Positions 1 to 64,000 of a stretch of DNA of 64,000 nt are shown piece after piece (the first letter of the stretch is position 1; each line of letters begins with the position of its first letter). The notes beneath the pieces are model-generated. The model did not search any database and was not told where the DNA came from. It was given only the letters and a program-made list of their open reading frames with translations. The position numbers and the translations under genes are program-made. The stretch is from Rebecca billardiae RCC1528 (Eukaryota; Protista; Haptophyta): the NCBI GenBank assembly GCA_965240325.2, contig OZ251234.1, forward strand, positions 1,674,001 to 1,738,000, in the 5' to 3' direction.

Positions 1-630
1 TCCGAGGCTACCCGCCACGTGCAGCGGCGTTCGACCGTCTCGAGCCGCATGATTTGCGTCTGCGCCGCCCTGCAGAAGGAGCAGCGCGCATGCGCAGCCG
101 TCGTCCGTCAACATGCACGCGAGATGAAGCGGCGTGAAGCCGAGAGCTGATGGGCAGTCAACGTCAGCTCCAAGGTCCGCCAGCGCGCTTAAGCACGCAG
201 GGTGCTCGCCCGCCGATGCAAAGTGCACGGGCTGGAAGCCTTCATCATTCGCACAGCTCACCTTGGCGCCGTTCTCGAGCAACGCGCGCACGCAGGCCAC
301 GTGGCCATTGCCCGCCGCGAGGTGAAGGGCCGTTTGGCCAGCACGGTCGGCGAGATCGGTTGCAGCGCCACGCGCTACGAGCACACGCAGGCACGCCTCG
401 TGCCCGTCCGCGGCCGCCAGGTGCAAAGCTGTCTGCCCACAGCGCGTGGGCCGATCGACGTTCTTGCCGAGCGTAGCGAAGAGGTCCGTGAGCTCCGCCG
501 AGCCCACGGCGCACGCGAAGTGCAAGAGAGTCACCTCTTGGGTCGGGTTGACGCCGCTCTCGTCGCCCGCTTGGCTTCGGTCGTCGCCGCTCATCGAGCC
601 GTCGCGCCACTCGCGCGTGCGGCTGCTCAT
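1..630 (-). CDS. Ankyrin-repeat protein (3' end runs off the window)
   Basis: Not in the ORF track. Manual translation from ATG 630 is open to base 1, with ~6 ankyrin repeats: VTLLHFACAVG, GQTALHLAAADGHEACLRVLV, GQTALHLAAGNGHVACVRALL, GFQPVHFASAG, GFTPLHLAC, GRTPLHVA. Confidence 0.9.
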   Translation of the reverse strand, partial: MSSRTREWRDGSMSGDDRSQAGDESGVNPTQEVTLLHFACAVGSAELTDLFATLGKNVDRPTRCGQTALHLAAADGHEACLRVLVARGAATDLADRAGQTALHLAAGNGHVACVRALLENGAKVSCANDEGFQPVHFASAGEHPACLSALADLGADVDCPSALGFTPLHLACMLTDDGCACALLLLQGGADANHAARDGRTPLHVAGSLG

Positions 631-1096
631 GGCTCCACTGGTCAAGCGTGGCCCACCGGTCGCTCGTCCAAGATTTCTTTGGTCCAATGCTCACGAGCGC
701 GCAGCGCCTCGACAATTTTGCGGGCGCGGCCGCGATTCGATCCGCGAAAAGATTTTATTCGATATTCGAATAAGAGCGTCGAGGACCCTAACTATAAAGC
801 TAAGCCTAAGGGTCTTCGCGATCACAGTCACAGTGTTTGAGGCGCGCGCTCACCTCAGCAGCTCTTCGTAGAGTTGCAGGCCGCGTCGCACTCGGCACGG
901 TGACACCCTGGAGGCTAGCTACCAAAGTTGACACTGGCCAGTGCGCAGCATGCGCTCGTCCGGCCCGCGCGGCAGCTGTGCCCGCCGTTCCGCCGGCAGC
1001 CGCCGCGCCGCTGCGACCCATGCGAAGGCACTATCCAACATATCCAGCAGCGATACGGCGCTCGCCACGCAGGGTCGCCCAGCGCCCGTTGGCCAC

Positions 1097-1516
1097 TCAC
1101 ATCGTGGTGCAGAATGACACGCCCTGGCACTCCTCGCAACGGTACCACTGCGCCGTCTGAGGCCGAGCGTTCGGCCGGCGGGTGAACTCGCGCCCGCAGC
1201 CGCGGCAGATGGCCACGCCGGCTTGGGGCGCGGGCTGGCCATAGACTACGGTGCTCGAAGGCTGCTCGGCAGCCGCCGCCTGCACGTACGCTGGCGGCGG
1301 CGGCCCAGCGGGTGTAGAGCCCGCGCCAACCACTTGTCCCGCCGCGACCGGGATGGCAGGCTGTGGCGCCACATGCGGCACGTTGATGACGAACTCGTCG
1401 CCAGGTGCGAGCCCGGCGGGGATGGTGACGTTGAAGAGCTGGGAGTTGTGCGTAATCTGCATCGTGTCGCCGCCCTGCTGGCCCTTCGGAACCTTTACGG
1501 TGAGCGAATCTGCCAT
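1097..1516 (-). CDS. 139-aa protein with duplicated V-x-(V/I)P-x-G motif, Pro-rich linker, CxxC..CxxC zinc finger and C-terminal CaaX (CTTM)
   Basis: ATG-initiated, non-low-complexity ORF: LTVKVPKGQQGGDTMQI / FNVTIPAGLAPGDEFVI; CRGC...CEEC; ends SFCTTM*. Confidence 0.75.
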   Translation of the reverse strand: MADSLTVKVPKGQQGGDTMQITHNSQLFNVTIPAGLAPGDEFVINVPHVAPQPAIPVAAGQVVGAGSTPAGPPPPAYVQAAAAEQPSSTVVYGQPAPQAGVAICRGCGREFTRRPNARPQTAQWYRCEECQGVSFCTTM

Positions 1517-1768
1517 CGCGTCCGTCCGAAAGGAGGGAGGGGAGGCGTCTCGGTGTCCGCCGTGTCCAGAGCTCCACCGCCTGCCGAGCGGTGGGTCCAG
1601 AAGTTTCCGCCGCGTTCCTTCCTTTCGGCTTCGCTACCGGGAGGTCCGGTGTGTCAAGAGCGCCAAGCTCCAAAGCGGTGTGTGTGTCCGGCGGTTTGGC
1701 TCTGCGTTGGCCAGGTCTGGGTCATTTGAAGAGGGCGGCAAGGCACCGTCGCCCGGCATCGCGCCGCG

Positions 1769-4700
1769 ATGGCGGCGTCACAGATGGACTCGGTGATCCT
1801 CGAGGAGGATCTCGACGAGAACTACGAGCCTACGGAGGAGGGTGCGCGCAGCGGTGCTCCCTGCGCGGCGCGCGGCCTCGGCGCGGCGCGACGCGGCGGT
1901 GCGTGCGCGCGCGTGGGCCGAATCGGAGGTGGTGCGGTGCGCTGCTTCGCGCAGAGATCGTGGAGTACGCGAAGTGGCTCGGTATGGACCTGGACGCGGA
2001 CAAGGAGCTCTTCTGGATCGCGCGGGAGGGCCTGAAGGCGCCGCTTCCCGAGAACTGGAAGCCTTGGTGCGCGCGCGGCCGAGCGCGCGGCGCAGCCGAG
2101 CTCCGCATGCGCTGACGGCGCCCCCCCCGGCCTCCGCCTTGCCGCGCGCCGTCGCACGCGCGCGCAGTAAGACGCAGGATGGTGACATCTACTACTTCAA
2201 CTTCTCCACCGCCGAGTCCGTGTGGGAGCACCCGTGCGACGAGTACTACAAGAAGATGTACGCAGACGAACGCGCCAAGCACGCGGCGGCACAGCGGGGC
2301 GGCGCTGCGCGCGAGGCGCAGGGCGGCGCAGGGCAGGCGGCGGTGAAGGCGAGCGCGGGGGCACCCGTGGATCCGAACGCCGATGGGGCAGCGGCCGCCG
2401 CCGAGAGCGAGCAGCCGCCGCCGGTGGCGGTCGCAGTCGGCGGCGCCGCAAAGGCGGCCCGCGCCGCGCGCGCGGCTGCGGCCGAGGCGCCGGCGGAGGC
2501 GGCTGCGGGCAGCGCCGCGGCCAAGCCGGCAGGTGGCGCGCGGAAGGAGGCGAAGAAGGCGCCGCTCGGCGGCCTCGCAGGCGGTCTCGGCGGCACCACC
2601 GCGCCCGCCTCCAAGCTCGCGCCACTGGGCGGCGGTTTCGGCGATTCTGCCGGCGGCGCGCTGGCACGTGGCGGCAAGGGCGGACTGATTGAGCCACTGG
2701 GAGTCGTCGAGGGCGCGCCGCCCGCCGCGCTGGGCAAGCGCGCGGACGACCCTCTGCTGGTCGCCGCGGCAGGCACGCGCGAGCGCCGGCCCGCGTCGGC
2801 CGGCGCGCAGCCCGCGCCCGCGGCTGCCGACGCCGCGCCCGCCGCCTCTGCCACCGGGCGTCGGCCGGCGTCTGCGGACGCGCCCGCGGCCGCAGCCGCG
2901 TCACACGCAGACCGTCGGCGCGCTGAGACGAGGCTGGCGAGCGAGTTCGCCGAGTGGGAGCGCACGCGGCGTGCGGAGCACGCCGCCGCGCGCGCCGAGC
3001 TCGACGCGGCGCACGCGCGCGCGCTCGAGGACGCGCGCGCGGACGCGGAGCGTGCGCTCGCCGCCGCTCGCGAGCAGGGCGCCGCCGCCGCGCGCGCGGA
3101 GGCGGAGGCGGCGCGCGAGGCGGAGGAGCGCAAGGCTGAGGCGGCGCTGCGCGAGGCCCGCGAGCTGCACGAGCGCGAGCGCCAGGCCGTGCAGGCACGG
3201 CTCGACGCCGAGCTCGAGGCCGCGCGGCGCGCCGCCGACGCGGCCGCCGACGCCGCGCGCGCCGACGCTGACAGCGCGGCCGCACAGGCTGGCGCGGCCG
3301 CGCGCGCCGACGCGGAGGCGCGCGCGCGCGCCGACGCGGAGGCGCGCGCGCGCGCCGACGCGGATGCGGAGCTGGCCCGCGAGCGCGAGCGGCTGCTGCG
3401 GGAGCGGCGCGCGCAGCTCGAGGCGGAGGTGAGCGCCGACGCGGCCGCGGAGGCCGAGGCCGCGCGCGCGCGCGCGCGCGCAGACGCCGCCGCCGCCGCC
3501 GACGCGGAGCGGGCGCGCGCGCGCGCGGAGGCAGATGTGGCGGTGTCGGCTGAAGTGGCGGCTTACAAGGCGGCTCGTTTGGAGGCGGCGCGGCGGGAGG
3601 CGGAGGAGGAGGTGGGCGCGCGCGCCGCCGAGCTGCGCGCCGCGGCCGAGGCGCGGCACGCCGCGCGCGCCGAGGCCGAGGCCGCCGCCGCCGCGGACGC
3701 GCGCGTCGCCGAGGCGTCGGCCGCGGCGGGCGCGAGCGCCGCCGCGATCAACGCGGCGCGCGCCGACGCGCGCGCGGCCGCAGCGGCGCGGCGCGAGGAG
3801 TTCCGGGCGGAGGCGGAGGCGGAGGTGCGCGCCGCCGTGGCCGCCGAGGCGTCGGCGCGGCGCGACGAGTTCCGCGCGGAGGCGGAGCGCGAGCTGCGCG
3901 CCGCGCTCGCCGCCGAGGCATCCGCGCGGCGCCAGGAGTGGCGCACGCAGGCGGAGGCGGAGGCGCGCGCCGCCGTCGCGGCCGAGGCGGCGGCTGCGCG
4001 CGAGCGCGAGGTGGCGAGTGCGCTCGCGGCGGCGCGGCTCGACGCGCGCGCAGCCGCCGACGCGCGGCGCGACGAGCTCGCGGCGGAGGCGGTCGCCGAG
4101 GCGCGCGCGCGCGCGCACGAGCGCGCCGCCGCCGAGGTCGCGCGCGTCGAGGCGGAGGCGGAGGCGCAGGTGGCGGCTGCGCGCGAGGGCGTGGCCGCGC
4201 GCGTGGGCGCGGCTCACGACGCGGCGTCGGCCGCGCGCGCGGCGGACGCCGCCGCTGCTGCCGCGCGCGCCGACGGCGCCGCCGCGCTCGCGGAGGAGCG
4301 GCGCCGCGCCGAGGGCGCGCTCGAGGCCGAGCGGAGCGCGCACGCGGCCGCGCTGCGCGAGGCGCGCGCCGCGCACGCGCGCGAGCTCGCTGCGGTGCGC
4401 CAACAGCTCGCAGATGCCGACCGGCGCGCTGTGGACGCGGCGGGCCGCGCGGCCGCGGCCGAGGCGGCGCGCGCCGCCGCGCTGAGCGGCGCGGCCGCGG
4501 CCGCGCCGTCCGCCTCCGCGGCTGGCGGTGGCGCGTCGCGGCGCGCACCGGCGGGCAGCCGCGACGCGCCGGCCGCCGCGCGCGCCGCGCGCGCCGCGCG
4601 CGCCGACGCCGCCGACGCCGCCGACGCGGACGCGGACGCGGATGGCGGCGCGGCAGGCTTGGATGCTGCAGCGCTGCGCGCGCGCGCAGAGGAGGAGGCG

Positions 4701-6454
4701 GCGCGGTTGCGGCGCGCAAAGGCGCTTGTCGCGCAGCAGGTGCGGCCCCCGCGCGCAGCCCGCGTGCGCGCCGCGTGCCACGCGCGGCCCCGAGGCGCCG
4801 CCCAGCCCCTCCGCCCGCACTCACGCGCCCGGCACCCCCCGGCCCCGCCGCCGCATGCCGCGCGCCGCGCGCCCGCCGCCACACGCCGCACGCCGCGCCG
4901 CCGCGCGCTCAGGTGAAATTCGTCAAGTCTCGTCAGGCGCAGTTGCAGGCGACGCAGCGCGCGTGGAAGGCGGACATGAAGGCGGTGCGCTCGGCGGGCG
5001 ACAGGGAGGCTGAGGCGATGATGGCCGCCGTGCGCGAGCTGATCGAGGACCAGGTGCGTGTGTGTGCGTGCGCGTGTGTGCGCGTGCGCGTGTGCGCGTG
5101 TGCGTGTGTGCGCGTGTGCGTGTGCGCGTGCGCGTGTGTGCGCGCGTGTGTGTGTGTGCGTGTGTGCGTGTGTGCGTGTGTGCGCGCGTGTGCGGGCGGG
5201 CGCGCGCGCGCGTGCGCGCCGTGTCGCCAGGCGGGGGCCGTGCGCCCGCGCCTTGGCGTGCCCCCACAGCTGACGGCTCACCCTGCCGCCCTCCCTTCCC
5301 CTTCCGCTCCGCCCCCTGTCCGCCCGCCGCGCGCACACACACACGCACACACGTGTGTGCGTGCGCGCGCGCAGGCGGCGCGTCTGAACGAGGACGCAGC
5401 GCAGGTGGGCTCGCTGGCCGCGTGGGTGAAGCGCTCGGAGGCGCAGCTCCGCGCCGTGCGCGAGTCCGTCGGGCACCACATGCGGCGCTCGCTCAGCGAC
5501 AGTGCGCGCACGCGCGCGCGCACGCGCACAGCACGGGACAACAGCAGCGCATTGCCGCGCCGCGCCCGACCGCGCGCGCGCGCGGCGCGCCGTCATCCGA
5601 CCGCGCGCGCCCGCGCGCTCGCGCCGCTGCGCCTGTGCGCTGCGCCCGCGCGCGCGCGCACAGGCGACCTGTCTTCGCGCCTCTCCACGCCCTCGCTCTC
5701 CGACGGCGCGGACGCGGCCGCCAGGCTAGTGCCGCGCAAGCTCGGCACCGCGCTCGCGGCCATCCAGCGCGAGCTGGCGGAAGTTGTGGGGTATCTTCGC
5801 GCGCACCAGGGCGCGCCGCCGGGGCCGCAGCAGCCGGGCGGGTATTCTGGGTATTCTGGGTACGGCGCGCTGGGCGGCGCGGCGCGCGCGGCGCGCGCCG
5901 CCGGCGCGTACGGCGCGCGGCAGCCCGGCGGCGCGCGGCTAGACGTGCCGCTACAGTTTGTGCAGCCGGCGCCGGGCGTGCGGCCCGGCGGGCTGGCGCC
6001 CTCGGCGCGCGAGGCGCGCTGGGCCGGGCCGCGCGCGTGCGCGCCCTCGCAGCAGCCAAACGCGCAGCCGGGGGCGGCGCCAGGGACGGTGCCGATGCGC
6101 AAGTGGGCAGACTACCTCGCGCTGAGCAGGAGCGGCGGCGGCGCGGCCGCGCCCGATCCGCTGCAGGCGCTCGCGTCGAGACAGGCGGGCGCGGCGGCGG
6201 AGCGGATGCTCTCAGAGCACGACGCTTGGCTGCAGGCGTTCGGCGCGGCCGGCGCCGGCGCGGCGGCCGGTCCCTCGCTCGCGCCACGAGCTGCGGCCGT
6301 CAGCACTGAGCACGGCGGTCGCGGCGCGGACCGTGCGCTCAACATCGGCGCGGTGAGCGGTGCGGACGCGGCGGGGAACGAGGCGGTGGCGAGCGCTGAC
6401 TTTGTCATCTACATCACCGCGAACAAGGCGAAGGCGGCGGCGGGTGACGCGTGA
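1769..6454 (+). CDS. CEP164: CEP164-like centriolar distal-appendage protein (N-terminal WW module + long coiled coil), ~1271 aa, 6 exons
   Basis: Exons 1769-1841, 1955-2066, 2168-4739, 4913-5053, 5375-5501, 5664-6454 with GT-AG introns. The spliced N-terminus [73 protein letters not shown] is the CEP164 signature, followed by an A/E/R-rich coiled coil. Confidence 0.82.
5054..5213. repeat. Intronic (GT)/(GC) mixed dinucleotide microsatellite
   Basis: gtgcgtgtgtgtgcgtgcgcgtgtgtg... at the 5' end of intron 5054-5374; a complementary (CA)n tract lies at ~5334-5352. Confidence 0.85.
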
Positions 6455-7423
6455 GTCGCCACACTCTGACTCTGTCATCACTCACAGCCAGCTGCGGCGC
6501 GCGGCTGATGAATACAGTAGTGACAGAAGTAGAGTCATCGTAGGAGTGTGCGCCCTCGGGCTCGTGATGCCCGTGGCCGTGCCCGTGGCCCGCCGTCGCC
6601 CGTGACGACGGCCTTGACGGCGGCTTCGGACGGGCCTGACGGCCTAAATACTGTCATATACGTACTGCTCACTCTGACTGCTAGTGCTGACGCCTGCTGA
6701 GCCTGAGAGTGATCGAGTGCTGACGACTGCTCACTGACGATGTTACAAACTCACTCAAGTACAAACTGTGTCCCTGGCCGGCGGGCGGGGGGGTCGGCGG
6801 GCCGTGCCAGTGCTGTCGCAATCTTTCCTCTGCGGGTTCGCGTCATCTTTCCACATTCGCTCATGGCCGTGGGTGTCTGGGTGCCGGACAGTCCGAGGGC
6901 GAGGACCAGTGACACCTGAAGAGTGAAGTTCGGAGTTCTCGACTCTCCGGAGTCTCTCGGAACCGTCCGATGGCACGGTACACGTCTGTACTCTGTGCGC
7001 ATCAGCGAGGCCCACAGGCCCAGGAGGGAATGTGCAGCACGCGGGGCGGGGCGGGTAGCCAGTTGCTCCGCGCGAGCGCGGATACGCGCTGTATGTTCCG
7101 CATCTCGACCGCGAGGGCGTAATCGAGCGCCTCGCCGGCGGCGGCTGCGGAATCGCCGCCCGAATCGTCAGGCAGAATCCGAATCGGTCAACGGCCCGCC
7201 GGCCCGCAGCGCAGCTCCCAGTCATCTCACTCCCAGGCGGCCGTCGGCGATCGCGGAGGCGGCGCGCGGCGGGCGCCAAACGGCCATCCTGGACCTCCCG
7301 CCCAGGCGGGCGCCGCGGCCAATGAGCGTCGGCGTCGGCCAGCAGCCTAGCGAGGCGGCGACAGTGCCTGGGTACCACTGCGACCCACTGTCCGCCGCTC
7401 GGCGTCGAGTGGCGTCCCCGCGC

Positions 7424-8359
7424 TCAGCTAGCGGAGGAGAAGTCTCCAAAGTCGTCGTCTCCCATCCCGCCCTCCCCGCTCGCGCCCGCGGCGGCGAACT
7501 CGCCAAAGTCTTTGGACTCGACTTTCTGCACGGGAGGTGGTGCGCTCGGCGAGCCGGCGGACGATGGCGGCGGCGGCGGCGGCAGGAGCGCGGCGAGGGC
7601 CGCGGGGGCGCCCGCGAGGTCGCCCGAGGCGCGCCTCGGCGCGGTTCGATCGCGCTTCTTCTGGCCGAGGTCGATGGTGAGCGTCTGGCCCTCCTTCAGG
7701 CTCAGGTCGAGCGCGGGGCGCAGCTCGGGGTGCTCCTCGATCTGCTTATGCACCTCCTCCGCCTCGCGCTCGCGCCGCACGCTGCGCCAGTGGTCGCCGA
7801 TGGTCGCGTTGAAGTCGTACGCGTCGGGGCGCTCGCGGAAGCCGAGGCCGATGTACTGGTGGTGGCCCTTGCCATCCTCCAGCCGCAGCACGAAGTATCG
7901 GCTGCTGTCTGTCACGGGCTCCACGGACGTGGGCCCGACGCCCGGCTCATTCACCGGGCACATGGCGAAGAGCGCGCTCGTGTCCGCGTCCTCGAGGTAG
8001 ATGGTGAGCTTGGCGGCCGCCGCGCAGATGCGCAGCCGGCCGGACCAGAGCCACTTGTTCACATCCCAGTCGTTCGCCCGGTGCCCCGACTCGTTCTTTA
8101 GCGGCGGGATCTTGTACACAAAGCACTCCTGCGCGGCGCGCAGGCGCAGCAGCCATCACGCACGCACGGCCGGGCGCGCCGTCAGCCTCCCCGAGGGCTG
8201 GCGAAGGGGTGGCAGGGGTGGGGCGCACGGCCCGCGACGAGCGCAACCCCGGGCACCCTGCCGCCGCGTGCGCGCGCGGCGCGCCACCTTGAAGACGTGC
8301 AGGTTGTGCTCGGCAGCGCTTGCCGGCGGCTGGCCTTCTTCATCCTCCATATCGGCCAT
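7424..8359 (-). CDS. NECAP: NECAP, adaptin ear-binding coat-associated protein (PHear/DUF1681), ~258 aa, 2 exons
   Basis: Exons 8359-8288 and 8128-7424. Motifs ECFVYKIPP, GHRANDW, LFAMCPV, VEPVTDSSRYFVLR, IGLGFRERPDAYDFN, DLSLKEGQTLTI; C-terminal DFGEF/DFGDF adaptor-binding motifs. Confidence 0.93.
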
Positions 8360-8636
8360 CTTAGAGATCGGCGCTCCGGACGGCTGGCGGTAACCTGTAT
8401 GGGGGTAAGCCAGCGGGTCGAGGGGAGCTAACGAGGCCGCGGGTGCGGATGCCGTATCTCGAGCGAGCGCAGTCTGAACGATAGGCGGAATTCAGGCTGC
8501 TCGCATAGGCACCACGATGACGATCGACAGTCCGAGCGGGAGCCAAGTGCCGCTTTGAAATGAATCCCTCCGCCCGCGTCGGCTGGGGGGCCGACGCCTC
8601 GCCGCCCGCGGCCGTCACGAGCGAAGTCTAGGACCC

Positions 8637-11600
8637 ATGCTGCTCGTATCGTGCGCGCCGCACCGCCGCCGACGCGCTTCCGCGCGCGCGCGCGCCTCGC
8701 AACAGGCTCCACGAGCTCACCGGCCGTTCCCGTGCGCCTGCGCACCCCCCTCCGCGCGCGCCTCGCGTGCGCCAGCCGCGCCGCGTGCCGCACGCGCAGC
8801 GCGGGCCGGTCGCTCTTGAGGCGGACAGCGGCCGGGGCGGCGCGCCATGCGTCGGCGCTGGCGACGGCGGTGCGTGAGCACACGGAGGAGCGCGCAAAGA
8901 TGGGTATCGTGCCCACGCCGCTCAACGCCGAGCACACGAGCATGCTCGTCGAGCTGCTCAAGGACCCCCCCGCGGACGAGAAGGACTTCCTGCTCGACCA
9001 GCTCACCAACCGCGTGCCCGCGGGCGTGGACGAGGCGGCGTACGTGAAGGCGGGGTTCCTCACGGCGATCGTGAAGGGCGAGACGAGCTCGCCGCTCATC
9101 TCCAAGCAGCACGCGATCGAGCTGCTCGGCACGATGCAGGGCGGTTACAACGTGGCGACGCTGATCGAGGCGCTCGACGACGCCGAGCTCGCGCCGCTCG
9201 CGGCCGAGCAGCTCAAGCACACGCTGCTGGTGTTCGACGCGTTCTACGACGTGGAGGCGAAGATGAAGGCGGGCAACGCCGCCGCCAAGGCCGTCATCGA
9301 GTCGTGGGCCGAGGCCGAGTGGTTCAGCAAGAGGCGCGCGGTGCCGGAGAAGATCTCAGTGACGGTCTTCAAGGTGCCCGGCGAGACCAACACCGACGAC
9401 CTCTCGCCCGCGCCGGACGCGTGGTCGCGGCCGGACATCCCGCTGCACGCGCTGGCGATGCTGAAGAACCCGCGCGAGGGCATCTCGGAGAACGTGCCGC
9501 AGCAGATCGAGGAGCTCAAGCAGAAGGGCCTCCCGCTCGCGTACGTCGGCGACGTGGTCGGCACGGGCTCGTCGCGCAAGTCCGCGACCAACTCCGTCCT
9601 GTGGTACATGGGCGACGACATCCCGAACGTGCCGAACAAGCGGGGCGGCGGCGTGTGCATCGGGAGCAAGATCGCGCCCATCTTCTACAACACGATGGAG
9701 GACTCGGGCGCGCTCCCCATCGAGATGGACGTCGACAAATTCGAGATGGGCGACGCGGTCGACATTTTCCCGTACGAGGGTGTCGCCAAGAAGCACGGCA
9801 CGGACGAGGTGCTGGCGACCTTCGAGCTCAAGTCGCAGGTGCTGCTCGACGAGGTGCAGGCGGGCGGGCGGATCCCGCTGATCATCGGCCGGCAGGTCAC
9901 CGCGCGCGCGCGCGATGCCCTCGGCCTCGGCCCCTCCGCCGCCTTCCGCCTGCCCACCGACTCGGCGCAGAAGGCTGAGGGCTACACGCTCGCGCAGAAG
10001 ATGGTCGGCAAGGCGTGTGGCGTCGACGGCGTGCTGCCCGGCCAGTACTGCGAGCCGTACATGACGACGGTGGGCTCGCAGGACACGACGGGCCCGATGA
10101 CGCGCGACGAGCTCAAGGACCTCGCGTGCCTCGGCTTCCTCTCCGACCTCGTCATGCAGTCCTTCTGCCACACGGCCGCGTACCCGAAGCCCGTCGACGT
10201 TGTCACGCACCACACGCTGCCTGATTTCATCATGAACCGCGGCGGCGTCTCGCTGCGCCCGGGCGACGGGATCATCCACACGTGGCTCAACCGGATGCTC
10301 GTTCCCGACACGGTGGGCACGGGCGGCGACTCGCACACGCGCTTCCCCATCGGCATCTCCTTCCCCGCCGGCTCGGGCCTCGTCGCGTTCGCGGCGGCGA
10401 CGGGCATCATGCCGCTCGACATGCCGGAGTCAGTATTGGTGCGGTTCACAGGCTCGATGCAGCCGGGCGTCACGCTGCGCGACCTGGTGCACGCGATCCC
10501 GTACGCGGCGATCCAGGAGGGGCTGCTCACGGTGGAGAAGAAGGGCAAGAAGAACATCTTCTCCGGCCGCATCCTCGAGATCGAGGGCCTCGAGCACCTC
10601 AAGTGCGAGCAGGCGTTCGAGCTGTCGGACGCGTCCGCGGAGCGCTCAGCCGCGGGCTGCACGATCAAGCTGGACAAGGTGAGCGCGCGCGCGCCGCGCC
10701 GCCGCGCGCCGCGGCCGCAGCCGGTGGGCGGCGGGCTGCGCGCGCGCAGCGCCCGCCGACCACGCCGCGCGCGCGCCCGCCGCCACGCCCGCCCGCCGCG
10801 CGCGCAGGAGCCCATCATCGAGTACCTCAACTCGAACGTGACGATGCTCAAGTGGATGATTGCCGAGGGTGCGCGCGCGAGCGCGTGCGCGAGCGCCTCG
10901 AGCCGCCGCGCCGCCGCGCACGCGTGCCGCGCGCCGCGGCCGGGTGGCACGAGTGGCACGAGTGTCGCGCCGCGCGTGGGCACGCCACCCGCGCCGACGC
11001 ACGGCGCGCGCGAGCTAGCCGGCGCTCGAGCGTCGAGCGGCGGCGCGCTGGAGAGACGCTCACGCGCGCAAGCTCCCGGCGCACCTGCCTCGCCCCGGCG
11101 CCCGTTGCGCGTGCGTGGCCGCCCGCGCTCGCTCGCGCGCGCGCAGGGTACGGCGACAAGCGCACGCTCGAGCGGCGCATCGGCCGCATGCAGGAGTGGC
11201 TGGCGAAGCCGACGCTGATGCAGGCCGACCCGGGCGCCAAGTACGCCGCGGTGATCGAGATCAACATGAGCGATCTCAAGGAGCCGATCCTGTGCGCGCC
11301 CAACGACCCGGACGACGCCCGGCTCCTGTCCGAGGTCGCGGGCGACAAGGTGGACGAGGTGTTCATCGGCTCGTGCATGACCAACATCGGCCACTTCCGC
11401 GCGGCGGGCAAGCTGCTGAACAAGGTGGAGGGGCAGCTGCCCACCAAGCTGTGGGTCGCGCCGCCGACCAAGATGGACGCCGCGCAGCTCACCGCCGAGG
11501 GCTACTACTACACGTACGGCAAGGCGGGCGCGCGCACCGAGATGCCGGGCTGCTCACTCTGCATGGGCAACCAGGCGCGCGTGGACGACAAGGCGACGGT

Positions 11601-11880
11601 CGTCTCGACCTCGACGCGCAACTTCCCCAACCGGCTGGGCAAGGGCGCCAACGTGTACCTCGCCTCCGCCGAGCTCGCCGCGGTCGCCTCGATCCTCGGC
11701 CGGCTGCCCACGCCGGACGAGTACATGTCGTACATGAAGGACCTCGACGCGACCGCCGCGGACACGTACCGCTACCTCAACTTCGACCAGGTGCCCTCGT
11801 TTGTCGACAAGGCGGCCGGCGTCGAGCTCTCCAAGGAGGTGCTCGAGGAGGCGCGCAAGCTGCAGTCCAAGATGAACTGA
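8637..11880 (+). CDS. acnB: Aconitate hydratase 2 (bacterial AcnB type) with predicted mitochondrial presequence, ~895 aa, 4 exons
   Basis: Exons 8637-8650, 8800-10678, 10808-10868, 11147-11880. AcnB motifs [72 protein letters not shown]; Fe-S cysteines in IGSCMTN and PGCSLCMGN. Spliced N-terminus is [23 protein letters not shown]. Confidence 0.96.
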
Positions 11881-12367
11881 GCGCCGGGCCCCGCGCCGTG
11901 CTCGGCGGGGTAGGCGTGCCTGCTGCCCGTCCCGCTTGGGGTCACTGATCACGATGGCATCCGATCGAATTACGTCCTGTGATCCTGTCGTCCATGACGT
12001 GCTGAGGGCTGAGGCCGCTGAGGGCAGAGCCGGCCCGGCGTGACGTCGGGGTGACGCGCGGCGCTAGCACGTGCCACGTCACTGGCACGTGTGAACTGTG
12101 ATGACGTGCGGACCACGTCGCAGCGCGCCTCCGACCCGCGTCATCACTCACATCCGAGGACTCAGTCATCATCTGGCATAGACGCATACTGTACGGCATG
12201 CAGTATTAGTCTGCCTGAGCATAGACCACGAGTATCATACAGTTTACTAAGAATAGGAGACGCACACAGCTCAGGCAACAGTACAGTTTGTAACTAAGAA
12301 TAAGAGGCGCACACAGCGGCGAGATTGAACATTACGGTACGGTACGACAGCATGCGCGCATTCAACG

Positions 12368-14119
12368 ATGGCGTCAGACCAGGAGATGCGCGCGGTCTTC
12401 GATCCGGGCGACCTTCTGATGAGCGCCGGCTCAGCCAAGCGTGACGGGTTCGTGGCCGTTCGACTGGCGCTTCTAGGCTTCATGTACTACTCGTCCGTCT
12501 ACTTCATCCGCATGGCCATCTTTGCTGGATCGTGGCGCGACGAGTGCTTGCCGGGCGGCGCGGACTTCAAGGCAGCGATCGGGGTGGCGTCATTCCTCGG
12601 CTACTTGTCCGGAAAGCCTTTTGCGCTGCTCATCACCTCGAAGCTGCCGTATAACCGGCTTCGAACAGCTCACGTCGCCGTGATCGTGATCTCTGGCTCG
12701 TGCTCGGCCGCGGTCGGCTTGCTGCCGCCGGTGGGCGGCGTACTCCTGTACGCGCTGTCAACCAGCGCGCTGGCGCCCGCGTGGGGGCTGCTCATGCGCT
12801 GCCTCGAAGGGCGTGCGCGCACGGAGGCGATCGCTGCGTTCGTCTCGCTCTCGTGGATCGGCGTCTCTGGCGTGGTGAAGGCGATCGGCAGGTCGATGCT
12901 CGACGCCGGCCTCTCGGAGCGGCAGATGGTGATGGCGTGCGCTGCGATCGGCGTGCTGGGCGGGTGCACGAGCGCCGTGCTGCTGTCCTTGCAGGCGGCG
13001 CCGTCCGCCATCGACCGGCATCACTGCGGGCACCGACTGCACGCCGCCTCCGCCCGCTCCGAGCTGCGCCGCGTCTTCAGCAACCACGGCATCGGCATCG
13101 TGCCGTGCATCATGGCCTACGTCATTTCGGGCGTGCTGCGAATCATCCGCGACTACTGGCAGCCAGAGCTGCTCGGCGCGCTGGGCGTGTGCGACCCGTT
13201 CGCGATGGCCGAGTCGGAGATGGGGCTCAGCGTGCTCGTGCTTGGCTTGCTGGCCATGCTCTCCGCCGTGCGGGACAGCCTGACCGCCCTCCGGCTGATG
13301 TGCGCGCTGGGGCTCGCGGGCTTTGCGCTGGTGGGAGGGCTCACGCTGCTGTGGCGCGCTGGCCTGCTGGATGGCTTCCAGTGGCTCACAGGGATGGGGT
13401 TTGGGGTGTTCCTCGCGTACACGCCCCCGGCCACGGTACTGTACGACAGGCTGTTCGCCGCCGCACGGGAGGACCTCACCAGCACGCCGTTGGTCGTCCT
13501 GGGAGACGCTGCCGGGAGCCTCTTCAGCGCGGTCGTGCTGTCCTGGCTCATGATGGTGCGGCGCGAGGCGGGCGGCGATGGTGGGGCGTGCGCGGCAGCG
13601 GGCGCGCGGGAGGCCGCGGCACCTGGCAGCCCGCCGCCCCCGCCCGCCCCGCCCGCGCCGGCGGCGCTGGAGGCTGGGACGGCGCCATGCCCAGGCGCGG
13701 ACGAGACCATGCTCCGCATCTTCGTGCAGGTCGTGCTGCTCGGCTCCGCGTGCTCCTTCGTGCTGTCGTGCGCCGCCGCCGTCTCGTTTGACGTCACGGT
13801 GCGCAGGAGTCGCCGGCGGGCTGCCGCCCGGCGGCAGCGTTCGGGTGCGTCAAATGCCACCGAGCTCGCTGCGGTGCCGAGCCACGACCAGCCCGAATCT
13901 GGGGACGATGGGCTCGCCCCTGAGGCGCTGCTGCCTGTGGCTGCGCTCGAGGAGCTGAGGACAGCGAGCAGTCACCACCTGACCTATCGGCATCGCAACA
14001 CAGCGCCGCTGCCATCAAATGGCAGCGCCGCTGCAGCGGCCAATGATGCCCTGTCGTCCGTGCCAGAGCCTGCGCCGGCGGCGGCGCCGGGGGCAAGTCC
14101 GCGGCAACAAACCGCTTGA
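12368..14119 (+). CDS. DUF5690-like multi-pass (MFS-like) membrane transporter, intronless
   Basis: 583 aa with ~11-12 hydrophobic segments. Motifs DFKAAIGVASFLGYLSGK, WGLLMRCLEGRARTE, SGVVKAIG, LRIIRDYWQPE and LYDRLFA resemble the bacterial DUF5690 consensus as recalled. Confidence 0.7.
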   Translation: MASDQEMRAVFDPGDLLMSAGSAKRDGFVAVRLALLGFMYYSSVYFIRMAIFAGSWRDECLPGGADFKAAIGVASFLGYLSGKPFALLITSKLPYNRLRTAHVAVIVISGSCSAAVGLLPPVGGVLLYALSTSALAPAWGLLMRCLEGRARTEAIAAFVSLSWIGVSGVVKAIGRSMLDAGLSERQMVMACAAIGVLGGCTSAVLLSLQAAPSAIDRHHCGHRLHAASARSELRRVFSNHGIGIVPCIMAYVISGVLRIIRDYWQPELLGALGVCDPFAMAESEMGLSVLVLGLLAMLSAVRDSLTALRLMCALGLAGFALVGGLTLLWRAGLLDGFQWLTGMGFGVFLAYTPPATVLYDRLFAAAREDLTSTPLVVLGDAAGSLFSAVVLSWLMMVRREAGGDGGACAAAGAREAAAPGSPPPPPAPPAPAALEAGTAPCPGADETMLRIFVQVVLLGSACSFVLSCAAAVSFDVTVRRSRRRAAARRQRSGASNATELAAVPSHDQPESGDDGLAPEALLPVAALEELRTASSHHLTYRHRNTAPLPSNGSAAAAANDALSSVPEPAPAAAPGASPRQQTA

Positions 14120-14503
14120 CACACTCACAGCTGAGCCAGTCGTGATGCAGCAGCACTTGCACATCGGACTGCTGTGACAGTGTCAGTCACAGCGCAGTCG
14201 TCGTAGTGACTATGCGATCGATATATATATATATATATTAAGCAGGTCTCGTCAGGTCCGCCGTCGCCGAGTAGCTCACGGAGTAGCGCTATACTTTAAG
14301 TATATATAGCGCGTAGTCGTGCGCATTGAATCGTCGTCAGCATTATTGTTATTGATGCAGACGACTGCTATAGTAGTAGACAAATAAATAAAACATCACT
14401 CAGCAGGCGCGCGGCAGCACGCACTGTGTCTGTGACTGACGGTCCCATTATTACGACTGTGACCGCGAGTACGAGATGACAATAATGATGTGCGCACAGG
14501 CCA

Positions 14504-15829
14504 TCACTTGAAGTAGCCAATGGCCGACGCGTTCCAGCGCATGGTGGGCCCGGACGGGCCCACCAGGTTGTTCTCCGGGACGCGCTGCAGCTGCCTGTAG
14601 TAGACGGCGTTTGCTCGCACCGCTCTCTCGAGCGCGTCTGCGGGCGGTGTGGCCCACGCGGCCGCGAGCTCTTGGCTCGCGCCCCACGCGTGTGGTTGGT
14701 CGGGCGGGCGGCGGACGCAGCGGCCGGCATGCAGGAACCGCTTCAGCTCGTCGGCGACGCCGTCACGCTCGCGCGTGACCGTGATCGCCTCGGCCATCCC
14801 GAGCAGCGGGAACGTGTAGCGATACGCCTGGTTCACCTCACGGCCGCGTCGGTGGAAGATGACCATGTGGCCTCCCGCCTTGGCCGCAAGCCATGCGCCG
14901 CCGCCCTGCACGGCGACGGTGCAGCCGGCGAGGCCAATCAGCGCGAGCTGCAGCGCGTTGTACCCCGCCGACGCCATATCTTCGCCGAGGCTCTCTGAGA
15001 GGTCCTCCATGATAAACACCTTTCCCGCCCACGTACTGCCCCGGCGCGCGATCCGGCGCCGAATCATATCCTTGTCGCCGAAGCTGTGCGGGCGCTGCGA
15101 GTCCTCCACCACGCCCTTGAGCTTTGAGCCGCTCACGCGGCTATACACGAGGGTGCCACCCGCTGCGACGACCAATTCCGCCAGGCGCTCGAGCTCCGGT
15201 ACCGAGATGAAGTTCACCGGCGGAACTGTCCATTCTTCGGTGAACTTGTTGAAGACGAGGACGAGCGGCCGCCGCCGATCGAAGGGCCAGCTCAGCTTGC
15301 TGCCAAGCGTGAGGTAGTTGTGCTCCCACGTGGGCGGACTGATCCACGTCGGAGGAACCGTCGCCCATCGGCCCTTCGCGCGCCCGCTATCCTGGAACGC
15401 CGGCGAGAACACCGTGCCGTTCAGCTCGGCAAAGTCTGGGTCGCTTCTGTCGAGGTCGTGCCAAACCTGCTCCGCAGGTGGCACTGTGTGTTTTCGCTTG
15501 CACGTGTCCGCGTTGCGGTAGAGGCCCGTGAACCAGAAGAGCGGCCCCGTCATACCGCAGCCGTGCACGGAGCGCAGCCGGCCGGTCAGCTCGTGGTAGA
15601 ACGCAATCCCGTCGATGCCGCCGGCCTCGATCCCAAACTCCTGCCTGCAGTAGATCCCAATTGTGGGCGGTGGAATGAGGCTTGGGACGGGGCGCGGGTC
15701 GAGGAGCTGCAGATCAACGCCTGGCACGTACGTCTGCAGCCGCAGCATGCGCTGCCAGAGGAGCAGCGTCGCCAAGCGTTGCATCGCAGAGCTACTGCTG
15801 TTTCCGCGCAGGTCGTCGGTCGCCGCCAT
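14504..15829 (-). CDS. Hypothetical glycosyltransferase-like protein, intronless
   Basis: Long non-repetitive ORF from the first ATG (15829). Motifs QEFGIE, VFNKFTEEWTVPPVNFI, YNALQLALIG..C.VAVQGGGAWLA resemble the C-terminal half of GT-B folds. Confidence 0.55.
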   Translation of the reverse strand: MAATDDLRGNSSSSAMQRLATLLLWQRMLRLQTYVPGVDLQLLDPRPVPSLIPPPTIGIYCRQEFGIEAGGIDGIAFYHELTGRLRSVHGCGMTGPLFWFTGLYRNADTCKRKHTVPPAEQVWHDLDRSDPDFAELNGTVFSPAFQDSGRAKGRWATVPPTWISPPTWEHNYLTLGSKLSWPFDRRRPLVLVFNKFTEEWTVPPVNFISVPELERLAELVVAAGGTLVYSRVSGSKLKGVVEDSQRPHSFGDKDMIRRRIARRGSTWAGKVFIMEDLSESLGEDMASAGYNALQLALIGLAGCTVAVQGGGAWLAAKAGGHMVIFHRRGREVNQAYRYTFPLLGMAEAITVTRERDGVADELKRFLHAGRCVRRPPDQPHAWGASQELAAAWATPPADALERAVRANAVYYRQLQRVPENNLVGPSGPTMRWNASAIGYFK

Positions 15830-16551
15830 GCTCGTCGATGACGAGATGCGTCGCCCAATCAACCCACGTTGACGTACCGCACGCTCGGATACAGTACGAG
15901 TCGAAATAGTACTACTAGTACGTGCACCGCCCGCGCGCCGCCGGGTGCGCCCGCGCGAACGAGCCCACCAGTGGCCGGCTTGGCCGGGGCGGGCTGCTTG
16001 GTGCCCGATGCGTCTGCAGGAGTGAGCAGGACCTCATTACCACTCACCAGTCTCCAAGTCGGGGAGTGGGCAACAGCCGGGCTTTCCGGACGAAGTACGT
16101 TTCAAGTCTCGCGCCCGGACGTGTGCAGGCACCAGCTACCGCCCTTGCACCAGCTGTGACCAGGTCTCTCCGCGCACCACCCTTTCCGCGGCTGCGCGCA
16201 AGGGACTCCCTTGGCTGCGGTCGCGGGACCATAAAGGATGGCCGCTTCTGAACCTGTGATGGAGGCCTGCCCGCACGCGCCCGTGCGCGGCGAGGGGTGG
16301 AGTGCGAGGATGACGGGCGCCGGGTTCGCCTCGAGAGGGTCGATAAGCCCCCCGCCCAAGCGAGGGCCGCCCCCTCAGTCGGCCTCTCCGCGTCGCGCGC
16401 GTCGTCGGCGCGCGGGTGCTTTCGAGCCCTTGTGAAGGCACGCCGAGGTAAGAGTGGTCGCCACAGCGGCGGCGGCCACTGGCGAGCACCCGCCAAGCTC
16501 TCGCATTTTTCTCAGTTCTTCAAGAACTGATTTGTTCTGCTCAAGTCTACA

Positions 16552-17221
16552 AACTTCGGCGAGTCCAACTACTACTAACTTCGGCAAGTCCAACTACTAC
16601 TAACTTCGGCGAGTCCAACTACTACTAACTTCGGCGAGTCCAACTACTACTAACCTCGGCGAGTCCAACTACTACTAACCTCGGCGAGTCCAACTACTAC
16701 TAACTTCGGCGAGTCCAACTACTACTAACTTCGGCGAGTCCAACTAGCACTAACTTCGGCGAGTCCAACTACTACTAACTTCGGCGAGTCAACTAAGATA
16801 CTACTAACTTCAGCGAGTCCAACTACTACTAACTTCGGCGAGTCCAACTACTACTAACTTCGGCAAGTCCAACTACTACTAACTTCGGCGAGTCCAACTA
16901 CTACTACTAATTTCGGCGAGTCCAACTAAATACTAACTTCGGCGAGTCCAACTACTACTAACTTCGGCGAGTCCAACTACTACTAACTTCGGCGAGTCCA
17001 ACTACTACTAACTTCGGGGAGTCCAACTACTACTACTAACTTCGGCGAGTCCAACTACTACTAACTTCGGCGAGTCCAACTACTACTAACTTCGGCGAGT
17101 CCAACTACTACTAACTCAGGCGAGTCCAACTACTACTAACTTCGGCGAGTCCAACTACTACCAACTTCGGCGAGTCCAACTACTACCAACTCAGGCGAGT
17201 CCAACTACTACTAACTTCGGC
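16552..17221. repeat. 25-bp minisatellite, ~26 copies of AACTTCGGCGAGTCCAACTACTACT
   Basis: Directly visible tandem array with few substitutions, occasional extra ACT units and no spacers. Confidence 0.97.
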
Positions 17222-17634
17222 CACAACATCATCCACCAGCTGCTGACCAAGAACAGGCTACACCATCGTCCACCATGACCTGCCTCTGACCAAGTAGGCG
17301 ACGACATCATCCGCACCAGCTGCTGACCAAGTAGGGGACGGCCTGGCCGACGCCAACATGCTCACTCGCCTTTGATTTCGTACCCATGCACTTCCTGGTG
17401 GGCCTGACGACGTCCGGACGACGACAACAACGACATCCGCCATGGGGACCAACATCAACGCGCTCACACCACTGCCACTGCTGCAAGCTTCGACCAGTAC
17501 CACTACAGACGAATCAGGAGAGCTGCGCCCTCGTGCCTGTGTCTTTAAATCATAGAATTGGTACACTACCACTCTTACCGCTCGGCGTGCCTTCACCTTC
17601 GGTACCAGACGTGGCGCGAAGCGGTCATCCTTTC

Positions 17635-19035
17635 ATGGCGGGATGGCGCCCGGCCGTGCTCTTGCTCGCAGCGGTGGCATGCCCCTGGCCACGGAGTGCG
17701 GTGGGAGTGGTGTATCGGGCGAAGGCGTCGCCCATCGCTGACACTGCCTTCGCATGCCGTTCCAAGCACGTGCGCTCCCCCATCGTGGCGAGCACGGCCA
17801 CGAGCCCGGTGGAAGTGTACTCGACACTTGGCTGCCCGTACTGCGTGCGCGCGAAGAAGACGCTGTCCCAGCTCGGCGTGCCCTACGTCGAGCACGACGT
17901 GACGGGCGACGAGGTGATGCGCGCTGACGTGGCCAAGCGCGCGATGCGCACATCCGTGCCCCAGATCTTCATCGCGGGCACACACCTCGGTGGGTGCGAC
18001 GACCTGCTGGCGGCGGTCGAGAGCGGGAGGCTGGCGGCCATGCTGGAGCCGTTCGGCATCGTGCCGCAGCAGGTCCCTGAGGAGAGCGCGCCGGCAGCAC
18101 CGCTCGTCGACCAGCCTGTCCCGCCCGAGCTCCGGCCGCGCGATGGCATCCTCAACCATCTCGCCCCGCCACCCGGCCCCGACGGTGGCGTCGTGCAGGC
18201 GCGCGGCGCGAGCGAGATCGCCTCCTCGTTGCAGCGGCAGATCCTCGCCCTGTACGACGAGTTCGTCACGCCGGACGGCGCGCGCGTCGACTACGCGAGG
18301 ATGCGCCTCTCCAGCCGCTTCCAAGACTACGTGCGCGCGGCGAGCGAGCTGCGCGCGCTCGCGCACTCTGCGCTCCCGGCATCGCACGGCGCGAGGCTCG
18401 CGTTCTGGCTCAACCTGTACAACGCGCTGGTGATCCACGGCATGGCGGTCGTCGGCACGCCCGCCGGGCGAGAGGAGCGCGGCGCGTTCTACGGCGGATC
18501 GAGTGGCGTGGCGTACGACGTGGGAGGCGCCCGGCTCACCCTCGATGACATCGAGCACGGCATCGTGCGAGGCTCGCCCGCCGGCGACGCGCGCAGCTTT
18601 GCTCCGGAGGACGCGCGCGCGCTGCTTGTGCTGCCGCGCGCGCGCTTCGACGCGCGCATCCACTTTGCGCTCAACTGCGGCGCCAAGTCGTGCCCACCGA
18701 TCAAGATCTACGAGGCCGAGCAGCTCGACTTTGCTCTTGGCCTTGCGGCGCAGGCCTTCTGCGAGAGCACCACACGCGCGGACCCCGTTGAGCGCGTGGT
18801 GGTACTGAGCAAGCTCTTTGATTGGTACGCTGTCGACTTCGGGGGCGGCGAGGGCGGCGACGAGCGGGAGGTGCTCGCGCGTGTCGTCGAGTTTCTCGGC
18901 GCCTCAACGAGCGACGTGAGCATCGCGCTGCGCCAGTTGCTCGCCGATGACGGCGGTCGCGCTGACACGAGCTCAGCATCGCCTATGCGCATCGAGTATG
19001 ACGAGTATGACTGGGGCGCAAACGAGACAGAATGA
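17635..19035 (+). CDS. Glutaredoxin (CPYC) + DUF547 fusion, probably plastid-targeted
   Basis: Hydrophobic signal peptide plus S/R-rich transit-like segment. Grx motifs GCPYC, SVPQIFI, GGCDD. DUF547 motifs VDY, LAFWLNLYNAL, LTLDDIEHGIVR, RIHFALNCGAKSCPPI, SKLFDWYAVDF, YDEYDW. Confidence 0.88.
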   Translation: MAGWRPAVLLLAAVACPWPRSAVGVVYRAKASPIADTAFACRSKHVRSPIVASTATSPVEVYSTLGCPYCVRAKKTLSQLGVPYVEHDVTGDEVMRADVAKRAMRTSVPQIFIAGTHLGGCDDLLAAVESGRLAAMLEPFGIVPQQVPEESAPAAPLVDQPVPPELRPRDGILNHLAPPPGPDGGVVQARGASEIASSLQRQILALYDEFVTPDGARVDYARMRLSSRFQDYVRAASELRALAHSALPASHGARLAFWLNLYNALVIHGMAVVGTPAGREERGAFYGGSSGVAYDVGGARLTLDDIEHGIVRGSPAGDARSFAPEDARALLVLPRARFDARIHFALNCGAKSCPPIKIYEAEQLDFALGLAAQAFCESTTRADPVERVVVLSKLFDWYAVDFGGGEGGDEREVLARVVEFLGASTSDVSIALRQLLADDGGRADTSSASPMRIEYDEYDWGANETE

Positions 19036-19130
19036 CCAGACCCTGCACTGAGGCGCGCGGTCAGCTCTGCGTCAAGAATAACGCCTGTTGTCGTCCGTGG
19101 GTCGTCAGGACGATTGTCATGCGGCGGATA

Positions 19131-19240
19131 CTATATACTTATTATAATATATATATATAGCTATATATAACTCTGATATATATATATATAGTATATATAC
19201 TTACATATACATATATGTATATATATGTATACGTATACAT
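19131..19240. repeat. Degenerate (TA)n microsatellite
   Basis: AT-rich tatatata tract immediately left of a MITE. Confidence 0.8.
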
Positions 19241-19258
19241 ACTTTCATGACGAGTGTA

Positions 19259-19832
19259 CTTAATGATTCTCACAACTGGTCGGAATGTGTTTTGAGAACC
19301 GAGATCTGGCCCGTATTCGCTCCTATTGAAATTGACCGGCCCCGAATTCTTGGTTTCGGGGACGCAAATTCGTATGTGCCGCTGACTCGGCTGAGCCTGA
19401 GTGCCGATCCACGTACAAAAATCGGGGCTCCGGCGTTTTCGTATGTCAGGCGCGGAATTCGTATGTGCCCGGCCTCTGTGAGCCCGTCTTGTCAGCCAAT
19501 GGGAGCGTCCGCCTTGTCGTGGGGTTCGTCGGCAGCGAGTGGTGGCACAGAAGGTTGCAACAGACGGTCGCGGTTCAAAGCTCCACGATGGCGGCGGACG
19601 CCTCCGCTCAGAAGACCGCAACATCTCTGAACATATACGAATCTCGTCGGAACAAAAACAAGACATAGGGAAATGGGCGCGAGCCACGGGGCTACATACG
19701 AAAATGAAGGGTCGCAGACGGCCACGAAACACCAGGAAACGAAGATTTGCTTTCCTCTAATCGCAAATAGAGCCCAATTTCCGGACACGCAGATCTCAGC
19801 GTGCAAATTCCGACCAGTTGTGAGAATCATTG
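19259..19832. mobile_element. Non-autonomous Tc1/mariner-type MITE (~570 bp)
   Basis: Perfect 25-bp inverted repeat AATGATTCTCACAACTGGTCGGAAT (19262-19286 / 19807-19831). TA at 19257-58 and 19833-34; the left end has a 2-nt insertion. Internal repeated TTCGTATGT motifs occur in both orientations. Confidence 0.85.
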
Positions 19833-20910
19833 TAGTGCCGCAGTAATACTCTCTCATCTACTCTAGGCTTCAAGCAGGCGGCCTGCTAATTTCGGGGAGC
19901 TGAGCCGAGCAGTGATTGTGAACTTGTGAAGGGCGACCGGTCAACGAGCCTCTGACAGCGGGGCCGCCGCGCGGCCTAGTGCCGCAGCCCGGGCCCTGCC
20001 TCTGAGTTGCGGCCGCCGGGCGACGCTGAGCCCGCGGCCCGCGAGTAGTTAGTAAGCGCGCTGGTGGGTGGGGCGCGGCCCGGAGAACGTCACGCCTCCG
20101 ACGGTCGGGACGCATCTCGGCAGGGGCAGGGTCCGCGGACACGACACCGCGTCTCCTCGCACGCTCGGCTAAACTCCATCTGGATTCCGGTGCCCACGCG
20201 GTGGTTACGCTGCCGACCAGCTATAAACTTCCACTGTGAGAGACGCAGCTCACAGTCAATAGTCATCGCACGGTTCTGGTTCGGCTAGTGACGGTCTTCC
20301 TTCTGTCGATGCAACCTCACCTGTCAGTAGTGGATCAGGAGTAGTGACCTGTGCGGTGCCGCCAGTGCAAGAAGGTCAACACAGCATGCACTTGCTGTCT
20401 TGCAGGCTAGTTGGTCGAACTCCCGCGCACCCGCTCTGTGCACGACGGGCGCTGGCGCTCCGCGAGGCGGCCGCAGCCCTCGATCATCCAGGCCTCGCAG
20501 GCGGACGGCTGAATGAATCTTCATTCTTCCGACGGCGCTAGCTGTTAGTACCATCGGCGACGGCTTCATGGCGCGCGGTGCCAGTTGGCGGGCGCGAATG
20601 GTAATAGTCAACTGTATCATATTGGGCCAACATGCAAGAAAAATGGCGCCCGTCTCTATTGTTCATGGCCCGCGGTGCAGGGCGGAGCGCGCAGCGTGGA
20701 GCCCGCACCAGCGGGCCCGAACCACGTTTCAAAAAGATCTTTGATCAAAGAAAAAAGGGACGGGGGACGATTTTCAGGGCTGGAGGAGACCGAGTTTCGA
20801 ATTTTGAGACTCCCTTACAGGTGCATCCTCGTCGAAAAAGGGCGCGTCCGCCGTCTTGAATAGTGAACAGAGGAATCAACGAAACCCACGCCCAAGTGTG
20901 CGAGGGTGAG

Positions 20911-21432
20911 TAATTACGGGTGGACTCAGTCGTTCATGTGTGACCATAGTAAATAAATATGGGCCTCGCCGCCGCAAGAACGACTCTCTGCCTCCATAGC
21001 AGCACGAGTGAAATACAGGCGCCTCACTGCCAGGACCAGTGGCCCAGACCCCGGCCCAGCTACTGGGCTCGCTGACAGCCCCCTCCGTCCCCTCCCCCGC
21101 GCAGGGATCGGCTAGTGGCTGGCCCTCTGCCCACACTGGGGCGCCCTAGGGGGTGCCCAGTCTGCCGACTCGGCTCAAACTCGATGATCTCGAATTGCAA
21201 GGCAGTGCACTGCTGGTACCTGGGACCACCCCACAGTGTTGGGCTTGTATGCTGTCGGCAATGGCATACCCCCGCCCCCTCTGGAGGCGGGCTGTCCACA
21301 GCGGAGTGGTGTCAAGGCACTCGGTGTATCGGTCAGTGGTTTGAGGTTGGGTGAGGGTGGTGGTTGGTTGGGGGCTGGCCAGGGTAGGGCTGGAGGCTTC
21401 GGCCGCCAGTCTGATCACCCGGAGCCCGTTAT
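20911..21432. mobile_element. Putative degenerate TIR element
   Basis: Right end CTGATCACCCGGAGCCCGT (21411-21429) is identical to 63393-63411. A degenerate inverted copy, TAATTACGGGTGGACTCAGT, lies at 20911-20930. Confidence 0.4.
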
Positions 21433-22237
21433 AAAGGGGAATTTAAAAATCACCAACTCCAATACTGCGAGACATTGAAAAATACCCGCAGCTATTCGTC
21501 GCCAGCCCATTTCATAGTCACTGATCGACGCACCAGCTGGCGAGCCTCAAAACTTGATGCCGTCGTCGCAAGGCAGCAGGTTTGATTGAGCCCGTTGGCG
21601 GAGGTGGCGAGGGCGCCGCGCGACTCTCGCCTCCAAGCAAGGGCGGGCGATGGGCAGGTGCGCGCGGCCAGTGGCGCCTGGAGCGCGCGTCTGCGGCGGG
21701 TCCCGACGGCCGTCGACATCGTGTTCGTGCCCCGCTCACTAGTCACTCCGCGCGCCCCTGCCGCCCTGTCGATCGATGCCTGCGCGGCCGGGGCCGCGCG
21801 TCCGAGCCGGCGCCAGCAGCCGCCGCCCTTTGTTCGGGCTCTCGCAAGCTCGGGGGCAGCGGCGCCTGACTGATGCCGGACTGATCGATCTCTGAGTCTC
21901 CGACTTCACCACACGCCCCCCTTGTCATGCCTCTCCGCCAGGGTCTCCCAGAACTCTTCTTCAGAGCAGGCGCGCCAACCCGAATCCATCGATCTGTTCC
22001 GTGCCGGCACTCTCGGCCCGCGCCGGCAAGTCTGTCTGCAGCGCTGGACGGGCGGACCTAGGAGGACGAGCTGCGGCGCGGACGACGGTGGTGCGCGACG
22101 TCCCCAGAGCTGGCCGTGCCTCTGCGACGCGTGCCGAGCCTGACCGAGGTGTGTCACCCCGTGACCCCGTGCAGTGCAACCGCGGCGTGCGGAGTGAATA
22201 ACAATCACCGGTGCCCTCGCACCTCGGCACACACAGT

Positions 22238-22550
22238 GCTCCCTCTGGCTGTCTGCTCCGCGTGGCCTGGCGTGCACGTAGATAGAGTTGCGCTCATGCG
22301 TCGATCACGCCTCGCGCCCGCCTGTCGGCCGTCGCGCAGGCGCTGGTCGAACCCTACTCGGACCAGTGCAAATCATCTACTCCTGGCGCTGCCCGGCGGC
22401 GCGCGGTGACGACAGACAGCGCGGTCAGCAGCAGCGGCCCGAACGAATCCGCGGCCCCGCACCGTGTTCCCTGGCTGTCAGCTCCACGTGGCCTGGCGTG
22501 CACGTGGAGTCGCGCTCATGCGTCGATCACGCCTCGTCGCATCCGCCTGT
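22238..22550. repeat. Imperfect ~85-bp direct repeat (22238-22325 / 22466-22550)
   Basis: Shared core CTGGCTGTC.GCTCC.CGTGGCCTGGCGTGCACGT...GCGCTCATGCGTCGATCACGCCTCG...CCGCCTGT. Confidence 0.85.
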
Positions 22551-22730
22551 ACACAAATCACAATCCGGGCGCCGGCGCCGGCGGCTGCGATGGGCCCGCG
22601 CCCGGCGCCGGCACCGGGGCGCAGCGGCGCGCCGCTGGAGTCTAGTAGTTGTACGGGCATGCAACTGGTCTGTCAATAGACGACTGCGACGGAGGGTGCA
22701 CCGCCACCGCGGGCCCCGAACTAGTAACTA

Positions 22731-23324
22731 CAGGTGGATACGGGCTAACTGGACACAGGGGCTATCTGGACACTCAGCGGGCGGCGGGCCTCGTGGCGAG
22801 GGCTCGTGGGCGAACGAGCACGAGCGCCCACTGGCGGGTCGCCACGACGGCGCACGATGTTCGCTGAACTCACCTGGTCGTGAGACGTCGTCTGCGCACG
22901 CGCCAGGTCGCGCTTCTCGCCGCCTTCGCCTTGTTTCGTGAGTCCCGCGCACAAGGGCGAACGCCAGCGTTTCAAGCCGCAAGGCGTGTGCGCGGACTCA
23001 GGAAGGGCGGACTCCGAGGCAAGGCGCGGTTGCGCTGGCGTGGGTAGGTCCAAGAGCAACCGTCCGAGCCGCTGCACACGCTTTTCCTCCGCGCGCGCGT
23101 CTCTGAGCTCGATTCCCATGCCTCAGCCAGTGCCAGGGGCTAATTGGACAGTGCCATTGCGGCCGCCACGCGCGGAGACGGGCCCGCAGCGCAGAAAGCG
23201 CGCTGCGGCGGAACTCCAGGGACCCCCTGAAGTCCGTCCCTGGCGCCCCTTCGACCCCAATGCTCCAAGGGAGGCCTCCGCGTGAGTTGGGTCGGCCACT
23301 GTCCAGATCACCCGTATCCACCTG
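22731..23324. mobile_element. Non-autonomous Tc1/mariner(pogo)-type MITE (594 bp)
   Basis: TA|CAGGTGGATACGGG..CTGGACA on the left and TGTCCAG..CCCGTATCCACCTG|TA on the right. Internal copies of GGGCTA..TGGACA at ~22759 and ~23137. Confidence 0.85.
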
Positions 23325-23675
23325 TACGTTCGTTCTACGGAAAAGGACCGCGGAACGCGGTCATAGGGGACGAAAATAGCAATATGCATACTACAATCTT
23401 AGATACCATCATAGCCGGTATTAAGTCATAATGATTAATACATTGACGAGTGTATCATAGACGTTGATATATATGAGAAGTGCCCCTGCTTTATTATAAA
23501 GACTCATTATTGCATTACCTGTAAAATAGTCGTTGTATTCACGCCGATTAATACATGATCATACTGTAACGATACTATCATCATAGTACTAATAGTTGAT
23601 CCCTGCTTTCGCGCGGGCGGGCGCCGCCTCACTGGCCAGGGCGGTACGTGTACTACTAGCTTCCCGTCAAGGCCC

Positions 23676-26600
23676 ATGCGGGGCATACGCGCGGGCGCGG
23701 CGTTGGGGCTGCTGGTGACGGGCGCGGCGGCTCTGCCACGGGGTGTGATTTCGCGCAACTACGTGGCCACCATCTCGAACCCGACGATGATCGCAGGTCA
23801 GCGCGCGCGCGCGCTCGACGCGGGGCATCCCGAGGTGGCCAAGCTGGTGCGCGGCGCGACGTTCATGACGTGGATGCGCGTGGATGGGTACGAGTCCGCG
23901 TCTGGCGGGCCGCGGATGCACTTTCAGCTCGTTCGCTCGTCCACGTGCTGCTCCTTTGTGCCCTTCCAGTCGAACTCCGGCCACATGCTCTTCTCCACCG
24001 ACCTGCCGATTCGCTGGGATGCGCTGACCGAGCTCACGATCGAGTATGCAGAGCAGTGGCACCACTACGCGCTGACGTGGAACGCATCGGACGGGCGTGT
24101 GCGTGCGTACTTTGACGGCGTGGGCTACGACCTCGCCGACGACGTGCGCGGCTCGCTCATCGAGGACCGCACGTTTGCGACGCTGGGCGCGCATGTCTAC
24201 CCGGAGAACTCGGATAACCCGGAGCGCCACCAGATCGTCAACGACGAGTTCGCATTCCGCGGGCAGATGGACGACGTGGCGCTGTTCGGCGGGGCGCTCT
24301 CGGCGGAGCAGATCGCCGAGCGCTGGAACGCCTCGCTCACCGCGCGCCTCCGCGCCGGCCTCGAGCCAGACCTGCTGCTGCTGTACGACTTTGACCGGCC
24401 GCTCGAGTCGCCGCCCAACGCGACCGGGCCCTCGGCGGTCGTCTCGCGCGTCGAGCGGAACCTGGGCACGATCGGGGCGGACGGCGACCTGATGCTCGGG
24501 CAGATGACGCACGCGCACCCCGAGATGCGCGGCGCCGTCGAGATCTCGCGCTTCGAGGGCCACGTCCTCCAGCTGCACCCGCCGGAGCGCACGCCGCCGC
24601 CGCTCTCGCGCGACCCGCTGCGCAAGGCGGTCGCGGCCGATGCGCCGTACGTGGCGTGGGCGCGCGCGGGCGAGCGGCTGGCGCTCGTGCTGGACGACGG
24701 GCGCGTGGTCAACGTGAGCGCGCCCGAGCCCTTTGACGCGCCGCTCGCGCTCGAGCTCGACGGCGGCGCCACCGCCGTGCACGTGTGGCCGCTCTCGCCG
24801 CCGCTGCCGATGCGTGCGGACGGCGGCGCGCACATCTTCACGCACTTCACGATGGAGCAGGGAGGCCTCAAGCTGCTCGAGGTGTTCAGCGGCGGCGGCG
24901 CGCACGGGCAGCGGCAGCACGTGGTGGTGACGCGGCTGCCCGGGCGCGGCGCGCTCTTCGCCGCGGAGGTCCTCTCGGGGCCTCCCGCCGAGGGCACCTC
25001 AGCGGGCGGCTCGCAGCTGCCAGTCGTGCGCAGGGTGGGCGCGCGGCTCGGCGCGGTGGGCGCCGCGCTGCCGGGCAGCGCGCCGTACGTGTACTACCAG
25101 CCGGAGCCCGACGAGTTCGGCAATGCGTTCGACTCGTTCGGCCTCGCGTACGCGCTTACCGACGCGCCCGACCTGCGCAGCGCGACGATGAACTTCACCG
25201 TCGACGTGACGCCGTTCGACACGCTGCCGGTCGTCGAGCCGAGCGCGAGCGCCGGCGTGGACGAGGACGCGCCCGCGGGCGTGCGCGTCGAGCTGCGCGC
25301 GGGCAACAGGGAGGCGTCGAACCCGTTCGGGCTGTTCGTCACGCGGCTGCCCGCGAAGGGCGACCTCTTCTTCGACGACCCGTTCGCCGACGGCGCGCGC
25401 GTGCGCATCGAGGCGGAGCACAACCCGTACGCCGTGGGCGACGTGCTCACGCAGTACGCGCACGAGGTGCTGGCGGTTTCGTCGTTCTGGGGCACCGGCT
25501 CGTTCGGCGACTACCACCCGATCCAGCTGATCGGCCCGCCGTCGTGCAGCACCTACGGCGAGTGCGCGGCCGAGTTTCCCGACGGCGTGCCGCGCGTGGG
25601 CGAGCTGCTGTACCACCCGCCCTACCCCGGCGGCCAGCTCGCGCGCGTGCTCGACCTCGAGAGCGCGCCTGGGCCGGATGGGGACGGCGCGGATGGCGGC
25701 GGCGCGGGCGCGACGCGGCCGACGCACGCGCACATCGAGTACCTGCCGCAGTGGGTGCGCGACGCGGCGGGCGCGTGGGTGCCGTGCGTGATGGACCCGC
25801 GCGACGAGGCAGCCGCGTACCCGCGCGACTGCGCGCCCGTGCGGCGCGGCCAATCGCCCACGCCGCGCGCGCGCGTGCCGCTGAGCGCGGTGTCGCCCTC
25901 GGCGGCGGCGGTGTGGTGTCCGGCGAGCAAGGGCTTCATCGGCGCCGAGACGGTGTCCAACCCGGACAGCGGGCGGTGGGGCCCGCAGTTCGTCTTCGAG
26001 CACTCGCAGGTGCCCTCGTACCCGCAGCTCGGCGTGACCGAGTGGGTCGAGCTCCGCGTGCAGCAGGCCGTGTACGTCGTGAGCGCCGAGGTGGGCTCGC
26101 CGCGCGGGATGGGCGCCGTGGTGGGCGTGAGCGTCGGCGCGCCGGGCGGCGGCTGGACGCGGCTCTTCCGGCAGCCCGCGCAGCGCGCCGCGGTCGAGCT
26201 CGCCGCGAGCACGCGCACGTACTACGCGTGGACCGTGCCCGTGTGCCGCACGCACTTCAAGACCGACCGCGTGCGCCTCGAGCTCGACACGAGCGCAGAG
26301 TCCGGCATCGCTGATTGGAACTACGTCGACTATGTCGCGCTGATCGGGAGTACGACGCTGCAGAGCGCTGCGCTGCCGGTCGGCGTGCGCGAGGTGACGT
26401 ACGTGCCGCGTGCGAACGCGCACGGGTCCGACTGGTTCGCCTTCTCCGCCACCGACTGCCCCGGCCAGCCTCTACGCTCGGCGCGCGCCGACGGCCGCGT
26501 GGACGTGACGATCGCGCCGCGCAACGACGCGCCGCACGCGCATGACGTGCAGCTGAGCGTGATTGTGGATGAGCTGGTGGCCTTCGAGCTGCCCGCGGAC

Positions 26601-29435
26601 GACGTGGACGACGCGGGCGAGGCGGCCGGCTCCGAGGACGAGGCCGGCGCGCACTCGCTCGTGCTGCGCCTCGAGGAGCTCGAGCCGGACGGCGCGCAGC
26701 TCGAGCTCTTCGGCTCTGAGCAGCAGGCGCGCACGGCGGCCGGCGCGCTCGCCCTGCCAGCCGAGCTGGCCAAAGGCACGGCGACCGTGTGGGCGCGCGC
26801 GCGCGCGGCGGGCGAGAGCAAGCTGCGCTTCACGGCGAAGGACGCCGAGGGCGCGCGCTCGGAGCGGGCCACGGCCACGCTGCTCGCCGCCGTCAGCGTG
26901 GAGCAGGTCGAGTTCTGGCGCACGGCGCTCGTGTTCACCCTCGTGGCGGTGCTCGGCGCGTGCGTGGTGCTCGTGCTCTGCGTCGGCGGCTTCCGCGCGT
27001 ACGGGCGCGTGAGGGCCGCGCTCGACGCGCAGCGTGAGCAGGACGAGGCGAACGTGTCGCGCGTGCTCAACGCCCTCTCCGCCGTCGTCGAGCTCAAGTG
27101 CCCCGTCGTGCTGCTCCCCTTCGCCAAGCTGCGCGAGCTGCGCCGGCTCGCGCCGCACGAGCGCGTGCGCTCGGATCCCCTGCTGGTCACCCTCGACACT
27201 TACGAGGAGCTCACGGCCTTCTGCGCCGAGCACGAGACGGTGTTCATCTCGCACCAGGCGCGCGCGCGCGCGCGCTCGTCCGCTCCAGCTGCCCTCCGCG
27301 CCTCGGCCGCCCGTCGCGCCCTTCGCACCGCCACCGCGTCAGTCTGTCCGCCTGGCCGGGGTGCGCGCCGACCGCGCCTCGCGCCCGGCCGCGCGCCCCG
27401 CCCCGCGCGCAGTGGCTCGGCCACTCTGAGCCCGACCCCGACAACGTGCACTTCGAGGCGATCTGCGGCGCGTGCTCGGAGCTGTGCGCGCGCACGAGCG
27501 TGCCGCCCTCAGCGCTCTACGTGTGGGTGAGCCGCATGCGCCCGCCGCCGCGCGCGCCGTCGTCAGCCATTGCGAACGGCGCGGTCTGCACGCACTCACT
27601 GCCGCCGACGAATCAAGAGCCCTGCGCCGTCCTACCTGTGTCGTGAAATCAGAGATGAATTGGCCCAACGCCCGCGCGCGTGCCCGGCGCTCACGCGCGC
27701 GCGCCCACACCCACTCCGCCGCCACCGCCGCCCCGCACGCTTCGCGCGCAGATCGACTACCTCTGCATCCCACAGAAGAATGCCACCTCAAAGCAGCGGG
27801 CGATCGACACGCTCGCCGTGTGCGCCGCCGCGATGCGCAACTTCGTGGTGGTCGCGCCGCGAGCGACGCACGCCGACACGGGCGCGGAGTGTGGCGTGGA
27901 GACATACAACGTGCGCGCCGCCGCCGCGCCGCCGCGCCGCCGCGCCGCCGCGCCCTCGGCTGAGCCGAAGCCCGCCCGCGCGCTCCCTGCCCCGCGCGGC
28001 GCGCGCCCCGCGCGACGTTGCTCCCGCTGCTGTCGCACTCGCGGCGCCCGCGGCGCGCGGCCATCAGCTGCGAGGCTGGTGCCGGCTGGAGCAATGGGCG
28101 AGGCTCACGCTCGGCGGCGCGGTGGGGATGCACATGTGGGAGGGCTCGGACGCGGACGCCGTCGTGCACACCGCCGCTCACGTCGACGACGCGCGCGCCG
28201 CGCCGCGCAACGCCGCGCGCGAGACAGCGCCCTCGCAGCCCTCGCCGCTGCAGCCGCTGCACGCTCGCCCCGGCTGGCGCGACGAGGTGGCTCTGGTGCT
28301 GCATGGCGACTTCTCGCAGGAGGGCGACAAGCACAAGCTCGTCGACGCGATCATCGGGCTGCTCGTGCTCGCCAAGCTGCAGCACGTCGCAGAGCGGAAC
28401 GCCGGCGTCGCCGACGCCACCTCCGACGCCGCCCTCCTGGACGCAGACGCCGCCACCACCGAGCGCTTCTTTCCGCGAGAATTCTTTGGCGACCTGCTCA
28501 GCGTCGCTCGCGTCGCCGTGGACGCGCTCGGGCACGAGCTCGTGGGCGAAGCGGGCGGCACGGCCGCCGGCTCGATCCGCGGCGGGCTTGGCTCGCGCGA
28601 GCCGACGGATGAGGAGACGGGGCGGTCCCGCGCGCTCGCGTCGACGACGCGCGAGCGGGCCCCTCACGCAGGCACAGCTCACAGCGGGGCGCGCGCCTTC
28701 GGCCGCCGGTCGCGCTGGGGCCGTCGCTCGCTCAGTGAGGAGGGCGCGAGGCGGCACGTGGGCGCGGCGGAGCCCGCGGCGCGTGCGCACTCTGCGGCTC
28801 AGTGTGACGAGGAGGACCCGCACGCCTCGGCCGAATCCTTCTGCTCTGAGCGCGCGGTCGGCGCGCACGCGTCACTTGACTCGCCCCGCCGCACGCGCGC
28901 CTCGGCCGACGGGCTGGTCCAGCGGCTGCACAAGGCGTCGCCGCGCAGGCCGTCGGCTTCCGACGCGCTGAAGCGCTGGTCGGGGGCCGCCACGCAGCCG
29001 TGGCAAAGGACAGCCGCGCGCGGTGCGGAGGGGTGGCGCCTCTCATCCGCGCTCGGCTCGGCCGTGCGCCCGGAGCCGCGCGCGCGCGCGCCTCCACGCG
29101 TGATCACGGCCAACCACCTCAGTGAAAGCAGCCATGAGAAGATCTTGGCGATGGTGCGCGGCGGCGCACGCGGCGATCATGCGGAGGGAAGCTCGCACTC
29201 GAGCAGGCTGAGGAATCGGAGCGGCCAGCTGCGCTCACATGTCAATATGGTGAGGATCGCGGGGGGGGGGCGGCGTTGCGATTCCGCGCCGAGCAAGCGC
29301 GGTACGATCAGCAGCATGGCCACCAACAGCCGCGGCAGCACCTCCTCGCGCGGCCACTTCTCCATTGCGCGCACCGCCTCGGCCTCCAGCTTGTCAGGAG
29401 TGGTCGCGCCTGCCACCGACGACGCTGATGACTGA
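23676..29435 (+). CDS. Type I single-pass receptor-like protein: signal peptide, LamG-like, Ig/cadherin-like repeats with inserted galactose-binding-like domain, TM, cytoplasmic HET/TIR-like domain; ~1740 aa, 4 exons
   Basis: Exons 23676-27257, 27413-27526, 27752-27910, 28068-29435 (first intron GC-AG). LamG: WHHYALTWNASDGRVRAYFDG..FRGQMDDVALF. TM: ALVFTLVAVLGACVVLVLCVGGF. Spliced cytoplasmic motifs: VFISHQWLG, YVWIDYLCIPQ, YNLRGWCRLEQWA. Confidence 0.85.
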
Positions 29436-29652
29436 CCCGGCGGCGGCTGCCTGTCGTGAATGACAGGCGCCAGCGCTCCGCCGATCATCGGCGATCTCGG
29501 ACAGTCGGAGGCGCAGGCCGGCGGCGAACGGAGTGAGTGCGGACGGTGCTGAGTGACTTGACTGCAGCAAGTCTGACCGCGCGGCAATATAAGCCGCGTC
29601 GTTATTCCGCGGCCTGCCTTAGCAGCGTAGCAGTCAGTATACATATACAGTT

Positions 29653-29735
29653 TATGATCGGCTACGCCGATTGACTTCGGGTATATATAGTCGTAAACAA
29701 CGAATAAGTTGAGGGCGCACGGCCCTGGTCCTAGT
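29653..29735 (+). mobile_element. Helitron-like mini-element, copy 1
   Basis: ATCGGC-TAC-GCCGAT hairpin ... GGGC-GCACG-GCCC hairpin, then CTAG|T; aligns with 48265-48333. Confidence 0.55.
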
Positions 29736-29756
29736 TGGATCGCGAGTTCTACGGAG

Positions 29757-30170
29757 TCACCGAAACACAATGCGCGCGCCCGGCGCGTCGCCGTGCAGGA
29801 GGCGCGGGCGCGAGTAATCGACGCGATCGACGGCCTCGGGGGGCTGCGCCGTGTCGAACTCGACGCGCAGCAGCCGCAGCGCCTCCGCCCGGTGCGCTTC
29901 GGGCAGCCCTGCTGTGGCCGCGCGCAGCGCGGAGATCGCGCTCGGCAGCTTATCGCCCGTCTCAGCCTCGCACAGCCTCCGTCCGGCGCGCTCGGCCTCG
30001 GCGGGATCGGCGCAGCGTCGGACGATGAATGAGCTCGCAGCTCGTCGGCGGCGGCGGCGGGGAAGAGCGTCGCGAGCAGCCGCGGCTCGAGCCTGTCTAC
30101 GACCTCCCGCAGCCGCAGCAGCCGCTCCTTGCACGCCCTCGGCGTCTTCCCCTCGAATATGCGGGCACAA
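29757..30170 (-). pseudogene. Possible decayed gene fragment
   Basis: Protein-like segments in two frames (RIFEGKTPRACKERLLRLREVVDRLEPRLLATLF; LPSAISALRAATAGLPEAHRAEALRLLRVEFD) with no start codon or splice join. Confidence 0.3.
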
Positions 30171-30398
30171 TAATTAATGAGCTCCCCACGGCACGTGACC
30201 CCCTGAATTGCGACCTTTGTCTGTCGTCAGCCTCGCCGCCGCGTCGATCGATGCAGTGCGAGGGCCGCTGTGCGCGTCGGCGCCGCCGCGGGTGCTGTCG
30301 GCTGACGGCCTGGAGCGCGAGGGCGACTGCGAGCACGGGCGAGAGAGGAGCACGGCGTCGCCCGTAGTGTCACTTTACTGAGCCTAGTGATGGCTGTA

Positions 30399-30401
<3 letters not shown>

Positions 30402-30464
<63 letters not shown>
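30402..30464. repeat. (TA)n microsatellite
   Basis: Perfect dinucleotide run. Confidence 0.95.
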
Positions 30465-30473
<9 letters not shown>

Positions 30474-30823
30474 TACGTCATACGATATATATAGCGCGGT
30501 ATATTATTGAATATTAATTCGGTCGCCCGCGCGATCACTGATCAGTGTCTGATGACGACACTGAATAGTGACGGCGCACCTCGACCTAGTCAGCCGATAC
30601 TCAGGCTGAGTCTAAGGTACGCGCCACTGATTTGCGATTGAAGCCGCAGCGCAAGTATGGGCCATCCATGGCTGAATAACAGCGCAGCAAAGTTCTGCGC
30701 ACCGCAACCGATGGGATGCCGCGCCGATCACCGCAAGTAGTGGATGTCGCTCCTATCGTGGGTGCGTCATCGTCGACGAGCCGCATCCACGGTCAGCCCG
30801 GTGTCCCAAACCAGTAGGGCTGC

Positions 30824-31640
30824 CTAATCCTTGACGCCCAGCTCCATCCGGGCGAAGCGCGCGATCTTAATGTTCTCGCCGAGGGTCGAGATGGCCGTCT
30901 TGACGAGCGACTCGACATTCAATGACGGGTCCTTGATGTACGGCTGCTCGAGAAGGCACTTGGCCTTGAGCAGCTTGGTCAGGCGGCCCTCGACCATCTT
31001 GGCCTTGATGTCGTCCGGCTTGCCCGCCAGGTCCTCACTGCCCATCTCCAGCTCGCGCTCCTTCTCCTTGAACTCCTCCGGGATGTCATCCGGCGACACA
31101 AACTCCACGGTCGGCGATGCGGCGATCTGCATGGCGACGTTCTTCGCGAGCTCCTGGAACTCCGGCCGCTTCGCGACGAAGTCAGTCTCGCAGTTGATCT
31201 GCACGGGCGCGCGCGCGGGGCATGGACGCGCCGCGATTGTCGGCGGCTGTGGGCACGTGCACGCGCGCGCTGGTTCGGGCGGCTGCACTCGTACACACGT
31301 GACGCAGACGCTCACGCACCTCCACCATCACGCCCAGCTTGCCACCGGTGTGAATGTACGTCTCAATGACACCCTCGGACGTCGCCTTGTCTGCCCGCTT
31401 GCCAGCCGCCGCCAGGCCCTTCGCGCGCAGCGCATCCGCCGCCTTCTCCATATCGCCGCCCGCCTCAGCAAGCGCCGACTTGCAATCCATCATGCCCGCG
31501 CCAGTCTTATCGCGAAGCGCCTTCACGTCTTTCGCCGCGATGGCAGCCATCTGCACGCAGGGCGCGGACACTGCCGACCGCCGCCCCAACGGCGCGATTG
31601 GCGTGAACGCGAGCGCGGCCAGCGCGACCGTGAGCATCAT
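30824..31640 (-). CDS. tsf: Nucleus-encoded plastid elongation factor Ts, ~231 aa, 2 exons
   Basis: Exons 31640-31320 and 31198-30824. Motifs [58 protein letters not shown]. Short cyanobacterial/plastid type; bipartite leader [12 protein letters not shown]. Confidence 0.95.
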
Positions 31641-33481
31641 GACGGCGACAGATGCCTGCTCCCTTCCACGGCAGTGGCGCGTGCCGCGGCCGGACGAAGC
31701 TTCATCAAGCAGCGGCAGCCGCGCGGCCGCGCAGCCCTCGTGAATTCGCGGGCGGATTCGAGAGCCCTACGCAGCCAAAAAAAGACACGCGCAAAATGTT
31801 TTTCGAAAAACTTGCGGGGCAGGATGGCTACCGCCCGCCACCTAGAGGGCGAGCGCCCCTTGTCGGCGGACAGGGGCGGGGAGTTCAGTGTGCGTTCCGC
31901 CGTGTTCGCCGGGCACACGAGCTATGGCGGGACGCGTCACCATTCGCCCTTCCGACGCGATGCCCGCGTCGGCCCCGCAAGTTGCTCGGCAACGAATCAG
32001 GGACTGGATCGCTGCGTCACTGCGGTGGTTGAGCTTGATTTGACAGCCGCGTAGGCCATTGATATGGATGATAGCCCACCGTTGGGGAGGGGGGAGGGGG
32101 GAGGGGGAGGGGGGTTGAGCCACGGGGCATCAGCAGCAGCTCTGCCACTTAGCTCATCGCGAGCGAGACCAACCGACCAACTGTGTAGAAGCTGGATCGT
32201 CCAGCTGCTGCGCCGTCGGGGTTGCTCTGCGCGAGTTCCCAGCGGTGCTCTAGTATGCCCATAGCACCATGCACCCACAGCACACGGCAGGGTCCATATC
32301 AGGCTGTGACACGGCTGCGACGTCAACGACCAGTACTGCAACGACACACCGACAGCATTGACGACTGGAGCCTCATCCTCATAGCCATGCTGCTCATCCC
32401 TCGGGCCAGCAGCGCATTGCCGCCACCCGTGCCCAAGAGGACGGTGACCAGGGACGACGATTCTTACAGTCGTGCATGGCTACCGACTTTCCCCTGCTGC
32501 ACTGTGGACCGGCGGCTTGGCCACCAAGCCCTGAGTCGTCGTGGTCCTAGCGTTCGAGGCGGCTATGGCACTCTATCCCGCGCATAAAATCAGTCTTGCG
32601 GCACCTTGTCTGGTCGCGGGGTGGCACCCAACTCGCGGCAGCAGATCAGAATGTCGTAGCCTCAGCATCATCAACGACAATGTTGATCAGCGATAGGTCA
32701 TCGTCATTTCCTGAGTACGATGATGCGCCGTGCTACAGTAGGTGATACCCCCCTCCACCCCGTCTGATCCATCATTTTCTCTTCACCGCGTTTTGCAGTC
32801 GCCCCCGACTGCGGCTGCGTTGGCTGCGGGCACACTGGTACTGCACTGCGGACAGGCAGCGCAGTGCCGCCCACAGCCATTCAATCACGTCACGGTGACG
32901 GTGGCTGTCGACTTGACGCCTGCACGCATCGCTAGAATGAGCCCCGGACCGCTCTGACTCGGAACAGCGCGGCGTGAGTGACTGATGGGGCTCAGTGATG
33001 CCTGGCGATCGATAGCCAGCTGGCCAGGTGAGTGACCCGGTCCCGGGGCCGGCGTCGGCAATGGGCCGTGGGCAGGCCGCTGCGGGCACACCGGAGCAGC
33101 CCGCGGTGTCCCGCGGCCCGCGGGGCGGGAGTCTCGGCCACCGTGAGCGGTGCAGACCCGCGGCCCGGGGTGAGTCGGCCCGGGGTCAGCACGATGACGA
33201 TGGCGTTATTTGGACTCCTACAGGATCCTAGATGGCCGCCTGCTAGCTAGCAGTACTTGTTGCCCTACAACGTCGTCTGTCCGGCTTCGTCACTCTATCA
33301 CTGATGCGTGATCAAGCTAGTAGTCGGACTCGTGCTGCTCTGAGCTTCGACGCCGATCAGGAAGTGCCTGCACCGCGCTGTGACCGCAGCCCAGCATGGT
33401 GAAAACAGGCCGCTGCCCTCTGCTCGAGCGAGACGGTTCGCCCTGTATGCGGCGCTTAGAGCGCATCGATCAAGCTTGTCG

Positions 33482-34129
33482 CTAGCCCGAGGTCGAGCCG
33501 TCTGGGTCGCTGTCCGCGTGGAAGGCGCCGTTAGGCCGGAGACACGCCGGGGAGCAGCTGCTCTGCGCCACGCTGTCGGCTGTGTGCGCGAGGAACGAAG
33601 CCGAGCATGCAGGTCGCTCCGCACTAGATGTGCGGCCGGTGGCGGGCGCTCCCGTGAAGTTCGATTTTGGCAGCTCGCCGAGCTCGCTGAGCGATGACGC
33701 CAGCGTGCGCACGCGTCGCGGAGGCGATAGTGGCACGTCGGCATCACTCACGTAGGCCTGCCGAACCTCGTCCCAGCCGTTGATGGCGGACAGCGCCTTG
33801 CGCACATCGCGGTAGAAGGCATGGAAACGGAAGGAATCGCCCCTGAGTCGCCGGATGTCTAGGCAGAGCAGGTCGTTCTCGCTGTGCTGAACGATGAAGA
33901 TGACCACCATCTCGTCGTCCGCGCCATGCGCGCTGGCATGCGCGCGTGCGACAACCGTCGCGGGAGGCTGGAGCTCGTAGGAGAAGCCGAGCTGTGATAC
34001 CGCGTCGGTGATTGCCGCAACAAGGACCTCTGGCCGTACATTGAGACAGTCCCAGCCGAGCGTGCGGATCCGCCTCTCCCGGTCGAGGAGCGGCTGCGGC
34101 TCTCTCCGGTGCACCTGCGAGAAGAGCAT
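33482..34129 (-). CDS. Stand-alone KA1 (kinase-associated 1)-like domain protein; 5' end uncertain
   Basis: PEVLVAAITDAVSQLGFSY...LCLDIRRLRGDSFRFHAFYRDVRKAL matches the KA1 pattern; no kinase domain seen upstream. Confidence 0.6.
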   Translation of the reverse strand: MLFSQVHRREPQPLLDRERRIRTLGWDCLNVRPEVLVAAITDAVSQLGFSYELQPPATVVARAHASAHGADDEMVVIFIVQHSENDLLCLDIRRLRGDSFRFHAFYRDVRKALSAINGWDEVRQAYVSDADVPLSPPRRVRTLASSLSELGELPKSNFTGAPATGRTSSAERPACSASFLAHTADSVAQSSCSPACLRPNGAFHADSDPDGSTSG

Positions 34130-34616
34130 CGACGCGGGGCGGACTGGCTGCGAGTTTCTCGCGGCTTCGGTTGGTGCCACCTAATTGGGGCGGTCAGGTG
34201 AGCTTCTAGCAAAATCGACAACGCTTCAAGGACGTTTCCCCCGGTACCCAATAGTAGACTTGTATTTTGCCTGATTCTATCGGCAGGTCATCCAGCCCTA
34301 ATCACTTCTAACCGGCCGGGTACTAGTATCGGATGAAACAATCAAGAGATTCAGACTTCAGAGCGCCATACGGTAATAATATGTCATTGCGCGACATGTC
34401 GCTCAGAACTACTCAGAAGCGGTTGCCCGGCTATAGATAGACAGTACTAGTAGTATCTGCACGTATCTCCCCTTCACTATCTCCCTTGGCCGAACCGGAA
34501 GGCGGGCGAAGCGTGCATCCGGACCCTCCGTTGGAACACCCGGAGTTTCGGAGCAGCGCACCTTCGTGTCGCTCCGTTGCCGTGCTCGCTTTCGTTTTGC
34601 GCCCGTCCGAGTGCGC

Positions 34617-35270
34617 ATGTCTGCGCCCACCCCCCACCGGCTCATCGCCGTGAAGGCCGCGCTCGCATGCGGGGCACTGGCTTTCGTCGGCGTCTGCACG
34701 AGGAGTTCTCGACCGACCTTCAATACCCCGTCCGTGCACGAACCCTCGGATGCCCATCTACGAGTGGGCAGCTCCCCACTCGCGCTTCGTCTCGGCGCTC
34801 GGCTCGGCGCTCCGCGCAACTTCAGCCTCAACATCTGCCCGCAGAAAATGCCCGACTCGCAGGGCATCGAGCGTGAGTTCGTATGCCCAGGGGGGACCGT
34901 GCCAATGTTCTGGCCGCATCAGTACTGGTGCGTCGCTCGCGCCGCGCATGCGCCAGCGCGTTGCCTCCGCCACCTGATGACGGCCCCTCCCTCTGCATCG
35001 CGCTGCGTGCTGCGGTGCTTTCCCCTCAGGTTTCCCGATCCGGCCGACTCCTCGCACTGCGCACAGGCGTGCAGCGAGCCCGGCATGTCAAATCGATTCA
35101 CGTTTAGCTGGGGGCAGACGGGCGTCTTCATGCCGGGCTACTGCTGCTCTGCCGGCTTCAACCGGTACCTCTTCGATCGGCGGGAAGGGCAGCGCTACAT
35201 CGACCGACGAGGCTACAAGCAGGTGACGGTGCAGATTTTCACCAGCGGCCCTTTCCCCAGCAGGTCGTGA
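34617..35270 (+). CDS. Small Cys-rich hypothetical protein with N-terminal anchor/signal, ~183 aa, 2 exons
   Basis: Exons 34617-34927 and 35030-35270 (GT-AG intron); hydrophobic AALACGALAFVGVC; Cys/Trp-rich C-terminal domain. Confidence 0.55.
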   Translation: MSAPTPHRLIAVKAALACGALAFVGVCTRSSRPTFNTPSVHEPSDAHLRVGSSPLALRLGARLGAPRNFSLNICPQKMPDSQGIEREFVCPGGTVPMFWPHQYWCVARAAHAPARCLRHLMTAPPSASRCVLRCFPLRFPDPADSSHCAQACSEPGMSNRFTFSWGQTGVFMPGYCCSAGFNRYLFDRREGQRYIDRRGYKQVTVQIFTSGPFPSRS

Positions 35271-35536
35271 CGGAGCTACTACGCGCGACATGAGGCGTCT
35301 TGTCCTTCCTCAGGAGGCCGGGGCCCGGAGTCTGGGTGATCCCGTCGTGACGGGAAAATTGGGCGCGACGCTCCGCCACGAGCGGAAGCCATCGTGGCCG
35401 CGCCCTGCTGGCTAGGGCGCCGCGTCGTCGGCTGGCGCCTGGAGAGTACCCATACAATCATGTAAGTACATGTACCGCAACAGTCGGCCAAAAGACGGGC
35501 AAAGCCTCGAAGGCTCCACGCCCGCCCGAGGAGCCA

Positions 35537-37066
35537 ATGGCGGAGAAGAGGGTGGTGCGCGCGCTCTTTCGAGCGCTGGCTCGTGCGGTCGAGCCGTACG
35601 ACGGCAACCCCGCGCTGCGAGCGCTGCTGACGAGCATGCCCGATCGTGTGTTCCACCGGGCGCTCGGGCGCGTCGTCGACGTGACCTCGAGCTCGTCGGC
35701 ATCCAGCATTGTCGACCACGCCATCCGCACGCTGAATGGCGGCGCCGAGTACTACCGGCCGCGCAGCGAGCCGCAGCCTTTGCTGGCCCGGGTTACGCTC
35801 AGCTCGTGCTTCCGGTCGCCGCCGGTCACAGCTGCGTCCACAGACGAGGTGCTCGACGGCGCCTTCGAGGCGCTGCGCTGGCTCGAAGCCGTTCGCGACA
35901 GCTTTGCGCGCCTGCCTGCTGCCGAGTGGACGTCGGTGAGTGTGCCCAAGCTCGCGCTCAGTCCGGACCAAGCGGCGATGCCGCGGGTGGGCGATCTGCT
36001 CCTCACGCACCCCGTGGCATGCCCTCGCCAGCCGACGCTCCACCAGGCGGCGATCCTCCTCACCGAGGCTGCGGACGTGGGCGTCGAGGAGAAGCGCGTG
36101 CGCGGCGTCACGGGCATCGTGCTGAACCGCCCTTCGCGCCTCACCCTCGGGCAGCTGCTGCAGGCGCACGGCGCGAACACGCTCGACGATGACGACAGCG
36201 AGCTCCCGTCCGAGCGCGCCAGGCGCCGCGAGCCGCGCGAGCCCGACGCCGCCCGCAGCCAGGCGGACGACGTGCGCGCGCTGCTCGCGCCGATCTCGCA
36301 CAATCTCGTGTACGTCGGTGGGGACGTGATGCGCGACCGGCTGCTCCTGCTGCACCCGTACCCGCACGTGCGCGACTCGGCGCGCGTGTGTGACGGCGTG
36401 TACGTCTGCTCGAACGCGCACGCCGTGCACGACGCCATCACGAGCGGCGAGGCGCACGCCTCAGCCTTCAAGGTGATGGTGGGCCACTGCGGCTGGGCGG
36501 CAGAGCAGCTGCAGGTCGAGTGCGAGCGAGGGGTGTGGTTCGTCACGCGCGACCCGGAGGGTGAAGGCGCCGGCGCGATCGCCGAGCTGGCCACGCGGCG
36601 GCACTGCGTGGTCGACGACCAGGACGAGCGCGCGGGGCCGAGCGGCGCCGTTCGTGGCGACGGTGACGACGCGGACGGCGGCAGCGGCGGCCCGTGGTGC
36701 GCGGCGAGCATGCGCGAGCTGCTGCCGATGCAGGAGGAGACACACTCGGACGCGCGCCGCCCGCAATACCTCGAGAGCGCCGACCGAGCCATGTATTGCG
36801 GGCTGCTGACCACGCTCTCGCCCGAGCACGCCGAGCTCTGCCAGCTGGCGTGCGACGCGGACACGCTGCTCGAGCACCTGCACGAGACCGTCGAGCGCCA
36901 CCACGAGGGGCTCGAGGCGGCGCTCGCCCAGACGCCGAGTGCGCTCTTCGAGTCTGAGGCCGAGGACGATGGCGACGACTCGGATGGCGCTGGCAGCGGC
37001 GGGCGGCCCGGCGGCGTGGGTGGACGCGGCGGTGTGGATCCGGCTGATCCCGCCCGTCATCGATGA
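35537..37066 (+). CDS. YqgE/AlgH (DUF179) family protein
   Basis: Motifs GDLLLTHP, QAAILL, GIVLNRP, VYVGGDV, VCDGVYV, FKVMVGHCGWAAEQLQVECERGVW. Confidence 0.85.
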   Translation: MAEKRVVRALFRALARAVEPYDGNPALRALLTSMPDRVFHRALGRVVDVTSSSSASSIVDHAIRTLNGGAEYYRPRSEPQPLLARVTLSSCFRSPPVTAASTDEVLDGAFEALRWLEAVRDSFARLPAAEWTSVSVPKLALSPDQAAMPRVGDLLLTHPVACPRQPTLHQAAILLTEAADVGVEEKRVRGVTGIVLNRPSRLTLGQLLQAHGANTLDDDDSELPSERARRREPREPDAARSQADDVRALLAPISHNLVYVGGDVMRDRLLLLHPYPHVRDSARVCDGVYVCSNAHAVHDAITSGEAHASAFKVMVGHCGWAAEQLQVECERGVWFVTRDPEGEGAGAIAELATRRHCVVDDQDERAGPSGAVRGDGDDADGGSGGPWCAASMRELLPMQEETHSDARRPQYLESADRAMYCGLLTTLSPEHAELCQLACDADTLLEHLHETVERHHEGLEAALAQTPSALFESEAEDDGDDSDGAGSGGRPGGVGGRGGVDPADPARHR

Positions 37067-37274
37067 TCAGATCCTCGGACGGTCCGAGTCGTGCCGCCCT
37101 CCCAATTCTACTGTATCCGCGCATCTTTATCTCGGATTGTCAGACTGTCATGCGCACCGCAGCAGATGCATTGAATTTGAATGCGGCATTCGGTCTATGA
37201 ATGCGGCATTCGGTCCTAAGACCTAACTCGCCCGCGATTCCGCAACATGAATATAAAAAAGCGGCTTCGTTCAT

Positions 37275-38183
37275 TCATGACGACGACGACGGGGACGAGC
37301 CCTCGTCCAGGTCTAGCTGCACGCCGGCTTCGCGCAGCGCGTTCACGATGTCTCGTTGTATCGCAACGGCGCGCTCATCGTCACCCTCGGCCCTCGCCAC
37401 CTCCGCCAGCGAGTAGAGCGACGCGACTGAGTCCGGGTGCGTCATGCCGAGCGCCTTCACACGGGTGCGTGCTGCTCGGAGCAAGCATCGGCGCGCCGCG
37501 GCGAGGTCGCCGCGGGCCTTGTGCGCCAAGGCGAGCGAGTTCTGCGCGTTCGCGGTGCGGAGGTCCTCCGCCCCGCATGCAGCTTCGAGATCAGCGGCCG
37601 CGCGCTCGAGGAGGGGCGCCGCGCGCTCCACGTCCCCAGCTTCGCGCGCGATCGCGCCCACGTTGAGGCGTGTCACGGCGACGTCGGGGTGTTCGTCGCC
37701 GAGGAGGAGGGCGCGCTCATGCAGCACGTCCTCGAGAATGCGTGAGGCCTGCGCCAGGTCCCCCGTCTCGCGGAGTGCGAGCGCGAGGTTGTGCCGGGCA
37801 GTCAGCGTGGACGCGTGGTGCCTCCCAAGCGAAGCTTCATACGCGTCCACCGCCTGACGATAGAGCTCAGTGGATCGCTCGCGATGGCCAAGCGCCTTGT
37901 GCACGAGTGCAAGATTGTTCAGACTGCTCGCCACGGACGGATGGCTCGCCCCAAACTCCGCGCGCGTCGCCTCCAGGCAGGTCGTGGCCGCGTCGAGCGC
38001 CCGGGAGTAGTCAGCGCTCGCAAACGCTTCGCGCGTCGTGGCCTGCAGCGCGCGGATCTGCTCCTGCTTAGGCAGCGGCCTGCCACCAGTACTGTCGCCA
38101 CCGACGGTGAGAGCTCTGAGCGGCACGCTCGCGGCTCGCCAGCTGAGCCGGACGCGTCGGGCGGTACAGACGAGCCCACGCAT
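37275..38183 (-). CDS. Kinesin-light-chain-type TPR repeat protein, possibly mitochondrial
   Basis: ~42-aa repeats: HPSVASSLNNLA, HASTLTARHNLA, HPDVAVTRLNVG, DLRTANAQNSLA, HPDSVASLYSLA. Arg-rich N-terminus. Confidence 0.85.
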   Translation of the reverse strand: MRGLVCTARRVRLSWRAASVPLRALTVGGDSTGGRPLPKQEQIRALQATTREAFASADYSRALDAATTCLEATRAEFGASHPSVASSLNNLALVHKALGHRERSTELYRQAVDAYEASLGRHHASTLTARHNLALALRETGDLAQASRILEDVLHERALLLGDEHPDVAVTRLNVGAIAREAGDVERAAPLLERAAADLEAACGAEDLRTANAQNSLALAHKARGDLAAARRCLLRAARTRVKALGMTHPDSVASLYSLAEVARAEGDDERAVAIQRDIVNALREAGVQLDLDEGSSPSSSS

Positions 38184-38288
38184 GGCCTCCGGCCCGGAGC
38201 GTACCGGCACTGTCCGCCCTGGCCAGAGCGGCTGCCGATCTCCCGGCGAGAGCTTGCCGCAAGCGAGCCGCCTTTGCTCTCACTCAGG

Positions 38289-40565
38289 ATGGGCGACGAC
38301 GTTGTGCGCGAGGAGTCGGCGCTGAGGCTGGTCGCGCTGGCGGAGGAGTCCGCGGGCTGCGATCCGGCCCTGGCGCTCCGCTGTGCGCGTGCCGCTTTCA
38401 CGCTCACCGCGGACGCCGTGCAGGGCCGCTCGCACGCGCTCGCTTCGCTCGTGCTGGGCGAGCTTCTCGCGAGCCAGCGGCCGCCGAGCGCCGGTGCGAT
38501 CGAGTACCTCATGGCCGCGGCGAATTCGAGAGCCCTGGCGAGTGCCGAGGAGGATGTTGGGCTCAGGCAACGCGCACTCGACGGCGCCGCTCTCGCCGCG
38601 TCAAACGCGGCCCAGCCTCTCGAGGAGATCGCCGCGTTGCGCGCGCGGCTGTCGCTCACGCGCGCTGGCTGGGAGCTTGCGAGCGTGCACACGCGGCTCG
38701 CGGCCGCACTCGACAAGGCGGGCGACGTGGACGCCGCGCTGGCCGCGCTGGTCGTGGCCGAGTCGCCCGACGCCCCGCTCCCCGCCGAGGCGCGCCTCGC
38801 CCTCTGCCTCAACGCCCTGCTGCTGGCTGTGCAGCGCAGCCATGCGCGCGCGCCTCAGCTGGCGAGCGTGTGCGAGCGAGCAGCGCTCGCGCTCGGTGCG
38901 TGCTCGCCGAGCCGCGTGGGCTGGAGCCTGCGCGCGCAGTACCACGTCCTCGCTCTCTTGCTCGAGGCCCAGACGGGCGTCCCGGCCCTCGCGCCGCCGC
39001 CGCCGGCCGCCAGCGCCAGCTGCGCACATTCGTCGTCGCCGGCTCAGCGCGGCAGCGGCAGCATCGTCGGCACGCCGCCCCGCGCCGGCGCGGCCGCGGC
39101 CGGCTCGCCGGGTGGCAGCGGCAAGGCGGGCGTCTCGCCCGGTGGCGTGGGCGCGGGCGCATTCGGCGCCCACCTGAGCGGGCTTCGGATGGCCGAGGAC
39201 GTGCTCTCGACCTCCTTCTCCACGCCCGGACCCCCGGACAGCCTGGGTGCACACGGCTTCCTGTCAGTGCCAGAGTTGCGGACGGTGCGCGCGGCGCTCG
39301 AGGGCGTGCACGCGCTGCGCCGCGGCCGTCACCCGGGCAGCGCGCCTCCCGCGGCATCCGTGCCGAAGGCGTCGGCGGCGCTCGCGCTGGCCGGCATCTC
39401 CGACGCCGACCCCGCGACGGCCCCGGCGATCGAGCTCGCCGCGCGGCTGACACACATCCAGTGCGCGGCCGCGGCGTCGCTGCAAGCTCTCAGGCTCAAG
39501 TCTGCCGATAAGCTGCTGCAGGAGGGGGGCGGCCTGATTGAGCGCGCGCTCGAGGCGCCGGGCGGCGCCGCGCCGGCGGGGATCCGCGCGAGCGGCTCGG
39601 GCCGCTCTGCGTCTGTGCCCCCGCCGTGCAACGCCGGGCCGGCCCCGTGGCCTGCGCTGAACGATGGCGACGGCGGCTGCCGCGCGGTCGCGGCCGCGTT
39701 CGCCCCGGTGTGGCACGCTCTGCTCGCGACGCTGGCGTCGAACGTGGGCGCGGCGCAGGGCGCGCGCGAGCACGCGAGCCTCGCGCTCGCGCTCGAGAGG
39801 GCCTCGCCGGCTCCATCTCCCGAGCTGCTCGCGTGGTATGAAACGCTCTGCGCGACCGCCGCGCCGGCAGACGGCGGTGCGGACGGAGGGCGCGCCGGGC
39901 GCCTCCACGCGGTCGAGTGCGCGGTGGCGCAGCTGCCGGCGGAGAACGTGCTCCAGCGCGTCGCGCTGCGTGCCCACCACGTCGCGCTCTCGCTCGGCGC
40001 CGAGGCCCAGCGCAGCGCCGCGATCAGCGCGGCTGCGCATGCGCGCGCCCTCCTCGATGAGCTCAGCTTCACCTCGGCCGCGGCTGCGCCGAGCGCGCCG
40101 CCCGCAGCGTCTGGCGCGCAGGCCACCGAGTCGGTCTGCCCGGGCCTCGTGGCGTACGTGCTGTGCGTGCACGCGCGCGCGAGCCTCGACGCGCTGCGCT
40201 CGGGCGCCGCCGCCGGCGCTGACGCCGGCCTCTCGCCCGACGTGGCTCGGCAGACGCTCGAGTCGGCGTACATCCTCGCGCACCGCGGGCGCGACGCGCA
40301 GCTGCTGCTGGGCGTGCTGAGGCTGCAGGTCGAGCTGTACGAGACGCACGGCGGCGCGCTCGCCGACGCGCCCGCGAAGCTGGCCAAGTTCCGCGAGTAC
40401 ATGCTGAAGAAGGAGGCCATGTTCGGCGCCGCGCGCGAGGACGCACGGCAGGCGCCAGAAATCGCCCGGGCGCTGGCATGGCGGGCTCCAGCGGCGCACA
40501 GGCCCCACGCCCACGCCCACGCCCACGGGCAGTCAACCGCTGGACCGTCAGCGTCGCCCGTCTAA
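38289..40565 (+). CDS. Probable cohesin loader subunit MAU2/SCC4 (divergent TPR-like protein)
   Basis: N-terminus LVALAE..ALRCARA..ASLVLGELL..AIEYL and C-terminus LVAYVL..ARQTLESAYILAH..DAQLLLGVLRLQVELY parallel the MAU2/SCC4 termini as recalled. Confidence 0.55.
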   Translation: MGDDVVREESALRLVALAEESAGCDPALALRCARAAFTLTADAVQGRSHALASLVLGELLASQRPPSAGAIEYLMAAANSRALASAEEDVGLRQRALDGAALAASNAAQPLEEIAALRARLSLTRAGWELASVHTRLAAALDKAGDVDAALAALVVAESPDAPLPAEARLALCLNALLLAVQRSHARAPQLASVCERAALALGACSPSRVGWSLRAQYHVLALLLEAQTGVPALAPPPPAASASCAHSSSPAQRGSGSIVGTPPRAGAAAAGSPGGSGKAGVSPGGVGAGAFGAHLSGLRMAEDVLSTSFSTPGPPDSLGAHGFLSVPELRTVRAALEGVHALRRGRHPGSAPPAASVPKASAALALAGISDADPATAPAIELAARLTHIQCAAAASLQALRLKSADKLLQEGGGLIERALEAPGGAAPAGIRASGSGRSASVPPPCNAGPAPWPALNDGDGGCRAVAAAFAPVWHALLATLASNVGAAQGAREHASLALALERASPAPSPELLAWYETLCATAAPADGGADGGRAGRLHAVECAVAQLPAENVLQRVALRAHHVALSLGAEAQRSAAISAAAHARALLDELSFTSAAAAPSAPPAASGAQATESVCPGLVAYVLCVHARASLDALRSGAAAGADAGLSPDVARQTLESAYILAHRGRDAQLLLGVLRLQVELYETHGGALADAPAKLAKFREYMLKKEAMFGAAREDARQAPEIARALAWRAPAAHRPHAHAHAHGQSTAGPSASPV

Positions 40566-40653
40566 GCTTAGCTAACAGTCATCGGCAGTACTCAGTAGCC
40601 TTAGGCGCCAACTCGCCCGCGGGTCCGAAGCCGAGTTTTGGCGCCGGGCCGTA

Positions 40654-40657
<4 letters not shown>

Positions 40658-40715
<58 letters not shown>
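40658..40715. repeat. (TA)n microsatellite
   Basis: Perfect run. Confidence 0.95.
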
Positions 40716-40718
<3 letters not shown>

Positions 40719-41316
40719 TTAGCTTTCTCGGACCAGACGTCTCTAACGGCTGCCGCAGCCGCTGGCCCGGTACTCGGCCGTCGCGCGGGCGGCGGCTGCG
40801 GGCGCGACGTCACGACGGCGACTTCGGACGTGGCGGCACGTTGACGTGGGCGTCACACTCACTGTCACATCACACGTGCATCGCGGGGTGCGGGAGTGCC
40901 GCAAGTGAGGGTTACTAAGTGAGAGAGTAGCAACTCGGTCGCACTCTGGCGAGTGCGGCGGCCTTCGCGCGCAGCGCACAAACAATTGCCGACGATATTC
41001 CGTCATCCGCGCCGCTGATGAATCCGACGAGGCGGACCGCCGTCCGCACGCGGACCCGGCGGCTAGCAGTTTTATTGGCTATAGTAGCAGTCGATTGTCA
41101 GTGTGAGTGACCCGGCGGCGGCGCGGCCCGCAGCCTGGAGCCTCGGAGTCTTCGAGACGGAGTCGGACGGCCCTGCTGATTGAGAGCGTGCGTTGCTGAA
41201 TGCTGTTGAGTGTTGCAGCTGCCGTGCGGGCCGTGTAACCGTACCGTTCGCGGAATATCATGCCGCCGGACTGCTGTCCAGTGTCCTACTCCTACTCGTC
41301 ACCGGGGTCCGGGCGT

Positions 41317-41335
41317 TCTCTCTCTCTCTCTCTCT

Positions 41336-41369
<34 letters not shown>
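41317..41369. repeat. (CT)n microsatellite
   Basis: Near-perfect run. Confidence 0.9.
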
Positions 41370-41370
<1 letters not shown>

Positions 41371-41509
41371 GGTGATGTAGCCTCAGTCTGAGATAGGTCA
41401 TCGATCGATGCCCGCACCGATGATGCCCGATATGGCGATCTTCGGCGGTCTCACTCCGCCTTGCCGACGGCGACTGCCGGAAGCTCCGTTGCGCCGCCAA
41501 CGGTCGGAA

Positions 41510-42442
41510 TCACACCATGCGATGCGCCTTGCCCTTGTTCTTGCCCTCACGCGTAGCGACCTCGAACCTGTCAACGACGCCTGCCTCCTTGCGGTCTTTG
41601 TCGACGCCCCGCGACTTGACCAGCGTGCTGTGCACGGTCGACCGGAAGCGCTCTGACAGACTCGGGACTCCAAACACGATGAGCTGGACGATGCACACGA
41701 GCTCGACGATGCCCTGCGACACGGGCACGCAGCTTGCATCGACGAACAGGTGATAGATCACAGTGGGGAGCGCAAGAACGCCACCGAGGGTGAAGGTGCG
41801 TCCGAGCGACACCCAGAGATTCTCCAGCCGCGCACGTCCGATGAGCGACGTCAGCGAGCGCCCGAGCATCACAGTGCCGACGAGGCCGAGCACCGCCCAC
41901 AGCAGCAGCATTGCCAGCGTCGACGCGGCGCACGTGCAGTTCGTCGGCTCGTGCGAGAAAGGGTCCGCGCAAGCGCCATCCTTTCCCTTGACGAATGCGA
42001 GCACCACGTCGGCCGTCATGATGACGAACATGCCCGCGTGCAACGCAGTCGTTCCGATGCTCGCGAGATTGATCGAGAATGCCTCGGTCGGCTGGATGCT
42101 CAGCATGAGAAGGAACGCGGCGACCGGCGTGCACGTGATGGGAATCAGCTGCACGTTGCTGCAGACGTCAGAGTCCCCGCCAGCGCAGCCGATCGCGTAG
42201 AAGAGGAACATGCCGATCGCAACGAACAGGACTAAGGCACCAAGAGCTTGGAGTGGACGCCCGATGCGGGCGCGAAACCGCGCGACCTGGCGGCGGCGAG
42301 CAAACAGCTGGCTGCGCAGCTTGTCCTCGTGCTTGGTTCGAGTCGCCGAACCACGGTAGCGAGCCTGGATCGTGGTGGCGGCCTGGTCGGCGGTGGGGCC
42401 GGAGCCATCGGTCGGCTTGGCACTACTCGAGCACGTTCCCAT
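41510..42442 (-). CDS. Multi-pass membrane protein with N-myristoylation/palmitoylation signal and IQ motif (~310 aa)
   Basis: Starts MGTCSSSAK; IQ motif AATTIQARYRGSATR; ~6 hydrophobic helices with Cys-containing loops. Confidence 0.75.
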   Translation of the reverse strand: MGTCSSSAKPTDGSGPTADQAATTIQARYRGSATRTKHEDKLRSQLFARRRQVARFRARIGRPLQALGALVLFVAIGMFLFYAIGCAGGDSDVCSNVQLIPITCTPVAAFLLMLSIQPTEAFSINLASIGTTALHAGMFVIMTADVVLAFVKGKDGACADPFSHEPTNCTCAASTLAMLLLWAVLGLVGTVMLGRSLTSLIGRARLENLWVSLGRTFTLGGVLALPTVIYHLFVDASCVPVSQGIVELVCIVQLIVFGVPSLSERFRSTVHSTLVKSRGVDKDRKEAGVVDRFEVATREGKNKGKAHRMV

Positions 42443-42801
42443 GACGCGACGAAAGGTGGGATCCCGGCGGCAGCGGTTGTCGGAAGAGGCACAACGGGAC
42501 ACCAGGACACGACGACGACGAGTACTCATTAGTTATTAGTGATGGCGCACATTGCAGATTTGTGATTGAGCATCTCAGGGTCGTTCGTCAGGAGCTCGCA
42601 GCACGGTTCTCTTGAACCGCTGCGTACTGTTACTGTAGATTCTCGAGTGTCGTCGCTATCATTCATTACGCCCAATACTACGTAATACAGAAAATGCTTT
42701 GGGAAATTCAGAGTCCAACACTGATATTAATTAATGAAACGACACGATCTGATGAGAGTGAAAGGGTCCCGGACGCGCGGGAGCGACGCACGCGGCACGG
42801 C

Positions 42802-44935
42802 ATGCGTCCACGGCTCGTCGCGCAGCTCGTCGCGCTCGCGGCCATCGCCGGCGTCTCAGGAGCCTGCGTGCAGCCCGTTGGCATCGACGATGGCACGCCG
42901 GGTGCTCTCGACTCCACTGACCTCGTCGGCAAGCTCCCTCCAGAGGGCATCTTCCCGACCATGATCCAGGTGCCTGCGCGCTCGAACTTTCAGCCTGCGA
43001 GCGAGCGCCCATCCATGCACGCCCACGCTGCACGCGGTGCAGGCACGCAGACGATGCAGCTCGCGCTGCGCCCATGCGCACGCGTGGGTGGGGGGCAGCC
43101 CTCTGACTGCGCCGAGCGTCCGCCCCTCCGCCGTGACTGTCCCTGCGTGCATCTGGCCCTGCGCACACATGCGCACACACGTCACGACGCACGTGATGCG
43201 TGGCACAATGCGTGGCACAGATCATCATCCCGAAGCTCGGCCTGTACGAGACTCCCATACAGTTTCGCAACGTCCAAATGGCAGTGATTCCGATTTACAG
43301 CGCGGCCGCTGCCTTTGAGGTGACGGCGCTCGAGTTCTTCGGCCGCATTGCTGAGACGACCAGCCGTCGCCGGTGTGCTTCCTCAGGTGCGTACGATTTC
43401 GATCTGCACCGCCGTGTGACGCTTGCCTACGCCTGTGCATGGGGCATGACGACATTCACGGCGGAAATCAAGGCCGATGTTACCGCGAAGCTCGCTGAGT
43501 GGGGCCTCGACTACGAGCGCTGCCCAGGTGGCCCTGGATGCGACACGACGGACACTCCGTGGGGCCTGGCATGGGCGCTGACGGAAGAGGTGAAGGCATT
43601 CGCAGCTCGAGATGGTTGGAACGCGGACGGCTCCATGAGCCGGCGCCACAACTTGCTCAACTACTCCGACTGGCGCTCAAAGCCGTACGTGCCTGCCAAC
43701 GCACCGTGGGAGCTGACCGTTCCGACGCGCTGGAAGCCACTCCTGGAGCGCGACGGCAGGGGCTTCCTCTATCACCAGGTGGGCGCCAGCGCAGTGCTGA
43801 TGTTGTCTGTGCTGCGTGTGGCGTGCTCATATGTTGCCCTGTCCGCCCACCGATCCGCAGGAGCATGTCGTACCACACATCGGTGCCACTGCACGCTCCA
43901 TCTTCCTGTCCGACAAGCAGATTTGTGCCATGCGCTCTCCCTCACCTGCATACGACTACCACAGCGAGATGGATGAGGTGTTGGCGCGCACAGAGGCACT
44001 GACAGACGAGCAGAAGGCAGAGGTGGAGCTCTTCGACTCCAAGTTCACGTCGCTCTTGCCGATGCAAGTGCAGTGCGCGGAAGGGCATCTCACTGGTGCG
44101 CAAAGCCGCCCGCAGCAGCCCGCTGAGCACAACATACGCAGACAGGCCCTGCACTTGCTAACTAATGTGCTGCACCCACATGGCACGTGCACCGCAGGAT
44201 TCGTTTGAGTTCATCCTGGCGGACACGATGACCATCAGCGTGCTGTACGAGAGCATCATCGTGGTGTGGAAGGAGAAAGTGCGCCACGACCTCGTTCGGC
44301 CGACCTCGCTGATCCAGGCGCTCCGGGCTGGCGAGCTCGTGCGCACGTACGCTGGCCCAGTGGTGGGTGGAGCTGCGGAGATCGACGCTGCGGAATGGGA
44401 GCCGTACGTTCGCGTGATGCCGCACGCTGAGTATCCCTCTGGCTCAGCCTGTGTGTGCAAGGCCTACCAGCGGGCACTCACCAAGCTAGAGGGTTCTGAC
44501 TCTGTCCTCTCTACCATCGGTGGACCGCTTGCAGTGGAGATCCCTGCAGGCTCGTCCAAAACAGAGCCAGGCAAGACCCCCGCTTCACCACTGCTCCTCA
44601 CCTACTCCTCTTGGTCCCAGGCAGCATCGCGCTGCAGCCACTCGAGGCTCGAAGGCGGCATGCACTTCACCACCTCTGTGCCGGCTGGCGAGGACCTGTG
44701 CGCTGGCATTGGTGATCTCATGGCTGACGTCTTCATGAAGCTCCGAGCTGGCCAGGTCCCAGACACAGTTGCTGACATCTATGGCCAGCCGTCAGAGGTG
44801 CGCTGCCCTGGAGACGCAAGGCAGCCAGCGCAAGGCGGAGTCCTGTGCCCTCCTGGCTGCGTCAGCGCTGGTCGTATGCGCCTGCTCTTCGGCGGCTTCG
44901 GCAAGTGCCCTCCTGGCTGTGTGCGCAGCACCTAA
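42802..44935 (+). CDS. Secreted vanadium-dependent haloperoxidase-like / PAP2-superfamily protein, ~556 aa, 4 exons
   Basis: Exons 42802-42969, 43221-43778, 43861-44067, 44198-44935 (third donor least certain). Signal peptide; RDGWNADG; vanadate/phosphate-site motifs WKEKVRHDLVRP, HAEYPSGS, SRLEGGMHF. Confidence 0.85.
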
Positions 44936-46203
44936 CTTCTGGCCGACTGCTTGAATACCATGTATGACCATGGCTTCTGGCTGGGTGAGCTGCCGGCCTT
45001 TGTGCGACTGCTTGCTCTGTGCAGCGCTGGGGCACCCACATGGCAATGGCTGGCTGCGCGCAGATAATGAAGTCAGTGAAGTGAGGGCTCTGTTGGAATG
45101 GTCCGCGGACAGACGGCGCTGACAACCACTCGGGCACTAACCAGACTCAGACTGAGAGTGAGACTGGTCAGTCAGATCCGAGTCAGAGTCCGAGCGTGAC
45201 GGACCGACGCCGACGGGGCTCAGTGGAGTCACCGCCAGTCGTAGCGGATTTATTCGGAAGGAGGGCCAATATAAGGTTGGCAGCATCGGCAGCCATCGGC
45301 TGAGTGCTGACCCGCCGCTGACCGGAGTGATCGGTTTCGTCATCAGCCGTTTTTTTTTAATTTACGGACTACGACACTCGTCATTTATTCACTATGACAA
45401 TTAAACTGTATTCAGTCGTATATTCATCACGCAATTCACACTAATACTGCTATTCAGCGTCGCCCCCCGGAGAATAATTTATAATCGTCAGTCGTTAAAT
45501 AAGCTACTACGGTCGTTAATGGTTCCGACTGCACTAGTGGTCCGACTCGGCAAGTCCGCGGACAGGTCCGACCGTCGGTATTCGTATTGATAACGATTAA
45601 TTACATATTTATATCCGGCCCGCCATTATAATATTTGACATATGTGATGATTGATCGGTCGGGCCTCGCGGCGGCCGCGCCGCTGCCGGCCTGCCGCTGG
45701 CGGCACGAATTATCTCATATCCGATCTGCTGATTTTTGTGCGGAGCGCCTCACAGGGCCTTGACAGGGTCGTCTCACGTCTGCCGACTCAACGGCATTGG
45801 CTTGGCAGACCGAGGCGGCCGTCAGGTATGATTAAATGATGATATTATGATGCTGGTGAACGAAATAATACTCCGCGGGATAGAATATAACAGTTACTAG
45901 CAGACCTAGCAGACAGAGCAGTAGTGTCTTATTATATAAGACAGTTGACACGGGTTCACTCAGCTCCGAGCAGACAGTGTCAGTCGGTCCTGCTCTAACT
46001 AACACGTGTATCTCAGCTAGCAGCAAACGGCGGTCTCAATGTCGTCGGCGGGGGCCGCGTCCGAGGCGGGTCCGCCTGACTCGGCTCAGAGTAGCCGGAG
46101 CTCATGCCCGTTGGCCCGGCCAGTGCCCGTGGCCGCGTGCCAGACCGGCCGACGCACAGATGGATGGGCACCACATCGCTGACGTACTGGCAAGGGAATC
46201 CGC

Positions 46204-46671
46204 CTAGATGAGCTTGGCCATCTTTGCGCCGTGATAGAACGCGAGACCAATCAACGGGAAGTCACCCAGGTGCCCAAGACCGCCGCCGAGCATGCGACCT
46301 TGCGGCCCGCCGGTGGCGTAGCCGTAGCCGTAAATGAAGCGCGAAGCGACCCAGATGCCCCCAAACGCGGCTGCGGGCTTCGGTGCGCACAGCCCCACGA
46401 CGAGCATGAGAATCATGATTGGGGCCCACGACTCGAGCGTGTTTTGATGTGCACGCTGTACGCAGTTGAATGCCTTCGCATGCTTGTGCGACTCAGGCGC
46501 GTAGAGTGCCGGATATTGCACATCATACTTCTTGCGCGCGAGTACGACATTGATCGTGAGGTAGAGGTTCATGATGAATGAAGCGGCGAGCACGAGGACG
46601 ACATACCCGTACTCAGGCGTGATTTCAACCACCGGTTTCACGGGCGGCTCGAGGGACGGCGACGAGCCCAT
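46204..46671 (-). CDS. MGST3: Microsomal glutathione S-transferase 3 (MAPEG family)
   Basis: Motifs EYGYV, ARKKYDVQYPALY, FNCVQRAHQNTLE, RFIYGYGYATGGPQGR. Confidence 0.95.
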   Translation of the reverse strand: MGSSPSLEPPVKPVVEITPEYGYVVLVLAASFIMNLYLTINVVLARKKYDVQYPALYAPESHKHAKAFNCVQRAHQNTLESWAPIMILMLVVGLCAPKPAAAFGGIWVASRFIYGYGYATGGPQGRMLGGGLGHLGDFPLIGLAFYHGAKMAKLI

Positions 46672-46845
46672 GTTGAGGTCGGCCGCGCGCGGGGATGAGG
46701 CTCGGCGATCGGCGATGACGACGGCTGTTTGTCGCCAAGCAAGTACGGTATCAAGGCCGCCGTTTCACGTTTCCGGGAAGGGAAACCCGAAACCAAACGA
46801 CTGCCGATTGCCCGCCACAGTCCACCGGCGACTTCATCATCTCCG

Positions 46846-48150
46846 ATGACGAAGCGCTCCAGCCGCGCCGGTGAGCGCGCACTCGCCGTCCTGGTCGTGA
46901 ACGCGGGCTCATCCAGCCTCAAGTATCAGCTCTTCGCCTACCCTGGTGGGCCGGTCAACCGGCCGACTGTCGTCACCTCGGGCATTGTCGAGGGCATCGG
47001 CGAGTCGCAGCGCGCGCAATGGCGGTACGAGTTTGGCACCGAACGCGCAAACAAGCCGGTGGACGCCTCAAATCACGGGGAGGCACTGACGCTCGTGCGC
47101 GAGCAGCTCAACGCAAAAAACCTCCACATCGACTGCTGTGGCCATCGCGTCGTGCACGGCGGCTCCGACTTCTCCGCGCCGGCCGTCGTGGATGCTGCCG
47201 CGCTCGAGCGCATCTCTGAGCTGCGCACGCTCGCACCGCTGCACAACCCGCACAACGCCCTGGGGATCCGCGTGGCGCGGGAGGCGTTCCCAGACGCGAC
47301 GCAGGTCGCCGTGTTCGACACCGCCTTCCACGCCACCATGCCCGAGCGTGCGTGGCGGTACCCAATCGAGCGCTCGCTCGCGGACTCGCTCGGCGTCCGA
47401 AGGTACGGCTTCCACGGCACTAGCCATGGGTACGTGCACCGCCGTGCCGCGGGATTCCTGGGTCGGGAGGGTGGCTTGACGTGCATCACCATGCACCTCG
47501 GCAACGGTTGCTCGCTCGCGGCCATCCAAGCGGGCGAGGTCGTCGACACTTCGATGGGGATGACCCCTCTAGCCGGCGTGTGCATGGGCACACGCTCAGG
47601 CGACATCGACCCGTCCATCTGCGCACACCTCGCGGCGCAGCGTGGGATGTCGGCAGCCGAGGTGGACACGCTGCTGAACAAGCGCTCTGGGCTCCTTGGC
47701 ATCTGCGGGCACAACGACATGCGCACCATCGAGCGCATGGCTGCGGGCGATGGCGCGGGCAAGGGCGTTCGCGACGCAGAGCGCGCCTCCGCGCAGCTGG
47801 CCATCGACATCTACGTTCACCGTGTGCGGCATTACCTCGGAGCCTATTGGCTGCAGCTGGGCAAACTTGACGCCGTCATATTCACCGCGGGCGTGGGAGA
47901 GAACTCTGCACTCATTCGCGGACTCGTGATGGCCGACCTCGGCCACATGGGAGCGCAGATCGATGAGGGTAAAAATGCAGCGTGCTCAAAGGGGGCGCCA
48001 GGTCATGATGGTGACGTGGCCGACATCAGCGCGCCGGGCTCACGCGTGCCTATCCTGGTCGTCAACACAAACGAGGAGCTCGAAATCGCAGAGCAAGCGC
48101 GTATGCTCGTCGACTCGTCGTCTGCTGTGAGTGCTGATGATGCACCATGA
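46846..48150 (+). CDS. ackA: Acetate (propionate) kinase
   Basis: Motifs NAGSSSLKY, GHRVVHGG, APLHNP, VFDTAFH, RRYGFHGTSH, HLGNG, DTSMGMTPL, GTRSGDIDP, FTAGVGENS, TNEE. Confidence 0.96.
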   Translation: MTKRSSRAGERALAVLVVNAGSSSLKYQLFAYPGGPVNRPTVVTSGIVEGIGESQRAQWRYEFGTERANKPVDASNHGEALTLVREQLNAKNLHIDCCGHRVVHGGSDFSAPAVVDAAALERISELRTLAPLHNPHNALGIRVAREAFPDATQVAVFDTAFHATMPERAWRYPIERSLADSLGVRRYGFHGTSHGYVHRRAAGFLGREGGLTCITMHLGNGCSLAAIQAGEVVDTSMGMTPLAGVCMGTRSGDIDPSICAHLAAQRGMSAAEVDTLLNKRSGLLGICGHNDMRTIERMAAGDGAGKGVRDAERASAQLAIDIYVHRVRHYLGAYWLQLGKLDAVIFTAGVGENSALIRGLVMADLGHMGAQIDEGKNAACSKGAPGHDGDVADISAPGSRVPILVVNTNEELEIAEQARMLVDSSSAVSADDAP

Positions 48151-48264
48151 CGACGAGTGTTCGACGTACGTTAATAACGTTGGCGGCGCCCGGTGCTGCT
48201 TTGAAACAACTACAGACCGCCTCACCGCCTGTAGCCTGTGTTACCGAGTACGAGGGTATATATA

Positions 48265-48333
48265 TATGATCGGCTACGCCGATCTTCGGGTAGTGAACAA
48301 CGAAGTTGGGGGCGCACGGCCCTAGTGGCTAGT
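48265..48333 (+). mobile_element. Helitron-like mini-element, copy 2
   Basis: (TA)n-TGATCGGCTACGCCGATCTTCGGGTAGTGAACAACGAAGTTGGGGGCGCACGGCCCTAGTGGCTAG|T; two hairpins and a CTAG end. Confidence 0.55.
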
Positions 48334-48348
48334 GCTCAGAGTCACCGA

Positions 48349-49673
48349 TCACGCAGCTTGTGAATGTGTCTGTGAGCAGCAGCCGCGGCTTGTGACGACA
48401 CGGTCGGACGGTCGGACGGTGCCGGTGCGGCGGGGGCAGCGGCGGCGCGACGGCGTCGGCGGTGGCGCGCTCGCACAGCGTCCTGCAGCACGTAAGCGCA
48501 GCGTGACTGCGTGTGCAGCAGCGCGCCGCTCAGCTCCCGCCGCTCCACGCCGCCGCAGCGGCGCGCGCGGCGCGCGCCCGCTTCGGCCGCGGCCGCGCCC
48601 GCCACCGTCCGTCGCGCCGCCGCCAGCTGCTGCGCCGTCGGTGACGGCGGCGGGTCGAGTGCGGAGAGGAGGTGGATGAGCCAGTGCAGCCCGGACTGCG
48701 TGACGTCCACGTCCACCACCGCGTCCTCCTTCGCCACCGCCATCTCCTCCGCCCGCCCCGCCCCCCAGCGGCGGTCCCACCACCCAGGCGGCGACCGGCC
48801 CGGCGCGCGCTGCGGGCGCCCGCGCGCCGCCGCTGCCGTCGGCGGCGGCGATCGCGGCGGCGAGCGGCGATCGCGGCAGCCCGTCGGGCGGCGGCGGCGG
48901 CGCGCCGCCGCCCTCCGCTCCGCCCTCCGACGCCGCCCTCCGACGCCGCCCTCCGACGCCGCCCTCCGACGCCGCCCTCCGACGCCGCCCTCCGACGCCG
49001 CCGCCTCCGATCCGCCCCGCCGCCGCCGGGCGACTGCGCTCGGATGACGAACCGGCTGGGCGGCAGCGACCAGCCGCGTGGGCGGCGTGACGCGACGCGC
49101 TCTCCGCCGCTGACGGAGGAGTTGACGGAGGTCGTGCGCGCGAGGTCGGCGGCGGTGTGCGCGGCGGCGCTGGGCGAGTGCGCCAGCCTCTCGGGCAGCA
49201 CATGCCCCGCCGCGCGCCCGCCGCCGCCCACCGGCCCAGGCTCCCGCGCTCGGCCTCGCGCCGCACCGCCGCGCGGTCCGAGTGCAGACGCCTGTCGACC
49301 GGATAGGTCAGATTTGCGACGCAGCCTGCGGAGAGGGTGGCGCATGCGGCGGGCTCGGCGGGGTCGAGCGCGCAGTGCGCGATCACCTCGAGCAGCAGCT
49401 GCGCCACCCCGTACGCGCGCAGCATCGGCGCGTCCGGTCGCATCACCCGTGCAGTCCGGTCGCCAGCAAGCCGCGGAGCCGCGGCGGCGGCGGCACGCGG
49501 GCGGCCGCCGCCGGCGAGGGTGAGGACGGACATGCCATTCGGCGCACCTCCCTCGACTGCGCCGCCACCATCGCCCTCGCTCCCTTCAGCCGCCTCCCCC
49601 GACGCCTCCGCCTCCGCCTCCGCCGCACCGACGCCGCCGCACCCGCGGCACTTTGCCGTTGGATCGTCGTCAC
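48349..49673 (-). pseudogene. Frameshifted fragment of a helical (ARM-like) protein gene
   Basis: Protein-like stretches in different frames (PMLRAYGVAQLLLEVIAHC..AGCVANLTY; DVTQSGLHWLIHLLSALD..LLHTQSRCAYVLQD) with no splice signals joining them. Confidence 0.4.
48921..48998. repeat. 13-bp tandem repeat CGCCCTCCGACGC x6
   Basis: Six perfect copies. Confidence 0.92.
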
Positions 49674-49709
49674 CGAGCCGTCACGCGCAACTTTTCGTGC
49701 CGATCATCA

Positions 49710-49990
49710 TTATTGATCAGAGTCTGTCCAGGACAGCGTACACCCATTTGAATCAGAGAGCTCTTATTGATCGCAGATAGAGCACAAACGCGTCGATTCA
49801 TACCCGCATTGGCTTTGAATCAGTTGGCAATACGGGGTGAGGAATCTTGAATCACAACCGTGATTATTGACCTTTCCGCTCAGGCTGTCCAGGACACACT
49901 CACCACACTATTCTAGCGCAGTTCTCTTAAGAGAAGAGGGATGCGTCTAATCTAAAACGCTGTTTTTCAGAAGCGCGTGAATCAAAGCTG
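49710..49990. repeat. AT-richer degenerate repeat / TE remnant
   Basis: CTGTCCAGGACA at 49724 and 49885, each preceded by ATTATTGA; four TGAATCA motifs. Confidence 0.35.
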
Positions 49991-50435
49991 ACGACCCAAC
50001 CTATCGTTTCTATGGTTGGCGAGCTGTTTCAGGCTCTTACAATTCAGGCATCTTACTATGACGGAATGTTCTAACACACGGCTGGTGTTATGTGCTATTC
50101 CACCCTGCATTCCCCTAAGTGTTACTATCGTTAAAATTAGCATCTACTACAAACGCAATCATTGCGGCAGCGATATCCACTCATACGCGGTGGCCACCTA
50201 CCGAAAAATCCCCAAAATCCTGCGCGCATCCTCTTTTTGATTTTGCGGAGCACGTGCGCCGCCCCCCCCCCCGGCTTTCGCTCACGCTCAGACCTTTCGG
50301 GGGGGGGGGGGGGGGGGGGGGCGTGCGCCATAATAACTTCGTTGACAGTTCCGGCCCGCCACGGTTCAATGATTCGTGGCAGATGTCGATCATCAATACT
50401 TGAATATCGATTACGATATCGATATATATTCAAGT

Positions 50436-50475
<40 letters not shown>

Positions 50476-50593
50476 TCTTGTGAATTTAAATTCCAGTCCG
50501 TGTAAGACGGGCTGTGAGTTAGTGCGTAATTTTTTATGATACCGCGTCGTCGCGCCGTTGTTAATACATACGGTCGTGAAGTAACAACTTAAT

Positions 50594-50904
<311 letters not shown>

Positions 50905-51087
50905 TTGTCAATTTTCGTCTCTGATATGGCACCTGCAAGAACAGAACAACTGCCCATGCTGCGGTGAGCGGTCCGAAGCACTTACCGTAGCAGTGGTCCG
51001 TCGCAGTGCCTCCTCAGTGCGGCCCACTCCGTTCAGACCGTTGCTCCGCGTCCTCACGCCGTGACAGTTGCGCTTGTGACCGGGTGC

Positions 51088-51782
51088 TCACGATGGCCTT
51101 CGTTCGGTGCTGTCGTCCGCAGAAGTCTCGGCTTGCGCCATTTCGCGCTGCCGGCGAATGCGGGTACGCACCTCCTTGAAGTCCGCGCCATAAATGAGCA
51201 GCTCCCACCGGTCGAATAGGGCCTGTGACCACTCCTGGCCTGATGTTGGCACGAGGCTCCAGTAAAGCCAGCCGCTGATCGTCGGGCTTCGGCCAGCGGG
51301 GAGTGCGTCGAGGTAACCGCGCTTCAGTGGGCGGAAGACGAAGTCATTCAAGCCATGAGCCCCGCCTGCGCACGCCGTCCCAACGAGGACGATAGGCACG
51401 ATCTGCCGGCGCGGCGCCCCCGCGAGCAGCGCCACTCCACCTGAGGTGTACATTCCGCTCATGATGGACAGTGGGATACCGTCGCGCATACCAGCCGCGA
51501 GGAGAGCTTCGCGCACGCCTGCGGGGAACGCGGGCACATGATGGTGTGGGTCATCACGCAGGCAAGGCAGGAGGCATACGCGTGGCACGCGCTGAGATGG
51601 CACGCACCTGCGAACCCGCCAAAGAGCGCACCAACGCTAAGGCCACCCGCCAGGGCATATCGATGAAAGTGACCCCTTCCCAGTATGGTGCTCCAGAGGC
51701 CACCGCACACGCTCCCCGCAGCGCCGGCGCCGGCGAAGTACTCGGCAACCCTGCCCAGCGGCTGCGCGAAATCCGTCGCCAT
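51088..51782 (-). CDS. Tim17/Tim22/Tim23-family membrane protein, ~201 aa, 2 exons
   Basis: Exons 51782-51608 and 51518-51088. Gly-zipper TM helices; GALFGGFAGVREALLAAGMRDGIPLSIMSGMYTSGGVALL resembles the PRAT motif. Confidence 0.6.
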
Positions 51783-51887
51783 CGTGAGATGCGTCACTGG
51801 AGCTGGCTTGGAGTCCGGAGGCCGGCCGGGGCGGCGGCGGCGGCCGCGGGCGGCGGCACGAAGCTCTCCACCGACGACAAGGCAGAC

Positions 51888-53129
51888 ATGGAAGGCACGG
51901 GCAGGCGAGGGGGCAGGGGCTGCCCAGATTGGGCGTGTCCGGCGTGCAGCGCGCACGTCTTTGGCTCTCGCACATCGTGCTACAAGTGCGGCACTACTCG
52001 GCCGCAGCATAGCGCTCCGGCGAGAGCAGGCGACTGGACATGCCCGGCGTGCCACGCTCACGTCTTTGGCCACAAGGCGGCGTGCTTCCGGTGCGGCGTG
52101 GGCCGCCCAGCGCTGGCTCGAGGTGCGCCCAGCCGATCGCGGGGCCCGGCCCTTGCTCCGCCAGCCTTCTCACCGGCGATCACCATGCCTTCGCCCGCGC
52201 GCGAGGACGAGCTGCTGACCGTCGGCACTTTCAACGTGCTCCACCCGCCGCACGCGCTGCATTACGGGGAGCCGGAGGGCCTCGACGCACAGACCGGGCA
52301 GAGCAACTGGGCCGCCCGCGCGCCGCGCATCGGCGGCCTGCTGCGCGAGCACGCGCTCGACGCGTACCTGCTGCAGGAGCTCGGCCCGTCTGAGTTGGAG
52401 GACCTGAGGCCACTCGTGGAGAACGCGTACGAGGTCGTGTACGCCAGGCACCCGCTGCGCGAGGGCGGCGATGGCGTGTGCGTGCTGCTGCGCAAGGGGC
52501 GGCTCGAGCTCGAGCGTGCCGAGGCCGTCCCGCTCAAGTGCCGATGGCCCGAGCCCGACGGCGGCGAGCCGTACATGTGCGTGGCTGTTGCCGTCGCGCG
52601 TGATCTGCGCAACGGCGGCGCGCGGCTGCTACTAGCGTGCGCCCACCTGTACAGCAAGAAGACGCACCGCCCGGAGGAGACGCTGCTGGACTGGCTCGAC
52701 GCGCGCGCGCCTGAGGTGTCTTGCGTGGTCTGGGGCGGCGACTGCAACCGCGGGTACGCGCGCGGCGAGCGCGCGCCCTACGCCTGCGCGCCGCCGGTGC
52801 GGCCGACGCGGCGCGCAAGCGGCAAGACCATCGACTGGATCTTTGCCCGCGCCGGCGGACGCGCGCCGCACCCACCGGCTGAGAATGACAACGGCGGCGA
52901 GGCGGACCGTCGGGGAGGGACGAGCCCGAGGTGGGGTCCTGCAGGCGAGGCAGGTAGCTGCGCCCCCGTGCGCACCGCGCGCACGGAGGCTTTCGTCGAG
53001 GCCACATGGCGGGCGACGCCGCTCCTCTCTGACCACTACGCAGAGGCTGTGGCCGTGCCCGTGCCGCTCCGCGCGCATCGTCGTCCTCGTCCTCACCAGC
53101 CTGCGTCGATCATCCAGGGCGATCCATGA
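51888..53129 (+). CDS. Two RanBP2-type zinc fingers + EEP (endonuclease/exonuclease/phosphatase) domain
   Basis: Fingers DWACPACSAHVFGSRTSCYKC and DWTCPACHAHVFGHKAACFRC; EEP motifs TFNVL, LQE, AHL, GDCN, IDWIF, SDH. Confidence 0.88.
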   Translation: MEGTGRRGGRGCPDWACPACSAHVFGSRTSCYKCGTTRPQHSAPARAGDWTCPACHAHVFGHKAACFRCGVGRPALARGAPSRSRGPALAPPAFSPAITMPSPAREDELLTVGTFNVLHPPHALHYGEPEGLDAQTGQSNWAARAPRIGGLLREHALDAYLLQELGPSELEDLRPLVENAYEVVYARHPLREGGDGVCVLLRKGRLELERAEAVPLKCRWPEPDGGEPYMCVAVAVARDLRNGGARLLLACAHLYSKKTHRPEETLLDWLDARAPEVSCVVWGGDCNRGYARGERAPYACAPPVRPTRRASGKTIDWIFARAGGRAPHPPAENDNGGEADRRGGTSPRWGPAGEAGSCAPVRTARTEAFVEATWRATPLLSDHYAEAVAVPVPLRAHRRPRPHQPASIIQGDP

Positions 53130-53175
53130 CGACGACCGGGCGGCGGCGGCGGCATCAGCGGCATACTGCTGCCTA

Positions 53176-54164
53176 TCCCCTTACCGCAGTCTGCTTCTAT
53201 ATACGAAGCAGATTTGGGTGGGCGGCGGCGTGGGAGCGCTGGGCGCGCAGGTAGACGGCGCGAGCGGGCGCGCGCACGCTTGGGGGCATCTTTGGGACCA
53301 TACCCATCGATGACCCGAGCCTCGCCGCCACCGCCCTTCCCCTTCTCCCCGGTGCCACGGCGTCCAGACGGAGTGCCAAACGAGCGTTTGAACATGCCAC
53401 GAAGCAGATTTGGAATAGTGCTCAAACCGCTGCGGAGGTGATCGTCAGGCTGCGGCGTGAGGCTGGGAGGGGTATAATAACGTAATGGATGACGGTCGTC
53501 ACCCGTGCGCCGGTCGGTAGGCTGCTACTCAGCGCCCAGTAGGCTCGTACGCTGCACCTCGAGCTCAAGATCCCTCACCGTGGGCTCCGCGCGAGTGACA
53601 CTGAGCACGAGGAGGGTGTACTTGCGAGGGGTACGCGCGTCGCGCCTGCGATCGACGCCAGGACAAGCGAAGAAGCGATACCACCACTCCCGCGAAGCGC
53701 CTGCCTGACTTGCACTCGGTGTACACACTGCGTGCGGCGTGCCGCAAGGAAGGAGCCCGACCCGTGCCTCAGCGTGTCCCGCGCGGCTGGCTGGTGGGCA
53801 CTTTCAACGTGATCGGTCATGCGAACGCGCGCAGAGTAACGCGCGCAGTATGTACACTGTCTACAATCATCTTTGTCGGTCGCCCACGTGCTTGAAGCGG
53901 CTGCAAGGAGTGCAGCCGGGTGTCGCGGGCCAGTCGAGCGCCCAGCCAGCACGACGGCAGCTCGGCGCCGCCGCGCGTTGCCATCGTGGAGGCGGTCAAG
54001 CTGGAGTTACTAGGCTGGCGGCTGTCTGAGGGTAGCTAGACCATGCCTGGGCACTCTCAAGCCGTGTTCAACGCCCAGGCGCGCGTGGGTGGGCCGCAAA
54101 GCGCGCGCAGCGGCCGCCGTCAAATCTGCTTCCATACGAAGCAGATTGAACTGCGGTAAGGGGA
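53176..54164. mobile_element. Non-autonomous TA-flanked TIR transposon (~990 bp) with hairpin-containing TIRs
   Basis: Left TA|TCCCCTTACCGCAGT..CTGCTTC..GAAGCAGATTTG; right CAAATCTGCTTCCATACGAAGCAGATTGAACTGCGGTAAGGGGA|TA. Internal third copy CGAAGCAGATTTG at ~53400. Confidence 0.85.
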
Positions 54165-55604
54165 TATGTGGCGTTATAACGGAGTTATAACCGAGTGTGT
54201 CGGGAGGCTGGAAAGGCGACGCGCAGCTGGTGGACAAGGGTCGCCATCGTCTTCTAGGTCCTGCAGGTAGTTGTAGCCGATTTCCGGAGCTCATCGGCCA
54301 CGGAGCTATCGTCCTTTATATTGTGACAATCATCATAATGGCGGCCGCTGGTCCTTTCATATCGGCCAACCACATCACTGGCTCCTCTGTAAGTACCCGC
54401 TCCTCTCCACTATCCGGCGCTCGAGATCATATATATATATATCCAAGATCATCTTAAGTCGGCATGGCAACTTATTACCAAAGTTCATCAAGCAGCCCAC
54501 CTAGCAGAGCTCGCTCGATCATATCGGTTACACGACCTCTCCGCTTTCGGGCCAAGCTGCTCATCTCTAGGCCACCCCTGCTTGCCTGCGCATCGCCATC
54601 AGCAAAGCCCGAGGTCTCATCTCCTCTGCGTTCCTTGCTTGTGCTCGTTGAGGGGGGCAGCCCCATCGAGGCTGCCCCGGGCTTCTTGGCCAGACCGGCT
54701 GGTGGATGTTCCAGTTCCGCTGCATTCGTTTGCAGAGCGGGGGGCCGTCCCATCGAGGCTGTCCCGGGCTTCTCAGCCCGACTGGCCTGATTCCTTCCGC
54801 ATACACCTACTGGCCCGGCGAGGGTTGTGTGCCAACGCGCTATGCGTGTGCGTGTGCCCTGCACGTGTACAGGTGTCTCAACCCAACGCCCTGGCTAACT
54901 CTCCACCCACCCAAAAACAAAAAAATTTCCCCCAAAAAAACCAACAAAACGACGCCGCCTCGCCGTCGGATTTCTGCTGCTCGCTACGCTTCCTCATCAT
55001 TGGCTTCATGACCATGTCCCCTGTCGCCCACCTCCATCTTGCTGCGTCGTCCTCATCATCACATCAACTGGATCACTCAGGCCTGCTCACACTAACAACG
55101 GGACCTTGCTGCCACGCTGGCGCAGTCTGCGCGCAGCTTTGGCACCGTCGGCTCAGTCGCTCTTCCCGTTCAGCCAGGGACAATTCCCCACCATGCGCAA
55201 GTATATATATACATCACCATTTCTGCATGGTGTGTATCATCGGCATTTGCTGCATGCTCACATATGTGCTGCAATACCTGCCCTCGCATGCACATCACGC
55301 AGACTGTGGGTGATGTGATGTTCGTCCATACTCAATGGCGTCGCGTCGCTTTCTATGCAGGAGGACACACACTCACACACACACACACAGCACACACACA
55401 CACACTCACACACACACATACATACTATATATGCAGAGCAGTACTGTACCGTATTGACCCGCTACTATGTGCGCGACTACTACTGCTTTGTCTACGTACT
55501 TTGCTGATGCCGCTGCTGCGGCGCTGCGCTGCGACTCGCCGACTCCTCAGTCGTCCTACGTCCACTCCGCGCCCGTGTCGGCATGCCGCCGGCGGAATAA
55601 TGAG

Positions 55605-55715
<111 letters not shown>

Positions 55716-56257
55716 TATTAATCACCAGCATCATGATCATCTGATCAGCGCGCGCCGTGCTATTTTAATACCTACTTATTCTTATACTGAGTCAGCGCCA
55801 TCTCAAGTCATCGTCACGGACGATCAGTCATCATCATAGTAGTCGTCATCATCACTCATCCATCACAGACACAGACGCCGTGCCGCGCGAGCGGCGAGGC
55901 CCAGTGTCCAGTCGCGGTCGCGGACCGGATTCAAGATGCTGCCGCCATTAATTATCCAGCATGATCCGCCGCCGCGCCAATATATGCGCCACATATATCC
56001 GTCTGCCGCAGCTGCTCGCCGCTAGGTCGGCGGGCGGCGACATTGACTACTCGACCTCACCCTCATCCAAGTGCTCCGGAAGGCGCTCGGCCGCGGCGGC
56101 ATCTGCGGCCATCTGCCGTCGCCGCCGCGTGCCCCAGGCCGAGGCGGTGCTCCATCCCGCGGCCCTGCTCCCTCAGAGGGGCAGGGCTGCGGGTGGCGCA
56201 CTGCCTGACCTGGTTGGAAGGCGCGGACGCATTCTATGTGTCTGCTGCACTCTGAGC

Positions 56258-56328
56258 CTGACGCTTGCCCGTTGCATACCACGTCGTTAAATATATCTGA
56301 CGCCTGCCCGTTGTCACATACCACGTCG

Positions 56329-56337
<9 letters not shown>
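56258..56337. repeat. ~40-bp tandem duplication followed by (TA)n(TG)n
   Basis: CTGACGC.TGCCCGTTG[TCA]CATACCACGTCGTTAA twice. Confidence 0.85.
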
Positions 56338-56377
<40 letters not shown>

Positions 56378-57138
56378 ATTATGGTTGTATAACCGCTCGT
56401 TTATGCGGGTATAACTCACCGGTAGCCCTCATGAGGGCGGGCTGGCAGCCAGGGTCCGGCTGCCTGAAGGTTTTCCGGTCGTCAAGCTGAGCCTGGCCAG
56501 CCGGACTGGGGTGGGCGCGGATCCGCGCAGCAGCTTGGCAAGCGAAGCGATGCGCGTCTCTGCGCGCGCTCGCTGGCTGCACCCGCGGCTCGGCGGCCGG
56601 CGTGGCTGACTGGCTGCTGGGTCACCGCGGCGCTGGTGGCTGCCCCTCCTCTGGGAGTTGTTTCTCCCTGCCCTCCCACCCTGCTGGTTGCTGGGTGGGC
56701 ATGGCCTTGGGTGCGCGCGGTGTCGGGGCCGGGGGGGTGGAGGCCCTCGAGGCCTCTGCCTCCTGCGGCGCCGCGCTCGGCTCAAACTTGCGCGTTGGGG
56801 GAGGGCGTCGGCTGCCAGCGCCGCCTGCGGTCTACGTGCTCCATCGAGTACTTCTGCTTCCTCTTCGGCGTCTAGGCGGTCGGCTTCTGTCGGCGTAGCA
56901 GTTGCTCGAATGCATCGGCGAGTCCTTCCCGGTCGGCGTCGCATCCTGGACGGCTTCGGGTGTGTGTGACCTAGTCACCTCACGCGTTTCATCAGCGCGG
57001 CCCCCACCTCAATCGTCTGTACCCGATTCGGCTAAGTGACTACCCGATCATGTCGGCAGGGTCTACCGAGTGAGTTATATGTATACAATAAAATATGGCG
57101 TAGGCGGCCGTCTAGCGCTGCTGCTTGCTGCTCGCCGT

Positions 57139-60100
57139 CTAGCGCTGCTGCTTGCTGCTCGCCGGCACGGACGACGCCGGGATCTGCTGGATGTAGCTAC
57201 CGCGGAAGGACAGGCCTTCGTCGTCCGACTTGCCGTCCATCAGTGCGAGCTCCTCCGCCGAGATCGTCAGCGCCGCGGCCCGGCGCTGCTTGACGCTCTC
57301 GAGCAGCTGGTTGAACTCGAACGTCTCCTGGTAATCCGTGTCCGCGTCGAGCAGCTCCCGCTGCATCGCGCGCACGATGGCCTGCACCGTGCGCACCTCG
57401 ACGCGGTACGGGTGCGCCGCGCGCTCCTCCTCGAGCTTACTCACCTCGTTGGCGTAGTAGGTCTTAGTCTCGCCCGTCATCGGGTTCTGGTCCTCCCACT
57501 CGAGCCTGCGCGCGCGCGGCGGGCGGCGCGGAAGCGGGTTGGAAGCAGCCGCCGCGGGTGAGCACGAGCGCCAGCCGTGCCGCGGCCGCCGGCGTGCAGA
57601 CCCGGCCTCGCGCGGCCTGGGGGGCGAGCGGCGGCGCGGGCGCGCGGCGCGCGGCGCGCGGCGCGAGCGCGCACCAGCCCGCAGGGAAGAACGTCGAGGG
57701 GCAGCCCAGCAGCATCTCGGCGAGCCACACCAGCTCGGGCTGCTTCATCGGCTCGATCTCGAGCGCGCCCGAGGCGACGAAGATCTCCGGCAGGGCGCAC
57801 GGGCGCATGCGCAGCGCGCGCGCGCGCACGCGGCGGTACAGACCCTGCGCGCGCGCCGCGGCCGGCAATTCGTTCCAAGGCGCGGGCGGCACGGCGGGCC
57901 ATGTCACGGCGGGCGGATCGGAAGGGCGCTCGCGCGCGCGGCGGCGGCGCGCGCGCGCACCGAGAGGCTCTCCGCCGCCTGCGTGCGCGCCGCGTGCTCG
58001 TGCACCTCGCGCGTCGCCAGCCGCTCCTTCTCCAGCTGCTCTGCCACCAGAAAAATAATATCGCGCTGTCGGCTCGCTTTGCTCTCGCCGGCGACAAACG
58101 CGGCCGCGGCGCGCTCGCGGTCGGACGCCGCGCGGCGCGCGAGGATGCTCGGCGCCTCGATGAGCGGCAGCTCGGACTGGCGGTGGATGCCGCCGTCCGC
58201 GGCGAGGTCGACGTACTCAGTCTGAGGGGGCGGCCGGAGGGCGGGGAGACGGCGCGCGCGCGCACGCGGGGGTGAGGCGCGCGCGCGGCGCGGCGCGGCG
58301 CGCGAGCGCGCGCGCGCCCATCCCGCGTGCGCGCCGTCCGCGCGCGCGCGCGGCAGAGATGGCTCGGCGCACGCACGGCGTGCGCGCAGAGCGGCGCACG
58401 CGCTCGCGCATGCCGGCCGGCCGTGCGCCGCGCGGCCATCGGCGCGCCGCTCACCCCGTCCTCGGCGGTCGCGAACTGCATCCAGCCCTCCAGGTGCCCC
58501 CACTTGCGCGGCCGCTTCTTGCGGCGCCGCTGCTGCGCCACGTGCTCTGCAAAGGTGCTGAGCAGGGGGTGCTCTGCGCGCAGCTCGCCCGTGACGAGGT
58601 GCCTGAAGCTGAAGCCGCCGAGGCCCGCGGTGCTCAGCTCGGCGTCGACGCCCTCGGGCGGCGGCGCGTCCGGCGCCGCCGCCTCCTCCACCCAGCCCGC
58701 GGGCAGCGGGCATGTGATTGCCTCGACGGCCAGCGGAAGCAAGAACAACTCGTCATCCGCTCGGACGAGTGAGATGCCGAGGCGGCTCGCCATCGCCACC
58801 ACCATCTCGGGCGTGATCCGCGCGCTCTTGTCGAGGAGCGACGGGCGCGCGCTCATCTGCATGCACGCCTTCACCGCCGCCCACGCGCGCGCCGTCTCGC
58901 CCTCGTCCTCCTCCCCCTCCGCAGGGCCGAAGCCCGCCGCGTCGGCGTTCATTCGCGCCGCCTCGCGTGCGACGCGGAGCACGAGCCGCTTCTCTGCGAG
59001 GTACGACTCGCGGGTGACCCAGCCGTCCTCCTCGCGCGGCTCGGGCACGCGGACCTGCGGGCACGAGGGCCACGCAGCCGGGGGCGCGCCGCGCGGCACG
59101 CGCGGCGGCGCACACGGCGCACACGACGGACGCAGGCGGCGGTGAGCTCGGCGGCGCGCGCGGCTCGCGGCGCGCGCTCCAGCGCACGCGCGGGCGCGCG
59201 AGCGCGCGGGGTGTGGTGCGGCGGCTCGGGAGCGCGGCGCGCGCGGCGGCGCGAGCAAGCAGCGCACCGTGAGCCCGGCGAGCACGTACTTGGGCAGCTT
59301 CGCCTTGAGCTCGTTCAGCTCGGTCGACGCCTGCCGCATCGCCACCTTGATCGGGCGGCGGTCCGCATACAGAGCCGTGTAGCGCTGCACAGTCTCGTCC
59401 GCGTGTGCGCAGCTCTCGAGCAGCTCGGCCTCGAGCGTGTCGATGGCGGCGGGGAGCCAGAGCCGCGCGCGCCGCGCCTCCTCGCGCGGCGGGCACTCCC
59501 GGTCGAGCCGCGACAGCACGTGCTCGCGCCCGCGCGCGTAGTCGTACCTCTCCTTGTGCGGGCGCAGCGGCCCCTCGAGCTGTCGGTCGGGCACGCGGCG
59601 CCGCTCGGCCGCGCGGCCCCAGTGCGCCTTGAACCGCCGCGCCTTCTCGTCGCGCACGAGCTCCATCTTCGCTTCGGCCTCCTCGAGCGCGCTGCGCGCC
59701 TCCGCGCCCAGCTCCTTCAGCGTGCGCAGCACGTTGAGCGGCGTGTACTCCGGAATCTCGAGCGCCGAGATGCCGATGGACGGCACCTCCTCGCGCACGC
59801 CAAGCGCGCTCGCGACGCCGGGCAGAGTGAAGTCGCGGCCCATCTGGTGGATGGCCTCCTTGAGCGCCTCGACCACCTCCTTCGGGTGGCCGAGCCGCTC
59901 GCTCTCCGTGTTGATGATCAGCAGGCGCAGCACCGCCGCGCGCCCGCTCCCACTCGAGCGCCGAGACACGTCGCCGCCGCCGCCGCGGCCGCCGCCGCCG
60001 CCGCCGCCGCGGTTGGAGCCGTCGACCGTGCCGCCGTCGGTCTCGATCACCAGCTGGTCGTCCTCGCAGCCGATGTAGTTGGCGATGTCGCCGACGACGT

Positions 60101-63100
60101 GCGTGGCGAACGCGTCGTACACCTCCGAGACCGCGAGCTCCTCCTTGAACCCGGGCCCCACCAGCTCGCAGCGCAGCTCCACATACGAGGGCGGGTAGTG
60201 CGTCTTCTCTCGGAGCTCTCGGAGAACATCGAGCGCGCCGCGCTGCCACGCGAGCTGCGAGACGGCGGTCTTGTACGCGGGCTTGATGCGCGTGGAGGCG
60301 GCGAGCTGGCCGACGAGCGAGATGCGGCGCTGCTGCAGCATCTGCCACCGCTCGCGCGCCAGCGCCTCGTCGATCACCGTGAGCACCTTGAGCGCGCCCT
60401 CGACCGAGTTGATCCGCTCGTGCAGCCGTCGCGCGTCGGTGAACTTGGTCGCGGCCGGCTTGAGCTGCGGCCGGATGGACTCGAGGTCGGCGAGCTTGGA
60501 CTCGATCTCGTCGCGCACGCGGCCGATGATCACCTTGGGCGTGTACTTGGACGAGCGCATCCCGAACTCCGACACCATCTCCTGCACCACCTCGTGCCCG
60601 CCGCGCCGCTCCTCGTGCGCGACGACAAGCGCGAGCACGTCCGCGAGCGGCATGGCGTCCGCGCCGTCGCGCTCGACGCGCTCGATGCAGTCGCCGAGGT
60701 GGCCGTACAGGCCGATGAGGAGCTGGCACGCCCACGGCTCGCCGTGCTGCACGCTCGACTCGTCGTCCAGCGTCGACGGCGGCAGCGGCCGGCTGTACCC
60801 CGCCCTGAGCGACGCGCGGCGCGGCGAGCCGTCGTCGTGCTCCGCGGCCGCCGCCGCCTCGGCCGCCGCAGTCGCGACGACGTCGGACTGCGCCAGGTGA
60901 ATCCGCGAGGCGAGCGCGGGGAAGAGGTCGTTGTCGTCGGGCGGGAAGGCTTCGGCGAGCGCGCCGAGCGTCGACGCCGACGCCTCGTCCGCGCGCACGC
61001 GCGCCGCCTCGCCCAGCCGGTCGCGCCGCCCGACGAGCCGCGTGGCCAGCTTGCGCGCACCCATCAGGTAGCGCTGCTTGCACAGCCTGTCGTGGGCCTC
61101 GTCCGCGACGTGCTGCAGAACGGTCTTGGAGAAGGGGCGGTGGCGCGCGCCGAGCGTGTACTGCGGCGCGAGCTCCTCCGCCTTCGTCAGCTCCTCCAGC
61201 CGCCTGCGCAGCCACGCGCGCGGCGGGTTGTCCCCGGCGACCGCGTTCTTGGGCGGGTGGTACGTGCCCGTCGGCTCGTCGGCAGTGAAGACGACAAACT
61301 CGTCGACCGCGCCCTGTAGCGCCGCGATCACGCCGCGGTTGTGCGCGATGCCGGCGAGGAGGCGGTAGTAGTTCGCCTCGACGGACGAGGGGATCCGCTC
61401 GTACGCCTCGCGCAGCGCGCCCAGCTCGTGCTCCAGCGCCGCGCGCAGCGTCGAGCACGCCGCCTCCACCTCCTCGCCCGAGCTCGCGGGCGCGTAGCCC
61501 GAGACCTGGTTGACGACTCGCCGGTACTCTGACCACATCAGGTCGGACGCCTCCTCCCAGCGGCGGATCTGGCGCTGCCACTTGATCGCGGAGGCGCGCA
61601 CGCGCGCCGCGTGCTCCGAGAGCGTGCGCGTGAAGCCGAGCTTGCGCTTGCGCAGCTTGTCGCACACGCGGCGCGCGAACTGGATCCGAGCGAGCGACTG
61701 GACTGTCTTGATCTTGCGAACGTACTCGGGATATCTCGCGAGCGAGATCTTGAGCGCGGCGCGGCGACGCGCGACGAGCTTGACGCGCGCCTGGCGCGCC
61801 TGGCGCTGGCGGCGGAGCTCGCGGCGCTCCGGCACCGAGAGCGACGAGAGCCACGGGTCCTGCGACGCCGCCACCGCCTGCCGCCGCCACCACTCCTGGA
61901 TGCGCGCGGCCGCGGCATACAGCTTCTCGTCATGCCTGCGCCGCACGCGCCGCCGCAGGATCAGCTTGCGCCACGCCATCGCGAGCGTGGTCGCCGCCTT
62001 GTTGCGCTCGTCCGTGTACCGCTTGCGCAGCACGAAGGTCTTCGTCGAGCCGTACAGCAGCGCGGCCACCGCGTGCCACTCCTTCCCCACGCCGTGCGGC
62101 AGCCCGAGCTCCTGCGAGTTGAGCATGATGCAGCGGTTCGTGCCGAGCATGCCTCGCTTGATAAACGCGTCGGCGCGGCGGAACTCCTCGAGCGTCTCGG
62201 GGGAGTGCCAGCGCGAGGGCTCGAAGAGGACGGAGTAGGTGTCGGGCGAGTGCGCGAACGGCTCGAACCAGTGCAGCGTGAACGGGTCCGACGAGGTCGG
62301 CAGCGGCAGCCGCCAGAAGTCCGTTACTGCCTTGAGGACGTAGTTGAGCCCCTGCCACAGCGTCTTGGACGAGCGCGGCCGCGCGTTCGACGCGGGCGAC
62401 TGCTCGATGTACTTGAGGTCGTACCGCGAGAGCAGCACCGTCGGGTCGAGCGCGACCAGCTCGTTCAGCCGCTTCGCCTTGAGCGCCGAGTCCGGCGGCT
62501 CGCTGTACTCGAACATCGCGCGCTGGCGGCGCTCGTGCGCGAGCTGAGAGATCTGCAGTGCCTGCACCATCTTGAGCACCGTCACGCGCAGCTCGGCGAG
62601 GATGTGCGCGGCGTCGGTGTGCAGCTTGCCGATGGACGGGTCGCCGCGCGCGTGGATCGACGCCTCGGAGAACGCGCCCGGCGGCGAGAGCGCCGGGTCG
62701 AGCGCCGAGCGCTGCCGCGCCACCTGCATCTTGAAGCGCGTCGCCACGTCGATCAGTGCCTCGACCTGCGCCTCGTACACGGCGACGATCTCGGGGAGCG
62801 CGTTGGCCGCCTGCACCTTGGGCGCGAACCAGGCGTTCTTGCCACGCGTCTCCTCCTCCTCCTCCGACCGCCCGCCGCCCTTCTCAGGGCTCCCCTTCTT
62901 GCCGCGCTGCCGCGAGCCGCCGCCCGCAACGTCGATGCTCCGAGCGGACGGCAGATCGACCGGGCGGCGCGTGAGCCGCGCGGTGTCGGAGGAGCTGATG
63001 GGCGAGATGGCGCGCGTGCGGCGAGCTCCCGAGTAGATCGGCATCGTCGGCGAGTTGGCCAGCGCCGTCGTCGACTGCAGCAGCCGGCGCGCCTCCATCT

Positions 63101-63230
63101 TGGACGAGCGCGACGGCACGAGCTGCTGCCGCCCGCGAGCCGCCGGCTCGCCGCCGCCCGCGCCGAGCTCGCCCCGCGCCTGCTCGGCCCGCGCCTTGAG
63201 CACGGGGCTCTCGTGCTTTGGACGCATCAT
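57139..63230 (-). CDS. Large IQ-motif/coiled-coil protein with C-terminal tandem CEP164-type WW modules, ~1786 aa, 5 exons
   Basis: Exons 63230-59268, 59054-58455, 58221-57961, 57844-57675, 57505-57139 (all GT-AG, frame-consistent). IQ-like AAARIQEWWRR and IKTVQSLAR. Modules MASRLGI..ELFLLPLAVEAITCPLPAGW..FRHLVTGE...HP and ELVWLAEMLLG..FPAGW..YYAN...HP. Confidence 0.8.
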
Positions 63231-63392
63231 CGCCACTCCGCACGGCGCCCACGCCGCTCGACGCTGCGCACGGAGCGGGGAATGGCAACGGGAGCCTGCA
63301 CGATGCGGCCGGCTGCCTGCCCCAGCTCGTGGAAACGCCACTGCGGGTACAGCTGAAGAGCAGTAACGACCTGTTTCAGTGTTTCGCCGGCA

Positions 63393-63413
63393 CTGATCAC
63401 CCGGAGCCCGTAA
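63393..63413. repeat. Solo copy of putative TIR end, CTGATCACCCGGAGCCCGTAA
   Basis: 19 bp identical to 21411-21429, followed by TA. Confidence 0.5.
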
Positions 63414-64000
63414 TAGTGAATAGGCTACGCTCGACTTCATCTGACTGACTGTCGCTCTGATGACAGAATGAATCGGCGAGTTGTCTGATAGTGCTCACTG
63501 TGATAGCTGTCCGCGGGGCTTAGCCTCGCGGCGCCGGCGTGCGGCGACACTGCCGCTGCGCCCGCCCGCCGATACCAGAACTTTCGGCCACGGCGCACCG
63601 CCGTGGGGTCGTGTGGGGCGGCGGCTGACTCGGTCACTCGGGTCGGCCGCCGGGTCCCCGCGGCGTGTCTGCCGTGGGATCGCTGCTCGCGCGCCGGGCA
63701 GCTGATGCCGCCCGGCCCCCAGGCTCAACGATGGTGTCGATGAATCACGAAGCCGATCGCGTCGCCCGAGCCCGGAGGGGCCGGAACAGGCGGAATCGCA
63801 AGCCGCATTCGCCACGCCGGCCCAGTCCGATCGGCCGTGATGGAAGATGCATGCACGTGGCGGTTTTGGCATGGCGAGCGGCTCTGTGCCCGCGAAGGCA
63901 GCTGCCCAGAGCAGCTGCGAGCTCGTCGTTGGCACAGCCAGCCCTCGCGGCTTCGCGCGTCCTCCGGCCGGCCATGCTCAACGCTGCCCGTCCGAGCAGC

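Follow-up and report, generated by a model that had tools for sequence, protein, structure and literature searches.

A haptophyte receptor gene that joins a lectin-like ectodomain to a HET/TIR-like cytoplasmic domain belongs to a modular family

Genes that encode an ectodomain, a transmembrane (TM) helix and a TIR domain, such as cogent1101_i1, have been described in the haptophyte Gephyrocapsa (Emiliania) huxleyi, where induction of this gene is seen 0.5 h after virus was added and a receptor-like role was proposed by the authors (New Phytol 2025, PMC12489294). The gene described here, which lies in a window of 64,000 nucleotides of haptophyte DNA, resembles it in its origin, in its ligand-binding-like outer part, in its one TM helix and, inside the cell, in a TIR-type domain whose Glu is conserved (PMC12489294). 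Compared by its published description, the leucine-binding and EGF-like ectodomain of the G. huxleyi protein resembles those of two relatives of the module studied here (P0004, P0124; PMC12489294). The G. huxleyi work differs, however, in that the TIR domain was called by HH-suite probability and in that it makes no mention of a HET-like family, of modular ectodomain swapping or of a LamG ectodomain (PMC12489294). The convergence on Toll-like receptor (TLR) architecture that the initial annotation saw at our locus is a fair description but not a new one for haptophytes (PMC12489294).

Like the animal TLR and IL-1 receptors, the window receptor is laid out as a type-I protein, in which a single TM helix separates the ectodomain from a cytoplasmic alpha/beta domain that belongs to the TIR fold class, and ligand-induced dimerisation is the natural activation model for it too. 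Different from these receptors, its ectodomain is of the LamG/beta-sandwich type and not LRR or Ig-only, and its cytoplasmic domain lacks a TIR Pfam match and has additional elements on both its N- and its C-terminal side. In animal TLRs, the TIR domain serves as an adaptor. Closer TLR look-alikes than the window gene are two relatives of its module that have LRR ectodomains (P0099, P0131). Receptor guanylate cyclases and class-C GPCRs, with their ANF_receptor/Venus-flytrap ectodomains, likewise place swappable ligand-binding parts on a constant output, as does the family described below, and the ectodomain type of the window gene is itself found on a 7tm_3 core (P0160), but the output of the window gene is HET/TIR-like and not a cyclase, a kinase or a G-protein-coupling core.

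At this locus a haptophyte-type alga with very GC-rich DNA has a real gene of four exons that is intact and encodes a receptor of the cell surface: its outer part is lectin-like, a single helix crosses the membrane, and the conserved inner domain is distantly akin to the HET cell-death domains of fungi and to TIR immune enzymes. All features lie on the + strand; the exons (23676-27257, 27413-27526, 27752-27910 and 28068-29435) join in frame and without internal stops to 5223 nt and 1740 amino acids. The start codon is the first ATG following a stop and opens a signal-peptide-like N-terminus (aa 1-~25, 23676..23750), in which a basic n-region precedes a moderately hydrophobic stretch (aa 7-25) and which aligns with the N-terminus of the Prymnesium parvum protein P0161 (residue 28 with residue 11). 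A LamG/concanavalin-A-like domain follows (aa 60-214, 23853..24317; Pfam Laminin_G_3, E 1.5e-9, 38.6 bits against a cut-off of 27.6), which is also present in the ectodomain relatives P0160, P0161 and P0163. The initial annotation is borne out in its LamG domain, in its signal peptide as far as the N-terminus is signal-peptide-like, and in its single TM helix (aa ~1083-1106, 26922..26993), given that the Kyte-Doolittle value exceeds 1.7 in one segment of the protein only (aa 1085-1103, peak 3.09), after which Arg-rich residues follow on the inner side.

The ectodomain between these landmarks is less clearly assigned. Its conserved beta-rich centre (aa ~385-900, 24828..26375) aligns to six relatives at 28-34% identity, and Cys 624, 630, 704, 719, 857 and 928 are invariant across the ectodomain relatives. 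Although poor (pLDDT 51), the AF2 model is all-beta in this central part, and Foldseek returned strings of beta-sandwich domains only. The galactose-binding-like domain claimed earlier is at this point a lead: aa ~735-900 may possibly be discoidin/galactose-binding-like, the language-model (Atlas) neighbours being the PAPP-A scarf, F5/8 type C and a CBM, with every score below 0.9. The claimed Ig/cadherin-like repeats held in part, as weak Pfam matches at aa 905-982 (26388..26621), where Big_9 lies above its cut-off (E 2.3e-5, 25.6 bits against 23.6) and Cadherin_4 below (E 1.4e-4); both match better in the relative P0159 (2e-8 and 5e-7, respectively). Among the ligands of LamG and beta-sandwich domains, proteins are as frequent as sugars.

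The cytoplasmic module is predicted to consist of a juxtamembrane helix/beta segment of about 85 residues, a three-layer alpha/beta core and a helical cap. Its juxtamembrane part (aa 1108-1186, 26997..27233), a long helix running on from the TM helix and then a small beta/alpha unit, aligns with relatives straight after their TM helix, contains the family-conserved residues E1162, R1165 and D1174, and corresponds in the model of P0100 to a helix at 2-34 and strands at 40-44 and 66-69. From the end of the TM helix to the SHQW motif the window protein has 87 residues, as compared to 79-91 in the measured single-pass relatives. The core begins at the end of exon 1 with TVFISHQ as its first strand (27234..27257; its F, S, H and Q occur in all 52 relatives) and runs on in exon 2 (aa 1195-1232, 27413..27526), which aligns without gaps to seven relatives and contributes W1195, the PDPD motif with the conserved P1201 and D1202, helix A, and strand B up to W1232 of WID. 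Exon 3 (aa 1233-1285, 27752..27910) adds the IDYLCIPQ loop, helix B, strand C, H1272, C1279 and Y1284, and exon 4 opens with the LRGWCRLEQWA helix (28068..28139; helix 184-197 in the model), of which R, W and R are invariant and C is found in 49 of the 52 relatives. The putatively catalytic Glu of WCRLE that was claimed to be intact is present, both in the window (E1293, codon 28089-28091) and in 51 of 52 relatives. The remainder of the core and a helical C-terminal subdomain reach to aa ~1440 (28239..28532), with a second aligned block (1345-1438 against 784-865 of P0100; helices 218-293 in the model). In all, the core signature reads SHQW...PD...WxDxxxxPQ...H...C...Y..RGWCRxE, and the window protein has each of the 24 family-conserved positions.

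But is this module a HET or a TIR domain? HET (PF06985) is the sole Pfam family matched repeatedly, by 24 of 52 members at E<=1 (best 1.4e-5), most of these matches being below the Pfam cut-off; exon 3 of the window alone matches profile positions 52-91 with E 0.22 and 12.3 bits against 22.5. TIR Pfam families found no match among the members of the module family, and hhalign against real TIR_2 domains gave less than 3% probability. Then again, the predicted structure of a 57%-identical relative (not of the window protein itself; pLDDT 96) has a three-layer alpha/beta core whose best neighbours among solved structures are mostly TIR domains and nucleoside 2-deoxyribosyltransferases. The same model aligns with predicted fungal HET-domain proteins at TM 0.51-0.65 over 186-222 residues, that is, beyond a TIR-sized core. 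To the enzymatic TIRs (SARM1, AbTir, plant RUN1/RPS4/RPP1, SPARTA TIR-APAZ, ThsB) and nucleoside 2-deoxyribosyltransferases the structural scores are middling and tied with those of unrelated Rossmann-like folds, and sequence homology to the module is undetectable. A remote relationship of the HET domain itself to TIR, together with conservation of a Glu, has been reported (PMC9153377); no enzymatic activity has been established for it and no structure solved (PMC12881547, PMC10197012). In fungal HET domains (HET-E/D/R, TOL, PIN-C, HET-6) the conserved blocks follow one another as they do here, down to RGW..E at the end; the HET motif order noted initially does stand, joined to ectodomain and TM helix in one gene. 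The fungal proteins are cytosolic, however, whereas the window domain is the tail of a membrane receptor with a fixed juxtamembrane segment. HET proteins of fungi are often the N-termini of NLRs or stand alone. In our reading the core is distantly related to the fungal HET domain, and its fold is TIR/deoxyribosyltransferase-like; by topology, E1293 would be the counterpart of the TIR catalytic Glu.

The initial annotation had raised the possibility of relatives with variable ectodomains on one and the same module, and numerous such relatives were found among database proteins. With exon 3 alone (53 aa), a search of 1.84 billion proteins retrieved 132 at E<=0.001, and in a local search of the fetched matches the spliced cytoplasmic part reached E 8e-66 against P0100, ranging to 1e-37 for many. 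The window gene is one more member of this large and barely studied modular receptor family, whose named members (Prymnesium, Isochrysis) are haptophyte; that it is a real receptor gene of the HET-like-module family can be said with high confidence. P0161 of P. parvum has the same architecture and aligns over the full length (E 5e-135). Other ectodomains on the TM-plus-module unit are ANF_receptor/Peripla_BP_6, FG-GAP, beta-helix, Ephrin_rec_like, dCache_1, LRR_8, DOMON and MHYT, and further module fusions (Atlas) involve Ank, MORN, LRR_6 and HNOB. Conversely, the window-type ectodomain occurs with other outputs, namely Pfam TIR_2 after one TM helix (P0163, P0164) and the class-C 7TM core 7tm_3 (P0160). 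From this, the ectodomain can be recognised as a cassette for sensing and the HET-like module as one output among several that can be swapped.

Taken as a whole, we favour a type-I (single-pass) receptor of the plasma membrane or an endomembrane that is clustered by ligand and has a HET-like output. An extracellular macromolecule, possibly a glycan, would bind and draw the ectodomains together, the rigid TM-juxtamembrane helix would relay this clustering inward, and the cytoplasmic domains would self-associate and become active. Most likely the output would then be enzymatic, in that the N-glycosidic bond of NAD+ or another nucleotide is cleaved or transferred via E1293, with a nucleotide-derived signal or loss of NAD+ as the end result. 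Signalling through self-association of the HET-like domain appears probable; NAD+ or nucleotide chemistry, argued by analogy with TIR and deoxyribosyltransferase enzymes, is a more tentative proposal, and a specifically immune or allorecognition role is doubtful. Both NADase activity and the immune role are things we infer, and since the other sensors of the family are of the amino-acid-type PBP/ANF, dCache, MHYT and H-NOX kinds, general environmental signalling is indicated at least as much as immunity or allorecognition.

Could the HET-like domain of the same receptor instead be a non-enzymatic assembly or adaptor domain, which after clustering recruits soluble HET-like proteins homotypically, as in animal TLR TIRs? 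Many soluble relatives of the module do carry interaction repeats (Ank, MORN, LRR_6, TPR clusters), many of the 132 matches are short proteins, some of which may be fragments, TIRs are not all enzymes (PMC9153377) and HET activity is without an established assignment (PMC12881547). We nevertheless regard this as rather unlikely, because 14 positions are invariant and 10 nearly so over relatives 27-48% identical to the reference, these are mostly polar or charged, and the conserved Glu sits on the helix that bears the catalytic Glu in TIRs. Docking surfaces would usually be conserved less strictly, and so many polar residues without variation (S, H, Q, D, D, Q, H, Y, R, R, E) seem more in keeping with an active site than with simple docking. 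It is more improbable still that the protein is mainly an adhesion or surface-matrix protein whose module acts as a self/non-self or damage-triggered cell-death switch, like fungal HET allorecognition: the LamG, Ig/cadherin-like and beta-sandwich parts are typical of adhesins, but the module also stands behind small-molecule sensors (PBP/ANF, dCache, MHYT, H-NOX) and the window's ectodomain type also on the class-C GPCR core, both of which suit signalling over killing.

The four-exon splicing is deduced from homology. Introns 1, 2 and 3 measure 155, 225 and 157 nt (27258..27412, 27527..27751 and 27911..28067), have GC, GT and GT donors, begin with GCGCGCGC, GTGAGC and GTGCGC, respectively, and all end in CAG; codon periodicity is absent from the first, and the second contains an in-frame stop at 27644-27646. 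No family member departs from SHQW, WxD or Y..RGW, which forces the first donor to lie directly after CAG at 27257 and thus to be a GC donor, and the Y-x-x-R spacing over the third junction is that of the family. All three junctions fall within the core (aa 1188-1308), which forms a single gapless block with 45-57% identity to seven database proteins, one of which, P0100, is derived from an MMETSP transcript, and GC3 is 0.86-0.99 as compared to a GC2 of ~0.5 in all four exons, with no such periodicity in the introns. The claimed junctions, the GC-AG intron included, agree with all of this. A wrong model or a dead gene, with exons from separate genes or with a GC-rich ORF and tail that are chance frames, is highly improbable and largely refuted, for although GC-rich DNA here yields long ORFs in every frame, the splicing was read from homology and the low-complexity C-terminal tail is unconserved, exon 1 alone is a single ORF that already runs from the ectodomain through the TM helix into the module, of which it includes the first 88 residues, the alignment passes through the junctions without gaps, periodicity separates exons from introns, all 24 conserved positions are intact and P. 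parvum has a full-length counterpart.

Two parts of exon 4 stand apart from the conserved module. The Ala/Ser/Arg/Gly-rich tail, which was assigned by composition, extends to the stop codon (28533..29435, its extent being uncertain); its codon periodicity is weaker, with GC3 still the highest, and it is unconserved in relatives. An additional Ala/Pro-rich loop of ~30 residues (28140..28238) is found in no compared relative but retains coding periodicity (GC3 0.94, GC2 0.61), which makes a lineage-specific loop more likely than a short in-frame intron.

The cytoplasmic part of the window protein (23676-29435 (+), 1740 aa) belongs to a family of single-pass haptophyte-type receptors, which we delimited in this analysis by the motif series SHQW...WxD..PQ...RGWCRxE. 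When exon 3 alone (53 aa) was run by HMMER exhaustively against 1.84 billion representatives, 132 proteins came back at E<=0.001. Local phmmer then aligned the spliced cytoplasmic part (aa 1107-1450) with these proteins in two blocks, residues 1108-1308 and 1345-1438; the relative P0100 gave the lowest E-value, 8e-66, and over 40 proteins lie between this value and 1e-37. With conservation defined as presence in at least 90% of the 52 relatives compared, the family has 24 conserved positions, and the window protein retains every one of them, the Glu E1293 included. The conserved unit begins right after the TM helix rather than at FISHQW, and the distance from the end of this helix to SHQW, 79-91 aa in the measured single-pass relatives, is 87 aa in the window protein (helix end at aa 1105, SHQW from 1192). 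Module alignment, conserved residues and TM spacing thus alike place the protein in the family. A second copy of the module was not found within the 64-kb window. A word-indexed protein search with aa 1-125 of exon 4 gave no match, and a feature search with exon 3 of the Atlas, which holds clusters of predicted structures, matched haptophyte clusters without names and nothing else.

What we say about the module from Pfam, HH and structure comparisons was worked out on relatives and on single pieces of exons, with the help of local scripts. The AF2 model of P0100 (residues 575-868, 57% identical in the core, 52-row alignment) has a pLDDT of 96.1 and a pTM of 0.91. In this model the chain leaves the membrane as a long helix, passes through a small beta/alpha unit and then forms a beta-alpha core, which is followed by a helical cap. 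The first strand of the core is TVFISHQ, the second ends in WID and the third helix carries WCRLEQWA. The putative catalytic Glu that the initial annotation had described as intact is present as E1293 (codon 28089-28091); it is 98% conserved in the relatives and, judged by its place in the P0100 model, lies early in the third core helix, as in TIRs, and may thus be equivalent to their catalytic Glu.

Among Pfam families, HET (PF06985) was the sole one matched by many members, namely by 24 of 52 at E<=1 with a best value of 1.4e-5. For window exon 3 alone the HET score is 12.3 bits (E 0.22), where the gathering score is 22.5, the relatives P0045 and P0099 reach 22.0 and 20.2 bits against the same cut-off, and P0161, the closest full-length relative, is without a HET match at E<=0.01. 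None of the 52 members matched a TIR family of Pfam at E<=1, the family profile found no PDB chain at E<=10, and a sequence search of the PDB with exon 3 gave no match. When compared by hhalign with the TIR_2 domains of the ectodomain relatives P0164 and P0163, the family obtained probabilities of 2.7% and 0.8%, with the aligned part confined to the FISHxW strand. On the level of structure, Foldseek with the module model returned nothing from the PDB at E<=0.001, and TIRs appeared at E 0.09-0.3. With predicted models on both sides, the module folds in the manner of HET-domain proteins from fungi: an ascomycete cluster in which PF06985 reaches 95% gave a TM score of 0.51 over 186 residues (rmsd 4.0), and an ascomycete TPR/Ank cluster one of 0.65 over 222 residues. 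Haptophyte clusters of predicted structures with Ank, MORN, LRR_6 and H-NOX gave TM scores of 0.56-0.73. HET has been described as a remote TIR relative that carries the conserved Glu (PMC9153377); its activity and structure are listed as not determined (PMC12881547, PMC10197012) and no solved HET structure is reported (PMC12881547). In our reading the module is a divergent HET-type domain, larger than TIR, with a core of the TIR/deoxyribosyltransferase class. Of the original designation as a HET/TIR-like domain, the HET part is backed by the fungal models and, in relatives, by Pfam matches that mostly lie below the cut-off, and a sequence match to TIR families is missing.

On the N-terminal side of the membrane, a signal-peptide-like start is followed by a Laminin_G_3 match (aa 60-214, Pfam E 1.5e-9). 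Six further proteins share the central ectodomain (aa ~385-980) at 28-34% identity, six cysteines being invariant among them, and Pfam places Big_9 and Cadherin_4 matches at aa 905-982, which are stronger in the relative P0159. These ectodomain relatives were recovered by a protein search limited to aa 560-1080; a word-indexed search with the first 500 aa of exon 1 gave no match and was probably swamped by low-complexity words. We found neither similarity of the ectodomain to the 132 module matches nor, by BLAST, internal repeats. The LamG part and, by weaker Pfam matches, the Ig/cadherin-like part of the ectodomain first proposed are supported. Since its AF2 model is poor (pLDDT 51, 7-row alignment) and Foldseek matches of this model are generic strings of beta-sandwich domains only, we do not claim a galactose-binding fold and keep the galactose-binding-like domain as a lead. 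The expected single TM helix corresponds to aa 1085-1103, the one strongly hydrophobic segment, with basic residues behind it. These positive-inside residues, together with five NxS/T sites in the ectodomain, suggest a receptor topology in which the ectodomain would lie outside and the module in the cytoplasm.

As far as sequence can tell, this is the layout of Toll-like receptors, which likewise combine a signal peptide, a single TM helix and a C-terminal cytoplasmic signalling domain. Different from Toll-like receptors however, whose ectodomain is built of LRRs, the window protein has LamG and beta-sandwich domains and lacks any LRR match in Pfam, just as the suggested analogy with a non-LRR ectodomain had it. 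Two module relatives, P0099 (1387 aa) and P0131 (849 aa), join an LRR_8 or LRR_1 ectodomain through one TM helix to the same HET-like module and resemble Toll-like receptors more closely than the window gene does. A survey from 2010 had listed no LRR receptors in Emiliania huxleyi (PMC2939053).

In long relatives the same TM-plus-module unit stands behind other sensors too, among them ANF_receptor/Peripla_BP_6 (in many), FG-GAP, right-handed beta-helix, Ephrin_rec_like, dCache_1, LRR_8 and LRR_1, DOMON and multi-pass MHYT. Named sources of the module relatives are Prymnesium parvum, P. polylepis, Isochrysis galbana and MMETSP, and the remainder come mostly from marine metagenome or metatranscriptome assemblies. 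Conversely, the ectodomain type of the window protein occurs on more than one output. It is joined to the HET-like module in P0159 and in AB1Y20_005900 (P0161) of P. parvum, whose alignment with the window protein is full-length (E 5e-135). In P0163 and P0164 a single TM helix connects a LamG/beta-rich ectodomain of this type with a domain that Pfam assigns to TIR_2, and in P0160 such an ectodomain sits on a class-C GPCR 7tm_3 core; these three proteins look like cases of natural output swapping on one sensor. Because it is shared by HET-like, TIR_2 and 7TM outputs, the ectodomain behaves as a sensor cassette for which the HET-like module is one of several exchangeable outputs. That the same ectodomain alternates between them is also the best indirect argument that the HET-like module and the TIR_2 tail may do similar jobs. 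A further protein with this ectodomain type, P0162 (1733 aa), has several hydrophobic segments, a HET-like module and C-terminal EF-hands, and the latter hint at a link to Ca2+.

Genes of related design were described in 2025 from Gephyrocapsa huxleyi; they are induced early in virus infection, and their products, which have been proposed to be receptor-like, join an extracellular part through a single TM helix to a TIR-type domain inside the cell whose Glu is conserved (PMC12489294). Compared by description only, their leucine-binding/EGF ectodomain resembles that of some module relatives. A literature search found no papers on HET-type domains in haptophytes. What is new here is the LamG/beta-sandwich version of the module receptor and the finding that its ectodomain is common to HET-like, TIR_2 and GPCR outputs.

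But what would such a receptor do? The geometry by which the TM helix is coupled to the module is fixed, and the polar residues of the module are strictly conserved. We propose that a ligand would drive receptor clustering, that the clustered modules would self-associate, and that the module would then act on NAD+ or a nucleotide by an N-glycosidic chemistry that depends on the Glu. As alternatives, the module may have a non-enzymatic adaptor role, or the receptor may be a death switch in adhesion or allorecognition. As to the role of the module, we argue that general signalling is as much its task as immunity, or more so, since the sensors found in the family include amino-acid-type flytraps, dCache, MHYT and H-NOX. 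A much wider view, which we put forward tentatively and consider rather unlikely, is that haptophytes, and perhaps further marine protists, possess a whole superfamily of receptors that share the HET-like module as their enzymatic output, by which glycan, amino-acid or NO signals would be turned into NAD+- or nucleotide-derived second messengers, for instance Ca2+-mobilising ones; the cell-death HET domains of fungi and the immune TIRs would then have branched off, in specialised form, from an enzyme of general signalling. In animals and plants, kinases and cyclases are receptor outputs, and it is their place that the HET-like module would fill in haptophytes.

Haptophytes drive ocean blooms, and to our knowledge almost nothing is known of how they perceive microbes, viruses or one another. 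The window gene and its relatives amount to a modular receptor system in which a single conserved intracellular domain, of the HET/TIR class, is connected to LRR, lectin-like, amino-acid-binding and other sensors. To this module family, which one paper touches on, the window locus contributes one architecture. If the module is an enzyme, it would provide the first activity for the HET branch and tie algal surface sensing to NAD+/nucleotide signalling, and the occurrence of the same ectodomain on HET-like, TIR_2 and GPCR outputs offers a basis for natural swap experiments.

That the protein owes its architecture to a faulty gene model is largely excluded. The coding part of ORF 23676-27530 ends at 27257, and the exons 23676-27257, 27413-27526, 27752-27910 and 28068-29435 (all +) join in frame to 5223 nt with zero internal stops. 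In the frame of this model all four exons show codon periodicity (GC3 0.86-0.99, GC2 ~0.5), and a phase-wise GC check found no GC3-type periodicity in any of the three introns. The core (aa 1188-1308) crosses all three junctions and aligns as an ungapped single block with seven relatives at 45-57% identity. One of these, P0100, stems from an MMETSP transcriptome and another family member, P0079, from a Trinity assembly, both of them spliced mRNA. Across 52 relatives SHQW, WxD and Y-x-x-RGW do not vary; they therefore set the exon ends to the base and require the GC donor of intron 1. On this evidence, the three introns that the initial annotation had spliced out to make the cytoplasmic domain visible, one of them GC-AG, are probably correct. 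Their donors are GC, GT and GT, and the acceptor is CAG in each. Intron 1 (27258-27412), the GC-AG intron, opens with a GCGCGCGC run, and all three introns are very high in GC, 0.7-0.9 at each phase. The P. parvum counterpart (CM083870.1, gene at 3001-8353 of the stretch analysed) has six exons, carries the stretch from FISHQW to WxDY within one of them and has its sole core intron 10 aa upstream of the position of intron 3 in the window gene. Intron positions are not conserved between the two genes and hence add no support for the junctions.

Between the WCRLE helix and the next core strand the window protein contains an extra Ala/Pro-rich loop of ~30 aa (28140-28238 (+)) that is missing in all compared relatives. 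A short in-frame intron at 28161-28238 (GT at 28161, AG at 28237-28238) is the less likely explanation, because the stretch retains coding periodicity; provisionally, we take it for a loop specific to the lineage and not for a fourth intron. The low-complexity tail past aa ~1440 is not conserved in the relatives and its extent is uncertain.

Elsewhere in the window, a 1987-aa ORF at 57477-63440 (-) with zero Pfam matches at E<=1e-4 may or may not be a gene, as the GC-rich DNA here readily yields long ORFs. The genes for a Glutaredoxin plus DUF547 protein (17386-19035 (+)) and a DUF5690 protein (12368-14119 (+)) seem to be ordinary neighbours that have no relation to the receptor. Finally, an ORF at 8651-11218 (+) carries bacterial-type aconitase B domains (Aconitase_B_N, Aconitase_2_N and Aconitase, with E-values down to 1.5e-93).
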